A stretch of 64,000 nucleotides of DNA from the sequence record PZ445428.1; one strand, given 5' to 3'. Positions 1 through 64,000 of this stretch are shown here, in pieces. The notes below the pieces were generated by a model, which was not told the origin of the DNA, made no database searches, and worked only from the letters and a program-made list of their open reading frames with translations. The translations under genes were made by a program, and so were the position numbers. Source of the DNA: a phage. Positions within the stretch are counted from its first letter, which is position 1, and the number at the start of each line of letters is the position of its first letter.

Positions 1-394
1 GGATATACTCTTTTCGATCTGGCAATTCCTTAATACGAACTTCTGGTAAATAACCATGAACGTGTAGAACTTCACTTTTTGGCACACCAGCCCTTTCCAG
101 TAGATCATCCACGTTAGTAGTGATGTTCAGTACAGTCTCTGGATATCGTTGGAACCACTCCCCAATGCGGAGATGCGCAATGTTAGGTTCAACAGTCTGC
201 AATTCCTGACGACGCTTGTTGTAGAACTCGTGGGTTTTCCAGTAGAACTGTCCACGGAAAGCATGAATATCACATACTTCTTCCAGATCGTATTCATCCC
301 ACATTGCCTTGCCACTAGCAGTATCTGTACGGAATGCACGGATACCACTATCAACACTTAAACCTGCACCACTAACAATAATTAGTCTACGCAT
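1..394 (-). CDS. Sir2-family NAD-dependent deacetylase-like protein (N-terminal part; gene runs off window start)
   Basis: Hand translation of minus strand from ATG at 394: MRRLIIVSGAGLSVDSGIRAFR...TTNVDDLLERAG, matching Sir2 GAG.S..SGI..FR and QN.D.L motifs; not in ORF track because truncated. Confidence 0.55.
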   Translation of the reverse strand, partial: MRRLIIVSGAGLSVDSGIRAFRTDTASGKAMWDEYDLEEVCDIHAFRGQFYWKTHEFYNKRRQELQTVEPNIAHLRIGEWFQRYPETVLNITTNVDDLLERAGVPKSEVLHVHGYLPEVRIKELPDRKEYI

Positions 395-632
395 TTTTCA
401 CCTGCTCTCGGAAATTTTGACCAATACTATCTAATAGCTCAGCTAATTCTTTATTACCTTTTTCTACTAAGGTATTAGCAATAACTTCCAGCATAGTAGC
501 ACAAGATTCAACACCATCTTTGTAACCAGTTTCCCAGTGTTTCATTAAAACACCCTGAAACTCTTCATTGAGCTTGTTTAGGTCAATGAGGCTAACATTT
601 TCACTTGGTAGCTTCTGACTCGAGAATGCCAT
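387..632 (-). CDS. hypothetical protein (81 aa)
   Basis: ORF track 387..764; start moved to internal ATG (MAFSSQ...) that overlaps stop of upstream ORF. Confidence 0.4.
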   Translation of the reverse strand: MAFSSQKLPSENVSLIDLNKLNEEFQGVLMKHWETGYKDGVESCATMLEVIANTLVEKGNKELAELLDSIGQNFREQVKNA

Positions 633-804
633 ACAGTTTGTCCTCCAGTTCCATAATACGATTTTCATAGGAAGCACGCAGCTTCTCGATGGATAAAGCA
701 CGAACCGTAACCTCATCTGAGTTAATCGCCAGTTGAGCGAGGTCTTCCGTTTCCATGCGGCCATTGTAAATTAAGCGATATTTAAGATGTTTTACGTTTT
801 TCAT
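601..804 (-). CDS. hypothetical protein (67 aa)
   Basis: ORF track; AAGGAAG RBS upstream of ATG. Confidence 0.45.
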   Translation of the reverse strand: MKNVKHLKYRLIYNGRMETEDLAQLAINSDEVTVRALSIEKLRASYENRIMELEDKLYGILESEATK

Positions 805-813
805 TCTTCTTCC

Positions 814-1095
814 TTAGTTCTGTACTGTAAATGCGTTTTTATCGGCATGAGCATTATAAGGATCATTCATGCGATAGATTTTCACAGCTTTAGTAGACCC
901 TTTTGATTCTTCATAATCAATCCAGAGCCACTTGTCTTTGCCTACATAATGTACCCGAAATTTCTTAACTTTCTTATCGTTCCACGTTGCTACAACTCTA
1001 CGATAATCAAAGCCACCTAACCAATCAAGAGCCTTACGTTCTTCACTAGGCTCTCCCAAATGTGAAACGTCCACTTTAGGAAGCAATTCGCTCAT
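814..1095 (-). CDS. hypothetical protein (93 aa)
   Basis: ORF track; GAGAGGAG RBS upstream of ATG. Confidence 0.5.
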   Translation of the reverse strand: MSELLPKVDVSHLGEPSEERKALDWLGGFDYRRVVATWNDKKVKKFRVHYVGKDKWLWIDYEESKGSTKAVKIYRMNDPYNAHADKNAFTVQN

Positions 1096-1149
1096 AGCTT
1101 TCTCCTCTCAAATTTATAAATCTATTATACACAAATTTTTAGCTGAAAG

Positions 1150-1186
1150 CAAATAAAATAAAAGCCAGGTCGACTAGCAACCTGGC
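1150..1186 (-). terminator. rho-independent terminator downstream of nrdD
   Basis: Hairpin GCCAGGT...ACCTGGC preceded on plus strand by A-run (U-run on minus transcript). Confidence 0.6.
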
Positions 1187-1194
1187 TGATTCAC

Positions 1195-3069
1195 TTATTT
1201 AGCGCGAACGTCTCTATGTTTCACTCGACCCATAACCTCATGTTGTTTACCAGGGTTAAAAGGACGTGCTCCTGGGTTCCCAAGATAACCACAAACTCGA
1301 CGAGTTACCTCTAAAGTTTCAGGATCATGGTTTCCACAGATAGGACATTTGAATCCATCCTCAGAAGCGATAGTCTCACCCAAGAATCCACACTCACCAC
1401 AGGAATCTACGGGGGTATTAATACCGAAGTAATGAACCTTACTTGCAGCATAATTAATAACCCATTCCAATGCATCAGGGAATTTCTTCATATCAGGTAA
1501 TTCCACATAGGAAATGCACCCACCAGAAGCAATTGGGGTAAAGTTAGACTCATAATCAAACTTCACGTTTGGAGCAACCTTACGTTCCACATCAAGGTGA
1601 TGTGAGTTAGTATAGTATCCTTTACCAAGAATATCTTCATGCTCTGGGAAATATTCACGGTCTAGACGACAGAAGCGATCACATAGGGATTCAGAAGGCG
1701 TTGCATACAAACTGTACCCTAACTGAGTTTCTTCCTTCTTCTGATCTGCACGATCACGCATATATTGTAAAACACGCTGTACAAACTTAATGCAGGTGTC
1801 AGACATTGTATCTACATCCTTACCAAACATAAACTGTAACATTTCATGGCAGCCAATGTACCCTAGTGATACAGAAGCACGCTTGTAGAAATGATCAAAC
1901 ACATATTCATCGGGCCCCAGACGTAATCCAAAGGCTCCTGACATATAGAGGATGGGCGCAGCTTTAGCTTGAATGTATTTTAAGCGATCAACCCTCCACT
2001 CCAATGCTTTAAGTGCAGTATCAACACGCAGCTCAAGCAGATCGAAAAACAGATCAATATCTCCATCGGCTTCGATAGCGATTCGAGGAAGGTTTACAGA
2101 AACGACACCTAAGTTATTACGACCTGATGTTTCTCCATCTTCCGCAGCAGCTAAGAATGAGCGGCAGCCCATAGAAACTTTGTAGTCTCCAGTAACTTCA
2201 ACTACCTTATCATAGCTGATATAGTCAGGATACATACGTTCGGCAGTACACTTCATAGCTAACTTCTTGATATCGTAGTTTACATCACCAGGTTTCATAT
2301 TAACGCCATCACGAAGTACAAATACCAGTTTAGGGAAGATTGCAGTACGTTTATTGATACCCAGACCATCCATACGTACTTCTAGGATTGCTTTCTGTAC
2401 AAGACGAGCTTCCCAAGAAGTTCCTAAACCAAAGCCAAAGGTGATAAAAGGACTCTGACCATTAGAGTTGAACATCGTATTGATCTCATACTCTAGACCC
2501 TGACAGGCGTCGTAAACTTCTTTCTCAGTCATTTCCGTAGCCATTACAGATGCTTTGGCTTCGTCCTTAGTCCAACGCTTAGCGAACGCATGGTTCTTAT
2601 CATAAGATTTACGAACGTAAGGGGCTAATACTTCATCAAGACGGTCAACAGAAGTACCGCCATATTGATGGGAGCTAACCTGAGTAATAATCTGAGCTGT
2701 AATAGCAGCCGCAGTAGTGATAGAATTTGGCGTACTGATTTCAGCATTACCAACCTTCATACCATTCTTCAACATATCTTCCAAAGCAACGAGGCAACAG
2801 TTAGTCATACCTAAAGCTGCATAGTCAGCATCGTGGAAGTGAATATCACCAATCATATGAGCATTTCGAATCTGAATCGGCATTTCTTCTAGAATCAGAT
2901 ACTTACTCAACTCACCTGCTAGCATATCCCTTTGAGTAGGGAAGCGTTCTGAAGGTTTATTGGCGTTATTAAACAGCAGCTCTTCATCTGCTGAACCTTC
3001 GATAATTTCCTTGCAGTTTGTAATTAAAGACTGCATTCTTTTAATCTTCATCTGATCATTGTGATTCAT
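1195..3069 (-). CDS. nrdD: anaerobic ribonucleoside-triphosphate reductase (class III RNR)
   Basis: 624-aa ORF; C-terminal glycyl-radical motif RVCGYLG and CxxC zinc site (CGECGF...CPICG); AGGAGAAT RBS. Confidence 0.9.
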   Translation of the reverse strand: MNHNDQMKIKRMQSLITNCKEIIEGSADEELLFNNANKPSERFPTQRDMLAGELSKYLILEEMPIQIRNAHMIGDIHFHDADYAALGMTNCCLVALEDMLKNGMKVGNAEISTPNSITTAAAITAQIITQVSSHQYGGTSVDRLDEVLAPYVRKSYDKNHAFAKRWTKDEAKASVMATEMTEKEVYDACQGLEYEINTMFNSNGQSPFITFGFGLGTSWEARLVQKAILEVRMDGLGINKRTAIFPKLVFVLRDGVNMKPGDVNYDIKKLAMKCTAERMYPDYISYDKVVEVTGDYKVSMGCRSFLAAAEDGETSGRNNLGVVSVNLPRIAIEADGDIDLFFDLLELRVDTALKALEWRVDRLKYIQAKAAPILYMSGAFGLRLGPDEYVFDHFYKRASVSLGYIGCHEMLQFMFGKDVDTMSDTCIKFVQRVLQYMRDRADQKKEETQLGYSLYATPSESLCDRFCRLDREYFPEHEDILGKGYYTNSHHLDVERKVAPNVKFDYESNFTPIASGGCISYVELPDMKKFPDALEWVINYAASKVHYFGINTPVDSCGECGFLGETIASEDGFKCPICGNHDPETLEVTRRVCGYLGNPGARPFNPGKQHEVMGRVKHRDVRAK

Positions 3070-3327
3070 TATATTCTCCTTCTCTAACTAAGACTACTAT
3101 TATAGCTCATTTGAAGGCGTATGTCAATATAAATTTTCTAAAGAGCTAAGTAACTTGATCTGGCTCAATTTTTGGAAAATTGTTGTTGACACCTTACCCT
3201 ATTTTATACTATAATCCCGCGCCCATGTACGCGATATAAAATGATTATCTAGTATCATACATCTCCCTCTATAAGCAAGCAAATTTTTTATTTAACTGCA
3301 ATGTCATAGGCTTATTTAAAATTGTAG

Positions 3328-3356
3328 TTGCTTTTTACTGTAGATATTGGTATAAT
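3328..3356 (+). promoter_or_regulatory. sigma70-type promoter (-35 TTGCTT, 17-bp spacer, -10 TATAAT)
   Basis: Hexamers read directly upstream of phoH. Confidence 0.55.
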
Positions 3357-3429
3357 ATATTTGTAAGTTGATAAACAAGATCTTTTTGTTGATCCTCTGT
3401 TAGCGAAGTACACTATAGGAGTGTTATTT

Positions 3430-4179
3430 ATGGGAAAACTGCGTCAGAAAAGAGAAACCCGTAACGGGTCAAGAAAGCGTAACAGCAACTACGAAGATAA
3501 CATTATTCAGGGAAACTTCTCTGATTTTGCTATTCCCGTTGCTAAGTCCCTAGAAGGTAAAAACAAAGAGCAAAAATCATATATCAATATGATCAAGAAC
3601 AACACCATTACCGTTGGTATTGGTGAACCAGGTACGGGTAAGACTTTTATCCCTTCCGTTCTTGCTGCTCAGGAACTTACTAATCCTCGCTCTAATATTG
3701 AGCAAGTGATTTTAGTGCGTCCTAACGAACCTCTAGGCAAATCTCTTGGGATGCTACCGGGTGACCTGGCTGAGAAGCTAGAACCTTGGCTGGAACCGAT
3801 TGCAGATGGCATGAAATGGGCTATAGGTGATCAGGCATATAAAGGGTATGTAGAACGTCAGAAAGTTAAATTCCTGGCTATCGAGCATGCTCGTGGACGA
3901 ACTTTCAACAACTCCTATGTGATTGTCGATGAAGCTCAGAATATCTCAGTCGAAGCAATGATCTGTCTCCTAACTCGTGTAGGACAAGATTGTCGCTTAG
4001 TCATTTGCGGAGATATCGCTCAGAAAGACATTAAGGGTGACTCAGGCTTAGCACTTCTAATGGAAGTGTATAAGAGGTATGATTACTCTCCATTCTCAAT
4101 GATTGAACTTATTGAGAACGTACGTTCCCGAGAATCTAAAGCATTCTATGACATCTTTAAAGAGATGGGGCTGGTGTAA
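3430..4179 (+). CDS. phoH: PhoH-like ATPase
   Basis: ORF track 3421..4179, start moved to ATG 3430 after TAGGAG RBS; Walker A GEPGTGKT and VIVDEAQN motifs. Confidence 0.85.
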   Translation: MGKLRQKRETRNGSRKRNSNYEDNIIQGNFSDFAIPVAKSLEGKNKEQKSYINMIKNNTITVGIGEPGTGKTFIPSVLAAQELTNPRSNIEQVILVRPNEPLGKSLGMLPGDLAEKLEPWLEPIADGMKWAIGDQAYKGYVERQKVKFLAIEHARGRTFNNSYVIVDEAQNISVEAMICLLTRVGQDCRLVICGDIAQKDIKGDSGLALLMEVYKRYDYSPFSMIELIENVRSRESKAFYDIFKEMGLV

Positions 4180-4180
4180 T

Positions 4181-4423
4181 ATGGGAAATGTCGTACATCT
4201 ACATCGCAAAACTAAAATTCACCGCACTTCGCTGAGTGCTGCAAACATGATTACCCGTAAAGAGGGTGAAGAAAGTCCTAAGACTTCTCTAGCATGGAAA
4301 ATTGTAGCCTCTAATCCAAATCGACCGTTCAACTATAATGAATTGAATACTTCCGTAGATATTTTAATGGCTAAGGAAATACGAGAGAAATTAAGAGATA
4401 TGGCCGATAAAATTAAACGGTAA
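4181..4423 (+). CDS. hypothetical protein (80 aa)
   Basis: ORF track 4103..4423; start moved to ATG overlapping phoH stop (TAATATG). Confidence 0.45.
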   Translation: MGNVVHLHRKTKIHRTSLSAANMITRKEGEESPKTSLAWKIVASNPNRPFNYNELNTSVDILMAKEIREKLRDMADKIKR

Positions 4424-4430
4424 GACAGAT

Positions 4431-4465
4431 GAGCCTGGGTATGAAAATATCCGGGCTCTTTTTAT
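4431..4465 (+). terminator. rho-independent terminator
   Basis: Hairpin GAGCCTGG...CCGGGCTC followed by TTTTTAT. Confidence 0.6.
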
Positions 4466-4546
4466 CTGTAAAATTGTACTTGCATAATGACTCAAAACAA
4501 AGTAGAATATTTCCTAAATCCTGAGAACTACAAAAAGGAAACTGCA

Positions 4547-6880
4547 ATGGACTTTCGAATCACAAAAGTAATTAAACGCGACGGTACGATCCAGGACTTT
4601 GCTCCTGAAAAACTCAACGACTGGGCTGCGTGGGCATGTAAGAATGCTAACGTTAGCTGGTCTGCCGTAGTTATGGCTGCACTGAAAAATCTACCTAAAG
4701 GGGTTGTAGATTCCGATACACTTCAAGATGTATTAATCAAAGCAGCAGAAGGTTTGATCAAAGATAACCCTGCGTATGATGAAGTAGCGAAGGAATTACG
4801 TCTTGCACAGATGCGTAAACGCCTGTATGATTCCTATGAACCACCTTCTTTACGTTTCTTCCATGACCACATGGTTAAAGTTGGGGCTTGGGAAGATATG
4901 AGTGCATGGATTTCCGATGAACAGTTTGACGCTTTGAATGGTGTTATTGATCATGAACGTGATCGTCTCTTCACTAGCGGTGGTCTGAAACAGTTCTTCG
5001 ATAAGTATTCCCGTCGTAATATCGCAACTGGCGAAATTTACGAAACCCCGCAATTTGCCTACATGGGTATGGCAATGGCGATGTTATCTCAACCTAACTG
5101 GACAATTCTGGATGCAATCGACCTCTACAATGCAATGTCGCTCCATAAAATCAACGTTCCTACTCCGCCACTGGTTGGTCTGCGCTCTAGTGACCGTGGA
5201 TTTGCTAGTTGCTGCCTCGTGGATTCCACGGACACGCTGGATTCAATCGACACAGCCGAGCACATCGTTTTCAAAATGGTCGCAGCCAGAGCGGGAATCG
5301 GGTATCATCTTGAAAGCCGATCAATTGCTGATCCGGTGCGAAATGGGGCGTTCCCGCATTCCGGAAAACTGCCATATTATAGACACATCGACCGTTCAGT
5401 AAAAGCGAACACTCAGCAAACCCGTGGTGGTTCTGCTACTGTATCTTATCCGTACTTCGATCCTGAAATCATTCAGTTGATGCAGGTTAAACAGCAACGT
5501 GCTACAGACGAGAACAAAATCGATAAGATGGACTACTCTCTGAGCTTTAACAACCTTCTATTGAAACGTTATCTGAAAAACGAAGATATTACGCTCATGT
5601 CTTACTTCTATGCACCAGAAGTCCACGAAGCGTTTTATGGGGAAGATGAGGCTAAGTTTGAAGAAATCTATGTGGCAGCGGAGAAACGTGTGGCATCTCT
5701 TACAAAGATCGACCACGAAGGAAAAACAATTCCAGCAGCTCCTAAAATCCCTGCAAAAGAAATCCTAGATACTTGGTTACGTATCCGTATGGAAACAGGT
5801 CGTATGTACGCTCATCACATTGGGGAATCTAACCGTCATGGTAACTTCCTTGACCCGATTCGTATGACCAACCTTTGTGTAGAGATTACCCAGCCAACTC
5901 GTCCATTCCAGCACATTACGGAACTGTACAAAACTCCAGATCAACTGGATGATATGCGTCCAGAAGATATTGGTGAAGTATCTCTGTGTAACCTGGGTGG
6001 TGTTGTTCTAGGCCGTATGAGTTCTCTGGCAGAATGGGAGAAAACTTGCTACATCCTTCTGAAATTCGTTGATACTATCATTGAAATTCAGGACTATCCG
6101 TTCCCAACTATGGAATACACGGCTAAGAAGCGTCGTAACGTAGGTATTGGTCTGATGAATGCAGCAGGTGCAATGGCAGCAGAAGGTCTGGCTTACGAAG
6201 GTGAAGAAGCTCGTAACTGGATTCACCGTGAAGCTGAGAAGCTCTCTTACTTCCTGCATAAAGCCTCTGTACGTCTGGCAAAAGAACAAGGTGCATGTGA
6301 TTGGTTTAACCGTACCAAACCTTCTCAAGGAACTCTGGTAATCGACACCTATAAGAAAACTGTTGATGAACTGGTATCCGTAGGTCTAGAAATGGATTGG
6401 GAATCTCTGCGTGCAGATATCCTGAAATACGGTATGCGTAACTCTGTTCTGACAGCTCAGATGCCTGGTGAAAGTTCTTCTGTACTGTTAGGTGTTACCA
6501 ACTCAATTGAGCCACCTCGTAAGATTGTATCTATCAAGGGTAGTGCAGTGAACAAAGTAATTGCAATTGCTCCAGGTGCAACTGATTGGGATACTCTCAT
6601 GAGCTATAAACTAGCCTATGATGTAGATCGCATTGAGTGGATCAAGTGGGTAGCAACTATGCAGAAATTCTTCAGCCAGTCTATTAGTACGAACATGTAC
6701 TATGACTACACCAAGTTTGAGAATGAAATCATTCCTGGCCCAGTAGTAGTTCGTGATTTCATGACTGCTGTTAAGTACGGATGGAAGACTTGGTACTACG
6801 CTAACTTCAACACTGAAAACGGTGGTGGAGCAGGTGAAGAAGCCGCAGCTGGTTGTGCATCAGGTGGTTGCCAACTTTAA
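4547..6880 (+). CDS. nrdA: ribonucleoside-diphosphate reductase large subunit (class Ia)
   Basis: ORF track 4487..6880; start moved to ATG 4547 after AAGGAAA RBS (4487 possible); NLCVEI active-site region and C-terminal CASGGC tail. Confidence 0.9.
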   Translation: MDFRITKVIKRDGTIQDFAPEKLNDWAAWACKNANVSWSAVVMAALKNLPKGVVDSDTLQDVLIKAAEGLIKDNPAYDEVAKELRLAQMRKRLYDSYEPPSLRFFHDHMVKVGAWEDMSAWISDEQFDALNGVIDHERDRLFTSGGLKQFFDKYSRRNIATGEIYETPQFAYMGMAMAMLSQPNWTILDAIDLYNAMSLHKINVPTPPLVGLRSSDRGFASCCLVDSTDTLDSIDTAEHIVFKMVAARAGIGYHLESRSIADPVRNGAFPHSGKLPYYRHIDRSVKANTQQTRGGSATVSYPYFDPEIIQLMQVKQQRATDENKIDKMDYSLSFNNLLLKRYLKNEDITLMSYFYAPEVHEAFYGEDEAKFEEIYVAAEKRVASLTKIDHEGKTIPAAPKIPAKEILDTWLRIRMETGRMYAHHIGESNRHGNFLDPIRMTNLCVEITQPTRPFQHITELYKTPDQLDDMRPEDIGEVSLCNLGGVVLGRMSSLAEWEKTCYILLKFVDTIIEIQDYPFPTMEYTAKKRRNVGIGLMNAAGAMAAEGLAYEGEEARNWIHREAEKLSYFLHKASVRLAKEQGACDWFNRTKPSQGTLVIDTYKKTVDELVSVGLEMDWESLRADILKYGMRNSVLTAQMPGESSSVLLGVTNSIEPPRKIVSIKGSAVNKVIAIAPGATDWDTLMSYKLAYDVDRIEWIKWVATMQKFFSQSISTNMYYDYTKFENEIIPGPVVVRDFMTAVKYGWKTWYYANFNTENGGGAGEEAAAGCASGGCQL

Positions 6881-6889
6881 TAAAACTAA

Positions 6890-6916
6890 GGAGATCTTCG
6901 GGTCTCCTTTTTCTTT
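6890..6916 (+). terminator. rho-independent terminator after nrdA
   Basis: Hairpin GGAGATC-ttcg-GGTCTCC followed by TTTTTCTTT. Confidence 0.6.
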
Positions 6917-6926
6917 GAAATTTTAC

Positions 6927-6955
6927 TTGCTAATCGCGACCTGATTTGCTATAAT
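6927..6955 (+). promoter_or_regulatory. early promoter cassette (-35 TTGCTA, -10 TATAAT)
   Basis: Consensus hexamers with 17-bp spacer upstream of HNH/nrdB. Confidence 0.6.
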
Positions 6956-6979
6956 ATCTCTATATTAAGGAGATATACT

Positions 6980-7498
6980 GTGAAACCTCAATTAACAAAA
7001 GAATTTCTAGAGAAATACCTAGAACTCAGAGAAGATACACTCTATTGGAAGCCAAGAGAAACTAACAAGGGTGGATTTAACACTAGATTTGCTGGAAAAC
7101 CTGTAGGAGCCGTCAATGGAAATGGCTACCTATGCTTCCGACTTAATGTGGAAGGTTATAGATGGGAGTTAAGAAATCATGTAGTAATCTTCTGTCTCTA
7201 TTATGGATATTACCCTACTAAGACAGTAGATCATAAAGATACAAATAAACTTAATAACCACCCTTTAAGTCTAAGGGAATCAACCGATGCTGGTAACGCC
7301 CAAAATAGAGGAGCTGGTAAAAACAATACTCATGGGCATAAAAACCTAGAGCCTCTTAGTTCAGGAAACTGGAGGGTTAGGATAACACACAACGGTACTG
7401 TTTATAGATCTTCCGCAATGCCTTTAGAAAAAGCTCTAGAACATAGAGATATTAAACTTAAAGAATTTCATGGTGAATACGCTAATAATGGAGAATAA
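6980..7498 (+). CDS. HNH homing endonuclease (free-standing, between nrdA and nrdB)
   Basis: GTG start after AAGGAG RBS; HNH core VDHKDTNKLNNHPLSLRE; stop 3 nt before nrdB ATG. Confidence 0.7.
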   Translation: MKPQLTKEFLEKYLELREDTLYWKPRETNKGGFNTRFAGKPVGAVNGNGYLCFRLNVEGYRWELRNHVVIFCLYYGYYPTKTVDHKDTNKLNNHPLSLRESTDAGNAQNRGAGKNNTHGHKNLEPLSSGNWRVRITHNGTVYRSSAMPLEKALEHRDIKLKEFHGEYANNGE

Positions 7499-7501
7499 TT
7501 A

Positions 7502-8647
7502 ATGACAACCTTACTAAATCTGAACTGGAATCCTGATTCTGAAGAGCTATTTCTGGGTGATGCTTTGGGAGTAGCAGACTATGTTCGTGTTGCTCATCCA
7601 GAGCTAGAACGACTTGCACTATTGCAGAGGAGCCAGTTTTGGACTGAAACAGAAATCAGTCTAGAAAGTGACAAAAAGCAATGGCCTAATCTCCCAAGAG
7701 AAATACAAGAAATCACTCTGCTGAATTTAGCTTGGCAGGTTCAAACAGATTCATTTATTAGTAGAGCACCAGAAGCCGCAGTACTTCCTTTGGTTAGTCG
7801 CCCTGAGTTAGAGGGAATGCTAAAGCAGTGGAGCTACTTCGAAGATCTGCACAGCCGTGCTTATAGCAACATTATCCGTAACGTTCTGACTGATCCAGCA
7901 GAATTTATCGATTCTGTTACAAAAAACCAAGAAGCATTCGCACGTATCGCTGATTCCGTAGAACTGTTCGATGAACTGTATCAATTAGGTCAGTATTTCA
8001 TCGCAGTACGTGACCATCGTGGTGACAATACTTATCCAGAAACCGAGTTTCCTGAAGTTAAACGTGAAACTCAGGCTAAACTGTTAGATGCCTATTTTGC
8101 AATCTATGGTCTGGAAGCAATGCAGTTCTACGCATCTTTTGCTTGTACCTTTGCTCTAGCAGAAAACGATATTCTGCAAGGTATTGCTAAGAACCTGCAA
8201 TTGATTGCTAAAGATGAAGCTCTGCATACTCAAATGTCCAAAGCAGTTATCCAGATCATGTTCCAGCAGTTCGACCAAGATCTGATTGATGAAGCTCTGG
8301 CTAAAGCACCAGCGCAGCTTTTGAAAACTCTGCAAACTGAAATCAACTGGGGCCACTTTATCTTTAAAGGCCGTAGTCTGATTGGTCTGAACGCAGAACT
8401 TCTGGAAGAATACCTTTACTTTGTAGGACGTAACGCATTTATGCATATTGGCGTAGAATGGCCGAGCAATCTGCCAGTAATTACTAAGAACCCAATTCCG
8501 TGGATCATGAACTGGCTGGATACTACCTCTTTACAACCTGCTCCACAGGAAATCCAGATTGGTGCAGCTTATCGTGTAGGTCAGGTAACTGAGACTTCAA
8601 CTGATACCTTGAAAGACCTGGGTAATGAATTTGAGGGCATGTTCTAA
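7502..8647 (+). CDS. nrdB: ribonucleoside-diphosphate reductase small subunit (class Ia)
   Basis: 381-aa ORF directly after nrdA/HNH; di-iron/tyrosyl-radical subunit-like sequence. Confidence 0.85.
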   Translation: MTTLLNLNWNPDSEELFLGDALGVADYVRVAHPELERLALLQRSQFWTETEISLESDKKQWPNLPREIQEITLLNLAWQVQTDSFISRAPEAAVLPLVSRPELEGMLKQWSYFEDLHSRAYSNIIRNVLTDPAEFIDSVTKNQEAFARIADSVELFDELYQLGQYFIAVRDHRGDNTYPETEFPEVKRETQAKLLDAYFAIYGLEAMQFYASFACTFALAENDILQGIAKNLQLIAKDEALHTQMSKAVIQIMFQQFDQDLIDEALAKAPAQLLKTLQTEINWGHFIFKGRSLIGLNAELLEEYLYFVGRNAFMHIGVEWPSNLPVITKNPIPWIMNWLDTTSLQPAPQEIQIGAAYRVGQVTETSTDTLKDLGNEFEGMF

Positions 8648-9183
8648 TGATAGCAGCAATCTATGCAACTGGGCCGAAAGGGGAGTTCGGCCTCAATGGT
8701 AGACTCCCTTGGGGTTCCTTCAAAGAGGAACTAGATATATTTTATGCCACACTAGATTCTCTAGCACCTGATAACATCATCATTGGTGCAGGTACGTGGT
8801 TGGGCTTTCCTGAAACGCTTCAAAAGCGGATTTTAGGGGATTCTGATCTGTTTATTTATGCCAATGCCCACAAGCCTTTACCAGAAACTATTGGGTGCCC
8901 TACTCGAATTACTAGCATTGGGTATACTTTGCCTGAATTCTTTAAGGAAGAAGTAACAGTAGTATTGGGCGGAGCAGCTTTGCTCCTAGAGATGTATGCT
9001 AAAAATCACTTAGACATGGCATATGTTTCGACAATCGCATCAGCAACACCATTATCAGCTGATGTACACTTGCATCCACATATTACTATGACTAACTCGA
9101 TGGCAACCAGAATGGAGTATGCATCAGGGGAGAATGCGGATAAAACCCTTTCCTTCCTACAGGAGCTGGTAACGTTTAAATGA
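8647..9183 (+). CDS. frd: dihydrofolate reductase
   Basis: 178-aa ORF between nrdB and thyA; N-terminus IAAIYA..G..G.LPW DHFR-like; start overlaps nrdB stop. Confidence 0.65.
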
Positions 9184-10034
9184 AACAATATATTGAAACA
9201 GGAAAACGTATTCTCGAAGAAGGTCAGTGGGTAACTAATCCTAGAACAGGTGTACGTTGCCTCACTATTATTGATGCAGATTTCACTTTTAATGTGGGGG
9301 CTAATGAATTTCCTCTTATTACTACTCGTAAGGCATTTGCAAAACAAGCAATAATGGAAATGATTGGCTATCTACGTGGTTATGACTCCGCAGCACAATT
9401 CCGCGATATCGGGGTTAATACGTGGAACGCTAATGCAAATGAAAACCTTGCATGGTTGGATAATCCATATCGTAAAGGCGAGGATGATATGGGACGGGTC
9501 TATGGTGTTCAAGGACGTCATTGGACAAACTCTGATGGTCTTATGTTTGACCAATTATCCAAGATCTATCGTAACCTGAAAAGAGGGATTGATGATCGTG
9601 GGGAAATTCTAACTTTCTGGAATCCGGGGGAGTTCTCAAAGGGCTGCTTGCGTCCTTGTATGCACACCCATCAGTTCTCTATTCTAGGTGATACCTTATA
9701 TCTGAATTCATTTCAGAGGTCTAATGACTTCCTGCTAGGCCAGGTATTTAACATGGTTCAATGCTACGCTTTGCTTGCAATCATGGCTCAAATCACTGGA
9801 TATAAACCTGGGATCGCTCGCCAAAAGATCGTGAATCTTCACATCTATGAGAATCAGTATGAAGTTCTAATGGAACACAAACAGTTTGATCGTGAACCTT
9901 TTGAGCCGCCTCATCTGATTATTAATCCAGATATTCGAACTTTGGATGATGTATTAACTTGGGTAAGTAAGGATGATTTTACTGTTCGTGGCTATGAACA
10001 TCATCCTGCTATTGCATATCCATTTACGGTGTAA
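9180..10034 (+). CDS. thyA: thymidylate synthase
   Basis: 284-aa ORF; [10 protein letters not shown] catalytic-Cys region and QRSNDFLLG motif typical of ThyA. Confidence 0.85.
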
Positions 10035-10037
10035 CAT

Positions 10038-10391
10038 ATGTTAATTATACTATTATTTGTAATATTCTTTCTAAAACATTTTATGGCCGATTATCCTCTC
10101 CAAACACCATATATGCTAAGAAAGACTCATAAAATAGGGTGGAAACTTCCATTATTAACCCATTCTCTAGTACATGCTGTATTAACATTTGCAATTCTAA
10201 TTCTATTCACATCACTAGGGATGGCTATAGCTTTAGCTATTATGGAATTAATTTTACACTTTATTATAGATTATTGGAAAGCACAACGCTGTAAGTACGC
10301 TATAAGCGATGCTAAGTTTTGGATAGCTTTAGGATTTGATCAGTTACTGCACTATCTGACATACGCCTTAATAATCTTGATTATAATCTAA
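10038..10391 (+). CDS. small hydrophobic membrane protein
   Basis: ORF track; multiple predicted TM stretches. Confidence 0.5.
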   Translation: MLIILLFVIFFLKHFMADYPLQTPYMLRKTHKIGWKLPLLTHSLVHAVLTFAILILFTSLGMAIALAIMELILHFIIDYWKAQRCKYAISDAKFWIALGFDQLLHYLTYALIILIII

Positions 10392-10395
10392 CTCA

Positions 10396-10421
10396 AATAG
10401 CCCTTCGGGGCTATTATATTT
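10396..10421 (+). terminator. hairpin terminator
   Basis: AATAGCCC-ttcg-GGGCTATT hairpin then AT-rich run. Confidence 0.5.
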
Positions 10422-10430
10422 AAATTTCAT

Positions 10431-10459
10431 TTGCTTACTGAGTGAAATTCAAATATAAT
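10431..10459 (+). promoter_or_regulatory. early promoter cassette (-35 TTGCTT, -10 TATAAT)
   Basis: Hexamers with 17-bp spacer. Confidence 0.55.
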
Positions 10460-10483
10460 ATATTTTATAAATTGGAGACACCT

Positions 10484-10738
10484 ATGGGACTCTTTAAAAA
10501 GAAAGTTTATTTAACACAAAGTCAAGAACGCAGGTTCTTAACTCTGTCTCAGTATTATCACTTACCTTTCGATCATTTCGTAGAACGGGCGATAGAACAA
10601 TTCCTAGAAAAGGAACTAAGGGCAATAAGACCCGAACCGCCAAGAGTACCCAATGATGCACAGAGAGGCCACCCACGTATTCCTCCTATGCCGCCAATTC
10701 CTCAGGCGACTAGGGTCATTGTAGAGGGCGAAAAATAA
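10484..10738 (+). CDS. hypothetical protein (Pro-rich C-terminus)
   Basis: ORF track 10442..10738; start moved to ATG after GGAGACACC. Confidence 0.5.
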   Translation: MGLFKKKVYLTQSQERRFLTLSQYYHLPFDHFVERAIEQFLEKELRAIRPEPPRVPNDAQRGHPRIPPMPPIPQATRVIVEGEK

Positions 10739-11007
10739 TGTCTATTCTTTTATCTGCTTTAGAAGCAAAACAAAATACTATTGCTGTTATTAAACAGGAA
10801 GTAATTGACCTAGAATCACTTATTGCCGTAGAGATTGATAAAGCAATCAAAGAAAAAGAATTTAACTGCCATATTCAGGGATTAACTGAATATTCAGAAA
10901 ACGCCAGAAACAGCGTTATGCAACGACTTACTAAACTAGGCTATATCGTAGAGGCTAAGTATGAGCAGCGTGAAGGTTTTTGGCTTGAAATTGACTGGAG
11001 CAAATAA
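10738..11007 (+). CDS. hypothetical protein (89 aa)
   Basis: ORF track; start overlaps upstream stop (TAATG). Confidence 0.5.
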   Translation: MSILLSALEAKQNTIAVIKQEVIDLESLIAVEIDKAIKEKEFNCHIQGLTEYSENARNSVMQRLTKLGYIVEAKYEQREGFWLEIDWSK

Positions 11008-11483
11008 TGTCGGTTTTCCACATATATACAGATGGTGCATGTAAAGGTAATCCTGGGTTAGGCGCTTGGGGTTTTGTAGTATATGATCCTACTGATGAAC
11101 GTTTAGGTTCTAAATCCGGTTTTAATCCAAAAACCACAAATAATGAGATGGAACTCACAGCTATTGTTGAAGTTCTACGTTGGGCTACTAAAAATGATAA
11201 GCGCCCAGCTATGATCTACACTGACTCTACATACTGTAAAAATGGCATGGAAAGCTGGGTTTTCTCCTGGCAGAAAAAAGGCTGGAAGAAAGCCGATGGA
11301 GAAGCCCCTCTTAACCTAGAGTTGTGGAAAGAAGCATTCTCATTACTACAAAAATACATAAACTTCCACGACACCACACCGACCTTCGTTAAAGTCAAGG
11401 GGCACTCAGGTGGTCCTAGAAATGACGAAGTAGACGCTCTATGTAATACAGTTATAACAGAGCAAGAGTTAGCTGAGATGTAA
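11007..11483 (+). CDS. rnh: ribonuclease H
   Basis: N-terminus IYTDGACKGNPG typical of RNase HI. Confidence 0.8.
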   Translation: MSVFHIYTDGACKGNPGLGAWGFVVYDPTDERLGSKSGFNPKTTNNEMELTAIVEVLRWATKNDKRPAMIYTDSTYCKNGMESWVFSWQKKGWKKADGEAPLNLELWKEAFSLLQKYINFHDTTPTFVKVKGHSGGPRNDEVDALCNTVITEQELAEM

Positions 11484-11503
11484 TAAATAAATTAAAAATT
11501 CAG

Positions 11504-11532
11504 TTGCTTAAAGCCCTCGATTTTAGTATAAT
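11504..11532 (+). promoter_or_regulatory. early promoter cassette (-35 TTGCTT, -10 TATAAT)
   Basis: AAAAATTCAGTTGCTT...TATAAT; conserved leader with GAGGAGG RBS. Confidence 0.65.
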
Positions 11533-11559
11533 ATTCATATTGAAAGTGAGGAGGGCTTT

Positions 11560-11838
11560 ATGCGAATTTATAACTCAAATTCATTAGGTTTCAAACCATT
11601 GAGAAAACGTGCACAATCTCCGCGTCAGATCAGAAAGGCTAATATCGGAGAACCAGAAACGCGTCTTCCGCCACCTCCTGAACAACGTTTAGTTTATCTA
11701 GACGAGGAATTGGCAGAACGTGAACGTAAAGCTCAAGAAGAAATTGAGCGTAAGAAGATGTGTACTGCTCCGGCATATAATAAAGGTGCATATCAATACG
11801 TTTCTGATGAAGAACAAGCTAAGATGGTCGGCAGATAA
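11560..11838 (+). CDS. hypothetical protein (92 aa)
   Basis: ORF track; cassette promoter and RBS. Confidence 0.5.
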   Translation: MRIYNSNSLGFKPLRKRAQSPRQIRKANIGEPETRLPPPPEQRLVYLDEELAERERKAQEEIERKKMCTAPAYNKGAYQYVSDEEQAKMVGR

Positions 11839-11854
11839 TTTTTAAAAAATTCAT

Positions 11855-11883
11855 TTGCTAAACGCTTCAAAATCTCGTATAAT
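11855..11883 (+). promoter_or_regulatory. early promoter cassette (-35 TTGCTA, -10 TATAAT)
   Basis: Hexamers with 17-bp spacer. Confidence 0.6.
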
Positions 11884-11921
11884 ATACTTCATAAATTGAT
11901 CAACAAAAAGGAAAATAAATA

Positions 11922-12437
11922 ATGGCTAAGCAGAAAAACGCAAAAACTCAGGCAGCTCCAGCAGTTAAGACTTTCCCGCAGACCGAAGCTAATCGTAAGG
12001 CTCGTCTGGAACGTCATCTGCGTAAGCATCCTGAAGATGTTCAGGCTGCACAAGCTCTGGGTCGTCCGGCTCCTGTTCGTCAGAAACCGAAGGCTAAAAA
12101 CTCAACCCGAGCTGTAGCTAAACAGGTTGTGTTCATCAAAGGTGAAGGCCACAAGTCTGTACCTGTAACCCTGGGCTTCAACGGTGGAGCTGAAATGTTC
12201 TCCCGTAAGGACATGTCCCCGAAAGAGTACGAAAAAGCAGTTAATCAGAAACGTAAGCCAATGGCCGACGTATTCCGTGAAACTCGCGGCCAGTTCGGCT
12301 CTGTTAAACCGAATATCTTCGGTGTAGAGTATAGCCGTGACAACGTTCGCGCTCTGTGCTACGGCATTGGCATCAAGTTCACTGGTGCTTCTGATCGTAA
12401 ATCCGCTAAACCGGCTCGTAAGCGTAAAGCGAAGTAA
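11922..12437 (+). CDS. hypothetical basic protein (171 aa)
   Basis: ORF track; Lys/Arg-rich termini. Confidence 0.55.
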   Translation: MAKQKNAKTQAAPAVKTFPQTEANRKARLERHLRKHPEDVQAAQALGRPAPVRQKPKAKNSTRAVAKQVVFIKGEGHKSVPVTLGFNGGAEMFSRKDMSPKEYEKAVNQKRKPMADVFRETRGQFGSVKPNIFGVEYSRDNVRALCYGIGIKFTGASDRKSAKPARKRKAK

Positions 12438-12443
12438 TGATTG

Positions 12444-12460
12444 ATGGGGCGAAAGCCCCA
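12444..12460 (+). terminator. GNRA-tetraloop hairpin (TGGGGC-GAAA-GCCCCA), putative terminator/processing site
   Basis: Perfect 6-bp stem with GAAA loop right after stop codon; weak U-run. Confidence 0.4.
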
Positions 12461-12495
12461 TATACTAACTCTCTTTCTAACTAAGGATATTTTTT

Positions 12496-12711
12496 ATGTT
12501 CTCTAAGAAACCACGTTCCGTTACTGAAATCGTTGCTTCCTTTACCACAATTACTGACGAACTTCAAGCTCGTATTGATGCTGATCAGAAAACCGCTGCT
12601 GAAATTCAGAAACAGCAGGAAGAACTTGCTCTGAAATTGGCTGAAACCAATAAGAGCGAAAAATCTGCTCAAACTATTAAGGAAAACATCCTTAAACTGC
12701 TGGGTAAGTAA
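12496..12711 (+). CDS. hypothetical protein (71 aa)
   Basis: ORF track. Confidence 0.45.
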   Translation: MFSKKPRSVTEIVASFTTITDELQARIDADQKTAAEIQKQQEELALKLAETNKSEKSAQTIKENILKLLGK

Positions 12712-12712
12712 T

Positions 12713-12973
12713 ATGAGACATAATAACTCACGTATTATGTCTGGTATGCTTCAACGACTATTTAACGATGGAGCGGTGAGGGCTTATCGGACAGACATTA
12801 CCAATATTTGGAAACTAGAGTTTAGGTTATCAGATGATTCCGAAGCCATAAACAACCGTACCTTTACTTGGTATGAATTTGAAGATGAAGTTCAGCAGTT
12901 TAGCGAGGGTTACTTTGTAACACCTGGAGAAGCTCAGGCTGCCCTAGAGCACTACTGTAGGACTTATCTCTGA
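12713..12973 (+). CDS. hypothetical protein (86 aa)
   Basis: ORF track; start overlaps upstream stop. Confidence 0.45.
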   Translation: MRHNNSRIMSGMLQRLFNDGAVRAYRTDITNIWKLEFRLSDDSEAINNRTFTWYEFEDEVQQFSEGYFVTPGEAQAALEHYCRTYL

Positions 12974-13012
12974 TATACTAGGGGGCGAAAGCCCCTCTCA
13001 TTTGGAGAAACT

Positions 13013-13228
13013 ATGCGTAACTTCGTTGCAAAGAATGATTTTAACCGTGCTAGCACTCATAAGTCTGCTAGAGATTATACTCGTCTTTCTAAACATGAGC
13101 TTCTAGAAGAAATCATGGAAGAAAACTGGGATGTTAATGAAAATGGAACAGACCTGTTTGAAGAAGAAGAAATTCCCTTGAAAGACCCCAAGCAGTGGGA
13201 GTCTAACAAAGAGACCACTCTTTGTTAG
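13013..13228 (+). CDS. hypothetical acidic protein (71 aa)
   Basis: ORF track. Confidence 0.45.
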   Translation: MRNFVAKNDFNRASTHKSARDYTRLSKHELLEEIMEENWDVNENGTDLFEEEEIPLKDPKQWESNKETTLC

Positions 13229-13252
13229 TTTTCTACACAATAAGGATAAGTT

Positions 13253-13954
13253 ATGAAAGTAAAACCATTTGGTATGCTGGACATTGAATCCCTAGGGACT
13301 CCAGATAACTGTGGAACAACCCATATCGCAATGCCGTCTTTCGCTTTCGTAGCCATGCACGGAATTGATACAGACCCTGACCTGATCTTCGTAACCCTAG
13401 ACGTTCAAGATCAACTTAATGCAGGTGCTAAAGTTACTGCATCTACATTTGCTTTCTGGATGGATCAGGCTAAAAATAGCCCATCTGCCCTCCACATTAT
13501 GGAAGCTTTACAAAGCAAAGGTGCAAAACTCATTGCATTCCGTGATGGTAAACACCAGTGCACTAATGAACTAGGTTCAAACTATGGAGCTTACCTCATG
13601 GCTAAGAACATGATGGAAATCTTCCTAGACGAAAATGCACTGTACTACGGCAATGGCCCAGAATTTGATATGACTATCTACTCTGCTAATACGTTCCATG
13701 CTGGAACTAATGAAGCAGTCGTTCCATGGAAATTCTGGAATCTGGGTAACGTTCGTTCTTTCCGTAATCTGTGGATGCAAGCAGGTTATAATTACAAAGA
13801 ACTGGAAGCCGAAGGTGCTAGCTGGGCTAAGGCTAAAATGGAGAAGATGGACACCATTCGTTATGGAATCTATCCAGTTAAGCATGATCCAGCATTCGAT
13901 GCATTAGTTGAAAGTTACTGCGTTGCGCGCATGATCGAAAAAATCAAAATTTGA
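13253..13954 (+). CDS. putative DEDD-family 3'-5' exonuclease
   Basis: N-terminal LDIESLG resembles Exo-I (D.E) motif; 233 aa. Confidence 0.4.
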   Translation: MKVKPFGMLDIESLGTPDNCGTTHIAMPSFAFVAMHGIDTDPDLIFVTLDVQDQLNAGAKVTASTFAFWMDQAKNSPSALHIMEALQSKGAKLIAFRDGKHQCTNELGSNYGAYLMAKNMMEIFLDENALYYGNGPEFDMTIYSANTFHAGTNEAVVPWKFWNLGNVRSFRNLWMQAGYNYKELEAEGASWAKAKMEKMDTIRYGIYPVKHDPAFDALVESYCVARMIEKIKI

Positions 13955-13955
13955 T

Positions 13956-13984
13956 TTGCTTTCAGCTCCAAAATTCTGTATAAT
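13956..13984 (+). promoter_or_regulatory. early promoter cassette (-35 TTGCTT, -10 TATAAT)
   Basis: Hexamers with 17-bp spacer. Confidence 0.6.
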
Positions 13985-14024
13985 ATATTCATAAATTTGA
14001 GAAAACAAACAAAAGGAAAACACA

Positions 14025-14207
14025 ATGCCAGTATCTAAAAACACTCGTAAAAATGGTAAGAAAGCTACTCGTAACCTGGGCCTGCGTCGTATGGCTGAAC
14101 GTCAGTCCGGCATCCAGAAAATCTTTAACGTGCTGAATCGCGCTAATCCAAACATTGATAACAGTTCTGATACTGTTCTGCGCACTCTGCTGGCAATCGG
14201 TCTGTAA
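14025..14207 (+). CDS. hypothetical protein (60 aa)
   Basis: ORF track. Confidence 0.45.
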   Translation: MPVSKNTRKNGKKATRNLGLRRMAERQSGIQKIFNVLNRANPNIDNSSDTVLRTLLAIGL

Positions 14208-14220
14208 TAGACCGCTTTTA
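14199..14220 (+). terminator. hairpin terminator overlapping stop codon
   Basis: GGTCT-gtaat-AGACC followed by GCTTTTAAAA. Confidence 0.45.
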
Positions 14221-14260
14221 AAACAAATTCAAATCTCAAACTTCATATAAGGAAGAAATA

Positions 14261-14899
14261 ATGACTACTCGTATGTCTAAAACTCGTGCTCTGGCAACCA
14301 TCAAGTCTCTGGAAGCTAAAATCCGTAAAGCCACTGAACAACAGCTTCTGGTTGCAGTTGGTGAAGGTAAAGACCACAACCAAGTTGTTGTTGGTGCTGC
14401 AATCGAAGTAGATGCTCTGTCTACTCGTATTGCGAATGACTTCCAGTCTCTGCTGGATATGATGTCTCAGCGCGATCGCATCAAAGCTGCCCTGATTCAG
14501 AGCAACGCAGAAACGATTGTTGAAATCGGTTCTCGCAAAATGACCGTAGCGGAAGCTATCGAAGCCAAGCGTTCTATGGAACTCAAGGCACAGCTGTTGG
14601 CTAACATGCGTAAGCAGTTCCATGCTGCAACTGTTAAGTTCAACACTCAGAAAGCTCAATTTGATGCTAAGTACGAACGTCTTCAGGATAATATGTCCAC
14701 CCGTGACAAGAAGACTTCCGAAGATGAAATCAAAATGCAGATCAACCTGCTGGAACTGAAGCACACTCCGTTCCTGATCGATCCTCTGGGTCTGGAAGCG
14801 TTGATCAAGCAGCATGACGAAGACTATCAGGACTTTGCAACTAACGTTGACTTTGTTCTGTCTGAGTCCAACGCCTCTACTTTCATCGAAGTAGAGTAA
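14261..14899 (+). CDS. hypothetical protein (212 aa)
   Basis: ORF track; AAGGAAG RBS. Confidence 0.55.
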   Translation: MTTRMSKTRALATIKSLEAKIRKATEQQLLVAVGEGKDHNQVVVGAAIEVDALSTRIANDFQSLLDMMSQRDRIKAALIQSNAETIVEIGSRKMTVAEAIEAKRSMELKAQLLANMRKQFHAATVKFNTQKAQFDAKYERLQDNMSTRDKKTSEDEIKMQINLLELKHTPFLIDPLGLEALIKQHDEDYQDFATNVDFVLSESNASTFIEVE

Positions 14900-15282
14900 T
14901 GAATTAAAAGTCTAGCAAATCGGTAGACGAAAGCCCAAGCATCTTACCTCGCAGCAGCGGTTGAAATACGAGGTTAAATAAGACCGCTGACCATACTATA
15001 AAGTATAATCTATTGGAGATTATGTTTATTACATCAGACTCTTAATCTGACACGTAAAAACAAAGGTCGTTGGTAGTACCAACACAACTTCAAAGATCAA
15101 CGCTCAAGTATGAAAGCTGAAAAGTTAAAAGCACTCAAACTTCTAACCTTCTAAAGCTAAAAGATGCAAAGTATTCGTTGATGATTCAAACCCTAGGTCA
15201 AAGGTACATGGCTCATAAGATATGGCCTGTGGCGCCTCTAGGCTGTTTATCGGTTTGCTAGTCTCTCAATCTAAAAATGTAT

Positions 15283-15311
15283 TTGCGAAAACACTTTCAC
15301 TTCTGTATAAT
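15283..15311 (+). promoter_or_regulatory. early promoter cassette (-35 TTGCGA, -10 TATAAT)
   Basis: Hexamers with 17-bp spacer. Confidence 0.55.
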
Positions 15312-15341
15312 ATATTTTTAAATTGATGAGACGAGGCTATT

Positions 15342-15659
15342 ATGACTTTCCATATTCTGATTGATGATGTTCGTAACTTAAATGGAATGGATATTATCAT
15401 TCGAACCCCCGAAGCCGCTGTTGAGTTTCTGAATACAACCGATACCACTGGTCATTTCGTTTATATGGACAACGATCTGGCTGTAGATGGTATGGAAGGT
15501 TATCAAATTCTTCGTTTACTCTTAGAATTTGGCCAGAGACCCAAGAAAGTGGTACTAGTAACCTCTAACCCGGTAGCTAAAGAGACCATGCGTAATGATC
15601 TCCTAGACGAAGGGTATCAAGAAAGCCCTAATCGTATTGAGTACGATTGGCCGGAGTAA
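15342..15659 (+). CDS. hypothetical protein (105 aa)
   Basis: ORF track. Confidence 0.5.
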   Translation: MTFHILIDDVRNLNGMDIIIRTPEAAVEFLNTTDTTGHFVYMDNDLAVDGMEGYQILRLLLEFGQRPKKVVLVTSNPVAKETMRNDLLDEGYQESPNRIEYDWPE

Positions 15660-15666
15660 ACAAAAG

Positions 15667-16116
15667 ATGAAGGCAGCACTGCTACTAACTGCTGCCCTAG
15701 CCTTTAGCTTTAATAGTCATGCCACACATGATGCAAAAGAAATAGAATGTATTGCTAAAAACATCTATTTTGAGAGCCGAGGTGAGGGCACGAAGGGAAT
15801 GCTCGCAGTTGCACAGGTTACTAAAAACCGTGTTAACTCTGGTAAGTTCCCTGATACTTACTGTAAAGTAGTATATCAGTCTAACCAGTTTTCTTGGGTA
15901 TCCAAGAACCCAAAAGTTGATAAAACCGATGAGGCTTGGCAAGTTGCTAAGAATTTAGCTAGAGTGATATACTACGTTGATTTACCACAAGATCCAACAC
16001 ATGGAGCGTTATACTTCCATAGTGGTAAAGACAAACCTTATTGGACTAAAGTATTTAAGAAAACAACTAAGATCAAAGGACACACGTTCTATAAACCTGT
16101 CTCCCAAGAAACTTAA
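15667..16116 (+). CDS. putative cell-wall hydrolase (SleB-like), signal peptide
   Basis: ORF track 15637..16116, start moved to ATG 15667; N-terminal signal MKAALLLTAALAFS; GMLAVAQVTKNRV resembles SleB-family hydrolases. Confidence 0.5.
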   Translation: MKAALLLTAALAFSFNSHATHDAKEIECIAKNIYFESRGEGTKGMLAVAQVTKNRVNSGKFPDTYCKVVYQSNQFSWVSKNPKVDKTDEAWQVAKNLARVIYYVDLPQDPTHGALYFHSGKDKPYWTKVFKKTTKIKGHTFYKPVSQET

Positions 16117-16124
16117 AAATTCGG

Positions 16125-16153
16125 TTGCTTAATGCTTTAAAAACCTGTATAAT
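16125..16153 (+). promoter_or_regulatory. early promoter cassette (-35 TTGCTT, -10 TATAAT)
   Basis: Hexamers with 17-bp spacer. Confidence 0.6.
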
Positions 16154-16184
16154 ACTTTCATAAATTAATGAGAGGAAGCGAAAC

Positions 16185-16355
16185 ATGAAATCAGTTGTAA
16201 TTATTGGTGTTAATACTCGTGGTATTCGTACTACTAAAACTGTTAAAACTGCTAAGATTTCTGATGTTACATCAAACCCTAGCAAGTTTGATTTCGCTAA
16301 AGTCTCGGCAGTTATGACTGAAAAATCTTTTAATCAAACACTGGAAGCAAAATAA
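16185..16355 (+). CDS. hypothetical protein (56 aa)
   Basis: Hand-translated ORF below track cutoff (MKSVVIIGVNTRGIR...); GAGAGGAAG RBS; stop overlaps next ATG. Confidence 0.4.
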   Translation: MKSVVIIGVNTRGIRTTKTVKTAKISDVTSNPSKFDFAKVSAVMTEKSFNQTLEAK

Positions 16356-16798
16356 TGGAAGAGAATATCCTAGACGTTCTGCGTAGAGCTTTACAAGCAT
16401 CTAAAGTAAATGGTTCTGATAAAGAAGTAGTGAAGAGCTACCAGACTATAATTGGCGATCTTCAGCGGGTAGATAAAGACTTTATCACTTCTGAACAATT
16501 TGTAAATTATCTGAAAGCTCAGTTAAAGAGCATTGAAGCAACTAAAGCAAAACTGCAGGGTGCTGATCTGCAAAACTATAGTCTGCAATCTGCTCAGTAT
16601 GAATATGTACTTAACAGTTATTTAGAGAAGTATCTGCCTCCGCAGATGTCCTCTACTGAAATACGCAATTACTTTGCAGAATTAGTTAAACTGAATCCAG
16701 GTATTACCAAAGGTACCCTGATGAAAGCGATTAAGGAAGAATTTTCTGGTCGTTATGATGGTAAACTTGCAGCTCAAGTTGCTGGCGAATTTAATTAA
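16355..16798 (+). CDS. hypothetical protein (147 aa)
   Basis: ORF track. Confidence 0.55.
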   Translation: MEENILDVLRRALQASKVNGSDKEVVKSYQTIIGDLQRVDKDFITSEQFVNYLKAQLKSIEATKAKLQGADLQNYSLQSAQYEYVLNSYLEKYLPPQMSSTEIRNYFAELVKLNPGITKGTLMKAIKEEFSGRYDGKLAAQVAGEFN

Positions 16799-16806
16799 AA
16801 ATTGAT

Positions 16807-16835
16807 TTGCTAAATGCTTCAAAAGTTGATATAAT
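16807..16835 (+). promoter_or_regulatory. early promoter cassette (-35 TTGCTA, -10 TATAAT) driving an ORF-free region
   Basis: Hexamers with 17-bp spacer; no start codon or ORF follows for about 1.1 kb. Confidence 0.6.
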
Positions 16836-17963
16836 AGTTACATAAATTAGAGAGAACAGCGAGCCGATTACGCTGAGTGCAGAATCCCAACCGGAGCGCA
16901 TTGAATAGAGTCGGTGAGTTGTACTAGGATTCCTGATTAGAGAGGTTCCAGGCACCGCAGGGTTTACTCTGTACCGCTTCCAGCTATCGATATCAGGAAT
17001 GAATAGTGCGCAAAACTCGGGAGCTGTCCCGAAACCTCGTAAACTCTTCTCTCTAATTTAATTAAACGATGGATCTCAGCACGAGCCAGTCACAGTGTGA
17101 AACATGGTGCGTGACCCAGGGGTAGAAGACTAGGAGTTGGCTTGAGAAACCCATGTAACTCCTAACGCTGACCCGTCTAGGTTGCAAATCGAGACATGTG
17201 TATATCACAATGAGGTAAGTGACCATCAAATAGTGGGTAGCGTAATTTTTAGGTGAATGATGGAGGTCTAACGACTGAGGGCATCATCTCGGGATTACCA
17301 GCCACGAAATAGTGGGGTGTCGAACTGACTTATGTAATAACACTGCCGTCCTAGTATAAACGGTAATATCAAGCCGTAACTGGTGGAAGATGTAGGTTCG
17401 AATCCTACGGTCGGTAAGAATTAGATAACTCGGGCTTATACCGGATAAGCATTCGCTGCGGAAGTACATACTATGACGGTTCAGGAGGTACGCCGCCTGA
17501 TCAGTATGAGGTTAGAATCGAAACCGCTAAACCACGAGGAAACCTGACGGCCTCAGCCAAACTCGGAAACTCAGGATCGCTGCTTAGTGCGTGCCCTGTT
17601 TTAACCTAGAGACTAAGCACTCCAGCTTCGCATCGAAAATCGGAGGTGCGATTCTACTAGACCGCGTAACTATGAGAGGGGGAAATGCTCACATGAAACA
17701 TGTGACTAATGGTGCACAATAGAACAGGTAAACGCGATAAGTCCTGTTGAGTAGCAGCAGAAGGCTGGGAGTCATGACCTGAGCCTAACCGAGTTCTCCA
17801 CATAGGGAGGACATAACCACGAAGTCACCTTGACTTAAACTGGAAGATATTGTCTGACGGCAGGGCTGAAGAGCTTAATCTGAGGGGGCTGACCCTACCT
17901 ACCGCCGGGTATCTTTAAGAGCTTTTGAGAGAGTTCTTAAAAATACCTAACAAAATCTATTTT
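16836..17963 (+). ncRNA. candidate large structured non-coding RNA / tRNA-like precursor region
   Basis: 1.1 kb with stops in all plus frames, higher GC than surroundings, promoter upstream, tRNA-like T-arm (GTAGG-TTCGAAT-CCTAC near 17392-17408), canonical tRNA-Arg directly at 3' end. Confidence 0.3.
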
Positions 17964-18038
17964 CGGGGTGTAGTCTAAGGGATAGGCAGGAGTCTTCTAA
18001 ATTCCTTTATGCAGGTTCGAATCCTGTCACCTCGGCCA
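17964..18038 (+). tRNA. tRNA-Arg (anticodon TCT)
   Basis: Cloverleaf read by eye: acceptor CGGGGTG/CACCTCG, anticodon loop CTTCTAA, T-arm GCAGG-TTCGAAT-CCTGT, CCA encoded. Confidence 0.7.
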
Positions 18039-18064
18039 ATTTTATTAACTAGTAGGAAAATAAA

Positions 18065-18265
18065 ATGAAAACACGATATATAGTAAAAGCAGTAGGTGAA
18101 CATTCTCAAGTAAATACCACTGATGTTACAGCACTAGCGTTTGAAGTAGTCTCCGGTATAGTTATATTTCATAATGGAGATATTAAAGCACCTGAATTTG
18201 CTGTGGATTCTGGCCTGTTTATTTCTGCCACTAAAGTAACTGTAGTATCTAACTCTTCTAAATAA
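18065..18265 (+). CDS. hypothetical protein (66 aa)
   Basis: ORF track. Confidence 0.45.
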   Translation: MKTRYIVKAVGEHSQVNTTDVTALAFEVVSGIVIFHNGDIKAPEFAVDSGLFISATKVTVVSNSSK

Positions 18266-18276
18266 TAAGGAAATAT

Positions 18277-19221
18277 ATGTTTACTAAAAACACTAAAGAA
18301 CTAACTTCTGAACAAAAAGTAATTCGTACTATTAAACGTTGGGGTGTTGGTGCTGTAGTTGGTCTTGGTGCTCTTATTCTGGCTCTCAATTCCTATACAG
18401 TTGTTCAGGACGGTACTGTAAAGACTCAGACATTCTTGGGTAAAGTTAACCCGAACCCTGTACTGCCAGGGTTTCACATTGTCAACCCATTCGCTTCTTT
18501 TGATACTTTTAGTACGAAAGATATTTCCATGAAACTGGATAAGCTTCAGGTTCCTAGCCAGGATAAGTTTAAGTCCACTGTTGATATTACTGTTATGTTG
18601 CAGTTCGATGGTGCTAAAGCTCCGATGAACCGTGTTAACGCAGGTACTCAGGATCAGGCGCTGAACAAGTATGTTGAAGAGAAGATGCTGTCTACTATCC
18701 GTGAATTTGGTAAGTCTGTACCGAAAGCACAGGATCTGTTCGACGCTAAGATTCAGGCACAGCTGCAAACTGCAATTCAGCAGGAAGTTGAAGAATATGC
18801 TCGTCCTTATGGTTACACCGTGAAGCAAGTATTCCTTCAGGATATTACACTTCCGCCAGTAATCATGGAACAGGTTCAGAACACAAAAGTTCGTGAAGAA
18901 CAAGTTAACGCCGCTAAAGCTGAACTAGCTCGTGTTGAACAAGAAGCACAGCAGAAAGTTAAGCAAGCTGAAGCAGATCGTTCTGCTCGTGAAAACATGG
19001 CAGTAGCTAACGAACGTGACGCAGATGCTAAACTGTACGCAGCTAAGAAAGAAGCTGAAGCTAACGCCGCACTGCAACGTACCATTACCCCTGAAATGAT
19101 TCGTTGGAAACAGCTGGAAGTTGAAATGCTTCGTGCTGAGAAATATCAGGGTGGTGTACCGCAGACTGTAGTTGGTACTGGTTATGATGGCCAGATGATC
19201 ATGGATATGCGTAACAAGTAA
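18277..19221 (+). CDS. putative SPFH/band-7 (prohibitin-like) membrane protein
   Basis: N-terminal TM helix, central SPFH-like region, long Ala/Glu/Gln coiled-coil tail. Confidence 0.5.
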   Translation: MFTKNTKELTSEQKVIRTIKRWGVGAVVGLGALILALNSYTVVQDGTVKTQTFLGKVNPNPVLPGFHIVNPFASFDTFSTKDISMKLDKLQVPSQDKFKSTVDITVMLQFDGAKAPMNRVNAGTQDQALNKYVEEKMLSTIREFGKSVPKAQDLFDAKIQAQLQTAIQQEVEEYARPYGYTVKQVFLQDITLPPVIMEQVQNTKVREEQVNAAKAELARVEQEAQQKVKQAEADRSARENMAVANERDADAKLYAAKKEAEANAALQRTITPEMIRWKQLEVEMLRAEKYQGGVPQTVVGTGYDGQMIMDMRNK

Positions 19222-19245
19222 TAGACATACGTAACATCTGAAGTA

Positions 19246-19330
19246 AGCCCGCGTTTCCTCCGAGAGCGCGGGCTTTTCTGTATTTAAGGCAAAAGAAAAG
19301 CCCCTTACCTTTCGGCAGGGGCTTTGTTTT
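19246..19330. terminator. bidirectional terminator region between convergent genes
   Basis: Two hairpins (AAGCCCGCG...CGCGGGCTT and GCCCCT...AGGGGC) flanked by T-runs on one side and A-runs on the other. Confidence 0.6.
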
Positions 19331-19539
19331 TGGTTTAGAACCATACTCTCTTGTTACAGCAACCACCCATACGGGAGACCAATCTTGACTGAAAATCTAC
19401 TCTAGGGGGCAGGATAAGAGTAGGCTTAAAGGCAAACGGATTGAACACCGGTATTTGCGTAAACATTGCTGGAGAGCAACAACGTGCTACAGGCATTGGG
19501 CAGCATGATGTAGGCTTTCTACAACACATTTAAACCTCC

Positions 19540-19968
19540 TTAGGAGTTATTCCCATTGTTTTGAGCTTTTGCAATCTGACTCTGGCAGTAGCTGTTAAAC
19601 TTCCCCATGTAAGAGACAAGAAGCTTTCCATCCTCTGTTTTAGCGAATTCTTCGAAAAGGGACAATACGGCCTGTCCCTCAGCAGAAACTTGCTGTTGTT
19701 GAGGTTGTTGAACCTGCTGCTGTTGAGGCATTTGCATCTGCTGCTGAGGCTGCATTTGTTGAGGCATTTGCGGCTGCCCGCTCATTTGCTGCATCATCTG
19801 CATAGGGTTTACACTTCCAGGATTCTGCTGGAATTGCTGTTGCATATTCTGAGCTTCTGCCAAACGCTGTTGCAACTGCTGTAGGTAAGGGTTATCCAGA
19901 CCCGGAACGGGCTGCTGGGAGCCCATTGGTTGATTAAATCCGTTGTTTACAAAACCATATTTACTCAT
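19540..19968 (-). CDS. Gln/Pro/Met-rich low-complexity protein (142 aa)
   Basis: ORF track; GGAGGAG RBS; poly-Q/QQMQ repeats. Confidence 0.5.
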   Translation of the reverse strand: MSKYGFVNNGFNQPMGSQQPVPGLDNPYLQQLQQRLAEAQNMQQQFQQNPGSVNPMQMMQQMSGQPQMPQQMQPQQQMQMPQQQQVQQPQQQQVSAEGQAVLSLFEEFAKTEDGKLLVSYMGKFNSYCQSQIAKAQNNGNNS

Positions 19969-19989
19969 AATGGGCTCCTCCCCTTAATA

Positions 19990-20976
19990 TTAAGCTGGCA
20001 GCTTAGCTTGTAGGCCAGCCAGCGTCTGAGTGATAGCACCTAGGCTAACAGCGATCTGGTTGATTACCTGACCGTTTGCACCACTACCCTGAGCGATTGC
20101 TTCGCGTAGACGACATTCGTTCAGTTCGTCCTGGATACGCGCAGTAGTTACACCAGCGATCGCAGACTGAAGTTCACAGCAGCACTCAGCAATCTGACGT
20201 TCCAGAGAGTTCTGGTTAGCACACATCTGAGCCTGAACAGCGGCGAACTGGTTGTTTGTCTGGATAGACTGAGCAAAAGAGATCTGTGCAGCATCAAACT
20301 TGTCCTGTGCACGAGCGATCTGGTTAGCAGCGAAAGCTTGATCCATCTGACGAGAAAGATCGAACTGACCCTGAATAACGTTACGAGTTTCCTGACAGAT
20401 CTGGTTGGACAGGTTAGCACCAGTACCATACACAGTAGTCAGAATCTGTTGAGTGCTAGAAGCTTGAGCAGCACCTACACCATTAACAGCGTTTAGAACA
20501 GCACCAGTACCTTGATTTGCTTCAGTACGAGTAGTGTTGATTGCAGCTAGAATACTTGCAGTATCCTGGTTGGAAAGGATAGCGTCCACAGCAGTTCCCT
20601 CAGTGGCAACACCAGCACCACGACCTAAACCACCGAAACCACCGAATCCGCCTGTTAATAGAGCACCAATCAGGATAGCTCCGAATAGACCCATACCTTC
20701 ACCACCGAAAGCACCCTGTGCAGCAGCTGGGTAACCACCCATCAGACCTGGGAAGCCGCTAGTGAATACGTTTACTGGTTCTTGCATTTTATGTTTCCTA
20801 TGTTTATGACAGCCCTCATGGTCGTCATCTTCTTCATCGTCATCATCGTGATCACGATGTTTCTTTTCGTAGGCTTTGACCTTCTCCCACTTATGTTTGT
20901 CTGATTCCTCATGACGTCTCAGTTCTGCTGCGACTTCACTTACGGTCTCAGGTTTCTTAGTTACTTCATCTGTCAT
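19990..20976 (-). CDS. hypothetical protein with His/Asp-rich N-terminal segment and Gly-rich hydrophobic core
   Basis: ORF track 19990..20985, start moved to ATG at 20976 after AGGAGG RBS. Confidence 0.55.
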   Translation of the reverse strand: MTDEVTKKPETVSEVAAELRRHEESDKHKWEKVKAYEKKHRDHDDDDEEDDDHEGCHKHRKHKMQEPVNVFTSGFPGLMGGYPAAAQGAFGGEGMGLFGAILIGALLTGGFGGFGGLGRGAGVATEGTAVDAILSNQDTASILAAINTTRTEANQGTGAVLNAVNGVGAAQASSTQQILTTVYGTGANLSNQICQETRNVIQGQFDLSRQMDQAFAANQIARAQDKFDAAQISFAQSIQTNNQFAAVQAQMCANQNSLERQIAECCCELQSAIAGVTTARIQDELNECRLREAIAQGSGANGQVINQIAVSLGAITQTLAGLQAKLPA

Positions 20977-21182
20977 TTTTGACACCTCCTAGTATATAGA
21001 AAATGTGTGTCTCTTTGATCACTCATCCATAACATATACTTTACACTACCCCAGCGAAAATGTCAAGGGGTCTTTAAAAATTGCCCCCGGATTTTTATTG
21101 GGGTAATAATTTTGGGGTCTGCCCACTCACCTGCTACCCTTAAGTGCCCTACTATTTTCCTACAAAAAGTTTAAAAATTCGA

Positions 21183-21211
21183 TTGCTTGAACGCTAAATT
21201 CTCTGTATAAT
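21183..21211 (+). promoter_or_regulatory. early promoter cassette (-35 TTGCTT, -10 TATAAT)
   Basis: Hexamers with 17-bp spacer. Confidence 0.6.
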
Positions 21212-21242
21212 ATATTTATAAATTAATGAGAAGGAAGTAAAT

Positions 21243-21707
21243 ATGAACAAGTTCAAAGGCATTCGAGTTATTCCTTGTCTTATTCCTAAAACCTTCAAAA
21301 GATTCGCTGAATGGCGTGGTGATGAAGAAGAACTTAGTCATTGCTTCCATAAATATAAAGAAATAGAGTGTGAACCACGTTTCAATCGTCCAGGTCTTTA
21401 CATGGATCGTATTAACAAAGAAGCATGGTACGAACTAGAAATGCTTGATGGTACTATTCGAGCTTTCAGCACAGAATATGAGCATCAAGAATGGGTCTGG
21501 AAGTATAAGTACTCTCACGGTGATCGTATTCTGAACAAAGGCGAATATGAAGAAATGCGCCGTATGTTCCAACTATATAACGTGCCTCTAGAGCAGCAGC
21601 CAGATGTATACAGAGCTAGCCGTGAATACTGGCATGATAAAGCAATAGGACGAGATATGGAGTTGTGTTTACTTCGTTCTTCTAAACGAAAAGCTGAGAA
21701 GGAATAA
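21243..21707 (+). CDS. hypothetical protein (154 aa)
   Basis: ORF track. Confidence 0.55.
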   Translation: MNKFKGIRVIPCLIPKTFKRFAEWRGDEEELSHCFHKYKEIECEPRFNRPGLYMDRINKEAWYELEMLDGTIRAFSTEYEHQEWVWKYKYSHGDRILNKGEYEEMRRMFQLYNVPLEQQPDVYRASREYWHDKAIGRDMELCLLRSSKRKAEKE

Positions 21708-21712
21708 AAATA

Positions 21713-22003
21713 ATGAAACACTACGCAGAACGTGAAATTGATGAATTAGACTTTGCTGGCGGGTTTTATTCCACCCATGTTAGTGCTATGACCGCAGAAG
21801 GACTTAATTCTAAGTCGGCTATTGCGGCAGAATTAGCATTTCGTGATTTTACTATTGCTGAAATGCAAGAGCATATTATGCGACTAGAGAATCAGGTGGA
21901 TGAACTCCTGAAGCACAATGAGGAACTAGGTGAAGATCTCCATGAACTCACAGAAGAACGTGATACTCTTTACATGAAGTTAGCCGGTCATGAATCTTTT
22001 TAA
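21713..22003 (+). CDS. hypothetical protein (96 aa)
   Basis: ORF track. Confidence 0.5.
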   Translation: MKHYAEREIDELDFAGGFYSTHVSAMTAEGLNSKSAIAAELAFRDFTIAEMQEHIMRLENQVDELLKHNEELGEDLHELTEERDTLYMKLAGHESF

Positions 22004-22009
22004 ATTTAT

Positions 22010-22038
22010 TTGCTAAATAACTTGAATTTCTATATAAT
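22010..22038 (+). promoter_or_regulatory. early promoter cassette (-35 TTGCTA, -10 TATAAT)
   Basis: Hexamers with 17-bp spacer. Confidence 0.6.
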
Positions 22039-22068
22039 ATACTTATAAATTTGAGAGAGGAAGCAAAT

Positions 22069-23133
22069 ATGATTAAGACTGGTCTAGTAATTGGTAAATT
22101 CGCACCATTAACTCGTGGTCATATCAACCTTATTAATACTGCGGCGACAATGTGTGAGCGCGTTATCGTTGTAGTTAGCCACGACAATCGTTGGCTGGAT
22201 AAGCAAAACTCTAGGGATCAAGAAGTCCTACAGTTGAAGAATCGTTTACGATGGCTTGAGCAGACTTATGCAGATATTGAGCATGTGGAAATCCACGATC
22301 TTATCGAAGATGATATTCCTGAGTACCCTAATGGATGGGAAGCATATACCAAGATACTCCAGGAGTGTTATGGTATGTATCCTGAAATCACTATCTTTTC
22401 TAGTGAAATTGGGTATGATGCGGAGTACAAAAAGTATCTGCCAAACTTCGGCCATTATATTGTAGACTCGGAACGCACTCGTGTACCAATCTCTGCTACT
22501 ATGATTCGTGAGAATCTGATGAAGTATTGGGAGTTCCTGCCTAGCATAGTTCGTAAAGACTATGTTCGCAAGGTAGTTGTTATCGGTACTGAAAGCTCTG
22601 GCAAGACAACTTTAACAAAGTATCTTGCGAAGTTATATAATACTTCATGGGTTGAAGAGTATGGTCGTACATACTGTGAAGTTGACTTAGTAGGCAACGA
22701 AAGCCTACTGACTAGCGACGACTACACGAAGATTGCATTTAGGCACAAAGAGCTAGAGTTTGAAGCAGAATGTACTGCAAATAAGATCATGTTTGTGGAT
22801 ACCAATGCTTTCATTACTGAGTTCTACCATAGACTCTACGAACATCGTAAGAATCCTGTGGTTACGGCTATTGCGAAAGAAGAACATTACGATTTAGTTA
22901 TTGTTCTAGCACCTACTGTGAAGTGGGTAGATGATGGTTTACGTATTAACTCAGATCGTTCTATTACTTCAGAACTATTCGAGCAGATGAAGGAGGAGTT
23001 CCCTAACCAATTCCCAGAGGGACGCACTGTTTATATCGACTCACCGGACTACAAAGTTCGTATGGACGAAGCTGTAAATGCTGTAGACTGGTTAATTCAT
23101 TATGTTGACGCGGGAGCTATCCAATATGACTAA
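22069..23133 (+). CDS. nadR: NadR-like bifunctional NMN adenylyltransferase / ribosylnicotinamide kinase
   Basis: ORF track 22051..23133, start moved to ATG 22069; N-terminal nucleotidyltransferase motif GKFAPLTRGH and C-terminal Walker A GTESSGKTT. Confidence 0.65.
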   Translation: MIKTGLVIGKFAPLTRGHINLINTAATMCERVIVVVSHDNRWLDKQNSRDQEVLQLKNRLRWLEQTYADIEHVEIHDLIEDDIPEYPNGWEAYTKILQECYGMYPEITIFSSEIGYDAEYKKYLPNFGHYIVDSERTRVPISATMIRENLMKYWEFLPSIVRKDYVRKVVVIGTESSGKTTLTKYLAKLYNTSWVEEYGRTYCEVDLVGNESLLTSDDYTKIAFRHKELEFEAECTANKIMFVDTNAFITEFYHRLYEHRKNPVVTAIAKEEHYDLVIVLAPTVKWVDDGLRINSDRSITSELFEQMKEEFPNQFPEGRTVYIDSPDYKVRMDEAVNAVDWLIHYVDAGAIQYD

Positions 23134-23803
23134 TTATCTTGTAAATGACTTTAAAAACTGGAAACCTCTGGAATATCTGTGGCTGTTCATTGCAGTGGCC
23201 TTCATTAGTTTGGCTAACTATAATGGTACAGCACTAGATTGGGCAACAGCAATCACCAACGTTGTTTGTGTTATTCTGGTTGCAAAGGGGCGTGTTTCTA
23301 ACTATGTCTGGGGTTTGGTAGGTGTTCTGACCTACGGAATTACAGCTCTAAATGCTGATCTTTATGGTAACGCAGCGCTAAACCTGTTGTACTACGTCCC
23401 TATGCAGTTCTACGGAATGTACTTGTGGCATAAAAATAAGCCAAGTAATCTGCCGGATGTTCCAACTAAAGTTCTGACAAAAGCTCAAGCTTTGCTGACT
23501 CTAGGGATTTTAGCAGTAGCAACATTAGGTTATGGTAGTTTCCTTGCTACTACGGCTGATCCATTCCCAATGTTAGACGCATTTACCGCGGTTGGCAGTG
23601 TGATTGCTATGTGGCTTATGGTTAAGCAGTATGCTGAACAGTGGCTGATCTGGATTGCCATTAACTTTGGTACTGTGTACATCTGGCTTGTAACTGCCCA
23701 ATCTACGGGTGCATCTTACGCAATCCTGGCAATGTGGCTGGTATTCTTAGGTAACTCTATTATGGGAGCCTATAAAGGCTACTTTGTAAGAGTTAACAAG
23801 TAA
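23126..23803 (+). CDS. putative PnuC-like nicotinamide riboside transporter
   Basis: Multi-TM 226-aa ORF overlapping nadR-like stop (ATGACTAA); PnuC is the usual NadR partner (inference). Confidence 0.45.
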   Translation: MTNYLVNDFKNWKPLEYLWLFIAVAFISLANYNGTALDWATAITNVVCVILVAKGRVSNYVWGLVGVLTYGITALNADLYGNAALNLLYYVPMQFYGMYLWHKNKPSNLPDVPTKVLTKAQALLTLGILAVATLGYGSFLATTADPFPMLDAFTAVGSVIAMWLMVKQYAEQWLIWIAINFGTVYIWLVTAQSTGASYAILAMWLVFLGNSIMGAYKGYFVRVNK

Positions 23804-23813
23804 TTGAATTTAT

Positions 23814-23838
23814 AGCCCTCTACCTGAGGGCTATTATA
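23814..23838 (+). terminator. hairpin terminator
   Basis: AGCCCTC-tacct-GAGGGCT after stop codon; weak U-run. Confidence 0.4.
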
Positions 23839-23851
23839 CAGAAAATTTCAC

Positions 23852-23880
23852 TTGCTAATTGCCGAAATTTTCTGTATAAT
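23852..23880 (+). promoter_or_regulatory. early promoter cassette upstream of tRNA genes (-35 TTGCTA, -10 TATAAT)
   Basis: Hexamers with 17-bp spacer; next feature is a tRNA. Confidence 0.6.
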
Positions 23881-23894
23881 ATATTCATAAATTC

Positions 23895-23988
23895 GGAAGA
23901 TTAACCCTAAAGGTAAGGGAGTTGTTTGCTAAACAACCAGTAGCTGTGGAGACACGGTGTATCAGTTCGAGTCTGGTATCTTCCTCCA
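23895..23988 (+). tRNA. tRNA-Ser (anticodon GCT)
   Basis: Acceptor GGAAGAT/ATCTTCC, anticodon loop TTGCTAA, long variable arm, T-loop TTCGAGT, CCA encoded. Confidence 0.75.
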
Positions 23989-23995
23989 AATTCAT

Positions 23996-24073
23996 GGTTC
24001 CTTAGCTCAATCAGGTTAGAGCATTCCCCTCATAAGGGACAGGTTCTCGGATCATACCCGAGAGGAGCCACCA
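23996..24073 (+). tRNA. tRNA with CAT anticodon (Met/fMet/Ile2 class)
   Basis: Acceptor GGTTCCT/AGGAGCC, anticodon loop CTCATAA, atypical T-loop ATCATAC, CCA encoded. Confidence 0.55.
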
Positions 24074-24090
24074 ATTAACTAGGAGACTTT

Positions 24091-24279
24091 ATGTCTAAAT
24101 TCCAAGAACTAATGAGAGAGTTGGGTGAGCATCGCTGCAAGGATTGTTATGGGTCTGGAGAGCAAAACGATGCAGAGCCTGGAGATACTCGATTCAATAA
24201 GTGGACTTGTCCTACCTGCGAAGGTACAGGTATCAACCCTCTTTACACTATTTCTATCTACGTGGGAATTGCTAAATAA
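24091..24279 (+). CDS. small zinc-ribbon protein (62 aa)
   Basis: ORF track; AGGAG RBS; CKDC...CPTCEGTG Cys pairs. Confidence 0.5.
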   Translation: MSKFQELMRELGEHRCKDCYGSGEQNDAEPGDTRFNKWTCPTCEGTGINPLYTISIYVGIAK

Positions 24280-24617
24280 TGGATATTTTTACTACTCCAG
24301 CAGTCAACCTTTTAGGTGTAGGTCTGTTCCAAGCTACCATCTATCGTACTGATGATTCTACTGATGTGGTAATGTTCATCGTACCTGAATTCTTCCTAGA
24401 AAAGTTCTTTGAAGAGTTTGAGCAGTTCCGTGAAGAACATAATGCTCACTCCGATATGGAAGATCTAGCAGCTATGTTCCCTGCAGTTTACGGCTATATC
24501 TTTGAAAGTAATGGTCTGGATCTTAATAAATCTGAGCTGGTCGAACTTAATTGGGGAATTAGTTTTGAAGTTGGCTCTCCATTCCCCCGATACTTCCAGG
24601 GTTTAGAGATCCGCTAA
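24279..24617 (+). CDS. hypothetical protein (112 aa)
   Basis: ORF track. Confidence 0.5.
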   Translation: MDIFTTPAVNLLGVGLFQATIYRTDDSTDVVMFIVPEFFLEKFFEEFEQFREEHNAHSDMEDLAAMFPAVYGYIFESNGLDLNKSELVELNWGISFEVGSPFPRYFQGLEIR

Positions 24618-24625
24618 GATTACAT

Positions 24626-24702
24626 GGGGGTGTAATCGAATTGGCATAGGTACTGGACTTAAAATTCAGGTTTTGTGGGTTCGAATCCCACCACCCCTAC
24701 CA
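24626..24702 (+). tRNA. tRNA with TAA anticodon (Leu-like D-loop, short variable loop)
   Basis: Acceptor GGGGGTG/CACCCCT, anticodon stem CTGGA/TTCAG loop CTTAAAA, T-arm GTGGG-TTCGAAT-CCCAC, CCA encoded; D-arm imperfect. Confidence 0.5.
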
Positions 24703-24719
24703 AATAAAAGGAAACTGAT

Positions 24720-24887
24720 ATGTATCAGAGACCGTCACCACCAGCTCGAAGATCAAGAGAAACTCTTTTGATGGAGTTGGCGAAAAACTTCAAGGCTAAA
24801 CTTGAAGACGATAATTTTACTACAGATGAAGATATTGACTTCATTTGCAAACTATTAAAAATGAAATTGGAGAAAAAACATGGCTAA
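24720..24887 (+). CDS. hypothetical protein (55 aa)
   Basis: Hand-translated ORF below track cutoff; stop overlaps next ATG. Confidence 0.3.
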   Translation: MYQRPSPPARRSRETLLMELAKNFKAKLEDDNFTTDEDIDFICKLLKMKLEKKHG

Positions 24888-25086
24888 TCCAGAAGTAGTT
24901 ACACAGCGTTTGCTGATTAAAGGTGTAGTAGCTGAAGCAGGTCTTACCGAAGCTGTTGCAGATTTTCAGGCACAGTTCACAGCTATTCTCACCCAAGCTA
25001 AAGAAACTGGTGCGGAGGAGTATGCTGCTGCAACTCTAGCGCTCACGTTAGCTGGACTTGATCTGGCAGAAGAAGCCGGAGTTTAA
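24880..25086 (+). CDS. hypothetical protein (68 aa)
   Basis: ORF track. Confidence 0.45.
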   Translation: MANPEVVTQRLLIKGVVAEAGLTEAVADFQAQFTAILTQAKETGAEEYAAATLALTLAGLDLAEEAGV

Positions 25087-25116
25087 CTCCTCCAAGCAGA
25101 AATTTTAAAAATGTAC

Positions 25117-25146
25117 TTGCTTTTTACTTAAGATTTCTGCTATAAT
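25117..25146 (+). promoter_or_regulatory. early promoter cassette (-35 TTGCTT, -10 TATAAT)
   Basis: Hexamers with 18-bp spacer. Confidence 0.55.
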
Positions 25147-25175
25147 AGTTATATAAATTGATGAGAGGAATCAGA

Positions 25176-25451
25176 ATGTCAAAACGTGTTACAGCAACTG
25201 GTATTGAAAGCTCAGTATGTAAATCCTGGGGTGGTTGGGAAGGTGAGATTGAATGGCTTTATTTCTACAATGTAGAACTTCTGCCTGAAATTAAAGCCCA
25301 CTGTATCGAAGCTGGTATGTCTCCTGATGCTAAAGCAGATATCGAAATTACTATGACTAAACTAGAAGGTCGTGTAATTACTGTTAGTGATGAAGGTGAA
25401 GAGGTCTTCGAACTTCCATTCACCTTGAAAGTCACTCCTTCGTTTGATTAA
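25176..25451 (+). CDS. hypothetical protein
   Basis: ORF track 25158..25451; start moved to ATG 25176 after GAGAGGAA. Confidence 0.5.
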   Translation: MSKRVTATGIESSVCKSWGGWEGEIEWLYFYNVELLPEIKAHCIEAGMSPDAKADIEITMTKLEGRVITVSDEGEEVFELPFTLKVTPSFD

Positions 25452-25460
25452 CTGATACAG

Positions 25461-25499
25461 CACTGAGCAAGTTCTTTAAAATTTGACTTGCTCAGTGCC
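25461..25499 (+). terminator. 13-bp inverted repeat hairpin overlapping the next promoter -35
   Basis: GCACTGAGCAAGT...ACTTGCTCAGTGC, perfect stem. Confidence 0.5.
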
Positions 25500-25516
25500 T
25501 TAAAACTTGATATAAT
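25488..25516 (+). promoter_or_regulatory. early promoter cassette upstream of tRNA cluster (-10 TATAAT)
   Basis: TTGCTC / TATAAT with 17-bp spacer; -35 lies in the 3' arm of the upstream hairpin. Confidence 0.5.
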
Positions 25517-25641
25517 AGTTATCTAATTTGGAAAACATATCTGAATGAGAAGTAACTAAGCGAGTTGCTTTGAGGGGTAAGGTCAGGATAGCCTGAAATA
25601 TTCCACCTTGAGTTTAACCGACTTACTTTTCATTCAAATAT

Positions 25642-25732
25642 GTTGGATTAGTATCGTAGAGGTAGCGAAGCAGACTGTAAATCTGCCGACTCGGAAGGGT
25701 CTCGGGTGGTTCGACTCCATCATCCAACACCA
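25642..25732 (+). tRNA. tRNA-Tyr (anticodon GTA)
   Basis: Acceptor GTTGGAT/ATCCAAC, anticodon loop CTGTAAA, long variable arm, T-loop TTCGACT, CCA. Confidence 0.75.
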
Positions 25733-25740
25733 AATTTAAT

Positions 25741-25815
25741 GCACCTATCGTCTATCGGTTAGGACATCAGGTTTTCAACCTGAGAAGCTCGGTTCGATTC
25801 CGTGTGGGTGTACCA
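25741..25815 (+). tRNA. tRNA-Glu (anticodon TTC)
   Basis: Acceptor GCACCTA/TGGGTGT, anticodon stem TCAGG/CCTGA loop TTTTCAA, T-loop TTCGATT, CCA. Confidence 0.6.
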
Positions 25816-25822
25816 AATTAAT

Positions 25823-25899
25823 GTTCTGCTAGACAAACAGGTAAAGTCCCTACCCTTTCAAGGTAGGGTTTGCGGGTTCGATCCCCGCACAGAACGCCA
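25823..25899 (+). tRNA. tRNA with TTC anticodon (second Glu-type)
   Basis: Acceptor GTTCTGC/ACAGAAC (one mismatch), anticodon stem CTACC/GGTAG loop CTTTCAA, T-arm GCGGG-TTCGATC-CCCGC, CCA. Confidence 0.55.
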
Positions 25900-25907
25900 T
25901 ATTCTGC

Positions 25908-25984
25908 ATTCCTAGAGTGTTACTGGACAGCATGTCGGTCTCCAAAACCGTACGGTCTAGGTTCGAGTCCTAGTAGGTTTGCCA
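25908..25984 (+). tRNA. tRNA-Trp candidate (anticodon CCA)
   Basis: Anticodon loop CTCCAAA, T-arm CTAGG-TTCGAGT-CCTAG, CCA encoded; acceptor stem has two T-T mismatches. Confidence 0.4.
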
Positions 25985-25990
25985 ATATTT

Positions 25991-26065
25991 GCACCTTTAG
26001 CTGAGATGGATTAGCGCTTGCCTGAAGAGCTTGAGAGGTTGGATCGTTACCAACGGGGTGCACCA
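25991..26065 (+). tRNA. tRNA candidate (anticodon GAA, Phe?)
   Basis: Perfect acceptor GCACCTT/GGGGTGC and D-arm; anticodon stem imperfect, loop CTGAAGA; atypical T-loop ATCGTTA; CCA. Confidence 0.45.
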
Positions 26066-26082
26066 ATTTGAAGGAGATGCTG

Positions 26083-26355
26083 ATGCATCCTGAAAACTTC
26101 TTTATATACTGTACTAGTCCTTTGCTTAAACGCCGGATTAATAAAGTATATCACTACAGAGCTAGTCAACAGCCTTATATTTATGATTCTAGTGGAGATC
26201 ACATTCCACTTGAGCAACTAGGGACTGATTATATGGTTTTGAAGCACTTTAATGAGGCAAAGATCTCAAGCGTTCATAACCGACAAAACTCTAAAACGTG
26301 GTGGTATAAGAAGCGTAAGAAAGGCATCAAATTTCTGAAAAATGTAGTTGCTTAA
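26083..26355 (+). CDS. hypothetical basic protein
   Basis: ORF track 26068..26355; start moved to ATG about 6 nt after AAGGAG. Confidence 0.45.
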   Translation: MHPENFFIYCTSPLLKRRINKVYHYRASQQPYIYDSSGDHIPLEQLGTDYMVLKHFNEAKISSVHNRQNSKTWWYKKRKKGIKFLKNVVA

Positions 26356-26376
26356 ATCCTTAAAGTTCTGTATAAT
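26348..26376 (+). promoter_or_regulatory. early promoter cassette (-35 TTGCTT, -10 TATAAT)
   Basis: Hexamers with 17-bp spacer; -35 overlaps upstream stop codon. Confidence 0.55.
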
Positions 26377-26404
26377 TATTACATAAATTGAACTGGAGAA
26401 CTAG

Positions 26405-26593
26405 ATGAAAGCACCTAAACCGAAATTAGTTAAGTTCGACTGCTGTGACACTGAAATCTTATTTACTAAGTTTGGTGAATTTAAGATGTGTGAATGTGGA
26501 ACATGTGGTTACGATCATGGTGATGGATATTATTGCAGAACCCTCGGGCCTTCTGAACTAATCCACTTCTCATGGCCGGAAAGTAAAGAATAA
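26405..26593 (+). CDS. small Cys-rich protein (62 aa)
   Basis: ORF track; CCDT...CECGTCGYDHGDGYYC. Confidence 0.45.
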   Translation: MKAPKPKLVKFDCCDTEILFTKFGEFKMCECGTCGYDHGDGYYCRTLGPSELIHFSWPESKE

Positions 26594-26595
26594 TA

Positions 26596-26671
26596 CGACC
26601 GTTGGCTGAATGGCTTAGGCGGGGGCCTGCAAAACCTCCTTATGTGAGTTCGAATCTCATGCGGTCGTCCA
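26596..26671 (+). tRNA. tRNA-Cys (anticodon GCA)
   Basis: Acceptor CGACCGT/GCGGTCG, anticodon loop CTGCAAA, T-loop TTCGAAT, CCA. Confidence 0.6.
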
Positions 26672-26678
26672 AATTTAT

Positions 26679-26761
26679 GGGTCGTTAGCCAAGCGGTTTG
26701 GCGGTGGACTGTTAATCCATGTCGAAAGACAACGTAGGTTCGAATCCTGCACGGCCCGCCA
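26679..26761 (+). tRNA. tRNA with GTT (Asn) anticodon and 13-nt variable arm
   Basis: Acceptor GGGTCGT/ACGGCCC, D-stem GCCA/TGGC, anticodon stem GTGGA/TCCAT loop CTGTTAA, variable hairpin GTC-GAAA-GAC, T-loop TTCGAAT, CCA. Confidence 0.55.
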
Positions 26762-26789
26762 TTTTTCACTAAAAACTGAGGAAATAGAT

Positions 26790-26975
26790 ATGACAACTCA
26801 TGCAATTGCTCGACTAGAAGCTGATCGCGATAGTATTAAGAACAATATTAAAGTTCGTGATCAAATCATTAAGGTTTTAAAGGCAGAACTGCTTGAAGAA
26901 CTTCAACATCAAGTAGATCGTCGTGAGTCTTTAAAAGAAGTCGAGGAAGCTCTGTCTAAACTCAAAGCTGAATAA
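26790..26975 (+). CDS. hypothetical coiled-coil protein (61 aa)
   Basis: ORF track. Confidence 0.45.
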   Translation: MTTHAIARLEADRDSIKNNIKVRDQIIKVLKAELLEELQHQVDRRESLKEVEEALSKLKAE

Positions 26976-26984
26976 ACAAATTAT

Positions 26985-27061
26985 GCGATCGGGGCTGGCT
27001 TGGTAATGGTACTCCCCTGTCACGGGAGAGAATGTGGGTTCGAATCCCATCGGTCGCGCCA
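26985..27061 (+). tRNA. tRNA-Asp (anticodon GTC)
   Basis: Acceptor GCGATCG/CGGTCGC, anticodon stem CTCCC/GGGAG loop CTGTCAC, T-loop TTCGAAT, CCA. Confidence 0.7.
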
Positions 27062-27067
27062 AATTAT

Positions 27068-27143
27068 ACATCCATAGCTCAATGGTTAGAGCTACCGCCT
27101 CTTAAGCGGAGGGTTCTAGGTTCAAGTCCTAGTGGGTGTACCA
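27068..27143 (+). tRNA. tRNA-Lys (anticodon CTT)
   Basis: Acceptor ACATCCA/TGGGTGT, D-arm GCTC..GAGC, anticodon loop CTCTTAA, T-loop TTCAAGT, CCA. Confidence 0.65.
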
Positions 27144-27149
27144 AATACT

Positions 27150-27237
27150 GGGGTCTTAGCTAATCGGTTAAGCGTCATGGATAGCGGTGAATTCCGGCCT
27201 ATGAAGGGAGTAACACGTAGTCTCCCAGACTCCACCA
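27150..27237 (+). ncRNA. tRNA-like element (88 nt) with canonical acceptor and D-arm but no canonical T-loop
   Basis: GGGGTCT...AGACTCC-A-CCA acceptor pairing; D-arm GCT-AATCGGTTA-AGC; remainder does not fold as standard cloverleaf. Confidence 0.3.
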
Positions 27238-27487
27238 AATTTCAGTGCAGAACACGGAGCTAGCAATTCGGAAGTGCTGACGCGCGATAAGCTGCCTATG
27301 TACTTGCAAAGCGGACGTGTCCTAGACTCGGACTCTTGCACTGAAACCAATTAAACATTCTAGCGTGGTGGAGAGGGGACACCAGCTTGCCGAGGGTAGA
27401 AGCTCGTTCGATTCGAGTGAAAGAATGGTTCTCGTAAATCCGCACAAGTGATAGTAGGTTCAAGTCCTGCCTAGATTGACTTATTAT

Positions 27488-27561
27488 GCGTCCATAGTTA
27501 AAAGGTATAATTTCTGGTTGCCAACCAGATGTTGAGAGTTCGATTCTCTCTGGCCGCACCA
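27488..27561 (+). tRNA. tRNA-Gly (anticodon GCC)
   Basis: Acceptor GCGTCCA/TGGCCGC (one mismatch), anticodon stem TCTGG/CCAGA loop TTGCCAA, T-arm GAGAG-TTCGATT-CTCTC, CCA. Confidence 0.65.
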
Positions 27562-27808
27562 AATTTAGGTTTATGCTTCCTAGAGAACGTACTCCTAAAT
27601 AAACAAGGCGATGAGTTTCCGGCCGGTTCTAGTCGCTGAAAATCCTCCCGACCAGGTAGGTGTAGGTAAACGAAAGTTTACTTATTAAGTAAGTCCGACA
27701 CATCGGCGGGTGTGTTCTAGTATTTAAAGAAGGTCTCGCAAACTTTCTCGCTAGCATGAGTTCATAGCTCGGTGACTTACCTAATAAGTAAATTTATTAA
27801 AAATGTAA

Positions 27809-27837
27809 TTGCTATTTAGCTTAATTCTCTGTATAAT
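27809..27837 (+). promoter_or_regulatory. early promoter cassette (-35 TTGCTA, -10 TATAAT)
   Basis: Hexamers with 17-bp spacer. Confidence 0.6.
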
Positions 27838-27869
27838 ATATTTTATAAAGTGATGAGAAGGAAAGCAAA

Positions 27870-28028
27870 GTGAAATTAAAAATTGCAGATGTACTTATGT
27901 GTACTTGGGTAATTCCAATCATAATTGTTGGTTTTAACGCAGATATACTTTCCACAGCGTGGAAGATTGTAGGGCTAAGTACAGGGTTCACAATGCTAGG
28001 GTTAAGCATGTTGTGGACGAAAAACTAA
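27870..28028 (+). CDS. small hydrophobic protein (52 aa), GTG start
   Basis: Hand-translated ORF after cassette RBS GAAGGAAAG; below track cutoff. Confidence 0.3.
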   Translation: MKLKIADVLMCTWVIPIIIVGFNADILSTAWKIVGLSTGFTMLGLSMLWTKN

Positions 28029-28032
28029 TATT

Positions 28033-28109
28033 CTCCGATTAGCTCAATTGGCTAGAGTACACCGTTTGGGGTGGTGGGGTTGAAGGTTCGAGTCCTTCAT
28101 TGGAGACCA
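28033..28109 (+). tRNA. tRNA-Pro (anticodon TGG)
   Basis: Acceptor CTCCGAT/ATTGGAG, anticodon stem CACCG/TGGTG loop TTTGGGG, T-arm GAAGG-TTCGAGT-CCTTC, CCA. Confidence 0.6.
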
Positions 28110-28124
28110 AATAAGAGGTTAATA

Positions 28125-28277
28125 ATGCGTCATTTAAATAGGCAAAAAACAAAAGCACCTAAAAGGTTTAAGACTTGGTGCGGTTGTGATAGAGAACTCG
28201 TTTCTCTAGGAGAGAAATGTTCTGTTTGTGGTGTACGCTTTGTTAAGTTCAAACAAAGATTTAAATTTGCGAGTTAG
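28125..28277 (+). CDS. small zinc-ribbon protein (50 aa)
   Basis: ORF track 28071..28277 trimmed to ATG after AAGAGG (track 5' part overlaps tRNA-Pro); CGCD...CSVCG. Confidence 0.4.
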   Translation: MRHLNRQKTKAPKRFKTWCGCDRELVSLGEKCSVCGVRFVKFKQRFKFAS

Positions 28278-28345
28278 ATCTCTGGTAGAGATCACTAGTC
28301 TCATAAGCTAGTAAGAGGTCGGTTCGATTCCGACACTCGCATCCA
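28268..28345 (+). tRNA. tRNA with CAT anticodon (Met/fMet/Ile2 class)
   Basis: Acceptor TGCGAGT/ACTCGCA, D-stem GATC/GATC, anticodon stem CTAGT/GCTAG loop CTCATAA, T-loop TTCGATT, CCA. Confidence 0.65.
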
Positions 28346-28356
28346 AAAAGTATTAA

Positions 28357-28434
28357 GGGTTGCTAGCTCAACTGGTTTAGAGCACTGGTCTTTTAAACCA
28401 TAGGTTACAGGTTCGAGTCCTGTGCAACCCACCA
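28357..28434 (+). tRNA. tRNA-Lys (anticodon TTT)
   Basis: Acceptor GGGTTGC/GCAACCC, anticodon loop CTTTTAA, T-arm ACAGG-TTCGAGT-CCTGT, CCA. Confidence 0.7.
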
Positions 28435-28438
28435 AATT

Positions 28439-28512
28439 GCTCGGTTAGTTTAATGGGAGAACCCCGTCTTTACACGGCGGTTGCGATAGTTCGATTCTAT
28501 CACCGAGTACCA
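28439..28512 (+). tRNA. tRNA-Val (anticodon TAC)
   Basis: Acceptor GCTCGGT/ACCGAGT, anticodon stem CCGTC/GGCGG loop TTTACAC, T-arm GATAG-TTCGATT-CTATC, CCA. Confidence 0.65.
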
Positions 28513-28536
28513 CTTAACTAAAATAAGGAATTGCAA

Positions 28537-28896
28537 ATGCAATTATCATCTAAAGTTCAAGGTTTCTTCACACATGCAACAGCAGAATTTGCTATTAGCA
28601 AGGGTTGGGACTTTGAGCAAGAACTTTCTGAGTTCTATAAAGATATAGATATGAATACACCATACATGGCCTTAGCTTCTGGACAAGAGTTCTCAGAAGG
28701 TGATCTTTTCAAGGCAAGTCAAGGCGAGGTAACGCCTGGTTTTGCCGCTTTTTGGAGTGGCTTCACAATTAAAGAAGAAGCTCCAGATGATGATGTATTT
28801 ATGCAAAGCATGCACTCTGGGAGTTCTGATATGTTATTCGTTAAAGATGTACGACATATCCAAGAAGTGGTAAAAACGTATTTGCAAAATGCTTAA
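28537..28896 (+). CDS. hypothetical protein (119 aa)
   Basis: ORF track 28531..28896; start moved to ATG after TAAGGAA. Confidence 0.55.
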   Translation: MQLSSKVQGFFTHATAEFAISKGWDFEQELSEFYKDIDMNTPYMALASGQEFSEGDLFKASQGEVTPGFAAFWSGFTIKEEAPDDDVFMQSMHSGSSDMLFVKDVRHIQEVVKTYLQNA

Positions 28897-28910
28897 TTTC
28901 TTGTTATAAT
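28882..28910 (+). promoter_or_regulatory. early promoter cassette (-35 TTGCAA, -10 TATAAT) driving ORF-free leader plus tRNAs
   Basis: Hexamers with 17-bp spacer; -35 overlaps upstream stop. Confidence 0.55.
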
Positions 28911-29150
28911 ATTTATATAAATTGATGGGGAGAAATCCTCATCAAAGTTCACTAAGGTATTAGCTCGACCTAGGACTGGCTGCCACCAAGCACGATCCCT
29001 ACGACTCGGGAGAAGTTCTAGATTAGTCCACTAGATTCAGCGGCAACTGAATAGTGTATCGGGTTTGTGAAGAGCGGGTATCCAAGCCTGGCTAATGGCA
29101 CTGGGTATTACGCACACCGAGCTAATAGCCTTAGTAAACTTGAAGAATTT

Positions 29151-29225
29151 GGGCGAATAGTGTCAGCGGGAGCACACCAGACTTGCAATCTGGTAGGGAG
29201 GGTTCGAGTCCCTCTTTGTCCACCA
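29151..29225 (+). tRNA. tRNA-Ala (anticodon TGC)
   Basis: Acceptor GGGCGAA/TTTGTCC, anticodon stem CCAGA/TCTGG loop CTTGCAA, T-arm GAGGG-TTCGAGT-CCCTC, CCA. Confidence 0.65.
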
Positions 29226-29231
29226 AATTTT

Positions 29232-29307
29232 GGGGTCATAGGTTATTTGGTTAAACTTACTGCCTTGCAAGCAGTAGAACTCAGTTCAATTCTGAGTGAC
29301 TCCACCA
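29232..29307 (+). tRNA. tRNA with TGC anticodon (second Ala-type)
   Basis: Acceptor GGGGTCA/TGACTCC, anticodon stem ACTGC/GCAGT loop CTTGCAA, T-arm CTCAG-TTCAATT-CTGAG, CCA. Confidence 0.6.
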
Positions 29308-29326
29308 AACAAATTAAGGAAATAAT

Positions 29327-29545
29327 ATGGTATTCTTAGCAGCCTCTGTAGTTCTTGCATCTTTAGCGTTAGCTATCTATTTTAGAACTGCTAAAGATTT
29401 ATCTAAAGAAAAGAAAACTTTCTTTACTGATTACTCTTGGGGTGCTCCATACGCTATCAATTCTATCAGTCTAGAAGCTATGTTGATAATGGTATTCAGT
29501 GGTATAGGTTCTATCGTTGCTGGATTACTTTTTATTTCTAACTAA
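29327..29545 (+). CDS. small membrane protein (72 aa)
   Basis: ORF track; two hydrophobic helices. Confidence 0.45.
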   Translation: MVFLAASVVLASLALAIYFRTAKDLSKEKKTFFTDYSWGAPYAINSISLEAMLIMVFSGIGSIVAGLLFISN

Positions 29546-29552
29546 ACAAAAT

Positions 29553-29633
29553 GGGGATGTGGCGAAATTGGCAGACGCGCTAGATTTAGGTTCTAGTCTT
29601 CGGGTGTGGGTTCGAGTCCCTCCATCCCTACCA
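29553..29633 (+). tRNA. tRNA-Leu (anticodon TAG)
   Basis: Acceptor GGGGATG/CATCCCT, Leu-type D-loop GAAATTGGCAGAC, anticodon stem CTAGA/TCTAG loop TTTAGGT, extended variable region, T-loop TTCGAGT, CCA. Confidence 0.65.
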
Positions 29634-29653
29634 TTTTAAAATAGGATTAATTA

Positions 29654-29818
29654 ATGTTAAAGATGCCAGTAAAACATATTTGGTTAGCTAGAAATAGGGC
29701 TACTAATGAATTTGTCTTTATTGATACAGGAATGACATATGATCAACGAATATATGATCTTCTGTATTCCGTGTCTGCTGAAGAAGTACACAAATTAATT
29801 CTAAAAGATGCAACATAA
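29654..29818 (+). CDS. hypothetical protein (54 aa)
   Basis: Hand-translated ORF between two tRNAs; weak RBS; below track cutoff. Confidence 0.3.
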   Translation: MLKMPVKHIWLARNRATNEFVFIDTGMTYDQRIYDLLYSVSAEEVHKLILKDAT

Positions 29819-29820
29819 TT

Positions 29821-29913
29821 GGAAGAGCAAATCGACTTGGTGACGAAAACCGCTTGGAAAGTGGCTGACTTGTGAAAGCAGGCTTGAGAGTTCGAATCTC
29901 TCTTCTTCCGCCA
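29821..29913 (+). tRNA. tRNA-Ser (anticodon GGA)
   Basis: Acceptor GGAAGAG/TTCTTCC, 3-bp D-stem, anticodon loop TTGGAAA, long variable arm, T-arm GAGAG-TTCGAAT-CTCTC, CCA. Confidence 0.65.
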
Positions 29914-29920
29914 AACAATT

Positions 29921-30010
29921 GGAAGTACGGGCGTAGTGGTATGCAACTAGTCTTGAAAACTAGCCCGCTGTAGCGATATGGTGATGGTTCGACTCCATGT
30001 GCTTCCGCCA
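29921..30010 (+). tRNA. tRNA-Ser (anticodon TGA)
   Basis: Acceptor GGAAGTA/TGCTTCC, anticodon stem CTAGT/ACTAG loop CTTGAAA, long variable arm, T-loop TTCGACT, CCA. Confidence 0.7.
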
Positions 30011-30016
30011 AATCTT

Positions 30017-30145
30017 GGAATATGCCGGAATTGGTAGACGGGACTGCCGAATAGGTTTACTAGGAACATCCACTCCTAGAAATATACCTTAAAAGCGGTT
30101 GAGTTAAATGGTCTAACTCGTGAAGGTTCAAGTCCTTCTATTCCT
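30017..30145 (+). tRNA. oversized tRNA-Leu(TAA)-like gene (~129 nt) with ~40-nt insertion in anticodon arm; possible intron-containing or disrupted tRNA
   Basis: Acceptor GGAATA/TATTCC, Leu-type D-arm CCG-GAATTGGTAGA-CGG, T-arm GAAGG-TTCAAGT-CCTTC, variable hairpin GAGTTA...TAACTC, anticodon stem ACTGC/GCGGT enclosing CTTAAAA loop plus inserted hairpin CTAGGA...TCCTAG; no CCA. Confidence 0.35.
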
Positions 30146-30395
30146 TGATACATCAATGGCTCAAAGAGTAACGGTGCACCTTTCTAGAGAATTTCCTGGG
30201 CGAGAATCCAGGTGTAATCAACTAGTCGTTAGTGTGATGAGTTTCGGAGAGCCGCCACAATTGAAGATCATTGTCTGTTTGAGTCTACCATTTAGGGTCG
30301 TTACTTGTAGCGCCTATCTGCTAGGTCTAATCACTAGGTAAAGGCATGCAAGCTTCTAGTGTAGAGAGTTCGCTACTCCTCGATGGTTTTCAATT

Positions 30396-30472
30396 GTGGC
30401 TATATCATAATTGGTTAATGATCCTGATTGTGAATCAGGCCTATGTGGATTCGAGTTCCACTAGCCACCCCA
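30396..30472 (+). tRNA. tRNA-His (anticodon GTG)
   Basis: Acceptor GTGGCTA/TAGCCAC, anticodon stem CCTGA/TCAGG loop TTGTGAA, T-arm GTGGA-TTCGAGT-TCCAC, CCA. Confidence 0.75.
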
Positions 30473-30478
30473 AATATT

Positions 30479-30553
30479 GCGTCCTTATTTCAACGGAAAG
30501 AATGTAAAGCTACGAACTTTACGATCGGGGTTCGATTCCCTGAGGATGCACCA
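30479..30553 (+). tRNA. tRNA-Arg (anticodon ACG)
   Basis: Acceptor GCGTCCT/AGGATGC, anticodon stem TAAAG/CTTTA loop CTACGAA, T-loop TTCGATT, CCA. Confidence 0.7.
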
Positions 30554-30577
30554 ATTAACTTAAACAGGAAAATAATA

Positions 30578-30778
30578 ATGGCTGATTTCTGTAAAGAATG
30601 CTCTATCGATATGTGGGGCAAAGATACACAAGATCTTTCTGGTCTTATCACTGAAGCTGAAGTTAAAGAAGGCTATGGTGCTGTAGTAATCTGCGAAGGT
30701 TGTGGTATTATCCGTGTTGATCATGAAGGCAAACGCCTTGAAGAACCTGAGCCAATCGCAACGGTTCCTGTAGAGTAA
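30578..30778 (+). CDS. small zinc-ribbon protein (66 aa)
   Basis: ORF track 30443..30778 trimmed to ATG after AGGAAAATAATA (5' part of track ORF overlaps two tRNAs); CKEC...CEGCG. Confidence 0.5.
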   Translation: MADFCKECSIDMWGKDTQDLSGLITEAEVKEGYGAVVICEGCGIIRVDHEGKRLEEPEPIATVPVE

Positions 30779-30786
30779 CAAATTAT

Positions 30787-30862
30787 TGGGATGTAGATCA
30801 ATTGGCAGATCGTCGGCCTCTGACTCCGAAGGTTCCTGGTTCGATCCCAGGCATCCCAGCCA
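30787..30862 (+). tRNA. tRNA-Gln (anticodon CTG)
   Basis: T1-A72 acceptor TGGGATG/CATCCCA (Gln-like), anticodon loop CTCTGAC, T-arm CCTGG-TTCGATC-CCAGG, CCA. Confidence 0.65.
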
Positions 30863-30868
30863 AACAAT

Positions 30869-30944
30869 TGGAGAATAGTGTAGTGGTTCGCACAACGGCC
30901 TTTGACTCCGTTAGTGGTAGGTTCAATTCCTCCTTCTCCTGCCA
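30869..30944 (+). tRNA. tRNA-Gln (anticodon TTG)
   Basis: Acceptor (T)GGAGAA/TTCTCC(T), anticodon loop CTTTGAC, T-loop TTCAATT, CCA. Confidence 0.6.
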
Positions 30945-30950
30945 ATTTAT

Positions 30951-31025
30951 GCGTGATTAGTTCAGTGGCTAGAATAACTGGCTTCCAACCAGTAGACACG
31001 AGTTCGACTCTCGTATCCCGCACCA
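30951..31025 (+). tRNA. tRNA-Gly (anticodon TCC)
   Basis: Acceptor GCGTGAT/ATCCCGC, anticodon stem ACTGG/CCAGT loop CTTCCAA, T-arm ACGAG-TTCGACT-CTCGT, CCA. Confidence 0.7.
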
Positions 31026-31039
31026 AATAAGGAAACGTT

Positions 31040-31261
31040 ATGCACGTTTTTGAGTTTCGTAATAAAAGCCCCAATAGACGCGTTTTGATTATTGGTGAAA
31101 CATATCGAGCTTACGAGCAAGAAGATGGTTCAGTTTTACTAAACGATGAAAAGCAAGGTTATAGCTTTCATCCAGAAGAAACGTATGAAGAGTTTCGTAC
31201 TAAGTTTCTTTTACCAGACTGGCTAGCAGTAGCCGAGCAACGAGAATCCGAAGATGGCTGA
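31040..31261 (+). CDS. hypothetical protein (73 aa)
   Basis: ORF track; AAGGAAA RBS. Confidence 0.5.
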   Translation: MHVFEFRNKSPNRRVLIIGETYRAYEQEDGSVLLNDEKQGYSFHPEETYEEFRTKFLLPDWLAVAEQRESEDG

Positions 31262-31427
31262 TAACCTGAAACTAAAGGTTGACAAACAGAAGAAACGTGT
31301 AGAGATTGAGCTTGGTGACGAACGCCTAGCACTATCCTTCGAGTTTCTTCAGCAGTTGGCGATGACAGTAATGTCTGATAAGTCTCCTGTATTTGAAAAA
31401 GAAATCCCGTTGAAATGACGGGTTTAT

Positions 31428-31502
31428 TGCTCCTAAAGCATTGCTGGCGATGCAGTTGCCTTGTAAGCATCTGAACCGGGTTCGATTCCTGGTGGGAGCA
31501 CC
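31428..31502 (+). tRNA. tRNA-Thr (anticodon TGT)
   Basis: Acceptor GCTCCTA/TGGGAGC, D-stem GCAT/ATGC, anticodon loop CTTGTAA, T-arm CCGGG-TTCGATT-CCTGG, CCA. Confidence 0.65.
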
Positions 31503-31517
31503 AAATTTAAAAATTCA

Positions 31518-31546
31518 TTTGCCTTCTCTCTTATTTCTTGTTATAA
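31518..31546 (+). promoter_or_regulatory. early promoter cassette (-35 TTGCCT, -10 TATAAT)
   Basis: Hexamers with 17-bp spacer. Confidence 0.55.
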
Positions 31547-31577
31547 TATTTATATAAATTAATGAGAGGGAAACCAA

Positions 31578-31871
31578 ATGAAACGTTATCTTTCTGTCGT
31601 GTTCCAAACTGGTGGTCAGCGTTATACCTACGAATTTCCAGAGTCTTGGAAAATCAAAGAAGGTGATCAGGTTGTTGTACTGACACCGCGTGAAGGCTTC
31701 AAAGTGGTTACGGTTAAACAAGTATTTCCTAAAGATCACGAACCATCTAAATCTATTAATTATAAGATGATTCATGGTCTGGTACGAAAAGTACCACGGA
31801 CGGAAGTTGAAGTAGATAAAGATGGTGAAGCTAAATACCAGTATACTTCTTACCTAGACGAGATGCGATAA
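31578..31871 (+). CDS. hypothetical protein (97 aa)
   Basis: ORF track; cassette RBS GAGAGGGAA. Confidence 0.55.
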   Translation: MKRYLSVVFQTGGQRYTYEFPESWKIKEGDQVVVLTPREGFKVVTVKQVFPKDHEPSKSINYKMIHGLVRKVPRTEVEVDKDGEAKYQYTSYLDEMR

Positions 31872-32095
31872 TGAGAATTACCTTTACTGAGAAGATAATA
31901 TGTAATGGGATTATGATCATTACAGCGTGGGAAGGTAAACAATGGTGCAGTATAACGGGTCTTAAAGCAGAAGATCAAACACCAGAAAACATTCTCAAAA
32001 TAAAACAAAACATGGCAAAACATGCTAAACGTCCTGGTGCTCCTAGGAATGGCATACGTTTTGCAGCAAAATGCTCCGATAGTTCAAACGGTTAG
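31871..32095 (+). CDS. hypothetical protein (74 aa)
   Basis: ORF track; 3' end overlaps tRNA-Ile by about 20 nt, so the call is uncertain. Confidence 0.35.
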   Translation: MRITFTEKIICNGIMIITAWEGKQWCSITGLKAEDQTPENILKIKQNMAKHAKRPGAPRNGIRFAAKCSDSSNG

Positions 32096-32148
32096 AACAG
32101 GCGACCGATAATCGTCAAATCTTGGTTCGATCCCAAGTTGGAGTACCA
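32073..32148 (+). tRNA. tRNA-Ile (anticodon GAT)
   Basis: Acceptor GCTCCGA/TTGGAGT, anticodon stem GGCGA/TCGTC loop CCGATAA, T-arm CTTGG-TTCGATC-CCAAG, CCA. Confidence 0.65.
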
Positions 32149-32192
32149 AAACAACGGAGAGTCACTACCGTAAGTGTGAAGTTGAAAAATAT

Positions 32193-32268
32193 AGTTAGTT
32201 GGCAGATCGGTTATGCACCTCCTTCATACGGAGCGATCAGAGTGGTTCGATTCCACTACTAACTACCA
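32193..32268 (+). tRNA. tRNA with CAT anticodon (Met/fMet/Ile2 class)
   Basis: Acceptor AGTTAGT/ACTAACT, anticodon loop TTCATAC, T-arm AGTGG-TTCGATT-CCACT, CCA. Confidence 0.6.
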
Positions 32269-32637
32269 AACAGAAGATCAGGCCATAGTGCCAGATCCTG
32301 CTGAGAAGAGAGTCCACATTCTATAAATGGACGGGCGTGACAGCAGGAAGTAGACTGCAACTCGATGCTATCTAAGAGTATAAATGTAGAAGCTAAGACT
32401 TTAGATAGTCATTGTCTTAGCGTGAGTAATCACGTAGTTGCAACAGACCAGGAAGATCGCAACGTTAAAATCAAAGCTCCTGTGCTTTTCTTCTTAATCG
32501 AGACCATCAATCTCACCGGAATGCTAGCACCCCAACAGTAGCTAGTGATTAAGAGAAAAGCAAACCTGCCTTCCAGTTTTTATCTTGCTTCTGGGTTATC
32601 AAAAAGCTGAGCCAATTTCTAACATCAGGGAGATCTA

Positions 32638-33006
32638 ATGAAAGCATATCAAAGTCTTAAATCCGGCGTAATTAACCTTGTTCATGACAATCAGATCATT
32701 CAGCTATACTCTAAAGACGGCGAACTTAAACAGAAAGTTCTAGTTGAAGATCTAGAAGGTATCACACCTCACTTTGATCCTGAAGCCTTCCGCATCGTGG
32801 ATGTTAAAGTAGTTCCTCAAGTCGAGGGTGGTCAACACCTAAATGTCAACGTATTAAGTCGTGATCAGCTTTTGGATGCTCAGAAACATCCTGAAAAATA
32901 TCCTCAGTTGACCATTCGTGTCTCTGGTTATGCTGTTCGATTTAATGCACTGACGCGTGAACAACAGAACGACGTTATTAGTCGTACATTTACTCAGGCG
33001 ATCTAA
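32638..33006 (+). CDS. grcA: autonomous glycyl-radical cofactor (GrcA/YfiD-like)
   Basis: 122-aa ORF ending [11 protein letters not shown]...[36 protein letters not shown], nearly collinear with E. coli YfiD glycyl-radical domain (RVSGY motif). Confidence 0.8.
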
Positions 33007-33087
33007 TGGGGTTTGGATACGATTTCTCCCAGCTACGCAAGGTAGTCGAGCAAACTCCATTTATCTCCGAAGTTTTAGGAGAACTTA

Positions 33088-33387
33088 GTGGACAGAGCAT
33101 TAAGACGTCACCACCGTCAACGTGTCAAGAACAATCGCAAGAAGTATTGGACAGTCTTCCCTCATGAAGAAAGTCCTAAACGGTTAGGTATTATTACTAC
33201 CACTCCTTGTATTTGCTCTTGCTGGATGTGTGGCAACCCACGCAAATACTATAAAAATAGTAAAGCAGCAATGAAAATCTCGGAGATTAAAAAGATGGAT
33301 TCAGGATATAATGAAATCACGTTTACAGGTGGTATCTCTGATGAGTTCGATGGTTTTGTATCACAAGACGTTATCGAAATTATCTAA
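33088..33387 (+). CDS. hypothetical basic Cys-rich protein (99 aa), GTG start
   Basis: ORF track; AGGAG RBS. Confidence 0.45.
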   Translation: MDRALRRHHRQRVKNNRKKYWTVFPHEESPKRLGIITTTPCICSCWMCGNPRKYYKNSKAAMKISEIKKMDSGYNEITFTGGISDEFDGFVSQDVIEII

Positions 33388-33396
33388 TTAAATAAC

Positions 33397-33432
33397 AAAC
33401 CCCGGCTATTGAATAAGTAGTTGGGGTTTTCT
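33397..33432 (+). terminator. rho-independent terminator
   Basis: AAACCCCGGCTA...TAGTTGGGGTTT hairpin followed by TTCTTAT. Confidence 0.5.
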
Positions 33433-33453
33433 TATATACACAGGATTTTCAAA

Positions 33454-33639
33454 ATGAAAATTTTTAAAGTGAACTACCGTGGACTATGGTTAGGTGGTAC
33501 AGCTATTGTTGTTGCGGAAACTGCGGAAAAAGCAATCGAACTGGCTAGAAACCATAGATCTTCTATAGAGTTTGAAGGTGTGACAGTAGAAGAACTCCCT
33601 AGCAGTGGGGTAGTATACAACGATAACGGGAATTACTGA
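33454..33639 (+). CDS. hypothetical protein (61 aa)
   Basis: ORF track 33421..33639 trimmed to ATG downstream of terminator. Confidence 0.45.
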   Translation: MKIFKVNYRGLWLGGTAIVVAETAEKAIELARNHRSSIEFEGVTVEELPSSGVVYNDNGNY

Positions 33640-33696
33640 TGTTATATTTTAAAGTTCGACCACATTAAGTTAATTCACAGACTTAATGGAGAAAAT

Positions 33697-34092
33697 ATGA
33701 GCCGTACTTATCGCAAACAATCTGGAAATCATTACTGGCGTGACAAACATCGTTGCACTTATAACTTCCACAGCACTAATGTGCGTATTCCCTATGTTTA
33801 CACAGATCGTGAAGGTAAACAGTGGAAATACTACAAAGTTCGCTCTAATGAAGCATGGGCTATGTCTTGGGATGAAGTTGATGCAGAAATTCAGGAAGGC
33901 ATCCTGAATAACGAAAAGAAAGATGGTCACTGGTGGGATTCTATCAACCAGAGTGTTAAATGGCACTCTAACAAAATGGTTCGACAGGGAAATCGCCGTG
34001 AGTTACATCGTGTAATGAAAGATCCAGAAAATTACGACTACAATCGAGATCACGACCTTCGTAAGAAAGGCATCTGGTGGATCTACGACTAA
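33697..34092 (+). CDS. hypothetical Trp/His-rich protein (131 aa)
   Basis: ORF track. Confidence 0.55.
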   Translation: MSRTYRKQSGNHYWRDKHRCTYNFHSTNVRIPYVYTDREGKQWKYYKVRSNEAWAMSWDEVDAEIQEGILNNEKKDGHWWDSINQSVKWHSNKMVRQGNRRELHRVMKDPENYDYNRDHDLRKKGIWWIYD

Positions 34093-34109
34093 TTTCGTAA
34101 ATAATTCAT

Positions 34110-34138
34110 TTGCTAAAACCCTCTCCTTTTGATATAAT
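34110..34138 (+). promoter_or_regulatory. early promoter cassette (-35 TTGCTA, -10 TATAAT)
   Basis: Hexamers with 17-bp spacer. Confidence 0.6.
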
Positions 34139-34168
34139 ATTTATATAAATTGATGAGAGGGCTTTGAA

Positions 34169-34441
34169 ATGAAAGAAGCAGAAATTAATGAAATGGCTAG
34201 GGTTTTCGTAGTTTCCTATATGCAAGGTAGCTGCAATAGTCTTTTCGATTCAGCAGTAGTATTTCAGGAAGAATTAGCTGAGAAAGGTATACATATGGAA
34301 GATACTGAAATTGAGGATCTTCTGATGGAAGCTGCAAGTAGTGCAGAAGTATTCTTGTGTGATAATTGTGGTTGGTGGTGTCCTGAGCATGACCGTTCTG
34401 AAGAAGGCTCTTACTGTTCTGACTGTGAGGGAGAAGAATAA
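34169..34441 (+). CDS. hypothetical acidic Cys-cluster protein (90 aa)
   Basis: ORF track; CDNCGWWCPEH...CSDCEG. Confidence 0.5.
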   Translation: MKEAEINEMARVFVVSYMQGSCNSLFDSAVVFQEELAEKGIHMEDTEIEDLLMEAASSAEVFLCDNCGWWCPEHDRSEEGSYCSDCEGEE

Positions 34442-34737
34442 TGAATAAGTTTACTATTGCACTGATGATTTCCGCAGTTAGTTTCAGTTCTCTGGCATCC
34501 ACCAAAGTTTCTATGAAAAATGGTAATGTTAAAGTTCAGCAGAACGGCATTACCACTGAGTATGGTAAAGTCAGATTAGTAAAGGAGCGTAATGGTAATA
34601 TAGAAATTATGACCAATAAAAACTTCTCTACTCCAGCTATTACCATTCAGCGTAACGGTAATATTACTACCCAACGTTCCAACAATTCTGACTCGTTTAC
34701 TTGTCGTTATGATTGTGGTGTGGAAGTAGAAGAATGA
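34441..34737 (+). CDS. secreted small protein (signal peptide)
   Basis: ORF track; N-terminal MNKFTIALMISAVSFSSLAS. Confidence 0.5.
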   Translation: MNKFTIALMISAVSFSSLASTKVSMKNGNVKVQQNGITTEYGKVRLVKERNGNIEIMTNKNFSTPAITIQRNGNITTQRSNNSDSFTCRYDCGVEVEE

Positions 34738-35261
34738 TTACTCAAGAAAGGTTAAAAGAACTGCTAGAGTATAATCCTGAGACAGGACAATTTACTAATA
34801 AAATCCTAAGAGGTAGACTAAAGGTAGGTGCATTTGCAGGCACGTTAAGGTCTGATGGGTATATCCAAATAAGGCTTGATAAAAAAGCATATTATGCACA
34901 ACAACTAGCTTTCCTATATATGACAGGTATACTTCCAGAGGAAGTTGATCACATTAATAGGATTAGGTCGGATAACAGATGGGTTAATCTTAGAGAATCT
35001 AACAGACAAGAAAATAGTAGAAATCGTAAATCCACTAGTAACTCTGGATACTTAGGTGTGTCTTGGAATACAAAGGCACAGAAATGGCAAGTAATGGTGC
35101 GAAATTCCACGGGAAATAATATATTTGGTGGTTATTTTAACTATGAAGATTTAGATTATGCCGTTGCTAAAGCTAATGGATTACGACTAGAATTGCATGG
35201 AACTCTAGCAGTTATCGAAGAGTTTAGCGGTTTTCCACAAGAAAGAGAGAGAAGAACGTGA
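34734..35261 (+). CDS. HNH homing endonuclease (second copy)
   Basis: ORF track 34713..35261, start moved to ATG 34734; HNH core EVDHINRIRSDNRWVNLR plus AP2-like GYLGVSWNTKAQKWQ. Confidence 0.7.
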   Translation: MITQERLKELLEYNPETGQFTNKILRGRLKVGAFAGTLRSDGYIQIRLDKKAYYAQQLAFLYMTGILPEEVDHINRIRSDNRWVNLRESNRQENSRNRKSTSNSGYLGVSWNTKAQKWQVMVRNSTGNNIFGGYFNYEDLDYAVAKANGLRLELHGTLAVIEEFSGFPQERERRT

Positions 35262-35551
35262 AAGAAATAAACTTAAACAGTTACGCGAGGATTCTAGCGA
35301 CGGAACCAGTTCTGGAGTTCCTTCGTAAAGAACATACTGAATTCTGGCAAGAGTACAGCTTTGAGCATGGTTCAGAAGCAGCCGCAGCCTTTGCTAGAAA
35401 AAGAATTGACGAGTATGTTGACCCAGTAATTACTGATGGATTTATCAAGATGCCCCTTTGGGATCTGATGCAAAAATTCGGTGACACAATGGTAATGGGA
35501 CGAGTTCCTTACTTCACTGAAATCTACTTTGACGAAAAGGATATTAAATGA
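35258..35551 (+). CDS. hypothetical protein (97 aa), GTG start
   Basis: ORF track. Confidence 0.45.
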   Translation: MKEINLNSYARILATEPVLEFLRKEHTEFWQEYSFEHGSEAAAAFARKRIDEYVDPVITDGFIKMPLWDLMQKFGDTMVMGRVPYFTEIYFDEKDIK

Positions 35552-35832
35552 TTGTTTCTCCGTTTGCTCTTTGGTTTATTATTGGTGCAGTCGTTGCGAT
35601 TTACAGCTGTGTTGACGATGTGTTCTTCTCGAAAAACAAGGCTGTATTGTTAGAGCATATGCGGCGAACTTCCTCAGATATCTTAACCTTCTTTGGTGAG
35701 GAAAAGGCATACAAGATCGCTCTAGCAATATTTATTATATTTGACACATTATTCGGGCCGGTAGCTCTCTACGGATTCTATCGTAAAACCCGCAAGATGA
35801 AACAACTCAAAGCTGAATACTTTGGGAAGTAA
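35548..35832 (+). CDS. small membrane protein (94 aa)
   Basis: ORF track. Confidence 0.5.
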   Translation: MIVSPFALWFIIGAVVAIYSCVDDVFFSKNKAVLLEHMRRTSSDILTFFGEEKAYKIALAIFIIFDTLFGPVALYGFYRKTRKMKQLKAEYFGK

Positions 35833-35949
35833 AGAACTCGCGTAGGACCGAGTTAGTGTCACCTACTAACGTTACGGAGGGGAGTCGTGCCCCCGACAGG
35901 CAAAAGTGGTGAGTTGGTCGCTGACCTCAATTTTAACTTAGGAGCTAAC

Positions 35950-36294
35950 ATGACTTTTCTTTTAATTATTCTTGTTGCATGGCTGTTGATCGGAGCTGGT
36001 TATGCAATTGCACTTACTCGTCATCTTGATGAATACTCCGCTGAGTGGTTTGTAAAGTATCTACGACTAGACGATAAAGCTGAATCTTTTTCTAGTGAAG
36101 ATGAACGAAAAGCTGTTATGGAAATGACCCCGAAGCAATGTTTACGTTACATGCGTGTTGTTGGCTTCTTTGGTCTATTATTCCTTGGGCCGATTGGTAC
36201 TACAATCGCCCCGTACAAAGAAACAGTTGCCGACATCAAACTATGGAGAACTGCTGGATCGCTACGTCGTGCTAGAGAATTGAGTACCAAATAA
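35950..36294 (+). CDS. membrane protein (114 aa)
   Basis: ORF track 35887..36294, start moved to ATG after AGGAG. Confidence 0.5.
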   Translation: MTFLLIILVAWLLIGAGYAIALTRHLDEYSAEWFVKYLRLDDKAESFSSEDERKAVMEMTPKQCLRYMRVVGFFGLLFLGPIGTTIAPYKETVADIKLWRTAGSLRRARELSTK

Positions 36295-36335
36295 GATTGA
36301 TCTCAAATCAACTTACTAGCAAAACAATAATGACA

Positions 36336-36370
36336 AAGCCCAGCCTGCACTTTTGCGACTGGGCTATTTT
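36336..36370 (+). terminator. rho-independent terminator
   Basis: AGCCCAG...CTGGGCT hairpin followed by TTTTT. Confidence 0.6.
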
Positions 36371-36386
36371 TGTAATAAAATTTCAG

Positions 36387-36415
36387 TTGCGTAGATGCCC
36401 AAAGTCTTGTATAAT
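36387..36415 (+). promoter_or_regulatory. early promoter cassette (-35 TTGCGT, -10 TATAAT)
   Basis: Hexamers with 17-bp spacer. Confidence 0.55.
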
Positions 36416-36446
36416 ATGTTTATAGATTGAGGCAAAAGGATAATTT

Positions 36447-37145
36447 ATGAGAATCATTTCAAAGTTTAATGATGTTTATGATTTACAGAACAGTTTATTT
36501 GACCCCGACCGTGTTTGGGAACGTAAATCAGACGAGATTCTGGTAAAAGTAACTGAAGATGTAGAAAAGAACATCGTTCATGATCGCCAAGTATTTCAAG
36601 AAGGCTCTATGTCCTTCCGCGGTGACTTCGAGTATCATGTAAATCCACTATTCGTTGCAGGTGAAGTGTACTGGTTACATGGGTTATACTGCTGGCATCC
36701 AAAATTCAGCTTCAAAACGTTTAATCTCGATGCAGTGTTCGACAAAATGGAAGAAATGGGATTACACGCTCGCTCTTACTTACTAGACAAAAGTCGTGGT
36801 GATGTTCGAGAATCCATGCGAGATATGCTGATTGAGGCAAAACCAAAAGCAGAACGTATCTTATCTGAGCTGAGAGTACCGATTGCGTATGTGAAGGGTA
36901 TTAAGAAGAACGACAACGATGATATTCGTAACTTCGTTATTCAGACCAACATTCGTTTCCATCAGTCAGGTATTCCGTGGCAGGAAATTGAAAGTAACTT
37001 ATATCGTTTACACCAAGTTCTCGAACAGTATATCTTCGGAGTGCTAGGAACTGGTGAGCCTGATATGATCACCGTATCAGATAAAGACAGGTTAGCAGCT
37101 CATGGTTTCGATACAAAAACTTCTTTCAGGAATATGGCAAGGTAA
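36447..37145 (+). CDS. hypothetical protein (232 aa)
   Basis: ORF track. Confidence 0.55.
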   Translation: MRIISKFNDVYDLQNSLFDPDRVWERKSDEILVKVTEDVEKNIVHDRQVFQEGSMSFRGDFEYHVNPLFVAGEVYWLHGLYCWHPKFSFKTFNLDAVFDKMEEMGLHARSYLLDKSRGDVRESMRDMLIEAKPKAERILSELRVPIAYVKGIKKNDNDDIRNFVIQTNIRFHQSGIPWQEIESNLYRLHQVLEQYIFGVLGTGEPDMITVSDKDRLAAHGFDTKTSFRNMAR

Positions 37146-37551
37146 GTGGTATATTCTGGGAGCTGGACTAGCGATAGGCATCGGATTTGGTGCTTATCAT
37201 CTAGTAAATAAGGTAGAGACTTTAGCAGGAGATCTAGCGGTAGCTACTAAAAAGATCTCAACTCTAGAAACTTCCTTAAACAAGGTGAAAGCAGAGAGTG
37301 AACAGCGTGAAACACGCATGAATCAATACTTCACTTTCCACAACATTTCACAACAAGATCTTGATAAAAAGATCGCCCAGCTTGATAAAGCTCTTAGTCG
37401 TCAAGACATTATAGCTGCAAAGCCTGGACTGGTAACATTAATAGCTAAAAAGCAGAGTAAAGAGTTCGAGGAAAGATTAGCATGTTTAACTGGAAACTTG
37501 GAATACTGCTCGCAGCCGCAATCACCGTCACAGGCTGCGCAGAAACGGTAG
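37102..37551 (+). CDS. membrane-anchored coiled-coil protein (i-spanin-like?)
   Basis: ORF track; N-terminal TM then coiled-coil; overlaps downstream lipoprotein gene. Confidence 0.3.
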   Translation: MVSIQKLLSGIWQGKWYILGAGLAIGIGFGAYHLVNKVETLAGDLAVATKKISTLETSLNKVKAESEQRETRMNQYFTFHNISQQDLDKKIAQLDKALSRQDIIAAKPGLVTLIAKKQSKEFEERLACLTGNLEYCSQPQSPSQAAQKR

Positions 37552-37835
37552 TACCAGAGCCGTCACATGAGTTAAAGCAAGCCCATGTGGATTGGCCTAA
37601 AGGACTTCAGCCTTGTAGCTTTGATTTCAAATTCGAAAAGAAACTAGCTACAAATGGTGAAGATGGCGTAGTAGTTGTTGTACCGTATAAAGATTGGAAT
37701 ATGTTAGCGAAATGTCGTGAGGCAGAATTTTCGTATATTTCAAGACTGACTAGTATGGTTTGCTTCTACCGCCAAGATTTACAAGAACAACGTTGCTTAG
37801 TTTACTATCCACCCATTACAAATAGGAAAGATTAA
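37482..37835 (+). CDS. lipoprotein (o-spanin-like?)
   Basis: ORF track; lipobox ...AITVTGC; embedded in 3' end of preceding ORF in another frame. Confidence 0.4.
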   Translation: MFNWKLGILLAAAITVTGCAETVVPEPSHELKQAHVDWPKGLQPCSFDFKFEKKLATNGEDGVVVVVPYKDWNMLAKCREAEFSYISRLTSMVCFYRQDLQEQRCLVYYPPITNRKD

Positions 37836-38581
37836 TGTCAGTATTAGTCGGTTTACATGGTGAGGCTGGTGCGGGGAAAGATACCGTAGCAAAATTGATG
37901 TTAGAATGGTGCAATGATACGTTCCCAACGTATTTAGCCCGCCAATACAGTTTTGCTAAACCCGTTTACGAACTTGCATCCGTAATCCTCGGGGTAACTC
38001 CAGAGTTTCTGGGAGAGCGCAGGGGAAAAGAGGTTAGTCAATGGTTTAATGTGACTCAATCTCAATTGGAGCGAGCTAGGGATGTGTGGTTTAAATACGG
38101 AATCGACAAATATGAAGACTTCTCGTACGTTTGGCCGATTTTTGAAGGAAAATACCTTGATCCTCAGCAGCTTATCAGTCAGGAGGAAGCACTATATAGT
38201 GTATTTATCTCCCCAAGAAAGATGCTACAGCTTGTAGGTACTGAGTTAGGAAGGCAGCTGGTGCATGAACGCATTTGGCTCATAATTCTGGAGCAATCCA
38301 TCGCTAAAGACGACCCAGACGTCGCCGTAGTAACAGATGTGAGATTCCCTAATGAAGGAGAGTTGATCAGAGAAACAAATCGTCTAGATATGGATTCTCT
38401 GTTAGTAAATGTCGTACCCGCGGAACGTGAATATACTATAAAGACAAACCATCCGTCAGAAAATGGTATTCCCGTTAAATACATTACTCACGAATTTGTT
38501 AATACATTCGAGGGTATGCACAACCTTAAACTAGAAGTAAATAACTTCTGTGACTTAGAGCTAGAACCACTAGTTGGATAA
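37835..38581 (+). CDS. dnk: deoxynucleoside monophosphate kinase
   Basis: N-terminal P-loop GLHGEAGAGKDT resembles phage dNMP kinases. Confidence 0.6.
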   Translation: MSVLVGLHGEAGAGKDTVAKLMLEWCNDTFPTYLARQYSFAKPVYELASVILGVTPEFLGERRGKEVSQWFNVTQSQLERARDVWFKYGIDKYEDFSYVWPIFEGKYLDPQQLISQEEALYSVFISPRKMLQLVGTELGRQLVHERIWLIILEQSIAKDDPDVAVVTDVRFPNEGELIRETNRLDMDSLLVNVVPAEREYTIKTNHPSENGIPVKYITHEFVNTFEGMHNLKLEVNNFCDLELEPLVG

Positions 38582-38594
38582 TTAAAGGATCACT

Positions 38595-39194
38595 ATGACT
38601 AATAAGAAAGAAGAGAAGACTAACCTGTTTCACACTGTTCGCCAATCTAACGAATATACCTTTTTCTTTGACGAAGAATTAGGTTCACCAGATGAGTATC
38701 GTGATCTTTCAATGATACTGATGCAGGCTGGTGAAGAAGATGAAATTAATCTGATGATTAATGGGCCTGGTGGTTATGTTGATACTGCTGCACAGCTATC
38801 TAACCTGATTGCCAACTGTCGTGGAACGGTTATTGGACACCTGCTCGGTCCTAGTGCCTCTGCTTACTGCACAATCTTCCTGTCTTGCCACGGTTGGGTT
38901 GTACATCCACATGCTACGCTTATGGGACATACGTTCTCTGGCGGATTCTGTGAGAAAGGTCAAGAAATCAAGAAAGCCTATGAATCTTACAACCAGTTCG
39001 TAGAAGATATGATGCTCGATGTTTACTTCCCGTTCTTCTCCATCGATGAAATCGAGGATATGGTAAAAGAGAATAAAAATATCTATCTCGACAGCAAAGA
39101 AATCAATAAGCGTATTGAAGTATTGGCGAACTATCGCAAAGAGCAGTACAGTAAAGCTCAATGCCCTCATCCAGAAGAACATGGAGAAGTGTAA
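38595..39194 (+). CDS. ClpP-like serine peptidase (putative)
   Basis: INGPGGYVDTAAQLSNLI resembles ClpP INSPGG... segment. Confidence 0.4.
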   Translation: MTNKKEEKTNLFHTVRQSNEYTFFFDEELGSPDEYRDLSMILMQAGEEDEINLMINGPGGYVDTAAQLSNLIANCRGTVIGHLLGPSASAYCTIFLSCHGWVVHPHATLMGHTFSGGFCEKGQEIKKAYESYNQFVEDMMLDVYFPFFSIDEIEDMVKENKNIYLDSKEINKRIEVLANYRKEQYSKAQCPHPEEHGEV

Positions 39195-39203
39195 GTAATT
39201 TTA

Positions 39204-39235
39204 AGCCAGAGTTTAACGACTCTGGCTTTTCTTTT
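39204..39235 (+). terminator. rho-independent terminator
   Basis: AAGCCAGAGT-ttaacg-ACTCTGGCTT followed by TTCTTTT. Confidence 0.6.
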
Positions 39236-39297
39236 GCCTAAAATTCTTCTTGACAACGATAAAAAATTGTGCTCCAGAAGTGAACTTTAAAAACACG

Positions 39298-39326
39298 TTG
39301 TAATTTTCCTCTAGACTTAGTATAAT
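39298..39326 (+). promoter_or_regulatory. promoter (-35 TTGTAA, -10 TATAAT) for lysis genes
   Basis: Hexamers with 17-bp spacer; additional TTGACA at about 39250. Confidence 0.45.
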
Positions 39327-39350
39327 GGTAATGGTTAGAGGAGGTTACAA

Positions 39351-40007
39351 GTGGAAAAGTTTCTACAACTATTAACGGTACTGCTCCAAGAAGCGAAAGA
39401 TCCAGCTTCGCTTCTAAAACGTCTGCTAACTATCTTAGTTGCTGTCATTATTTTCTTATTTGTTAGTAATACTAGCGAGGTGATGTCATTTTTAAAGACT
39501 TTCTCCACGTCTGCGGTTTTACAGGATGTTCAAACCCAAAGGATCGATAACTTTCCTAATATAGCTCGAGAAAAGAGTATGGTGCTTTTCTCGCAAACGG
39601 GTGCGGATGCTGTTTTTGTAGTCAAGTATAAACCCGATGCTATTAATGATTATTCCAACATTATCGCATGGGAGAGCAATGCGCAATTAGATAGGGCTGA
39701 CTTGGCCGATAAAGCAGTAAATAAGACGTCTGAAATGTATAGACGTCACCTGGAAGGCTTTAACTACGCTTCGGACTTAACTGTAAAGATTAATAAATAT
39801 ATGGGGGCAAATATCCCTACGTTTAAGAACGTTACATTTAATTATATTTACACGTGTCCGTATTTCAACCTGAATAATATCTACGCTGGATATGTAGGTA
39901 TTGCATGGAAGGATAAACCCGTAGATACAGCTGACTCGGAACAATTTAACGAGTACTTAACAAAGCTTTGCTCACCGCAGCAAAGATCATTAGGTAGATC
40001 TATATGA
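39351..40007 (+). CDS. putative holin / membrane protein
   Basis: GTG start after AGAGGAGG; N-terminal TM segment; immediately upstream of, and overlapping, the endolysin gene. Confidence 0.45.
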   Translation: MEKFLQLLTVLLQEAKDPASLLKRLLTILVAVIIFLFVSNTSEVMSFLKTFSTSAVLQDVQTQRIDNFPNIAREKSMVLFSQTGADAVFVVKYKPDAINDYSNIIAWESNAQLDRADLADKAVNKTSEMYRRHLEGFNYASDLTVKINKYMGANIPTFKNVTFNYIYTCPYFNLNNIYAGYVGIAWKDKPVDTADSEQFNEYLTKLCSPQQRSLGRSI

Positions 40008-40417
40008 GTTTTAAATTTGGTAAAAATAGCGAAAAACAACTTGCTACTGTAAAACCCGAGCTACAAAAGGTAGCTCGGAGAGCATTAGAACTGTCTCCTT
40101 ACGATTTTACTATCGTTCAAGGGATTCGTACTGTTGCTCAAAGTGCCCAAAACATTGCTAATGGCACATCATTCCTCAAAGATCCTAGTAAGAGTAAACA
40201 CGTTACTGGAGATGCAATCGATTTTGCACCATATATTAATGGTAAGATTGATTGGAACGATCTTGAGGCATTTTGGGCTGTTAAGAAGGCTTTCGAACAA
40301 GCTGGAAAAGAATTGGGCGTGAAACTTCGTTTCGGGGCTGACTGGAATGCATCTAACGATTATCGTGATGAAATTCAACGTGGTACCTACGACGGTGGTC
40401 ATGTAGAATTGGTTTAA
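40004..40417 (+). CDS. lys: endolysin, L-alanyl-D-glutamate peptidase (M15-like)
   Basis: 137-aa ORF; sequence and length as expected for T5-type endolysin; Zn-ligand-like H/D residues. Confidence 0.7.
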   Translation: MSFKFGKNSEKQLATVKPELQKVARRALELSPYDFTIVQGIRTVAQSAQNIANGTSFLKDPSKSKHVTGDAIDFAPYINGKIDWNDLEAFWAVKKAFEQAGKELGVKLRFGADWNASNDYRDEIQRGTYDGGHVELV

Positions 40418-40428
40418 ATAGTAAGGTA

Positions 40429-40452
40429 AGGCGGGGTTCTCCCGCCTTTTAA
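40429..40452 (+). terminator. rho-independent terminator after endolysin
   Basis: AGGCGGGG-ttct-CCCGCCTT followed by TTTT. Confidence 0.6.
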
Positions 40453-40492
40453 AGCAAAGGGGGCTTTAATAACTTAATGATAGGAGAAAGCC

Positions 40493-40909
40493 ATGTTTGC
40501 AGAACTATTCACAATGACGCTATTAGGTATCTGGAAAATAAGTCTGATAGTGTTCGTCTTAATGATAATTTTAACTATAGTCGCACTAGTCACCCAAAAT
40601 GACCTACTAAAAAGAGTCATCCAAGGGCTAGAGTATATAATTATGGGCACATTCGGTGTTTGCAAATGTAAATGCCAGAGGAATACGAAATATTGTTGGT
40701 TATGGATGGAATTAGAAAGCTGTCTATCTGTCGCCTTGGCTGTCTCATTCGGTATGATTCTTATGGCCCTTACTCTAGCACTGATACCATTAATGCTGGC
40801 TGGGGGAGTCACGGCTTATTTCACTCTTTTCTCCCCTATACTTATGTATTCAATCTACCCAATCACTATGTTCTTAGTGAGGAAGAGATTCCCGCATATT
40901 GCACATTAA
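40493..40909 (+). CDS. membrane protein (138 aa)
   Basis: ORF track; TAGGAGAAAG RBS; four hydrophobic segments. Confidence 0.5.
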   Translation: MFAELFTMTLLGIWKISLIVFVLMIILTIVALVTQNDLLKRVIQGLEYIIMGTFGVCKCKCQRNTKYCWLWMELESCLSVALAVSFGMILMALTLALIPLMLAGGVTAYFTLFSPILMYSIYPITMFLVRKRFPHIAH

Positions 40910-40922
40910 GATAAAAAAGTAA

Positions 40923-40951
40923 TTGACTTCCTGCTTAAATTTTTATATAAT
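40923..40951 (+). promoter_or_regulatory. early promoter cassette (-35 TTGACT, -10 TATAAT)
   Basis: Hexamers with 17-bp spacer. Confidence 0.6.
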
Positions 40952-40982
40952 ATATGTATAAATTGAATCAGAGGAGTTCACT

Positions 40983-41393
40983 ATGTCAGATCGTTTCTAT
41001 ACTCAGATGGCCAACCATTACAATATGGCTCCGTATGAATTGAACATCGCATTACGTGACCTCGATTCACCAGAGCGTCAGAAACTTGAGAAAAAGGCGG
41101 GAATTCGTATGTCTAGCAAGGGCAAAAAACTTACTCGTATTGACTTAAATACTATGCTAATGGAAGAGCTTGGCAGAAACATTGAAGGTCAAAAACTGCC
41201 TCTCAATGTGTTAGAATTGATGCTGGATAAAGTCAAGAAGAAAACTTATAAGAAAGTAGAAGTACCAGAAGGCAGGCTAAAAGCCCCTTATCAGGCTGCT
41301 GTATCCGAGTGCTTGGGAGCTACTTTAGATATGAGCACTGCGACTGTTAAAGTAATGAAGGCATTTTTGGAGGCCATTAATAAACATGAGTAA
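40983..41393 (+). CDS. hypothetical protein (136 aa)
   Basis: ORF track. Confidence 0.55.
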   Translation: MSDRFYTQMANHYNMAPYELNIALRDLDSPERQKLEKKAGIRMSSKGKKLTRIDLNTMLMEELGRNIEGQKLPLNVLELMLDKVKKKTYKKVEVPEGRLKAPYQAAVSECLGATLDMSTATVKVMKAFLEAINKHE

Positions 41394-41676
41394 ATTAGTA
41401 TATCTGTTAAAGGGATCTACCTGCAATCCGTGCAAACTTTTCGAGCCTGTGTTCGATAAAGTAGTGGATGAATACAGTTTGGAAGTCCATAAGGAAACTG
41501 ATAATACTGAGCTAATGCAGAAGTTTGGTGTACGCCAAGTTCCTGTTGTGGTTCTAGCAGATCGTCTCCCGAACGGTCGTATTGAGGCTAATCATATTAT
41601 GGTTGGTCGTCAGCTTCGTAAAGAAACTATGCACGAGGCTATCAAAACATTCCTGGAAGATAATCCAGAAGATTAA
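41386..41676 (+). CDS. thioredoxin-like protein
   Basis: CNPC active-site-like CxxC and VRQVPVVVL cis-Pro region. Confidence 0.5.
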   Translation: MSKLVYLLKGSTCNPCKLFEPVFDKVVDEYSLEVHKETDNTELMQKFGVRQVPVVVLADRLPNGRIEANHIMVGRQLRKETMHEAIKTFLEDNPED

Positions 41677-41683
41677 TAATTCA

Positions 41684-41713
41684 ACCCAGATCTTAGCTGA
41701 TCTGGGTTTTTTA
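41684..41713 (+). terminator. rho-independent terminator
   Basis: ACCCAGATC-ttagct-GATCTGGGT followed by TTTTTTATT. Confidence 0.65.
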
Positions 41714-41717
41714 TTAG

Positions 41718-41746
41718 TTGCTAAACGCTAAAATTTTTGATATAAT
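41718..41746 (+). promoter_or_regulatory. early promoter cassette (-35 TTGCTA, -10 TATAAT)
   Basis: Hexamers with 17-bp spacer. Confidence 0.6.
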
Positions 41747-41780
41747 ATACATATAAATTGATGAGAGGAGTATCAAATAA

Positions 41781-42161
41781 ATGAATTACGCTTACTTAAT
41801 AATCCATAATAACGTAGTTTGTGGTACTCGCGCTGTCGAAATGGGTATCACAGAAGAAAAGTATAACTCTTTGTCTGAATCGGAGCAAGAATACTATGTC
41901 GAACAAGCTGCTTGGGAATATGCTGAAGCTTATCCCGAAGAACGTGAAGGCCGCGTTACTATTGTTGTGTCTTTGGGCTTGGTTGGCTGTGATACCGAAG
42001 TTGATACAGATTTAGAAACGCTTGAAGAATGGGAAGAGCTAGATATTGGCGAACAAAACGCTATTATCAAAACATCTTTCTGGGAAGCAGTAGACTGCCA
42101 TGTAGTCTTTGAGCCTAACGATAACGAAGCTGAAAAGCACACTAATTGGATGACTCGATAA
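41781..42161 (+). CDS. hypothetical acidic protein (126 aa)
   Basis: ORF track. Confidence 0.5.
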   Translation: MNYAYLIIHNNVVCGTRAVEMGITEEKYNSLSESEQEYYVEQAAWEYAEAYPEEREGRVTIVVSLGLVGCDTEVDTDLETLEEWEELDIGEQNAIIKTSFWEAVDCHVVFEPNDNEAEKHTNWMTR

Positions 42162-43024
42162 TGAAAAAAGAATTTAATGTACATGAAACGCTGGTAGTTC
42201 CTGATACCGCTAACCTGTTCTTCGTAGGTGATATTCATGGTTGCCATGATATGCTGGAAGATGCACTCAAACTAGCAGGATACAAGGATCGTCGTGACTA
42301 TGTTGTTTGCGTTGGTGATCTAATCGACCGTGGTAAGCAGAATTTACAGGTTCTAGCGAAGTTCCTTTACAACCCACGTTTCCGCAGCGTTCGTGGCAAT
42401 CATGATCAGTTTATGATTGGTGGCGACTATGCCAACTGGATGTACAACGGTGGTAGTTGGGCAATGAATGATATGGATACTGATACCATTAAGGGTATTG
42501 CAGCAGATATGGCTGAAAAACTTCCAGTATTCATGACTATTCTGCATCGTGGCAAGAAGTATGGCGTAGTTCATGGTGGTGTCCCATTCCAATATAAGGA
42601 TAATGGGAATGATGTACATAAACCTAACTGGGATACTATCATTCAGACTATCGAAGCCAGCAAACTCGATAAGAATGATCATCCAGCATATTACATCGAG
42701 CCTTATCTGTGGGATCGTGATGTAATTCAGGAAATTGGGTTCAATCTGGCACGTCAAGGTGCTACAGATGAGTATTTCCAGCGGTACGCTAGCTTTAAGG
42801 CAGAATTAGTAATGGAAGTACCTCCGGTGGATGGTGTGGATTTCGTATTCCATGGTCATACTGGTGTTCCATATCCAATTCTGTACCAGAACCGTGTTTA
42901 CCTCGATACTGGCGGTGTTTTCAACGGCAAGTTGACGGTTGCGCAAGTTAGTGATGATGCTAACAAAATTATAACGTTTACCACAGATCGTGATGATAGC
43001 TGTGGTGTGCAGAGGGTTCTCTAA
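42161..43024 (+). CDS. Ser/Thr protein phosphatase (calcineurin-like metallophosphoesterase)
   Basis: ORF track 42146..43024, start moved to ATG overlapping upstream stop; GDIHGCHD, GDLIDRG, GNHD motifs. Confidence 0.7.
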   Translation: MKKEFNVHETLVVPDTANLFFVGDIHGCHDMLEDALKLAGYKDRRDYVVCVGDLIDRGKQNLQVLAKFLYNPRFRSVRGNHDQFMIGGDYANWMYNGGSWAMNDMDTDTIKGIAADMAEKLPVFMTILHRGKKYGVVHGGVPFQYKDNGNDVHKPNWDTIIQTIEASKLDKNDHPAYYIEPYLWDRDVIQEIGFNLARQGATDEYFQRYASFKAELVMEVPPVDGVDFVFHGHTGVPYPILYQNRVYLDTGGVFNGKLTVAQVSDDANKIITFTTDRDDSCGVQRVL

Positions 43025-43398
43025 TGGAACGCGAAGAACGTTACATAGTTATAAAGCTAGCCGATATTGAGAAAGCCCTAGAATTAGGGCATATCAATCA
43101 AAGCAACATTACTACGCTAGAGCATATCGTTACTAAGATATGGTATAGTCGTAATCAGCGTGGTAAAGAGGATCTCAAAACTGTCGTGGTAGAACAAGAT
43201 TGGCCTGAATATGAAAAAGTTTGGGAAATGCTTGAAGAACGGGATGAAAAAGAAGACTATGCCAACTCTGAGTATAATAGTGGGTGGGATAATGCATTAA
43301 TGCATATAGGTAGTGGCGAGAAACCTTACCTAATAAGAGGTATTAGCCCTTACGCTACAGGTTGGAATACTTATATGAAATCCTTGAGGAATGAATAA
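43024..43398 (+). CDS. hypothetical protein (124 aa)
   Basis: ORF track. Confidence 0.5.
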   Translation: MEREERYIVIKLADIEKALELGHINQSNITTLEHIVTKIWYSRNQRGKEDLKTVVVEQDWPEYEKVWEMLEERDEKEDYANSEYNSGWDNALMHIGSGEKPYLIRGISPYATGWNTYMKSLRNE

Positions 43399-44021
43399 TG
43401 AAAGTTAAATTCTGGTCGGATTTGCACTTAGACCACCCAGGGACATTACGTTTCCGTCCATGGTTTAAGAACATGAAAGAGCACGATGAATATATTCTGG
43501 ATACCCTATCCAAGCACATCGGCAAGCGTACTAAGCTCGTCCTGCTAGGAGACATTGCAGTAGGTCGTGAAGGTCTGGCAAAATTAAAATCGGTTATCTA
43601 CAACGTGCCGAACCAACTTATCCTGGGCAACCATGATGCTGAACGTCAGGGTCTGCGTATTAAAGATCTTGTAGACGTTTACGATGATATTCAGGCTCTA
43701 GGTAAGCAGACTGGTGGTGGCAAGAAGTTCTGGCTGTCACACTGCCCATTGCACGAAGCTGAACTTCGGGGTAAGGTAAACATCCACGGACACGTTCACA
43801 CCAATTCTGTACGTGACCAACGTTATATCAACGTTTCATTTGAAATGAGCAAGACACCGATTACTCTAGAAGATATCGTGTCTGGTAAGTATCAGACGTG
43901 GAACAAGATTGTTGACCCAATTACTGGTGTTGTATCTGAAATTAGCCAAGATATGGTTGATATCCTTAGTAAGGGGTTTACTTTCGCTGATGGACACCCT
44001 GTGAGGACTAACAATGTTTGA
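43398..44021 (+). CDS. metallophosphoesterase
   Basis: DLHLDHP...LGDIAVG...GNHD...GHVH motifs. Confidence 0.6.
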   Translation: MKVKFWSDLHLDHPGTLRFRPWFKNMKEHDEYILDTLSKHIGKRTKLVLLGDIAVGREGLAKLKSVIYNVPNQLILGNHDAERQGLRIKDLVDVYDDIQALGKQTGGGKKFWLSHCPLHEAELRGKVNIHGHVHTNSVRDQRYINVSFEMSKTPITLEDIVSGKYQTWNKIVDPITGVVSEISQDMVDILSKGFTFADGHPVRTNNV

Positions 44022-44123
44022 TTTTGATGGAATGGCTCGTGAAATATTTATTGCGATAGCAATAGTAGTTCTTATTTCTTTCTTCACTGGCCTAGGAATA
44101 GGCCTTTTATTTTAAAACTTCAG

Positions 44124-44152
44124 TTGCTAAAATGCTTTAATTTCTGTATAAT
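44124..44152 (+). promoter_or_regulatory. early promoter cassette (-35 TTGCTA, -10 TATAAT)
   Basis: Hexamers with 17-bp spacer. Confidence 0.6.
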
Positions 44153-44182
44153 TACTTTATAAATTGATGAGAAGGAATCAAA

Positions 44183-44614
44183 ATGCAAAAGGTTGATAAA
44201 GCACTCTTAATCGCAGCAGCAGATAAGTTTGAACAAGTTAAAGCTACTTTTAGAGCAGTCTTCCAGACCTATGTTCAAGACAAATCAAACCCTATTTCTG
44301 AACGTTTGATGATGTGGGAATGTTTTGCTTGTAATGCTCTGCTAATTTCCGATTATAAGGGAGAAGTATCTGAGGAGTTACACGAGATCTTTATTAATGA
44401 AGATACTCCACGCTATCAGTTAGTGAACTTCCAAGATCTGGCTGAGCAAGTTATTCCTGATGATCTTTGGGACAAGTATTACGGTGATCCTGAAGAAGAT
44501 GGTATGGAACCTGAGAAGTGCATCGAACTGATCTGTAAAGATCATCCGCATATTGCGGAAAAGTTTGAAGCGGTATTTGCTTCTGAGTTCTCCGGTTTTG
44601 TGAATGACTGGTAA
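44183..44614 (+). CDS. hypothetical protein (143 aa)
   Basis: ORF track. Confidence 0.55.
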   Translation: MQKVDKALLIAAADKFEQVKATFRAVFQTYVQDKSNPISERLMMWECFACNALLISDYKGEVSEELHEIFINEDTPRYQLVNFQDLAEQVIPDDLWDKYYGDPEEDGMEPEKCIELICKDHPHIAEKFEAVFASEFSGFVNDW

Positions 44615-44631
44615 TTAATTTAAAAATTCAC

Positions 44632-44660
44632 TTGCTTGATGCTTCAAAATGCTGTATAAT
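44632..44660 (+). promoter_or_regulatory. early promoter cassette (-35 TTGCTT, -10 TATAAT)
   Basis: Hexamers with 17-bp spacer. Confidence 0.6.
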
Positions 44661-44692
44661 AGCTTCATAAATTAATGAGAGAGGATTCAAAC

Positions 44693-44944
44693 ATGGAAAA
44701 CATGACTAAAAACGAAATGGCAAACGTATTGGCTATCCTGCTGGATATGCAGGGTCTGGAAGGTCAGCTGATGAAGATGTCCATTCCGGCAATGAAGAAG
44801 ATGTATGATTCTCTGAACAAGAACGCTATGGCATTCAACCTCGCTAAACAAGAAGCACGTTTTGCGAAAGAGCATCAGGCAACTGCCGAACGTCGTGCAG
44901 CTTCCTTTGAGCGTGAAGTTAAACAACTGAAAGGTAAGAAATAA
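44693..44944 (+). CDS. hypothetical protein (83 aa)
   Basis: ORF track 44675..44944 trimmed to ATG after cassette RBS. Confidence 0.5.
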   Translation: MENMTKNEMANVLAILLDMQGLEGQLMKMSIPAMKKMYDSLNKNAMAFNLAKQEARFAKEHQATAERRAASFEREVKQLKGKK

Positions 44945-45342
44945 TGACTAATGGAAAATTCTTACTTGTACTAGGGCTGAATGCTCTAGTTTCTATAGCT
45001 ATCACACTCGGTGTTACTGATTTTATGCTCAACCAACATGAGAAGAAGGAAGCACTTGAGCAAGTATATATTAGCCCTGAAATTAAAGCACAGGCAGAAC
45101 GTAATAAAATGCTCGCAGAAGCAAACCTTGTGCTTAATCAAGCAGAGTTTGATAAAGCTCTCTCGATATATTCAGGTGCTAAAATAAAAGATGCGCATGT
45201 GCTAAAGGATTTAGAAGAAATAAAGCATCAAATTGAAGAGGCCAAAAGATTTTGTAAATCAATTGACCAATCTTTAGAAAAAATCACGTTCTATAGAACT
45301 ATAAGCCCATATATTGAGTGTGGTCATGGAGTAGTTAAATGA
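44944..45342 (+). CDS. hypothetical membrane-anchored protein
   Basis: ORF track. Confidence 0.5.
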   Translation: MTNGKFLLVLGLNALVSIAITLGVTDFMLNQHEKKEALEQVYISPEIKAQAERNKMLAEANLVLNQAEFDKALSIYSGAKIKDAHVLKDLEEIKHQIEEAKRFCKSIDQSLEKITFYRTISPYIECGHGVVK

Positions 45343-45620
45343 TAACAGAAATTCTAATTGGATTGCTAGTAATTACAACGATAGCAGCAATCGGTGGTAT
45401 AATTGGCATCATTAATGCCAGTAAAAATATGGAAGCTATGAAGCTTACTAATGAAGGGTTACACAAACGTCTGGTCGAACAAGAAGAAGCTATTGAAATG
45501 GCTCAGCGAAGATCAGATATTCTTAAAGATAAACTAACAACTGTCGAGTCTCTGGCCGGAAACGTTAAACTGCCTGTTAAAATATTACGTGCACAGATTA
45601 TTACGGAGATTAAGAAATGA
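45339..45620 (+). CDS. hypothetical protein (93 aa)
   Basis: ORF track; overlapping start/stop. Confidence 0.5.
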   Translation: MITEILIGLLVITTIAAIGGIIGIINASKNMEAMKLTNEGLHKRLVEQEEAIEMAQRRSDILKDKLTTVESLAGNVKLPVKILRAQIITEIKK

Positions 45621-45862
45621 TTATGTTCCTCCTAGCGATGTATCTTGTTGTTATTGCGGTTCTGGTTCAAAAGTACCACACCTGGACTATTAAGAACGTT
45701 GCAAAAGTAGCACTGTTTATTATTCCAGTTCCGGTTCTTATCGTTGCCTTAGTTCTCACGATGATTGCGGGTAAGATCACCAAGACTAACGTTAAACGTA
45801 TTATCGACGAAATACAGCAATCTTCTGACCTAATCGAGGATATCCTGAAAGATGAAGCTTAA
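45617..45862 (+). CDS. small membrane protein (81 aa)
   Basis: ORF track. Confidence 0.5.
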   Translation: MIMFLLAMYLVVIAVLVQKYHTWTIKNVAKVALFIIPVPVLIVALVLTMIAGKITKTNVKRIIDEIQQSSDLIEDILKDEA

Positions 45863-46181
45863 TCACTTAGAAGCAACTTTACTGCACGAGTTCCTGGGTT
45901 TTGTTACTGATGGTTTCATCCAGACAGATGCCCAAACTACCGAAGTTCTCGGGCGGATTCGTGGGAAGCTAGAAGGTACGTTGGAAGATTTCTGGCGTCC
46001 ACTGTCTGAATTACCGCCACTTCAACTAAAGGTAATTGTTAAAGATATCGAGACTGGTGAAGAACGTGAAATGATCCGTAAAGAGTACGCGGATAGCTAT
46101 TCTCCAGCTTCTCTGATTATGCACCACGACGATGAACCAGAAACCCTCTGGACAGCCCATTACAAATGGCGTCTCCCGTGA
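45852..46181 (+). CDS. hypothetical protein (109 aa)
   Basis: ORF track. Confidence 0.5.
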   Translation: MKLNHLEATLLHEFLGFVTDGFIQTDAQTTEVLGRIRGKLEGTLEDFWRPLSELPPLQLKVIVKDIETGEEREMIRKEYADSYSPASLIMHHDDEPETLWTAHYKWRLP

Positions 46182-46281
46182 TTGAACTATCAACTGTTAC
46201 GGCAATCCTAGTCTTCGGTTTAGTGTTTGCCGTTTTCATTATTGTGGAGCAGGCCAAAGTAATAAGGAGACTTAAAAACAG

Positions 46282-46482
46282 ATGATCAATTTTTATAACC
46301 CTCGATTGCAAAAAGCAACATGGGATTACTTCATAATCCTGCCAGCCTTCATGCTAAGCTGCGCAATCATCAATATTATGTATCAAGAAGCTGGTTGGAC
46401 AGTTCAAGACTTCCATGTTTCGCAAGTTTTACCTTTTATGTATGAAGGCTTTATCGCAGCAATAAATGGAGTTCGCAAATGA
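46282..46482 (+). CDS. hypothetical protein (66 aa)
   Basis: ORF track. Confidence 0.4.
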   Translation: MINFYNPRLQKATWDYFIILPAFMLSCAIINIMYQEAGWTVQDFHVSQVLPFMYEGFIAAINGVRK

Positions 46483-46946
46483 CAGCACTACAGAGATTAC
46501 AAAACTACTGGTTTGATGGCCAATTTAACGATCTGTTTGTCCAGTTATTTGTCGAAACGAATGGACGCTTTAACTACCGCTTCTTCAACACATTCCACGA
46601 ATCTAAATACTCTCATACAGAAATTAACGCAGCGATTCAAGACCTCACAGGTTCTAAGGTAATTCCTTATCGTGATGTAGATTTCGCTCCTGATTGTTTC
46701 GGTTTTGAACTGTTTAAGAAAGCGTATAAATTCGGTAAGTTCGAGGATGCACGTCAATGGGTTCATGACTTTTGGTACAATACCGATATCGTTCCTAGTC
46801 GTGTTCTGATCCTCAACTGGATTGCAAAACAACATCCACCTAAGCAGCAAAGTTCGTTCCTCCCAACTGATACAAGGAATCTATACCATGACTCAAAAGA
46901 AAAATCCAGTTCTAGAGCAGATGAAGCAGTTGGAGAAGCGGATTGA
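46479..46946 (+). CDS. hypothetical protein (155 aa)
   Basis: ORF track. Confidence 0.5.
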   Translation: MTALQRLQNYWFDGQFNDLFVQLFVETNGRFNYRFFNTFHESKYSHTEINAAIQDLTGSKVIPYRDVDFAPDCFGFELFKKAYKFGKFEDARQWVHDFWYNTDIVPSRVLILNWIAKQHPPKQQSSFLPTDTRNLYHDSKEKSSSRADEAVGEAD

Positions 46947-47271
46947 GGAAGGCACTCTAGAAGGTCGAGATATTGTTAATCATGCCTTTGATCTTACTAC
47001 AGACCATGCTGACCCAATCGTTGCAGGTGAAACAGCAGATCTTATTGGTCTTTTAATGGCGGTTGGCCAGTTAATGGACATTACTCAGGAAGAGATTGAT
47101 AATGGTGAAGAAGTCACTGTTCAAGATGTTCTTGGTGCTATAGATCTAGTTGTTAATGCCTATGCTTATAAGCGTCGTCACGCAATTAACGAGTATTCAG
47201 TATCTCGTGAAATGACTGAATCATTACTTGAAACTGCTGACTTAGCTCTGCAAGGCAAGAAACTCCACTAA
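46888..47271 (+). CDS. hypothetical protein (127 aa)
   Basis: ORF track 46822..47271 trimmed to first ATG; still overlaps upstream ORF by 59 nt. Confidence 0.45.
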   Translation: MTQKKNPVLEQMKQLEKRIEEGTLEGRDIVNHAFDLTTDHADPIVAGETADLIGLLMAVGQLMDITQEEIDNGEEVTVQDVLGAIDLVVNAYAYKRRHAINEYSVSREMTESLLETADLALQGKKLH

Positions 47272-47277
47272 TCCTAG

Positions 47278-47307
47278 AGGCCAGGACTTAATTGTTCTGG
47301 CCTTTTG
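47278..47307 (+). terminator. rho-independent terminator
   Basis: AGGCCAGGA...TTCTGGCCT hairpin followed by TTTTGTGT. Confidence 0.6.
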
Positions 47308-47315
47308 TGTATACT

Positions 47316-47834
47316 ATGCGTGATAAAATAAATGATTTACTTTATGAGGAAGCTCTAGCTTTCCCATATAATAAGTTCACAAAGTCTGACGGTTCTATTA
47401 ATAGAACGAAGATTAGACAGTTACACCCTGACTTCCAACAAGAAGCACTAAACCTTATATTCGTTAGAAGAGCTATTAAAGCTCATGGTAAGTTCTTTGG
47501 GTATGAGAGAGTTAAGTATAGAACTATGCAACAGCAGGTTGAGATTTATTGTCCGGATCATGATGGATATTACTTGCAGACTGCACGTTCTCACTTAGAA
47601 GGTCATGGTTGCCGATTATGTGCGCACAAAGTTGTGACACGCCTTACAGAATATGGTGTGTATACCGTACCAGCATCTCTCCACAAATTTGTAGTTGACG
47701 GTGAGCACATAATTTGGTATAATAAAGATCAAAAGTTAAAACAGGAGTTAAAGAAAGATGGAGTACGTAGTTTGGTCAAACCCCTTAGCTCTCCTGTCCC
47801 ACAAACTGTTCAAGACGACGTGGGGAAGGAATGA
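47316..47834 (+). CDS. hypothetical protein (172 aa)
   Basis: ORF track 47292..47834 trimmed to ATG (MRDKIND...). Confidence 0.5.
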   Translation: MRDKINDLLYEEALAFPYNKFTKSDGSINRTKIRQLHPDFQQEALNLIFVRRAIKAHGKFFGYERVKYRTMQQQVEIYCPDHDGYYLQTARSHLEGHGCRLCAHKVVTRLTEYGVYTVPASLHKFVVDGEHIIWYNKDQKLKQELKKDGVRSLVKPLSSPVPQTVQDDVGKE

Positions 47835-48045
47835 GGTTGATATAAGTCTAACACCTTACCCAAATAATCATCCTCTAGTTCCTACCTTGTTTAAGGTAAG
47901 GATTAATGATAAAGAATACTTACTAGATTCTTTTGGACATGAATTTGTATTGGAAGCTATAGAGGACAATAGTATCTCTATGGGCGAATTAATTAATAGA
48001 GCAGCCACGTTCGACAAGAGCTGGATGCTAATCTGGAGTAACTAA
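47758..48045 (+). CDS. hypothetical protein (95 aa)
   Basis: ORF track; overlaps upstream ORF by 77 nt. Confidence 0.4.
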   Translation: MEYVVWSNPLALLSHKLFKTTWGRNEVDISLTPYPNNHPLVPTLFKVRINDKEYLLDSFGHEFVLEAIEDNSISMGELINRAATFDKSWMLIWSN

Positions 48046-48230
48046 TGGAAACCTTATTACTAGTAATACTTGGCGGCTCACTCTTAACCATCCTAGGCTT
48101 GATACTTGTATGCAGTCGCCTAAATGTTAAGAATCTAGAACTAAATAGTGAGAACGAAATTCTTAACCGAGAAATTAAACAACATAATATCGCAGCTTGT
48201 AAGCTATTAGATAAACTGGAGAATAAATAA
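48045..48230 (+). CDS. small membrane protein (61 aa)
   Basis: ORF track. Confidence 0.45.
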   Translation: METLLLVILGGSLLTILGLILVCSRLNVKNLELNSENEILNREIKQHNIAACKLLDKLENK

Positions 48231-48862
48231 TGTTTACACAACAATCTATCCAAGTAGTAGCAGACCATGAATTAGATACATGGGACTATAGTTTTAAAGA
48301 TCTAACTGCAACGGTTCAGTTCAAATCTATGAAGATGTCGTTTTTGCACACTGATCTGCAAGGTTGCAAGGATTTCGAAAGCAAACTCATGAGTGCTCGG
48401 GCTATCTTTGGCACGGCTCGCATCCCGGCTGATAACCTCATTAATGCACTGATCGATGCTGGATACAAACTCGTGAAGACTGAGGTGAATCGTCCTAGTA
48501 ATAACAGTATGCAGCTACCATCTTTAGGTTCTGGGTACATCACAGCTATGACAAATTCTGATAAAAGATTAATGTCGGATATGCACAATGTTAAACTTGG
48601 GGGTACTATTGAAGCCTCTACACCTTACCGAATTGGGGAAGCTGGTGGCACTGGAGCTACGGAGGTATTCAGAGAAGTAGCCCAGAAACAGTTCGAGGAC
48701 TCCGGAGCTTCTAGGAACCGTGTAATACCTTTGGATGCTAAAGCTTCTGGGAAGCAGATCTATACTGTGCATCTGAGTACACCATCTAGCAGAAATGAGA
48801 GCTTTGCTGATGCAGTTATGGAAGCTCTTGTAGATCTTACCAATGACAGTGGTTTTAAGTAA
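48230..48862 (+). CDS. hypothetical protein (210 aa)
   Basis: ORF track. Confidence 0.55.
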   Translation: MFTQQSIQVVADHELDTWDYSFKDLTATVQFKSMKMSFLHTDLQGCKDFESKLMSARAIFGTARIPADNLINALIDAGYKLVKTEVNRPSNNSMQLPSLGSGYITAMTNSDKRLMSDMHNVKLGGTIEASTPYRIGEAGGTGATEVFREVAQKQFEDSGASRNRVIPLDAKASGKQIYTVHLSTPSSRNESFADAVMEALVDLTNDSGFK

Positions 48863-48931
48863 GTAACACACAAGCCTCTACGGAGGCTTTAAAATAAAAA
48901 GCAGGTCATCTGACCTTAAAAAGGAAATACA

Positions 48932-49819
48932 ATGAGTACATATAATTTCAAAGACAAACTGAGACAAAATGCCGGTAAAGGGAAAACTAAGGAAACAAAT
49001 AACATTCCAAATGCTAAGATCCTACCATTCCCTGAACTAACCCAAGAAGAAAAAGATAAACTAGCATTTATGTTTGACACCTTGCTAGGGTTGAATGGGC
49101 GTTTATATTCTACGTTATCTTTAAATGAGAAACGTTTAGTGGAGTTCTTCGGAAAACGTTATCAAGTTACATCTAAGGGTAATGCTCTTAAAGAAGGAGA
49201 GAAACCCTACACAGTTATTAAGATTAGTGCATATGCACATCGTTTTTTAATTCGTGCGCTAGAGACAGAATACTTCACGTTACCCTCATTTAGTGCATTC
49301 CATATCTTCGAAGATGAACGAATGAATATTGATGATTTATATGGAGATCGTTATCAATATTCTGGAAGTCCTTTTCATGATGCATTGAGAAGCTACCCAA
49401 ATTGTTATCTACCAATCAGAGCATCACAAGGTAAAGCAAGTGTCTTTGCAGTGTATTCAGGATCTAAAGCATCTGATATAGAAACTTATATTTATAAAGA
49501 ACGCAGATCTGCTATTCCTGAAGAAGCACGTTATGAAAATCCAATCCTACCAACTAAAGAAGTCAAGGAAACCAAAACTTCTACTACTCAAACAGAATCT
49601 CCTTATCTGAAATTTGAGAAACAAACTGGATGGGTTCTAGAAATGGGTATAGCTTCACCGCTTGCTGCAGCATTCATCAATAGATATCTAGAAATTCCTG
49701 ACGAGTTCCACTCACGTTATAACACGAATATTCAGATCACTGATGAATTAATTGCAATTGCAAAAGATACACCTACAGATACCGAGGCGTATCAAAAAGC
49801 GTACCAAGAACTACTGTAA
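48932..49819 (+). CDS. hypothetical protein (295 aa)
   Basis: ORF track; AAAAGGAAA RBS. Confidence 0.55.
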   Translation: MSTYNFKDKLRQNAGKGKTKETNNIPNAKILPFPELTQEEKDKLAFMFDTLLGLNGRLYSTLSLNEKRLVEFFGKRYQVTSKGNALKEGEKPYTVIKISAYAHRFLIRALETEYFTLPSFSAFHIFEDERMNIDDLYGDRYQYSGSPFHDALRSYPNCYLPIRASQGKASVFAVYSGSKASDIETYIYKERRSAIPEEARYENPILPTKEVKETKTSTTQTESPYLKFEKQTGWVLEMGIASPLAAAFINRYLEIPDEFHSRYNTNIQITDELIAIAKDTPTDTEAYQKAYQELL

Positions 49820-49829
49820 ATATCTGCAT

Positions 49830-49858
49830 GTCTCGGTACACAATACCTGTACCGAGAC
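49830..49858. repeat. perfect 11-bp inverted repeat hairpin (GTCTCGGTACA...TGTACCGAGAC) at end of early gene array
   Basis: Read directly; no U-run follows. Confidence 0.6.
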
Positions 49859-50189
49859 AACAATACAAACTCTCGTTGACAGATAGATTAATGTATGTTA
49901 TCATAACTCTATGAGTTAATAAAATTAACCATTTAGAGTTGCCACACAGAAGGTGTGGTGGTTCAGGAATCTTAAATTACTGACTTGTAGCGTAGGATAC
50001 GGAGCGACAGGACAAGTCAACAGGTAATTTAATAAAGATTACTAGAAACATCACGAGACCTTCTGGCGGGGGCAAAGCTCTATATGAGAACCCTGGGGGA
50101 TCTTATACTTATATAAAAACTGATACTGTCAAATAGGTAAATTAACGTTCAAGATGATACACCGGTTGCCGCTCATCTGCTAGGATGGC

Positions 50190-50470
50190 TCAACACTTTC
50201 TTCTAGACTCCTAAGTTTCTAGGAAAACTCTCGATATCCAGGGCAGTTTTCATTATTCCTAGAAACTCTAGCAATAGGCGGTTAATACAGTAAACTGTCA
50301 TTTCAGTCGCTACCCTCCTTCAATGACAGGGCGGTTATAGGGAGGGCGGTTATTTCTAGGAGACATTTTTTGAAAACACATTTCTGGAAATTCTCATCGG
50401 ATTTGCACATTACATTTCTAGAAATTTATGGTCGGATTTGCACATTGATAGAAGACTCCAGAATTTCTAT
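50190..50470. repeat. cluster of TTTCTAGRAA-type palindromic motifs (about 6 copies)
   Basis: AGTTTCTAGGAAAACT, TTCCTAGAAACT, CATTTCTAGGAGA, TACATTTCTAGAAATTTATG, CCAGAATTTCTATG read in sequence. Confidence 0.5.
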
Positions 50471-50996
50471 GAACATTGAAAATAGCAGCATTATTTCGGG
50501 CCGAAGGCCCATGTTTGCCTGAGTTTTTAGAGCCACAGGAATTTTCACTTGTCAAGCAATTTTGCCCCCTTTAACTAATAAAATTTCACATAATCTCCAC
50601 CTATCTCAAATCTCCCCAAAACATCCCACATTATCCCCAAAAACGCAGCAAATAAGGCGTTTCACGCCATTTCCGCTGCCCCTTCCGTTTCTCCTCTTAT
50701 TTTCTCTCACTGCGTCAACTCTCACACAAACTCACACAATCACACACTCTCTCATCGAACTCACAAAAACTTCATCGGATTCGCACATCTTAACCCTAGA
50801 AAAATCATGTCGTATTTGCACATATGCGGCTGGATTTGTGCGCAGCACGAGTCTGCCCGAGTTTTTAGGAAAATTCATTGTCGGATTTGCACAATATAAA
50901 ATATTTTCGGGTCGGATTTGCACACTACCAAAAATTGTCGGATTCGCACATACACGCCCACGCGTAATTCATGGCGGCAAATGTCGGATTTGCACA
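50394..50996 (+). repeat. array of about 9 direct copies of 14-bp motif GTCGGATT(T/C)GCACA with irregular spacing
   Basis: Copies near 50397, 50431, 50775, 50809, 50830 (degenerate), 50880, 50911, 50937, 50983, all same orientation. Confidence 0.8.
50570..50760 (+). repeat. CA/CT-rich low-complexity tract (CTCACACAA repeats)
   Basis: Strand-biased pyrimidine+A composition; generates spurious Pro/Ser/Thr/His ORFs. Confidence 0.6.
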
Positions 50997-51039
50997 AAAG
51001 CGCAGGGCAAAATGAAAATGCCCTGCTGGCCGAAATGCG

Positions 51040-51175
51040 AATGATAATGAGAACGATTCGCATTTGAGAAGTTGAATGCGAATGAGAATGAGTCGCGTTT
51101 GGAAAGTGGAATGAGAATGGTTATTATTTACAGAGTTGAATGCGAATGAGTCGCATAATGAGAATGATTTGCATT
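51040..51175 (+). repeat. tandem GAATGCGAATGAGAATGA-family repeats
   Basis: GTTGAATGCGAATGAG twice plus several GAATGAGAATG units. Confidence 0.7.
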
Positions 51176-51204
51176 TAGGGAGGGAAGTGAGAAACACTGC
51201 TATT

Positions 51205-51305
51205 TAAGTTATCCACAGGTTTATCAACAGCACGATTTGACTTGACAAAACCCTAGCGATTTTGAGGCGTTTTCAACAGACTTATCAACAGGTTATCCTA
51301 CTGGA
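51205..51305. promoter_or_regulatory. cluster of DnaA-box-like 9-mers (one perfect TTATCCACA, plus TTATCAACA x2 and TTATCCTAC)
   Basis: Consensus TTATCCACA at about 51209-51217; related boxes at about 51221, 51282, 51293. Confidence 0.5.
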
Positions 51306-51345
51306 TAAATATACAGTATTCCTGCGTAGGGAATAACTCTAATAT

Positions 51346-51385
51346 AGCGTTTAAACGCTCTCAAACGCATTCTAAGCGGTTTAAT
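51346..51385 (+). repeat. copy A of ~30-bp repeat AAACGCTCT..AA.GC.ATTCTAAGCG.TTT
   Basis: Near-identical to copy at 54931-54968; inverted related copy at 54393-54430. Confidence 0.55.
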
Positions 51386-51691
51386 TTTGGAGGAGGTATT
51401 TTAATAAGGGGAAATTTGTTTGCAGGCAGAAAAGGCGGGGCCGATAGTTGCGCCCCGTTATTATTAGAGGAGTGGGCAATTATCCCGCTTTGCCATTTCG
51501 CGCCACTCCTCCCACTGTTTCACCTTGCGGCGATGTTCCAAAAACTTTTTAAACCACTGTTTCATAATGCCATCGCACCTAGAATGAGAATGATTATTAT
51601 TAACATTGCAAAGCCGTTCCCAAATCGTAAACGCTGGGAATGTTTCCCAGCGGTATTATTAGATTTATGGGATTGCGTTTTACGCCACCAG

Positions 51692-51877
51692 CTATTCACG
51701 GTAGACACGCCAGCCGTCATTAAACATTTCACGGCTGTAAAATTCATGATTGAATTTGTAACCGTCCTCAGTGGTGATCACTTCATATTTCATGAATAAA
51801 TATTCATGGATAGAAAAATAACGATGGGTTACTTTTTCACCTTCTAGCATAGCCTTTACAGCTTCATTTCTAGTCAT
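51692..51877 (-). CDS. hypothetical protein (61 aa)
   Basis: ORF track; start overlaps stop of upstream gene (ATGA); AAGGTGG RBS. Confidence 0.45.
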   Translation of the reverse strand: MTRNEAVKAMLEGEKVTHRYFSIHEYLFMKYEVITTEDGYKFNHEFYSREMFNDGWRVYRE

Positions 51878-52218
51878 TGCGCCACCTTTCGAAACGCTGT
51901 TTCAATACTTTCAGCGGTTGATTGAATATACGCGCCTTTCATAATCAGGCGCTCTGTACATACTTTGCGGAAAATATCAATAAATTCATCTTCATTTTCT
52001 GCAATCAAAGGCTCACCCATAACCTGAATATCGCATGAGTTAAAAGTAAGAAACTGAAAGGCAAGCTCGCGAGCGACAACGGCATTAATCTTATAATGTG
52101 CTTTTCCTTCATAGATGTTAACCACGCCTTTATAAACTGGTGAAAGCTGATTTAAATAGTTTGCTAACAATGCCGGACGGCAATTAGTTACAAAGCGGTT
52201 GCCTTCATAAATAACCAT
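51874..52218 (-). CDS. hypothetical protein (114 aa)
   Basis: ORF track 51874..52317 trimmed to ATG after AGGAG RBS. Confidence 0.5.
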   Translation of the reverse strand: MVIYEGNRFVTNCRPALLANYLNQLSPVYKGVVNIYEGKAHYKINAVVARELAFQFLTFNSCDIQVMGEPLIAENEDEFIDIFRKVCTERLIMKGAYIQSTAESIETAFRKVAQ

Positions 52219-52354
52219 TAGAAATATACTCCTGTTACCAGATTGTAGCACAAACGGACGGTAGCAGATATTGACAGCGCCACGGCACAAACGCCCCCAA
52301 ACGCCGCCACTATACAAACAACGGTTTCACAAGTTTTTTCAAAATCGCTTTTCA

Positions 52355-52567
52355 TTATAATACCCCACGAAAAGCAGCGTAAAAAGTAGCAAAGTGTTTA
52401 ACCGTTTCCGCTATCAAATTGCCGCGCTTATCAAATTTCTTTTCTGTAACACGGAAAGCGTTTTTGTTGCGCGGTACATATTCAATTTTGCAGTCGTCAC
52501 GCTCAAACGTGTTAACATCCACCAGCTTAAAACCTTTAGAACGGGCAAGGGATACATTTTTCAACAT
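52355..52567 (-). CDS. hypothetical protein (70 aa)
   Basis: ORF track; strong AGGAGG RBS. Confidence 0.5.
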   Translation of the reverse strand: MLKNVSLARSKGFKLVDVNTFERDDCKIEYVPRNKNAFRVTEKKFDKRGNLIAETVKHFATFYAAFRGVL

Positions 52568-52624
52568 TTTACTTCCTCCTAGTAAGGGAATTTTTTACTC
52601 CACCATTTCGGTGTAAAGGCATTA

Positions 52625-52657
52625 TAACAAAAAAGGCCGCCGATTAGGGCGACCTTT
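52625..52657 (-). terminator. hairpin terminator (minus strand)
   Basis: AAGGCCGC...GCGACCTT hairpin with A-run on plus strand to the left. Confidence 0.45.
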
Positions 52658-52670
52658 ACAAAACTTTACA

Positions 52671-53144
52671 TTACGCTATTTCTGTGACTTCAATACTGTA
52701 TAACTCTCTTAAAGCCTGAATGAGAACGTTGTACTCTTCCCATTCTTTCCCCTCGGGAATATATACAAGTTGCTTTAATCGGTTGGCGTATAATAACGCC
52801 TTGTTATCATTAATAGCTACGCCGCCGTGTTTAACAATCCATCGTGTAACAGTTCCAATCGGATCACCGCCATTAACATAAATACCTGATTGCGTCAACT
52901 GATATTTATAGAGGCTGCCTTCAATACTATTATCTTCAATGCCGCTTTCGAAATCCTCATCATTTTCGAAACGAGAAGCATTATCATATGCTAGTTCTTG
53001 GGCGAAAGCGTCCAGATCACAGCCAGCAGGAATAAAATGTTCCTCCGTCCAGTTCTCTCCGCAATAGCCCGTATTGCAATCTGATATAACGATCATATCG
53101 TGGTTAGCTTTCCCGCTAACAGGTAAACCGTATTTCTCTGACAT
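52671..53144 (-). CDS. hypothetical protein (157 aa)
   Basis: ORF track; AGGAGA RBS; CG-rich codon usage unlike the early region. Confidence 0.6.
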   Translation of the reverse strand: MSEKYGLPVSGKANHDMIVISDCNTGYCGENWTEEHFIPAGCDLDAFAQELAYDNASRFENDEDFESGIEDNSIEGSLYKYQLTQSGIYVNGGDPIGTVTRWIVKHGGVAINDNKALLYANRLKQLVYIPEGKEWEEYNVLIQALRELYSIEVTEIA

Positions 53145-53160
53145 TAATTAGTCTCCTAAC

Positions 53161-53193
53161 TAAAAGGGAAAAGGCGGGGCAAACTACCCCGCC
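53161..53193 (-). terminator. rho-independent terminator (minus strand)
   Basis: GGCGGGG-caaacta-CCCCGCC hairpin with A-run on plus strand to the left. Confidence 0.55.
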
Positions 53194-53202
53194 CGATTAT
53201 TA

Positions 53203-54210
53203 TTACTCGCTTTCGGCGTTTTGGGTAAAGGTGGAAATGTCAATGCCTTTTACCATTTCGTCGATCATTTCAGCGATGTTAAAAGATTGTACCATTTCTA
53301 ACATTGCCGCTTCCATTGCCGCGCCTGCTACTGCTTTAGCTTTTGCGTTAGTCGGGGCGTACTGGTCAACCGCTACGCTTAACAGGTTAGCGATCACTAC
53401 GCGGCCAATCGGCGTATCAATATAACCTTTAATCATAAACGGTGCTTTTTTCGCCGCTACTTTTGTGATTTGAGTCAAAGCAATTTTACCCGCTTCCAGT
53501 TTAGCAGCGTTTACAACGGCGGATTTATTAGCGGCGATGATAGAAGTTACTTTAGACATAGTGTTATTTCCTTTATTTTCAGTAGTTTGCGCAATTGCGC
53601 TTGAAGTTTGAGTGTTAGAGCTTACAGCTTGTTTAGCTACGTTGTCAACTGGTTTTAATGTAAATCCAGATTTTGCGACATTCATCACATTATCCTCATC
53701 CTCAAAATAACTTTGAGGAAACAACATGTTACCTGTCGAACGTTCAAAACACAATACGCCGGTAGTAGAAATTGAATCATCTTTCGCGCGGCTAATATGT
53801 GTACCACACTCGCCCCAAATGCTAGACAATAAATCTTCTACACTGCTAGAGTTAATATTAGATACCCGAACGCCGAAAACTTGATCTTTATCCTGTACAT
53901 TATAACCACGGGCAAGATAACCGCGATCGTCATGACCTACAATGATAAAATCAATATTGTTTTCACGGCGATTATTAAAGATGAAATAATCACGGTTATA
54001 TAATACTAAAATCCGCGTAGGATCAAGTAATTGTGTGAAATCATCAATTGAATAATCCACCTCACAATCATCTAAAATCATGCTGTGGATTTGTTCAACC
54101 TTTGCCGCCGTATGGTGAACGCTTGCCGCGCTACTACCATCTAGCAGATTGCGCAAACTACCTTTTAAAATAGTTGCGTTTTCTGGTACTGCAATTCTGG
54201 TCAAAGACAT
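53203..54210 (-). CDS. hypothetical protein (335 aa)
   Basis: ORF track; GAGGGAG RBS; Ala/Lys-rich C-terminal half. Confidence 0.6.
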   Translation of the reverse strand: MSLTRIAVPENATILKGSLRNLLDGSSAASVHHTAAKVEQIHSMILDDCEVDYSIDDFTQLLDPTRILVLYNRDYFIFNNRRENNIDFIIVGHDDRGYLARGYNVQDKDQVFGVRVSNINSSSVEDLLSSIWGECGTHISRAKDDSISTTGVLCFERSTGNMLFPQSYFEDEDNVMNVAKSGFTLKPVDNVAKQAVSSNTQTSSAIAQTTENKGNNTMSKVTSIIAANKSAVVNAAKLEAGKIALTQITKVAAKKAPFMIKGYIDTPIGRVVIANLLSVAVDQYAPTNAKAKAVAGAAMEAAMLEMVQSFNIAEMIDEMVKGIDISTFTQNAESE

Positions 54211-54392
54211 TTCTTTGTCTCCCTCGTTAATCGGTGAGTGAATGATATAGATATTTGTTCACTATGGGCAACGTTTATTTTACCTTTTTATTTTTCTTGC
54301 TCAAATCGAAAAAGTATGCTAACCGCGCGTTTTCTATTTCTAGCTCTCTGTAAGCGTACACAAGGCTTTATTATAATAAGGGTAACAGTGAG

Positions 54393-54430
54393 AAAACCGC
54401 TTAGAATCGATTCTAGACCGCTTAAAATTG
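54393..54430 (-). repeat. inverted copy of TTCTAAGCGG-family repeat
   Basis: AAACCGCTTAGAATCGATTCTAGACCGCTTAAAA. Confidence 0.45.
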
Positions 54431-54930
54431 ATTGCGGTTGTTAGTGCTACCTATTTACCCTGTATATTTATACAGTAGGATAACCTGTTTATAAGTCTGT
54501 AGATAAGTCCTCTTATCTCTGCCTATTGCGTCAAGTTATTTTGTGCTGTGTATAACTTTGGGGATAAGTTAAATGATAGTGGTTCTCACTTAGCCCGATA
54601 GTTTCTCATAGTTATTATTTCTCATTAATTTATATGTATATTATATATTATGGAATAGTTAGTTGGCTAATAGGATTTTCCGTGATTAATAGTCTGCTAA
54701 TGATAACGCATGTTACAATCCACCAGCGCGATTACCATCCTAGCGACTGTTAGCGTGCTAATGATCCATAACGTTACCAATTCTTAAATGATACTCATTC
54801 TCATTGTAGGAAAGTTACGAAATGCTGTTATAAAGCAACATGTCAATAGCAAAGCGGGTAAGGCATAAAAATAAATTTTGTCAATACCCGAAAGTTATTA
54901 AATGTGGTGTGAATAAGTTATCAACAGGGT

Positions 54931-54968
54931 CTAAAACGCTCTGTAAGCGATTCTAAGCGCTTTTGATG
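54931..54968 (+). repeat. copy B of ~30-bp repeat, preceded by DnaA-box-like TTATCAACA
   Basis: CTAAAACGCTCTGTAAGCGATTCTAAGCGCTTTTGATG; TTATCAACA at about 54918. Confidence 0.55.
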
Positions 54969-55377
54969 AAAAGCTATCCCATCATAAGGGGACTATACCG
55001 AACGCCTCACCACGAGGATTTTAGATTTTGTCAAGTACCCTAGAGCAGATATAAATGAAAAAATTACTTGCTTAAATGGTTGTTTTCGTGTTATTCGCGC
55101 GCCCGTTTCATTAAATTTAGTGCCTTGCTGGACGTTTGCGGAGACTGGTTTTCTTTACGTTTCTTTACAAAAATAAGGTTGCGCCATTTTCGGGAATAAC
55201 CTATTATTTATCTCGTAGGACGGCAAGACGGAAACGAAAGGCCAGAATACACGGTAAGGATAACAGCGATTGACAGTCTGTATGACCTTTCAAAACCTTA
55301 CCACGCTCTTTAAAAATCAGGTACAAGATACATATTAAAGCCTATCGGCTTACTCCACTAAACAAGGATAAGACGAT

Positions 55378-55569
55378 ATGAGAGAAAAACTGTATGATGC
55401 GACTATTTCAAATGAAATCAGGACGCTAGATAAAATTACAGTAGAACAAGCCGAAAATGTGATTAAATTTGTTGAAAAATATGATGGTGAATGTTTCTTT
55501 ATAAGAGACGATATCTACGCATGTTGTTACAAATCACATAATTTTTCAGTTACTCATAAAGGTTTATAA
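55378..55569 (+). CDS. hypothetical protein (63 aa)
   Basis: ORF track. Confidence 0.45.
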   Translation: MREKLYDATISNEIRTLDKITVEQAENVIKFVEKYDGECFFIRDDIYACCYKSHNFSVTHKGL

Positions 55570-55570
55570 T

Positions 55571-55780
55571 ATGAAACAATCTCTTTTGCTAACGGGTAAA
55601 CCTGCTAGCCCATTAAACAGCAGAACAAAAAAGCTCTTGACAGTAGCGCAACAATCCGTAAAATACAGATTCAAGCAATACAAGAAAGGCAAGCAACAAG
55701 GTTTAGAAATGGTGTGGCGTAATATAATGATTGATTTATATAACTCACATCAAATCGAAAAAAGTTTAAAAAACGCTTGA
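55571..55780 (+). CDS. hypothetical basic protein (69 aa)
   Basis: ORF track. Confidence 0.45.
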   Translation: MKQSLLLTGKPASPLNSRTKKLLTVAQQSVKYRFKQYKKGKQQGLEMVWRNIMIDLYNSHQIEKSLKNA

Positions 55781-55962
55781 CGCTCCAGCCGATAGGCTCT
55801 AATATGTATCTCGTACCACGGCGAATGACAAAACGCCCTGCTCTTTAAAAATTTGGATAACGGTAATGTTTAGGCTAACTCCTAGCGGATTATAATCTAA
55901 TACCGATTTAAAACATCAAATCGGTATTGTGGAATAATCCCCAATAAACCGGAGTATTAAAA

Positions 55963-56214
55963 ATGCAAAACGTTATTACCGCGCCGAAAGTTGGTCAATC
56001 TGTATTCATTCCTTTTGTTACTAAAACGGATGAATTAACCGGAAAAGCCGAACGTATTAAAGGTGCGGCGCTTGATCCTTTCGATAAAATCGAAGCGGTC
56101 TATGCGGAAACGGAACGCAGTAACCACGGCAAGCCGATTTATAACGTCCGTGTTAAATCAGGCGACGTTGTAAAGATCATTCAAAAAGATGATAAATGGC
56201 AAGCTATCGCATAA
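55963..56214 (+). CDS. hypothetical protein (83 aa)
   Basis: ORF track; GGAGTATTAAAA before ATG. Confidence 0.5.
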   Translation: MQNVITAPKVGQSVFIPFVTKTDELTGKAERIKGAALDPFDKIEAVYAETERSNHGKPIYNVRVKSGDVVKIIQKDDKWQAIA

Positions 56215-56470
56215 TAAGCGGTAACGATTTTAAATTAAAATATCATGCTTAGAGCGGCAATTATGAGCTAACTCGAAGTAATAGCGAGAAATTACCATAC
56301 CAGTGAAAGTGATAAAAGCTATCGGTTATAACCTTTAGCGCCTTAATTGGCTTTAAATTGAAAACTATAATCTAGAGTTTTCGTTATATATTTCGTGACT
56401 ATATACCGGAATATATAGCGGCTAATTCTAGCCATAATCCCTTAATTAAAAATTGAATGGAGTATTAAAT

Positions 56471-56887
56471 ATGTCTAACGTTAAAACCGAAAAAACCGCA
56501 AAATTCTCTTGGAACGAAGAAAACACCGAAAAAGCGGTATCAATGTATAATACTTTCGTAAAAGATAGCGGCATTGAATTTGCTAACACTGACGGCTTAA
56601 AAGAAATTGCCGCCGCCGTTGGCGCTGCAAGTCCTGTTTCTGTACGTTCTAAATTGACAAGCGCGAAAGCGTATCAGAAAAGCGATAAACCGCGTAAAGT
56701 TGGCGGCGGGTCTAGTGTCCGTAAAGCTCACTATGTACGCGTCATTGCTAAACACGCCATTGATTCAGGTATCGTAAAAGATGCTGACGATCTGGCATCG
56801 CTGGAAAGTGCAAAATTGGAAACGCTGGACGCGGTAGCGCAATTGCTCGGCGTAGCGGAGGAAGTAAAACAGGCCGCAGGTGAATAA
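56471..56887 (+). CDS. hypothetical protein (138 aa); possible A2-like pre-early protein
   Basis: ORF track 56453..56887 trimmed to ATG after AATGGAGT; size and position relative to A1-like gene fit T5 A2 (inference only). Confidence 0.4.
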   Translation: MSNVKTEKTAKFSWNEENTEKAVSMYNTFVKDSGIEFANTDGLKEIAAAVGAASPVSVRSKLTSAKAYQKSDKPRKVGGGSSVRKAHYVRVIAKHAIDSGIVKDADDLASLESAKLETLDAVAQLLGVAEEVKQAAGE

Positions 56888-56936
56888 ATTTTAATTAGCG
56901 GGGAATATTCCCCGCTATCCCTGAAAGGAGAATAAA

Positions 56937-57164
56937 TTGATTTTCTATCCTAGCGAGTCGCTAATATTAGGTTTATTCCTGATAGCGGTTATATTTATCT
57001 TTAATTACGGTAAATATATAATTGCAATAATCGGTATTAATTCAGTATATGCCGCCGATAAATTTAAACGATCGGCAAATGTGCAAAAGTATTTAGCCAT
57101 TATCTTTTTAACGCTGGCTATAGCTTGCGGTTTTAGTTCTAGTCTAGTGCCTATATTAGAATAA
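56937..57164 (+). CDS. small membrane protein (75 aa), TTG start
   Basis: ORF track; AAAGGAGA RBS. Confidence 0.35.
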   Translation: MIFYPSESLILGLFLIAVIFIFNYGKYIIAIIGINSVYAADKFKRSANVQKYLAIIFLTLAIACGFSSSLVPILE

Positions 57165-57270
57165 TATTGCAAATTATAACGCCTTTAAAAGTCCCCACTT
57201 CGGGTAAGGCGTTATATTTGGCAATATTGCCAGTATTAATAATTATCCCTTTAATGGAGTTGAATTAGTT

Positions 57271-58935
57271 ATGAATATTTCCGCTGAAAAACAAGCTCAA
57301 ATCGTTAAACTTGCTGCTGATTTTAATTTCTACGGTAAACGTTTACGCGCTACTAAGCTGGAAGTGTGCGACGATATTTCAAAAGCTGTTTACGATACAA
57401 CGAAACATTCAACCGCAATCTGTGACTGGCTGGAAGCAAACAAGCCAGCAAAACCAAAAGCGGCAAAAGCTGAAAAGGCGATTAAAAATGATGATCGCCC
57501 CGAAGCGGCAGGGATTGTTTCTAGTACCGTTGAACAATGGGAAGTTAAATCCGGTCGCCGTTTTATTCTAACGTCGATTCAAAATAACACTTTCCCGCAT
57601 AAAAACTTTTTAGCAAGTCTGGAAAAATTCGCTGATTATATCGGCGCTGAATTGCTGATTAGTAAATTCATTTACAATAAAAACGGCTTCCAGAATGGTG
57701 AAGGTAGCGACGGCATTAAATACGATCCCGCATTTAATAAATATATTTGCGAGAAAAACGTATTTTTGAATAATCGCCGCTTTGCTTTCATGGCTGAAAT
57801 TAACGTATTACCAACGGCAGATTATCCGCTTTCAGGATTCGCAGAAACCGCCACGGCTTTAAATATTGAAGGTTTGGCAATCGGTCACGCTAAAATCACC
57901 GCTGAAAGTGTGCCAGCGTTAAAAGGTGAAATTGTGCGCCGTATGTATTCAACCGGAACGGCTACGCTTAAAAACTACATCCAGCAGAAAGCAGGTCAAA
58001 AAGCTGAAGCGTTACATAATTTCGGCGCTTTGCTGGTGGAGTTCGACGACGACGGCGAATTTTTTGTTCGCCAGCTTGAAACAATGGATGAAAGCGGAAT
58101 GTTCTATGATTTGAATATTTGCGCCACTCCTAGCGGTTGCAAAGAAATTACAGGACACGTTTTAGGCTTGCAATATGGCGATATTCATGCCGAAAAATTA
58201 GATGATGAATGTGCCGTTGCGTCATGGGCTAGTGAAAATTCATTGCTGGATATTCTTAAACCGAAATATCAGTTTATTCATGATGTGCATGATTTTACAT
58301 CCCGCAATCACCATAACCGCGCAAGTGGTGTATTCCTTGCTAAACAGTACGCCGCAGGACGTGACAAAGTTCTGGATGATCTAATTGATACGGGTCGCGT
58401 ATTGGAATCAATGGAGCGTGATTTTAGTCAGACAATCATTGTTGAATCTAACCATGATTTAGCGCTTTCACGCTGGCTTGATGATCGCAACGCTAACATT
58501 AAGGACGATCCCGCAAACGCCGAACTATATCACCGCCTGAATGCAGCCATTTACGCCGCAATCGGTGAACGTGATGAAACGTTTAACGTGTTAGATTACG
58601 CGCTTAGAAACGTTGCTGGCTGCGAATTTAACGCCATATTCCTGACTACTGACCAGTCGTTTAAAATCGCTGGCATTGAATGCGGCGTACATGGTCACAA
58701 CGGCATTAACGGCAGTCGTGGCAATCCTAAGCAGTTTAAGAAACTTGGACGCCTTAACACTGGTCACACTCACACGGCTAGTATTTACGGCGGCGTTTAT
58801 ACCGCTGGCGTTGCTGGTAATCTTGATATGGGCTACAACGTCGGCGCTAGTAGCTGGACGCAAACGCATTTAATTACCTATGCAAACGGTCAAAGAACAT
58901 TGATTGACTTTAAGAATGGTAAATTCTTTGCATAA
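57271..58935 (+). CDS. A1: A1-like pre-early protein (metallophosphoesterase-type nuclease domain)
   Basis: 554-aa ORF with GDIHAE and HD..H metallophosphatase-like motifs; size close to T5 A1 and adjacent to dmp-like gene. Confidence 0.6.
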   Translation: MNISAEKQAQIVKLAADFNFYGKRLRATKLEVCDDISKAVYDTTKHSTAICDWLEANKPAKPKAAKAEKAIKNDDRPEAAGIVSSTVEQWEVKSGRRFILTSIQNNTFPHKNFLASLEKFADYIGAELLISKFIYNKNGFQNGEGSDGIKYDPAFNKYICEKNVFLNNRRFAFMAEINVLPTADYPLSGFAETATALNIEGLAIGHAKITAESVPALKGEIVRRMYSTGTATLKNYIQQKAGQKAEALHNFGALLVEFDDDGEFFVRQLETMDESGMFYDLNICATPSGCKEITGHVLGLQYGDIHAEKLDDECAVASWASENSLLDILKPKYQFIHDVHDFTSRNHHNRASGVFLAKQYAAGRDKVLDDLIDTGRVLESMERDFSQTIIVESNHDLALSRWLDDRNANIKDDPANAELYHRLNAAIYAAIGERDETFNVLDYALRNVAGCEFNAIFLTTDQSFKIAGIECGVHGHNGINGSRGNPKQFKKLGRLNTGHTHTASIYGGVYTAGVAGNLDMGYNVGASSWTQTHLITYANGQRTLIDFKNGKFFA

Positions 58936-58987
58936 TTAAATTTAATCGGCGGTTGAAATATACCGCCATTAATAAAAGGATAATTAA

Positions 58988-59260
58988 ATGTCTATTAAAA
59001 TTAATATTCCATCTAGTAAAAACGTGTCAGATGTTTACGATATTAGCCAGATAAGGCAGGGCACTGTATATCAAAATATTAAAGATGGTGAATGTTATAT
59101 TTACCAGAATGAATTAAACGGTCATTCATATATTATTGAATCACACGATTTTTATTCTTTTGAAACTGACCACGAGGCAAGGGAATTTATTTCTGATAAT
59201 GATTTGCCTGACGCATGGAAAGAAACAAATCTAAACTTTGTTGTAAGTTTAGAAAAATAA
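58988..59260 (+). CDS. hypothetical protein (90 aa)
   Basis: ORF track. Confidence 0.45.
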   Translation: MSIKINIPSSKNVSDVYDISQIRQGTVYQNIKDGECYIYQNELNGHSYIIESHDFYSFETDHEAREFISDNDLPDAWKETNLNFVVSLEK

Positions 59261-59296
59261 ATTAATCCCGTAATTAAATAATCTGGAGTTATAAAC

Positions 59297-59689
59297 ATGA
59301 AACAATCAAACATTCCTTTTGATCGCGCCGCTTCTTCAATCGTTCTGGTTTATTCTAATGGTGAACGCTATCACGTTGAATCAGGTCATGTTATCGACGA
59401 TTTGCTAAACTATAACGAAGCGTTACAGGTTACAACGTTTGCATATATGACAGGGAAAGCGGCAAGCCATATTAAAGCAAAAGGCGTTTATGTCGATACA
59501 ATCAAACAAGAAACGATTATTATCGATGCTGTTAAATCCGGTCTAGCGTTTGCAGTTGTCGCGCCGTGTCTCGGTTGCCTTGATGATCAAATGGTATCGG
59601 CAAAGGTCTACACTTGCGCGGGGATTCGTTCTAGCGTATCCGGTGAAGATGTTAGCTTTATTGCTGATGCTCTCGCTTTTGGTCTGTAA
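59297..59689 (+). CDS. hypothetical protein (130 aa)
   Basis: ORF track. Confidence 0.5.
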   Translation: MKQSNIPFDRAASSIVLVYSNGERYHVESGHVIDDLLNYNEALQVTTFAYMTGKAASHIKAKGVYVDTIKQETIIIDAVKSGLAFAVVAPCLGCLDDQMVSAKVYTCAGIRSSVSGEDVSFIADALAFGL

Positions 59690-59778
59690 TAGTTAATTGA
59701 ACATTGCCAGCTAATCTAATATAATTAGCTGGCAAGATTGAATTAATAACCCAGTCCCTTAAATGGAGAAAGTAACAA

Positions 59779-60513
59779 ATGAATCAAGTTAACATGAATA
59801 TTACCCGCACTTTCCCGCATATTTCCCGCGTTATGATTTGGGATTTAGACGGAACGGTTATAAATAGTTTTCATCGTGTAGCGCCTTGCTTTGATGATAA
59901 CGGGAATTTAGATTTAGTTAAGTATTCCCGCGAAGCCTGCAAACATGATTTAATTATGCAGGATTCTTTATTGCCATTGGTTGAATATATGCGCCAATGT
60001 ATGAATGATGCTAATACATTAAACATCATTTGCACCGCTCGCTTAATGTCTAAAAGCGATTATTTCTACTTACGTAAACAAGGTCTAAGAGGGCGCGGAA
60101 ATAGTAACATTCGCGTGTTTTCCCGAGATACATTACATAAATACTTTGAAGCGGAAAAGGTTAGCGATATATATCACAGCAAAGACGCTGTATATAAATC
60201 TTATTACTTTGAACTGTTTAAACAGCTATATCCGAACGCTGATTTTACGATGATTGATGATCATAAAGGCGTATTATCAGCAGCAGCAAACGCAGGATTT
60301 AAAACACTGGACGCTCAAGCCGTTAACGATATCCTATCAATCGGGGTAACATTGATCGGTGAAACCTTTATTGATGAATCGCTTGATGATGATAACGATT
60401 ATCAATTCCTAGCCGAACGTTTAAAAATGTGTTGGGAAGGTATGACCGAAGAAGAACGCAGCGAATATAGTACCACGCCGCAACAGTTCATTGATAAATT
60501 AAAAGTTGCCTAA
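59779..60513 (+). CDS. dmp: 5'-deoxyribonucleotidase-like HAD-family hydrolase
   Basis: 244-aa ORF; HAD motif I IWDLDGTVI near N-terminus; size matches T5 dmp. Confidence 0.6.
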   Translation: MNQVNMNITRTFPHISRVMIWDLDGTVINSFHRVAPCFDDNGNLDLVKYSREACKHDLIMQDSLLPLVEYMRQCMNDANTLNIICTARLMSKSDYFYLRKQGLRGRGNSNIRVFSRDTLHKYFEAEKVSDIYHSKDAVYKSYYFELFKQLYPNADFTMIDDHKGVLSAAANAGFKTLDAQAVNDILSIGVTLIGETFIDESLDDDNDYQFLAERLKMCWEGMTEEERSEYSTTPQQFIDKLKVA

Positions 60514-60677
60514 CAATTAAAAATAAAATAGTCACGGTGTGTAATGATAACATGCCGTGACTATTAGCTTGCTAAGTACCGGGGCGGTAATGAGACTCAT
60601 TCTCATCTGGGGAACCACTGGGCCCACCTCCATGTGTAATCTTATGAAATTTGGCAAAAAGGTAATTAGCGCTAAAC

Positions 60678-60923
60678 TTAGGAGGAACGCCTATCTACTG
60701 GCTTATCTCCCGATTCTGACATACGAAATCTCCTCCGAGAACTTCTTGAGCCATCGCTCCACTCCCGCTCGAACTCCTCCCGTTTCTCCGCAAACCTCCT
60801 CTCTCTTTCCGAAAGCTCCCGCATCAGCCCCGAGACATATTCACGATGCCTGTTGATTGCCGCAGCCGTCCCGAAAATACCTGCAAGCACCCCGATAATA
60901 AATATGATTACTAAAGTTGACAT
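60678..60923 (-). CDS. small membrane protein (81 aa)
   Basis: ORF track 60678..60959 trimmed to internal ATG (MSTLVIIFIIG...). Confidence 0.35.
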   Translation of the reverse strand: MSTLVIIFIIGVLAGIFGTAAAINRHREYVSGLMRELSERERRFAEKREEFEREWSDGSRSSRRRFRMSESGDKPVDRRSS

Positions 60924-61031
60924 TATCCCACACACCCCGCCATTGCCGCAATAAACCAAACTACGAAAATTAGAAATAGTACAGTCCCGAATCCGAAACT
61001 ATTTATCCAACTCTCGTACACTTCCCCTCTT

Positions 61032-61310
61032 TTATTTCTTCTGTTGTCGTTTGACATCTCTTTGCTTCTCCTGTAAGCCTGGTATTTGGAAGATCCTAGA
61101 TATTGCACGAACCATTACGACTGTCCCGATAAGATCCATTACTTCATCGAAGCCGGATTCTTCTAGTAAGAAGGATGTTCCCATAACATCTTCCATTGTA
61201 TCTTGTATGACGTCTTGAATAATTTCGTTTATTGCATCATGTATTGCCTTTGTCTTGGGATCTAACTCTAGAGGTAGAGGTTCCTGAAAAGGCTTATCAT
61301 TTTCTTGCAT
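61032..61310 (-). CDS. hypothetical acidic protein (92 aa)
   Basis: ORF track. Confidence 0.4.
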   Translation of the reverse strand: MQENDKPFQEPLPLELDPKTKAIHDAINEIIQDVIQDTMEDVMGTSFLLEESGFDEVMDLIGTVVMVRAISRIFQIPGLQEKQRDVKRQQKK

Positions 61311-61384
61311 TGTGTTTGCTACCTGTACCTCATCCCAAAAATAAAAATTTTTGTTTACTTCGAGATCTTTTTAATTTATACTAA

Positions 61385-61651
61385 TTACAAGTATCCAGAT
61401 TGTTCGAGATTAAATTTACAATCACCGTATTTTAAATCGAATTGTGATAAGTCCCACCAACCAAATTTAGTACGCATCTGTACTTTAGGGAAACGATATC
61501 CTACTTCACGAACATCTCGGATTGTTAAGCTATAGTGACCCGACCCTGCTGCCCACGAAGTTTTCACATATGAAGTACAGAATGGTTTCGGTTGTGGTGC
61601 ACAGCCAGATAATAGTGTTATAGTAGCTAAAGCGATTAGTAACTTTTTCAT
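61385..61651 (-). CDS. llp: lipoprotein, Llp-like (putative lytic-conversion / receptor-blocking lipoprotein)
   Basis: ORF track 61385..61669 trimmed to ATG (MKKLLIALATITLLSGC...); lipobox LLSGC; divergent from adjacent receptor-binding protein gene as in T5 llp-oad. Confidence 0.5.
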   Translation of the reverse strand: MKKLLIALATITLLSGCAPQPKPFCTSYVKTSWAAGSGHYSLTIRDVREVGYRFPKVQMRTKFGWWDLSQFDLKYGDCKFNLEQSGYL

Positions 61652-61734
61652 TTTAGTTCTCCAGTTCAATTTATAAATATATTATAACAAAATAATAGGA
61701 ACAGAGCAACTACATTTTTAATTTAGGAGATTGT

Positions 61735-63507
61735 ATGGGTTTTTTCGCAGGAAAGTTTAGTGATGGTAAAACAGTATTATCACTAACAAACAATAATGGT
61801 GGAGACACCAATGAACATTACAGTCCTGGTGGTAATACAATATTTCACTCTGATATGCCCTTCGTTCTAGTAGACGGGACATATGAGGCTGCTCTAGGTA
61901 ACGCCGGTAATGGGTATTTTGTTTGTGCGATGCCTTCTGATATCATTAATATGAAGTCTAATGATCCTGGTAGAGTAATCCTTACTGCTATTGAGATTAA
62001 TGGTACGCATAGGGGGTTCCTCAATGGTACACAATCGCAAGTAGGTCAGTATCTTACTTTTGCAGAAGAGCCATCACGCGCATTTGCTGCTGTTGGATTA
62101 AGTTCAGCTTTTGCTATTGGGGATAGTTTGGCTAGTGGTACATATATATACAATAGTTTAATAGGTCATGAAGAATCTATAGCGCGTCAAGGTACTGGTG
62201 GTACACTAATTCAGGGTTCTGATTTTGGTATAGTAAGGCCAGGTGGATTTGTACCTGCAGGTGAAGCTATTGCAGGGGCTTATGATTTACTAGGCTTCCC
62301 CAAAGGGTCTAGTACTGTACCTTTGGATGGTGGAAATGCTAAATACTGGGATCCGAACTGGTATAACCCTATTGGGTCTGCTGGTAGGGGGCATAATCAT
62401 TTTTATGTGTGTAGCTCTAACATTCGTAGCTACATCGGAAAGAAAAGAGAAGTTCCTGCGAATACTAACGTATTCTATAACCCTAGTACTCTAGTTTACG
62501 CATGTAGGGGATCCGCTAGTAACATGGCTAGTCAGTCTGTTAACACCGTTTATGTTCAGGATTGGTATAATATTACTCCGACCAAAGTTATTTGGTATGT
62601 ACTGAATCTACGTTATTCAAATGGTAATATGGGAGTTTCTGGAACTCCCTTTACTGGTTCTGATATACTTATTTCCCCCTCTAATTTTACTATTAAAGGT
62701 GTTAGTCTCCCTAACACAGGATATAAGTTCATTAACCAGAATGCTTTTGGGAACTTGGGTTATCGTCCTGACATGGAGTACGTGGGTAATAATGCTGCGT
62801 ATACTGGAGTTTTTGGCGATACAACCGCTAGATGTGAGTTCATTGGCTCTAATAATGGTAGTCTATGGTCCCCTGTAAACTACGGAGGTGCTGCCTCCCA
62901 GATTAGTATATACAAGTTTAATGCGGGTAAACAGTGGTACGTAGATACTAATACTAACTCTATTGGCAACGAACATGGGGCTGTGTGGAGTCCAAGTACA
63001 GTTCCTCTCAGATTATTTCCAAATAACGTGGCTAGTACGTATGTTGGGGATGATATTACTCCTTCGTACCCAGGTACTGGAGATTACTATCTTCCTCTAT
63101 CAACTGTTTGGTTGGGGCTACCTAATGCCCATTCTACTATCATCCTAACTACTGAAGTTATTATGGGTAATATTAATACTGCCGGACAACCAATACGTAC
63201 GTATGGTGGTAGTGCTTGGCAGGTACAGGGTAGGCGTCAACAGAGCTATACTGCGGGTGATGGAGTATTCCACCAAATATTGACTTTGCCACCTGGTTAC
63301 TTAGTACCTTATCATGGAACTTCTTCTTATAGCTATTGGCAATTATGGGGTAGTAGACCAGATATGGAATTCCGTAGAAACGGATATATCTACACAGTAA
63401 AGAACCTGGGTAATGGTAATGTCGAGTTCGGTGTAATTATACATGCTGGATCTCAGGCTGCTATATTCCTACCAAGACTACGTGTAACTGCACAGCGCCT
63501 GACCTAA
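61735..63507 (+). CDS. receptor-binding tail protein (pb5/Oad/Hrs-like)
   Basis: 590-aa Gly/Asn/Ser/Thr/Tyr-rich ORF next to llp-like gene; GGAGATTGT RBS. Confidence 0.55.
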
Positions 63508-63518
63508 AGGAGGTAATT

Positions 63519-64000
63519 ATGGCAAATGATGTTTTAGTACCTGATCTCATGTCTCCTGAAGGCATGGACGTAATTGAGGCTTATCTACAATGTGGTAGTG
63601 ATGTACGAATGGCCTCACGTACTCTTGGAATGTCGGAAATTGCATTCCGCGATATTATGAATCGTGGTGAGGTAAAGAATTATCTCAACGACATATTTAT
63701 GGAGAGTGGCTTCCGCAATCGTGACAAGTTATTTGGTGTACTCGATGAAGTCATCAAGCGCAAGTTGGAAGAACTCGAAGAAACTGGTATGGGATCTGAC
63801 CAGGATATCATGGATATTCTGTGGAAAGCCCATAAAATGAAGATGGAAGAAATGAAGATGATGGTAGAGCTGGAGAAAGCGAGAGCTGCTACACGTGCTC
63901 CTACTAATCAGACTAACATTCAGAACAACATTATTGCTGGCTCCGGTGATCAGAACTACATGGACTTAATTACTTCGCTAGCAACTGGAGGTAGAAAGTA
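63519..64000 (+). CDS. HTH DNA-binding protein, possibly terminase small subunit (3' end beyond window)
   Basis: AAGGAGG RBS; helix-turn-helix-like [16 protein letters not shown]; no stop before window end. Confidence 0.35.

What the first reader, a model, noticed from the sequence alone, without database searches (positions are those of the whole stretch)
51346..54968. Minus-strand gene block bracketed by ~30-bp direct repeats and compositionally distinct
Near-identical ~30-bp elements (AAACGCTCT..AA.GC.ATTCTAAGCG.TTT) occur at 51346-51385 and 54931-54968 in the same orientation, with an inverted related copy at 54393-54430. Together they bracket a block of five minus-strand genes of unknown function (53203-54210, 52671-53144, 52355-52567, 51874-52218, 51692-51877) with strong RBSs, their own terminators, and CG-rich codon usage unlike the AT-rich early region. 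The repeats may be operators for coordinated control or footprints of a recombinational insertion. Being in the first DNA to enter the cell, the block is a plausible anti-defence or host-takeover cassette.
Basis: partly seen in the sequence, partly recalled or inferred. Interest (0 to 1): 0.65.

Follow-up and report, generated by a model that had tools for sequence, protein, structure and literature searches.

The report
Conserved repeats flanking T5-type pre-early operon
The three short repeats are real, but they are the already-described non-coding repeats of T5-like phages that border a known pre-early "host-takeover" operon rather than scars of a foreign insertion; the new point is that the same 34-bp sequence is almost unchanged in distant Vibrio phages and in IncX plasmids.

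Summary
The window is Escherichia phage TrudiGerster, a T5-like Epseptimavirus. The three ~34-bp copies exist where stated: A 51350-51383 (+), B 54393-54426 (-), C 54931-54964 (+). They far exceed chance. B and C are the homologues of T5's annotated "inverted repeats B'/B". A matches an unannotated third T5 copy.

A and B are the inner ends of a ~215-bp inverted repeat (element, LexA-type palindrome, paired DnaA boxes). This repeat flanks the P11 pre-early operon, the T5.011-017 region. The block has seven annotated genes and is a mosaic: three clear T5 homologues, including the Ung-dependent AP-site nickase, and three genes absent from T5.

Its G+C is ordinary. Its CpG excess is real but shared with the A2-A1-dmp operon, so it marks the pre-early class, not an island.

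New observations:
- The element is 36/37 identical in a Vibrio phage whose A1 protein is 31% identical.
- It occurs in 1374 plasmid records; every record inspected carries an IncX or R6K-like replicon.
- The operon is inverted between the same repeats in Sugarland and My1.

Sequence, not hairpin pairing, is conserved. I therefore favour a double-stranded DNA protein-binding site; the binding partner is unknown.

The parts
51350..51383 (+). Element copy A (TTTAAACGCTCTCAAACGCATTCTAAGCGGTTTA). It lies between the operon's last terminator and the LexA-like/DnaA-box array. It is the homologue of an unannotated third copy in T5.
   Evidence: 29/30 identical in Pectobacterium phage My1
54393..54426 (-). 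Element copy B, the homologue of T5 'inverted repeat B''. Its 5' half is diverged and it contains the palindrome TAGAATCGATTCTA. It lies about 89 bp upstream of the P11 -35 hexamer.
54931..54964 (+). Element copy C (CTAAAACGCTCTGTAAGCGATTCTAAGCGCTTTT), closest to the family consensus and the homologue of T5 'inverted repeat B'. A convergent DnaA-box pair lies immediately to its left. A conserved sigma-70-like promoter lies about 65 bp to its right.
51185..51385 (.). Left arm of the ~215-bp inverted repeat: DnaA boxes, spacer, DnaA boxes, LexA-like palindrome, element A. It corresponds to T5 IRD'-spacer-IRC' in Repeat Region 3 (the injection-stop region), extended by element A.
   Evidence: (I1, I2, I5); Davison 10.1101/866236
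54390..54595 (.). Right arm of the inverted repeat: element B, LexA box, DnaA boxes. It corresponds to T5 IRC-spacer-IRD plus IRB' in Repeat Region 2.
54460..54475 (.). CTGTATATTTATACAG, the only perfect LexA-type box (CTGT-N8-ACAG) in the 64-kb window. It corresponds to the palindrome annotated as 'palindrome D' in T5.
51301..51316 (.). CTGGATAAATATACAG, the one-mismatch twin of the LexA-type box in the other repeat arm. Both copies are perfect in T5.
51209..51290 (+). DnaA box TTATCCACA (51209) and near-consensus boxes TTATCAACA (51221, 51282).
   Evidence: Davison
54498..54567 (-). DnaA box TTATACACA (54547) and near-consensus boxes (54498, 54559).
54908..54926 (.). Convergent DnaA box pair, TTATTCACA (-) and TTATCAACA (+), abutting element C.
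54277..54304 (-). Promoter P11 homologue (TTGAGC-16-TAAAAT). Its core GAAAAATAAAAAGGTAAAATAA is nearly identical in T5, where P11 is an experimentally validated pre-early promoter.
   Evidence: PMC7472727
53203..54210 (-). 335-aa protein of Pfam DUF7566, the T5.011 homologue (55% identity). The T5 protein is toxic and alters the nucleoid; its function is unknown.
   Evidence: paper. AlphaFold2 model: N-terminal domain confident, no informative fold match.
52671..53144 (-). 157-aa protein (phrog_6741) with no T5 homologue. Diverged homologues occur in Sugarland and My1. The model is confident but has no fold relative.
52355..52567 (-). 70-aa homologue (93% identity) of the T5 endonuclease that nicks abasic sites generated by host Ung.
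   Evidence: PMC8201957 (abstract)
52218..52355 (-). 45-aa hydrophobic ORF, annotated in the record. It has no T5 match.
51874..52218 (-). 114-aa protein (phrog_4379), 90% identical to the T5 gene that follows the nickase. Function unknown.
51692..51877 (-). 61-aa protein (phrog_3474) with no T5 homologue.
51464..51565 (-). 33-aa ORF, annotated in the record. It has an unannotated T5 counterpart at 58% identity.
51425..51458 (-). Terminal hairpin of the operon plus T-run (CGGGGCGCAACTATCGGCCCCGCC TTTTCT on the minus strand).
   Evidence: read from the sequence; the homologous T5 site is annotated as a terminator
55028..55055 (+). Sigma-70-like promoter (TTGTCA-16-TATAAA) downstream of C. It is conserved in T5 and in a metagenomic relative.

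Best explanation
SHOWN. The three sequences are copies of a conserved 34-38-bp non-coding element of the first-step-transfer (terminal-repeat) DNA of T5-like phages. B and C are TrudiGerster's versions of T5 'inverted repeats B'/B'. A is a third copy that T5 also has but does not annotate. A and B form the inner ends of a ~215-bp inverted repeat. The operon between them is the P11 pre-early operon, an accessory and mosaic host-takeover cassette. It is not a foreign island. In other genera the whole operon, with A and B attached, lies inverted between the same repeats.

INFERRED. The element acts as a sequence-specific protein-binding site on double-stranded DNA. It is an imperfect dyad whose half-site is ATTCTAAGCGNTTTTAG. 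With the adjacent DnaA and LexA-type boxes it forms nucleoprotein boundary modules beside the pre-early transcription units. The same sequence persists in replicons that share no detected proteins, so the partner is more likely a conserved host factor than a phage protein. The long inverted repeat then explains the inversions as homologous recombination, a by-product rather than the function.
For: IDENTITY AND SYNTENY
- The window is 100% identical to phage TrudiGerster.
- Annotated neighbours are A2, A1 and the dNMP phosphatase.
- T5 annotates repeats B and B' at the syntenic sites. T5's third copy is visible.
- The P11 core is conserved.
- Three block proteins match T5 at 55-93% identity.

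NOT AN ISLAND
- G+C equals the window mean.
- The excess of CpG and of NCG codons is shared with the A2-A1-dmp operon. It recurs in T5 and Sugarland.

SELECTION ON THE SEQUENCE
- The element is 36/37 identical in Vibrio phage River4. That phage's A1, A2 and Dmp proteins are 31%, 44% and 39% identical.
- 672 phage records hold the element. Some are 100% identical over 38 nt in genomes that are about 83-87% identical across the surrounding 4 kb.
- 1374 plasmid records hold it. Every record inspected carries an IncX or R6K-like replicon, with the element between stbDE (or its equivalent) and the DnaA boxes and iterons of the replication origin.
- It also occurs in jumbo-phage contigs and prophages.

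SEQUENCE RATHER THAN HAIRPIN
- Across 45 distinct copies, 69.8% of cells pair, against 69.5% in shuffles, with no excess of compensatory changes.
- Predicted folding energies are only -5.9 to -9.1 kcal/mol for the window copies.
- Partial copies keep the 3' half alone.

DYAD SYMMETRY
- Sugarland carries a perfect 38-bp palindrome built from the 3' half-site.

INVERSION
- In Sugarland and My1, homologues of the 335-aa and 157-aa proteins keep their order, but the block is reversed relative to both flanks.
- The repeat arms match in both orientations.
Against: - No binding protein is identified and nothing was tested biochemically.
- The 5' half of most copies departs from the dyad in a conserved way (CGCTCTGTAA instead of CGCTTAGAAT). 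A simple homodimer site does not explain this.
- The covariation test has little power because the copies are so alike.
- Sugarland's perfect 17-bp stem, the flanking A- and T-runs, and its annotation as a terminator fit a hairpin role.
- T5 has only degenerate copies (best score 12.5 against 32-54 here) yet performs two-step transfer.
- A T5 mutant lacking hegG-017, the interval that holds B' and IRC-IRD in the T5 map, is viable. The deletion end points were not checked. The element is therefore at most accessory.
- The search for proteins shared between replicons covered only a few kb around each copy and used BLASTP at E<1e-3.
Confidence: 0.6

Rival explanations
1. Hairpin element. When transcribed, or extruded as a cruciform, the imperfect palindrome acts as a weak bidirectional terminator, insulator or RNA 3'-end stabiliser. 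It would shield the DnaA/LexA-box arrays (in IncX plasmids, the replication origin) from read-through transcription.
For: - The element is an imperfect palindrome, AAAACGCT...AGCG(N)TTTT, flanked by A- and T-runs.
- Sugarland has a perfect 17-bp stem (-27 kcal/mol) that its annotators call a terminator.
- IncX copy 1 folds at -10.5 kcal/mol, z = -2.8.
- Copy A sits just beyond the operon's terminator and stays with the operon's 3' end after inversion.
Against: - There is no excess of compensatory changes; when one arm changes the pair simply breaks.
- The window copies fold weakly, with a 13-nt loop. Copy C read on the plus strand does no better than shuffles (z = 0.08).
- The loop sequence is conserved as strongly as the stem.
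- Partial copies lack the 5' arm.
- B and C lie upstream of promoters that fire away from them.
Confidence: 0.2
2. The copies are operators through which a phage protein (such as the DNA-binding A2, or A1) or a host regulator switches the divergent pre-early promoters on or off together.
For: - B and C lie in mirror orientation upstream of the divergent promoters: P11, and the promoter at 55028-55055.
- Pre-early transcription is known to be shut off in an A1-dependent way (Davison).
- A2 binds double-stranded DNA and is encoded next to the element throughout the family.
Against: - The distance to the promoter is not fixed: about 89 bp here and about 120 bp in T5.
- A is downstream of a terminator and next to no promoter.
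- After inversion in Sugarland, B-type and A-type copies face different neighbours.
- T5's copies are degenerate.
- No A1/A2 homologue was found within about 4 kb of the plasmid copy tested. Jumbo-phage and prophage contexts were not tested.
- A2 is only 44% identical where the element is 97% identical.
Confidence: 0.2
3. Recombination footprint or mobile cassette. A and B are terminal repeats left by, or still mediating, insertion and exchange of an accessory gene cassette, comparable to the repeated promoter/stem-loop cassettes that shuffle genes in T4-type phages (comparison recalled from memory).
For: - A and B are inverted with their 5' ends pointing outwards.
- The block's content is mosaic: three of seven genes have no T5 counterpart, and DNA homology breaks between genes.
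- The block has been inverted as a unit in two other lineages.
- In jumbo-phage contigs, direct copies flank a small gene. Tandem copies occur in pOLA52 and in a Pectobacterium prophage.
Against: - The block has the same CpG-rich signature as the rest of the pre-early DNA.
- T5.011 homologues are widespread.
- No recombinase or transposase domain was found in the block's proteins.
- No target-site duplication was seen in the flanks read; this was not searched for systematically.
- The repeat extends about 180 bp beyond the element, so ordinary homologous recombination suffices for the inversion.
- Gene replacements occur inside the block, not at A and B.
Confidence: 0.15
4. Single-strand priming signal or RNA signal. 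Either the element is a primosome-assembly or single-strand-initiation site of the kind reported near R6K origins, or it is a boxA-like antitermination signal (CGCTCTGTAA against CGCTCTTTAA). Both comparisons are recalled from memory.
For: - It lies near the origin in IncX and R6K-like replicons, with DnaA boxes nearby.
- Several copies contain AAGCGG.
- The 5' half resembles boxA at 9 of 10 positions (my own comparison with the recalled consensus).
Against: - Orientation relative to transcription is inconsistent: sense in prophages, antisense or upstream of promoters in phages.
- No Rfam family matches.
- The G that breaks the boxA consensus is constant in nearly all full-length copies.
- T5 DNA enters as a duplex. 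Neither family could be tested with these tools.
Confidence: 0.05

Closest known systems
T5 'inverted repeat B' and 'B'' (annotation of AY587007; Repeat Regions 1 and 2 of Davison, bioRxiv 10.1101/866236)
   Same: - Same syntenic positions: one copy beside the conserved ...ATCCCATCATAAGG flank, the other beside the CTGTATATTTATACAG palindrome.
- Same mutual inversion.
- Shared 5' block CTAAAACGCT.
   Different: - T5's copies lack the highly conserved 3' block ATTCTAAGCG and score below threshold.
- The third copy (A) is not annotated as a repeat in T5.
- Occurrence outside Demerecviridae is not mentioned in the preprint text I read.
T5 injection-stop region repeats IRD'-spacer-IRC' / IRC-spacer-IRD with paired DnaA boxes (Davison 2020; annotations)
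   Same: The window has the same inverted pair, with DnaA and near-DnaA boxes in pairs 3 bp apart.
   Different: - Here the inverted repeat runs on through a LexA-type box to include elements A and B, about 215 bp in all.
- The arms are about 80% identical; the preprint calls T5's 131-bp arms nearly identical.
- The preprint's text does not contain 'LexA' or 'SOS'.
T5 pre-early genes 011-017 (P11 operon), including the Ung-dependent AP-site nickase (PMC8201957; 10.64898/2026.04.02.716235; PMC7472727)
   Same: - Same position, strand arrangement and promoter core.
- Homologues of 011, the nickase and the gene after it.
   Different: - Three of the seven genes (157, 45 and 61 aa) have no T5 counterpart, and T5's 012, 013, 016 and 017 are not matched.
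- The N-terminal half of the 011 homologue is strongly diverged.
Non-coding region between stbDE and the gamma-origin/pir of IncX (R6K-like) plasmids
   Same: - It carries the same 34-bp element, in one or two tandem copies.
- The element is about 0.3-0.5 kb from paired TTATCCACA boxes in pOLA52. The R6K-like plasmid pLR-58-2_3 has one copy about 0.9 kb upstream of its iterons.
   Different: - It is a plasmid replicon. No protein is shared with the phage within the few kb compared around the one plasmid copy tested.
- The IncX1 copies read TTCTGAGCG, which makes a perfect 9-bp stem.
- I found no description of this element in the papers searched.
Repeated promoter/stem-loop cassettes that mediate gene shuffling in T4-type phages (recalled from memory, not checked here)
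   Same: Short conserved intergenic repeats border small accessory genes in a variable early region.
   Different: - The element shows no promoter consensus (my reading of the sequence).
- It is shared with plasmids.
- Gene exchange inside the block does not occur at the elements.

Membership tests
T5-type repeats B/B' of the first-step-transfer DNA | Syntenic position: one copy between the IRD arm and the P11 promoter, the other on the A2-operon side of the intergenic region. | tested here: met
   The window-versus-T5 alignment places B and C at the T5 features annotated 'inverted repeat B'' and 'B'.
T5-type repeats B/B' of the first-step-transfer DNA | The two copies are inverted relative to each other. 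| tested here: met
   I6: arms 54393-54423 and 54934-54964, 81% complementary.
T5-type repeats B/B' of the first-step-transfer DNA | Sequence similarity to T5's own repeat. | tested here: inconclusive
   Only the 5' block CTAAAACGCT(T/C)TCTG is shared. T5's B and B' fall below the scan threshold of 12, and its A-type copy scores 12.5.
T5 pre-early (P11) operon | Lies between Repeat Regions 2 and 3, divergent from the A2-A1-dmp operon. | tested here: met
   Annotation of the record and of T5, plus the synteny map.
T5 pre-early (P11) operon | Encodes homologues of T5.011 and the Ung-dependent nickase. | tested here: met
   55% and 93% identity; DUF7566 and phrog_4227.
T5 pre-early (P11) operon | Promoter P11. 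| tested here: met
   The 22-nt core differs at one position from T5. P11 was validated in T5 by primer extension (PMC7472727).
T5 pre-early (P11) operon | Expressed before second-step transfer. | not testable with these tools
   Needs time-resolved RNA data from TrudiGerster infection.
Horizontally inserted island or mobile cassette | Composition different from both flanks. | tested here: not met
   G+C is at the 55th percentile. The CpG excess is shared with the A2-A1-dmp operon.
Horizontally inserted island or mobile cassette | Presence/absence of the whole block among relatives, with break points at the repeats. | tested here: not met
   The block is present in T5, Sugarland and My1. Gene replacements are internal to it. 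Sample size is small.
Horizontally inserted island or mobile cassette | Recombinase or transposase gene, and target-site duplication. | tested here: not met
   No such Pfam or PHROG hit in the seven proteins. No duplication was seen in the flanks read; this was not searched for systematically.
Intrinsic (rho-independent) terminator | Stable G+C-rich stem with a short loop, followed by a U-run. | tested here: not met
   For the window copies the predicted stem is 8-9 pairs around a 13-nt loop. Energies are -5.9 to -9.1 kcal/mol, and copy C on the plus strand has z = 0.08. The consensus scan does not list them. The Sugarland copy would qualify as a hairpin but lacks a U-run beyond the stem.
Intrinsic (rho-independent) terminator | Pairing kept by compensatory changes. 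| tested here: not met
   3 compensatory cells against 3.2 in shuffles; paired cells 69.8% against 69.5%. The test has low power.
LexA (SOS) box | CTGT-N8-ACAG with an A+T-rich spacer. | tested here: met
   54460-54475 is perfect and unique in the window. 51301-51316 has one mismatch. Both are perfect in T5.
LexA (SOS) box | Bound by LexA. | not testable with these tools
   Needs gel-shift or ChIP.
DnaA box array | TT(A/T)TNCACA. | tested here: met
   Consensus boxes at 51209, 54547 and 54908, with near-consensus boxes beside them.
boxA-type antitermination signal | Lies downstream of a promoter, in the sense orientation. | tested here: not met
   B and C lie upstream of the mapped or predicted promoters. 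Orientation relative to genes differs between contexts.
Known RNA families (Rfam 15) | Covariance-model match. | tested here: not met
   Nothing at the elements at E<=1 in the window or E<=0.1 in six other loci.

The most novel reading that the evidence does not exclude
The 34-38-bp element is the recognition site of a conserved gammaproteobacterial DNA-binding factor not yet linked to it. Unrelated mobile DNAs (T5-like phages, jumbo phages, some prophages and IncX plasmids) would place this site beside DnaA-box arrays. With the LexA-type and DnaA boxes it would form a host-protein landing pad that controls what happens to DNA in its first minutes in the cell, such as the pause in injection, anchoring, or origin activity.
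Probability: 0.25. Interest if true: 0.7.

Novelty: new member of a known kind. Interest (0 to 1): 0.4.

Why it matters
AS SUBMITTED, the finding re-discovers known T5 anatomy in a relative. It says little that is new about anti-defence.

THE FOLLOW-UP gives three usable leads.
- A short non-coding sequence is far better conserved than the family's hallmark proteins and is shared with IncX plasmid replicons. It is a concrete bait for finding the protein or proteins that bind first-step-transfer DNA. How T5 injection pauses and restarts has been open for decades, and experimental tests of the repeat regions are lacking (PMC10644984).
- The strongest LexA-type boxes of the genome sit inside the injection-stop repeats next to the DnaA boxes. 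This adds a second testable host partner.
- The pre-early operon has flipped between its flanking repeats in at least two genera. The repeat modules therefore work in either orientation relative to the operon, which constrains models in which their polarity matters.

These leads must be weighed against two facts. T5 itself has only degenerate copies, and T5 tolerates deletion of the region.

Tried and rejected
- RFAM. Scans of the region and of six other loci gave nothing at the elements.
- LITERATURE BY SEQUENCE. A full-text search for four 10-mers of the element returned only unrelated primers. Searches on R6K origins and on primosome sites gave no description of the element. The 2015 Davison review was not held.
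- PROMOTER READING. I found no acceptable -35/-10 pair on either strand. Comparisons with recalled consensus sites for sigma-E, sigma-28, sigma-32, sigma-54, IHF, Fis, CpxR, RcsB, DeoR, UvrY/GacA, TyrR, ArcA, Tus/Ter, dif, the KorB operator and the P1 C1 operator all failed by eye. None was tested formally.
- Tn3-FAMILY TERMINAL REPEAT. Copy C resembles one (GGGTCT...CGCTC.GT...TAAG), but the leading GGG is not conserved in other copies. Dropped.
- SHARED TRANS-ACTING PROTEIN. All-against-all BLASTP of ORFs around the element in the window, River4, a plasmid and a metagenomic contig found only A1, A2 and Dmp shared, and only between the two phages.
- HALF-SITE AND TAAGCG COUNTS. Neither exceeds shuffles outside the three elements.
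- NICK-SITE IDEA. The 5'-GCGC nick-site sequence (recalled from memory) is present only in copy C. Dropped.
- GENOME SCAN. A strict pattern scan of one genome per bacterial species gave only four loci, so the element is not a chromosomal host site.

Full report
**1. What the window is**

The 4-kb region is 100% identical to Escherichia phage TrudiGerster (MZ501108, locus tags bas27_). This is a T5-like phage of the genus Epseptimavirus. 494 phage records match the region.

The record annotates seven minus-strand genes in the block. Beyond a 1.2-kb non-coding stretch it annotates A2, A1 and the dNMP phosphatase on the plus strand. The window runs in the opposite sense to the standard T5 map.

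**2. The observation**

- A: 51350-51383 (+).
- B: 54393-54426 (-).
- C: 54931-54964 (+).

Pairwise identities are 79-81% over 30-33 nt. The exact 10-mer ATTCTAAGCG occurs three times in 64 kb, only at these sites. A position-weight matrix built mostly from copies in other replicons finds only these three sites, with scores of 32-54. The best score in 20 shuffled windows was 8.7.

The five ORFs, ribosome-binding sites and internal terminators are as described.

Two corrections are needed.
- The pair that brackets the operon is the inverted pair A/B, not the direct pair A/C. A and B are the inner ends of a much longer inverted repeat, 51185-51385 versus 54390-54595, at 80% column identity.
- The block's G+C is ordinary: 0.407 against 0.406 for the window.

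**3. What is already known about it**

The T5 record AY587007 annotates 'inverted repeat B' (5285-5310) and 'B'' (6184-6209). It also annotates inverted repeats C and D, their partners D' and C', and palindrome D.

Alignment of the window with T5 places C at repeat B and B at repeat B'. It places A at a third T5 copy (about 9265-9300) that is not annotated as a repeat.

Davison's preprint (10.1101/866236) names three 'Repeat Regions'. It describes the 131-bp IRC-spacer-IRD / IRD'-spacer-IRC' pair with paired DnaA boxes. It notes that the coding region between Repeat Regions 2 and 3 is the most variable part of the terminal repeat.

The block is therefore the TrudiGerster version of the T5 pre-early operon.
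- The P11 promoter core differs at one of 22 positions from T5. P11 is an experimentally validated pre-early promoter (PMC7472727).
- The 335-aa protein is the T5.011 homologue (55% identity, Pfam DUF7566).
- The 70-aa protein is 93% identical to the T5 nickase that cuts abasic sites made by host Ung.
- The 114-aa protein is 90% identical to the next T5 gene.
- The 157-, 45- and 61-aa proteins have no T5 counterpart.

In T5, genes 011, 013 and 015 are toxic when expressed alone. A mutant deleted from hegG to 017 is viable with small plaques. 011 homologues occur in 60% or more of Demerecviridae (10.64898/2026.04.02.716235).

The 'host-takeover cassette in the first DNA to enter' reading is right, but it is established knowledge.

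**4. Is the block a foreign insertion?**

No.

| Region | CpG observed/expected | NCG codons per 1000 |
|---|---|---|
| Block | 1.34 | 42 |
| A2-A1-dmp operon | 1.60 | 47 |
| Rest of the window | 0.75-0.90 | 22-25 |

The same contrast holds in T5 (1.28 and 1.43 against 0.73) and in Sugarland (1.23 and 1.36 against 0.87). The signature marks the whole pre-early gene class on both sides of the repeats.

No recombinase or transposase domain was found in the block's proteins. Where TrudiGerster and T5 differ in gene content, the homology breaks lie between genes inside the block, not at A or B.

**5. The operon has been inverted in other genera**

This was seen in Klebsiella phage Sugarland and Pectobacterium phage My1.
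- Both flanks (the injection-stop region and the A2 operon) align with the window in one orientation.
- The homologues of the 335-aa protein (36% identity in Sugarland; 55% over the C-terminal 110 residues in My1) and of the 157-aa protein keep their order but lie on the other strand.
- The repeat arms match in both orientations.

This is the pattern expected from recombination between the flanking inverted repeats. A-type and B-type copies stay attached to the operon's 3' and 5' ends, so the break points lay further out, in the DnaA/LexA-box part of the arms.

The preprint describes these genomes as having the region 'replaced by other sequences read in the opposite direction'. At the protein level it is, at least in part, the same cassette turned round.

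**6. The element itself**

*Form.* Aligning 45 distinct copies gives the consensus CTAAAACGCTCTGTAA-nnn-ATTCTAAGCG-A-TTTT. The core CTGTAAnnnATTCTAAGCG is close to constant among full-length copies. It is an imperfect palindrome. In Sugarland one copy is a perfect 38-bp palindrome made of the 3' half-site.

*Conservation.*
- The element is 36/37 identical in Vibrio phage River4. That phage's A1, A2 and Dmp proteins are 31%, 44% and 39% identical to TrudiGerster's.
- 672 phage records carry it, 338 of them Vibrio phages.
- T5 itself has only degenerate copies.

*Occurrence outside the family.*
- 1374 plasmid records hold it. Three records were inspected. In the two with an IncX1 replicon it lies between the stbDE genes and the DnaA boxes, iterons and initiator gene, as two tandem copies in pOLA52. 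The third, pLR-58-2_3, has R6K-like iterons (my reading, compared with the R6K iteron from memory) and one copy about 0.9 kb upstream of them, in the non-coding region before its initiator gene.
- It is present in contigs of 248-358 kb that look like jumbo phages (two read).
- It is present in prophage-like regions of E. coli and Pectobacterium, on an Escherichia albertii contig, and in Arsenophonus.
- It is not a chromosomal host sequence. A strict pattern found only four loci among 185,579 species genomes.

*Architecture in the phages.* In the two inverted-repeat arms of the window, the element is followed outward by a LexA-type palindrome and then by paired DnaA boxes. C instead abuts a convergent DnaA-box pair. 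In River4 one copy lies 8 bp from the palindrome.

**7. How it probably works**

The hairpin implied by the palindrome is not supported as the selected feature.
- Pairing across 45 copies equals the shuffled control (69.8% against 69.5%).
- Compensatory changes are no commoner than chance, and single-sided changes simply break pairs.
- The window copies fold weakly.
- The loop is as conserved as the stem.
- Partial copies keep only the 3' half.

Rfam has no match. Orientation relative to neighbouring genes differs between contexts, which argues against an RNA signal.

No protein family is shared between the phage and plasmid contexts I compared.

The most economical reading is a double-stranded DNA site for a sequence-specific protein, probably a conserved host factor. 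I hold this at moderate confidence. The partner is unknown. The conserved asymmetry of the two halves is unexplained. The element must be accessory, given T5's degenerate copies and the viable hegG-017 deletion.

The hairpin/terminator, operator and recombination-cassette readings remain open at lower weight.

**8. Proteins of unknown function**

The 335-, 157- and 114-aa proteins have no sequence relatives in the PDB.

The 157-aa protein gives a confident model (pLDDT 86.8) with no fold relative.

The 335-aa model has a confident N-terminal alpha/beta domain and a poorly defined helical C-terminus. Only generic helical-bundle matches were found.

Some database records name this family 'DNA N-6-adenine methyltransferase'. 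Pfam assigns only DUF7566.

**9. Verdict**

The repeats are real and non-random. The 'insertion' and 'operator' ideas are not supported as stated.

Filed against what is known, this is a new member of a described kind. The follow-up observations are, as far as the held literature shows, undescribed, and they deserve modest further interest:
- cross-replicon conservation of the element;
- LexA-type boxes inside the injection-stop repeats;
- inversion of the operon in two other genera;
- a CpG/GpC-rich pre-early gene class.

Noticed in passing
window 54931-54964; L004 7004-7037 and 5704-5737; L029 4003-4037 and 4190-4225; L018 3077-3116; L009 908-949 and 1097-1139: The 34-bp element is nearly identical in Vibrio phages (36/37). 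It occurs in 1374 plasmid records, and every record inspected has an IncX or R6K-like replicon, with the element near the origin's DnaA boxes and iterons. It also occurs in jumbo-phage contigs and prophages. It is far better conserved than the phage's A1, A2 and Dmp proteins (31-44% identity).
   Followed up: yes
window 54460-54475 and 51301-51316; L028 5345-5360 and 8543-8558: T5's 'palindrome D' is a canonical LexA-type SOS box (CTGT-N8-ACAG). It is the only perfect one in the 64-kb window, and it is perfect in both repeat arms of T5. The Davison preprint's text does not contain 'LexA' or 'SOS', and no held paper links LexA boxes to T5 first-step-transfer DNA.
   Followed up: partly
window 51467-54210 and 55378-60513, against the rest; L028, L031: The whole pre-early coding region is enriched about 1.5-2-fold in CpG and GpC dinucleotides and in NCG codons relative to early and late genes, at the same G+C. 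This holds in TrudiGerster, T5 and Sugarland but is weak in Vibrio phage River4. One possibility is tuning to host tRNAs before phage tRNAs are made; this was not tested.
   Followed up: partly
L031 3501-7589 (Sugarland); L032 about 5036-9151 (My1): The pre-early operon between the inverted repeats is inverted relative to the A2-A1 operon in Sugarlandvirus and Myunavirus. Recognisable homologues of the 335-aa and 157-aa proteins are retained. The region had earlier been described as replaced by unrelated sequence.
   Followed up: yes
L031 3274-3311: Sugarland carries a perfect 38-bp palindrome, TCTAAAACCGCTTAGAATCGATTCTAAGCGGTTTTAGA, made of two copies of the element's 3' half. Its record annotates it as a terminator.
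   Followed up: partly
window 50390-51200: This stretch holds dense families of short direct repeats (GTCGGATTTGCACA-type and AATGAGAATGA-type, families D1, D2, D4 and D14). They correspond by position to the direct repeats of the T5 injection-stop region.
   Followed up: no
window 53203-54210: Many database records name this DUF7566 family 'DNA N-6-adenine methyltransferase'. No methyltransferase domain is detected, so the name looks like a propagated annotation error.
   Followed up: partly
window 63519-64000: The window continues 482 bases past the last base of the GenBank record (114179). It therefore comes from a copy with a different start point or with the terminal repeat or circular junction included.
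   Followed up: no
window 54340-54358: A partial plus-strand copy of the element's 5' block (GCTCTCTGTAAGCGTAC) lies about 35 bp from B in the opposite orientation. A downstream inverted partial copy (ACAGAGCT) similarly follows the element in the Escherichia albertii and Pectobacterium loci.
   Followed up: no
window 56937-57164: The 75-aa membrane protein between A2 and A1 gives a weak, sub-threshold Pfam hit to TrbL/VirB6-like conjugal-transfer proteins (E = 3.7e-4, 19.9 bits against a cut-off of 23).
   Followed up: no

What the first reader, a model, noticed from the sequence alone, without database searches (positions are those of the whole stretch)
55378..60513. Pre-early (first-step-transfer) module with A1-like and dmp-like genes plus unannotated small genes
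A 554-aa metallophosphoesterase-type protein (A1-like), a 244-aa HAD-family 5'-nucleotidase (dmp-like) and a 138-aa candidate A2-like protein sit in the order expected for T5 pre-early genes once the map is reverse-complemented. Six further small ORFs (63-130 aa) in the same operon have no recognisable motifs. In T5 this region carries host-shutoff and anti-restriction activities whose genes are not all assigned.
Basis: partly seen in the sequence, partly recalled or inferred. Interest (0 to 1): 0.55.

Follow-up and report, generated by a model that had tools for sequence, protein, structure and literature searches.

The report
T5-type pre-early genes, already annotated

Summary
The window matches Escherichia phage TrudiGerster (Bas27, MZ501108.1, Epseptimavirus) at 100% identity over 54200-61800. 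All nine ORFs at 55378-60513 exist and are already annotated there. The 554-aa, 244-aa and 138-aa proteins are 91%, 89% and 88% identical to T5 A1, Dmp and A2, in T5's gene order once reverse-complemented.

Five of the six small ORFs are orthologues of T5.008 (Hdi, an FtsZ-targeting division inhibitor), 007, 005 (two-TM membrane protein), 003 and 002. All five are under purifying selection (dN/dS 0.05-0.30).

A1 carries the invariant metallophosphoesterase motifs. Its model matches PolD-DP1 exonuclease, Mre11 and SbcD. Dmp carries HAD motifs I-IV.

That block also holds a divergent arm (T5.011/014/015 orthologues) and an iss-like repeat region.

Corrections: the arm has several promoters, so it is not one simple operon. 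"No recognisable motifs" is too strong.

The only unusual element is the 63-aa ORF at 55378-55569. It is a lineage-specific insertion absent from all other deposited phages.

Verdict: confirmed, already known, low interest.

The parts
55378..55569 (+). 63-aa ORF (bas27_0188). A lineage-specific ORFan on a ~200-bp insertion immediately upstream of hdi. Function unknown.
   Evidence: ORF and SD sequence. No match to T5.009. Absent from T5, GreteKellenberger and STK8t at this position. tblastn finds it only in TrudiGerster among 50,697 phage records. Only one 97%-identical cluster, in the same context, in the 5.8-billion-protein collection.
55571..55780 (+). Hdi (T5.008) orthologue, 69 aa, basic (pI 10.4). 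Host division inhibitor acting on FtsZ in T5.
   Evidence: 75% identity to T5.008. Pfam DUF7416 at E 6e-38. Function of the T5 protein: PMC10714956 and Annor et al. 2026.
55637..55664 (+). Strongest sigma-70-like promoter match (TTGACA-16-TAAAAT), inside the hdi ORF. Positional equivalent of T5 promoter P-H22.
   Evidence: T5 P-H22 (4799-4873) lies inside T5.008. This is a consensus match plus positional homology only, not shown to be active.
55963..56214 (+). T5.007 orthologue, 83 aa, all-beta. Function unknown. One of the most conserved Demerecviridae pre-early genes.
56471..56887 (+). A2 orthologue, 138 aa. DNA-binding protein needed for second-step transfer.
   Evidence: 88% identity to T5 A2. 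PHROG 1725 'DNA binding protein' at E 2e-49. Annotated as A2 protein.
56937..57164 (+). T5.005 orthologue, 75 aa, hydrophobic membrane protein (TTG start).
   Evidence: 45% identity to T5.005. GRAVY 1.2 with hydrophobic windows across the protein. PHROG 4820 'membrane protein'. dN/dS 0.09 against Epseptimavirus relatives.
57271..58935 (+). A1 orthologue, 554 aa. N-terminal three-helix domain, a beta-rich middle domain, and a C-terminal metallophosphoesterase domain. Drives host-DNA degradation and is required for second-step transfer.
58988..59260 (+). T5.003 orthologue, 90 aa, acidic (pI 4.5). Function unknown. A variable slot in the family.
   Evidence: 65% identity to T5.003. PHROG 23906. 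dN/dS 0.17-0.30. The same slot in GreteKellenberger holds an unrelated sequence.
59297..59689 (+). T5.002 orthologue, 130 aa. Function unknown.
   Evidence: 84% identity to T5.002. PHROG 4576 at E 5e-78. dN/dS 0.05-0.21.
59779..60513 (+). Dmp orthologue, 244 aa. HAD-superfamily deoxynucleoside-5'-monophosphatase.
   Evidence: 89% identity to T5 Dmp. Invariant D22xD24xT26, T86, K140 and D160-D161 in 40 homologues. The profile hits MDP-1 and the T4 PNK phosphatase domain.
60527..60565 (+). Hairpin just downstream of dmp. T5 has a hairpin of different sequence at the same place. Probably the terminator at the end of this arm.
   Evidence: Inverted repeat I25. Alignment with the T5 left end. Function is inferred.
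60566..60624 (.). Approximate position of the genome's physical left terminus (outer end of the terminal repeat), placed by homology to T5 position 1.
   Evidence: Alignment of window 60480-60720 with T5 1-160 reverse-complemented: similarity ends near window 60624. Inferred; the deposited record holds one collapsed repeat copy.
54211..55377 (.). 1.17-kb non-coding divergent control region between the two pre-early arms. T5 carries hegG here; TrudiGerster does not.
   Evidence: No ORF above 68 aa. No annotated CDS. Conserved blocks shared with T5, GreteKellenberger and STK8t. Repeats shared with the iss-like region.
51874..54210 (-). Second, divergently transcribed pre-early arm: orthologues of T5.011 (335 aa), T5.014 (70 aa) and T5.015 (114 aa), plus a 157-aa ORF and a 45-aa ORF.
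   Evidence: 55%, 93% and 90% identity to T5.011, T5.014 and T5.015. The 157-aa ORF has no match to T5.012.
50240..51500 (.). Injection-stop-signal (iss)-like repeat region at the inner end of the terminal repeat.
   Evidence: Aligns with T5 9000-10500, which contains the annotated iss at 9140-10149. Eight copies of GTCGGATTTGCACA, AATGAGAATGA repeats, and a consensus TTATCCACA DnaA box within 51208-51230.

Best explanation
Window 55378-60513 is one of the two transcription arms of the pre-early (first-step-transfer, FST) host-takeover module of the T5-like phage TrudiGerster. It lies inside the ~10.1-kb terminal repeat (about 50530-60624).

How it works:
1. Inferred from T5/BF23/Bas33 biology: only this end of the genome enters the cell first. 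Injection pauses at the iss-like repeat region (50240-51500).
2. Inferred from promoter position and T5 homology: host sigma-70 RNA polymerase transcribes the arm from strong promoters in and around hdi.
3. Orthology shown here, function shown in T5: A1 is an HTH-like N-terminal domain fused to a Mre11/SbcD/PolD-DP1-like metallophosphoesterase domain. It degrades the host chromosome, shuts off host and pre-early expression, and acts with A2 to restart DNA transfer. A2 is the DNA-binding partner.
4. Dmp, a HAD phosphatase, converts the released dNMPs to nucleosides, which are excreted.
5. Hdi blocks FtsZ-ring formation.
6. Orthologues of 002, 003, 005 and 007 are real, selected genes. They are dispensable in the laboratory in T5 and have unknown roles, most plausibly host- or defence-specific accessory functions.
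For: - Identity: 100% match to an annotated Epseptimavirus genome.
- Orthology: 88-91% protein identity to T5 A1, A2 and Dmp, and 45-84% for five small proteins, in exact T5 synteny.
- Selection: dN/dS 0.05-0.30 for the informative comparisons.
- Dmp: invariant HAD motifs I-IV and profile hits to HAD phosphatases.
- Genome context: an iss homologue and homology to both T5 terminal-repeat boundaries. A CCWGG-free block at 50238-61078 coincides with the predicted repeat.
- Functional literature on T5: Annor et al. 2026, Hdi in PMC10714956, Davison 2020, Bas33 transcriptomics and two-fold repeat coverage in PMC13250531, and retron-Ec67 escape mutations in A1.
Against: - Nothing in the window contradicts this explanation.
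- The deposited record holds a single collapsed copy of the repeat. Duplication, the exact termini and first-step injection are therefore inferred by homology, not shown for this phage.
- No expression data exist for TrudiGerster.
- In-vitro nuclease activity of A1 has not been reported, even for T5.
- Pfam and NCBIfam models do not reach significance for A1 or Dmp.
- The 63-aa ORF has no counterpart in T5, and its expression is unproven.
Confidence: 0.95

Rival explanations
1. The genes are T5 pre-early homologues, but A1 is not itself the DNase. Instead it acts as a phosphatase or regulator that unleashes a host nuclease and modulates RNA polymerase.
Confidence: 0.15
2. The 63-aa ORF at 55378-55569 is not a functional gene. 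It would be a chance reading frame on an insertion scar, or non-coding leader, upstream of hdi.
For: No homologue exists outside near-identical copies. No family hit reaches significance. Only six nucleotide differences from the one relative are available, three of them non-synonymous positions in two codons, so selection cannot be measured. The region is a known hot spot of insertions and deletions.
Against: It has an AAGGA Shine-Dalgarno sequence 8-9 nt upstream of the ATG. Its stop lies one base before the hdi start, an arrangement that suggests translational coupling. The frame is intact in two independent metagenome contigs despite six substitutions, three of them synonymous third-position changes. 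It is annotated as a CDS.
Confidence: 0.35
3. In this phage the module is an ordinary internal early-gene region. It would not be part of a terminal repeat and would not be injected first.
For: The GenBank record is a single-copy, 114,179-bp linear sequence with no annotated repeat. The module sits internally between early genes and the llp/receptor-binding-protein genes.
Against: That arrangement is exactly what a collapsed repeat gives: T5 has ...oad-llp | repeat | early genes. Both T5 repeat boundaries and the iss region have homologues at the expected places. A 10.8-kb CCWGG-free block matches the predicted repeat. Studied relatives have long terminal repeats: BF23 about 9.7 kb, and Bas33 shows two-fold coverage over this region.
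Confidence: 0.03

Closest known systems
Bacteriophage T5 left terminal repeat, genes T5.001-T5.008 (dmp, 002, 003, A1, 005, A2, 007, hdi), NC_005859 1-4918
   Same: Same eight genes in the same order and relative orientation, at 45-91% protein identity. A promoter-like site lies inside hdi. There is a hairpin after dmp close to the genome end. A divergent second arm and an iss region lie beyond.
   Different: TrudiGerster lacks hegG (an HNH endonuclease) and T5.009. It carries a unique 63-aa ORF in front of hdi. The 005 protein is 10 residues longer and only 45% identical. T5.012 is replaced by an unrelated 157-aa ORF. The genus is Epseptimavirus, not Tequintavirus.
Pre-early regions of other Epseptimavirus phages (GreteKellenberger/Bas26, STK8t, SuperGirl, Salmonella phages S147, SE24 and others)
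   Same: About 86-88% nucleotide identity over 87-90% of the region, with the same gene set and annotation (A1, A2, dmp).
   Different: These phages have a different hdi 5' end and lack the 63-aa ORF. GreteKellenberger has an unrelated gene in the 003 slot and an extra 57-aa ORF further upstream.
Mre11/SbcD and archaeal PolD DP1 metallophosphoesterase nucleases (for the A1 C-terminal domain)
   Different: Only 12-16% sequence identity. No Pfam Metallophos hit at E <= 0.1. No Rad50/SbcC-type partner. A1 adds an N-terminal HTH-like domain and pairs with A2. Nuclease activity has not yet been shown in vitro.
HAD-superfamily phosphatases: MDP-1 and the T4 polynucleotide kinase 3'-phosphatase domain (for Dmp)
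   Same: DxDxT, T, K and DD motifs are conserved. The profile matches both at E 0.002-0.008. PHROG 415 groups Dmp with 'polynucleotide kinase'.
   Different: Dmp has no kinase domain and carries a ~60-residue C-terminal extension. Its substrate is 5'-dNMPs (T5 literature).

Membership tests
T5-type pre-early (FST) module of Demerecviridae | A1 orthologue present | tested here: met
   91% identity over 554/556 aa to T5 A1. PHROG 1745 at E 2e-243.
T5-type pre-early (FST) module of Demerecviridae | A2 and dmp orthologues present | tested here: met
   88% identity to T5 A2 and 89% to T5 Dmp.
T5-type pre-early (FST) module of Demerecviridae | Conserved synteny hdi-007-A2-005-A1-003-002-dmp on one strand, ending near a genome terminus | tested here: met
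   The ORF order matches the T5 map. Homology to the T5 left end finishes about 110 nt past the dmp stop.
T5-type pre-early (FST) module of Demerecviridae | Adjacent iss-type non-coding repeat region with DnaA boxes | tested here: met
   Window 50240-51500 aligns with T5 9000-10500, which contains the iss. Repeat families and a TTATCCACA box are present.
T5-type pre-early (FST) module of Demerecviridae | Located in a long direct terminal repeat, present twice in virion DNA | tested here: inconclusive
   The record and the window contain one copy only, and the window wraps the record end. Boundaries are inferred by homology at about 50530 and 60624. A CCWGG-free block at 50238-61078 agrees with them.
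T5-type pre-early (FST) module of Demerecviridae | Injected first and transcribed before the rest of the genome | not testable with these tools
   Known for T5, BF23 and Bas33. No data exist for TrudiGerster.
Calcineurin-like metallophosphoesterase superfamily (A1 C-terminal domain) | Signature motifs DxH / GDxxD / GNH(D/E) / H / GHxH | tested here: met
   GD304IH306, D338VHD341, S393NHD396, H474 and GH499TH501 are all invariant in 44 homologues of 40-93% identity.
Calcineurin-like metallophosphoesterase superfamily (A1 C-terminal domain) | Beta-sandwich metallophosphoesterase fold | tested here: met
Calcineurin-like metallophosphoesterase superfamily (A1 C-terminal domain) | Match to the curated sequence model (Pfam Metallophos, or NCBIfam) | tested here: not met
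   No Metallophos hit at E <= 0.1 in Pfam and none in NCBIfam. No PDB sequence hit at E <= 10. A1 is therefore a structural and motif-level member that is divergent in sequence.
Calcineurin-like metallophosphoesterase superfamily (A1 C-terminal domain) | Metal-dependent phosphoester (DNA) hydrolysis | not testable with these tools
   T5 A1 is necessary and sufficient for chromosome degradation in vivo. In-vitro activity has not been reported.
HAD superfamily phosphatase (Dmp) | Motifs I (DxDxT), II (T/S), III (K) and IV (DD) | tested here: met
   D22, D24, T26, K140 and D161 are invariant; T86 and D160 are at least 90% conserved, in 40 homologues of 28-51% identity.
HAD superfamily phosphatase (Dmp) | Sequence-profile similarity to solved HAD enzymes | tested here: met
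   The profile hits MDP-1 (2wm8, E 0.0024; 1u7o, E 0.0048) and T4 PNK (5uj0, E 0.0077). The single sequence gives E 0.18-0.25 to HAD hydrolases at motif I. The matches are weak but consistent. There is no Pfam or NCBIfam hit at E <= 0.1.
HAD superfamily phosphatase (Dmp) | 5'-deoxynucleotidase activity | not testable with these tools
   Established biochemically for T5 Dmp according to the literature cited. Here it is inferred from 89% identity.
Hdi (T5.008) host division inhibitors | Sequence membership | tested here: met
   75% identity to T5.008. Pfam DUF7416 at 128.7 bits against a cutoff of 27.
Hdi (T5.008) host division inhibitors | Inhibition of FtsZ-ring formation | not testable with these tools
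   Shown for T5.008 (PMC10714956).

The most novel reading that the evidence does not exclude
The lineage-specific 63-aa ORF (55378-55569) has been inserted at the promoter-proximal head of the pre-early arm, and its stop abuts the hdi start. It could be a newly acquired host-takeover or anti-defence gene. More broadly, one of the conserved unknowns (007, 002 or 003) could encode a still-unassigned T5 pre-early function, such as restriction insensitivity, protection from RecBCD, or protection of phage DNA from A1.
Probability: 0.2. Interest if true: 0.45.

Novelty: already known. Interest (0 to 1): 0.12.

Why it matters
As it stands, the finding re-derives existing annotation of a published BASEL-collection phage, so it adds little.

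The module itself matters. It is the textbook example of two-step DNA injection and of very fast host-chromosome destruction. Its small genes are still candidates for unassigned T5 functions: restriction insensitivity, RecBCD protection, inhibition of methylation, and self-protection from A1.

Three by-products here could guide experiments:
- The residue-level metallophosphoesterase and HAD site lists for A1 and Dmp.
- The one ORFan that distinguishes TrudiGerster from all deposited relatives.
- The complete absence of CCWGG sites, and the general shortage of 4-bp palindromes, exactly across the predicted first-injected DNA.

Tried and rejected
- Pfam and NCBIfam scans gave nothing significant for A1, A2, Dmp, 002, 003 or the 63-aa ORF. 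Conclusions for A1 and Dmp therefore rest on motifs, profiles and fold.
- phmmer of A1 against PDB sequences gave no hit even at E <= 10.
- Rfam at a permissive threshold found nothing credible in 48000-64000.
- The sigma-70 and terminator consensus scans were barely above shuffled expectation overall (43 sites vs 37; 16 vs 10). Only the sites with positional homology to T5 are used.
- EcoRI and EcoKI site absence in the predicted repeat is in the expected direction but not significant on its own, with only 1-3 sites expected.
- I considered that the region might be chance ORFs or an unrelated metallophosphoesterase/HAD pair. This was rejected on ~90% identity to T5 proteins and on dN/dS.
- The Python sandbox did not receive loci L002 and L004-L007. 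Comparisons were therefore made with protein comparison and DNA alignment, and dN/dS was computed from the stored alignments.
Full report
**Identity of the window.** Megablast of window 54200-61800 against 50,697 phage records gives a 100% identical, full-length match to Escherichia phage TrudiGerster. This is MZ501108.1 / NC_105114.1, Bas27 of the BASEL collection, in Demerecviridae, Markadamsvirinae, Epseptimavirus. A further 150-odd T5-like phages match at about 86-88% identity. The GenBank record already annotates every ORF of the finding as bas27_0188 to bas27_0196 and names the A2 protein, the A1 protein and the dNMP-monophosphatase. The record ends at window 63518. Window 63519-64000 is the start of the record (terminase small subunit), so the window was cut from a circularised copy.

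**Check of the observation.** The nine + strand ORFs are at the stated coordinates, and each has a GGAG/AGGA-type ribosome-binding site. I compared them with the T5 left terminal repeat (NC_005859 1-12500):

| Window protein | T5 counterpart | Identity |
|---|---|---|
| 554 aa | A1 | 91% |
| 244 aa | Dmp | 89% |
| 138 aa | A2 | 88% |
| 130 aa | T5.002 | 84% |
| 90 aa | T5.003 | 65% |
| 75 aa | T5.005 | 45% |
| 83 aa | T5.007 | 80% |
| 69 aa | T5.008 | 75% |
| 63 aa | T5.009 | no match |

From codon alignments with T5, GreteKellenberger and STK8t, Nei-Gojobori dN/dS is 0.05-0.30 for every gene, including the five conserved small ones. The exceptions are 005 against T5, where dS is saturated, and 003 against GreteKellenberger, which is not a homologous pair. 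So these are real, selected genes.

**The two enzyme assignments: Dmp.** Forty homologues of 28-51% identity keep D22-x-D24-x-T26, T86, K140 and D160-D161, which are HAD motifs I-IV. The profile hits magnesium-dependent phosphatase-1 and the T4 polynucleotide-kinase phosphatase domain at E 0.002-0.008.

**The small ORFs.** "No recognisable motifs" is too strong.
- The 69-aa protein is Pfam DUF7416 (E 6e-38). It is the orthologue of T5.008 = Hdi, which inhibits division through FtsZ (PMC10714956).
- The 83-aa protein is DUF7177. It is the 007 gene, which is among the most widely conserved pre-early genes and which Davison suggested as a candidate for restriction insensitivity.
- The 75-aa protein is a hydrophobic membrane protein.
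- Per Annor et al. 2026, T5 mutants lacking 002, 003, 005 and 007, among the thirteen dispensable pre-early genes, are viable, and none of the four is toxic when expressed alone. [quoted passage not shown]

**The one element that is not ordinary.** The 63-aa ORF at 55378-55569 sits on a ~200-bp insertion between a conserved inverted-repeat arm and the hdi coding sequence. The insertion is absent from T5, GreteKellenberger and STK8t. tblastn finds the ORF only in TrudiGerster among all deposited phages. The 5.8-billion-protein collection holds a single 97%-identical cluster, from two Logan metagenome contigs with the same 63aa-hdi-007-A2 context. Six nucleotide differences separate the copies: three are synonymous third-position changes and three fall in two changed codons. 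That is too few to measure selection. Its function is unknown and its expression unproven.

- A 1.17-kb non-coding control region lies at 54211-55377. T5 has the HNH gene hegG here; TrudiGerster does not.
- Beyond it lies a divergently transcribed arm with orthologues of T5.011 (55%), T5.014 (93%) and T5.015 (90%), plus an unrelated 157-aa ORF.
- Further left, 50240-51500 aligns with the T5 injection-stop-signal region. It contains eight copies of GTCGGATTTGCACA, AATGAGAATGA repeats and a consensus DnaA box, as Davison described for 25 T5-like phages.
- By homology to T5 positions 1 and 10219, the terminal repeat would span about window 50530-60624, or 10.1 kb. The record holds one collapsed copy, so this is inferred.

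An independent signal agrees with these boundaries. CCWGG occurs 66 times in the window but never between 50238 and 61078. About 12 sites are expected in the predicted repeat from the density elsewhere, and 6.4 from a first-order Markov model, with 0 of 500 simulations as low. Several 4-bp palindromes (TGCA, AGCT, GATC, TCGA, GTAC) are at roughly 0.55-0.6 of the density elsewhere. The T5 repeat has two CCWGG sites in 10.2 kb. This fits restriction-site avoidance in DNA that enters the cell before any protective protein can be made. That reading is my inference.

**Operon structure.** The arm is not a single simple operon. In T5 the strong promoters P-H22 and P-D/E20 lie inside and just downstream of hdi. 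Here the best sigma-70 match in 12 kb (TTGACA-16-TAAAAT, 55637-55664) is also inside hdi. Conserved hairpins sit after A2, between 005 and A1, after A1, between 002 and dmp, and after dmp. Their roles as terminators, attenuators or processing sites are not tested.

**Mechanism, with status of each step.**
- Shown here: orthology, synteny, purifying selection, catalytic motifs and folds, and homology of the iss region and repeat boundaries.
- Taken from T5, BF23 and Bas33 literature: first-step injection and the pause at iss; pre-early transcription by host RNA polymerase; A1-dependent host DNA degradation and shut-off; A1 plus A2 for second-step transfer; Dmp converting dNMPs to nucleosides; Hdi blocking FtsZ; A2 as the trigger of ColIb abortive infection; and A1 N-terminal-domain mutations escaping retron Ec67. 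Four of those five mutated residues (A15, C33, I36, S47) are unchanged in the TrudiGerster protein in the alignment.
- Inferred for this phage: the timing, the repeat duplication, and that A1 itself is the nuclease.

**Verdict.** The module is already known and already annotated in the public record, so interest is low. The residual novelty lies in the 63-aa ORFan and in the still-unassigned functions of 002, 003 and 007.

Noticed in passing
window 50238-61078: A 10.8-kb block with no CCWGG (Dcm/EcoRII) site coincides with the predicted terminal repeat. There are 66 sites elsewhere in the window and the next largest gap is 5.0 kb. Four-base palindromes (TGCA, AGCT, GATC, TCGA, GTAC) are at about 0.55-0.6 of the outside density. 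The T5 repeat has only two CCWGG sites.
   Followed up: partly
window 50240-51500: Non-coding repeat region homologous to the T5 injection stop signal. It has eight copies of GTCGGATTTGCACA, tandem AATGAGAATGA-type repeats, and a consensus TTATCCACA DnaA box within 51208-51230.
   Followed up: partly
window 51264-51316 and 54460-54512: A 53-nt inverted repeat (89% complementary) brackets the whole minus-strand pre-early arm. Further shorter repeats link the iss-like region with the 54211-55377 control region.
   Followed up: no
window 55320-55350 and 55787-55817: A 31-nt inverted repeat (94% complementary) brackets the 63-aa ORF plus hdi. The core of both arms (CCTATCGGC / GCCGATAGG) is conserved in T5, GreteKellenberger and STK8t, so hdi is flanked by a conserved long-range pairing.
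   Followed up: no
window 52671-53144 (- strand): This 157-aa ORF (bas27_0186) in the second pre-early arm has no similarity to T5.012, which occupies the equivalent position. It is acidic and cysteine-containing, and its function is unknown.
   Followed up: partly
L004 (GreteKellenberger) 4847-5125 versus window 58988-59260: The T5.003 slot between A1 and 002 holds an unrelated gene of similar length in GreteKellenberger (17% amino-acid identity in a forced alignment). This slot is therefore a replacement hot spot.
   Followed up: no
window 63519-64000: The window runs past the end of the GenBank record and continues with its first 482 bases (terminase small subunit). It was therefore taken from a circularised sequence, and the receptor-binding-protein / terS junction at 63518/63519 is a record boundary, not biology.
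   Followed up: yes
A1 homologues (e.g. P0066, P0070, P0074, P0082, P0086, P0107): Many 43-50% identical A1 homologues lie on contigs of 40-150 kb. Some carry N-terminal HTH Pfam domains (PF13384, PF04218, PF13936). I did not check whether these contigs are Demerecviridae or a wider distribution of A1-like nucleases.
   Followed up: no
window 56888-56915, 57163-57228, 58947-58968, 59693-59746, 60527-60565: Hairpins lie in nearly every intergenic gap of the arm, and several are conserved in T5 and the two Epseptimavirus relatives. The hairpin after dmp differs in sequence from T5's but is a hairpin in both.
   Followed up: no
L002 (T5, NC_005859) 8086-8298 versus 8300-8644: The RefSeq record puts the 'endonuclease nicking abasic sites generated by Ung' label on T5.014 (70 aa). 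The literature assigns that activity to gene 015. This may be an annotation offset in the reference record.
   Followed up: no
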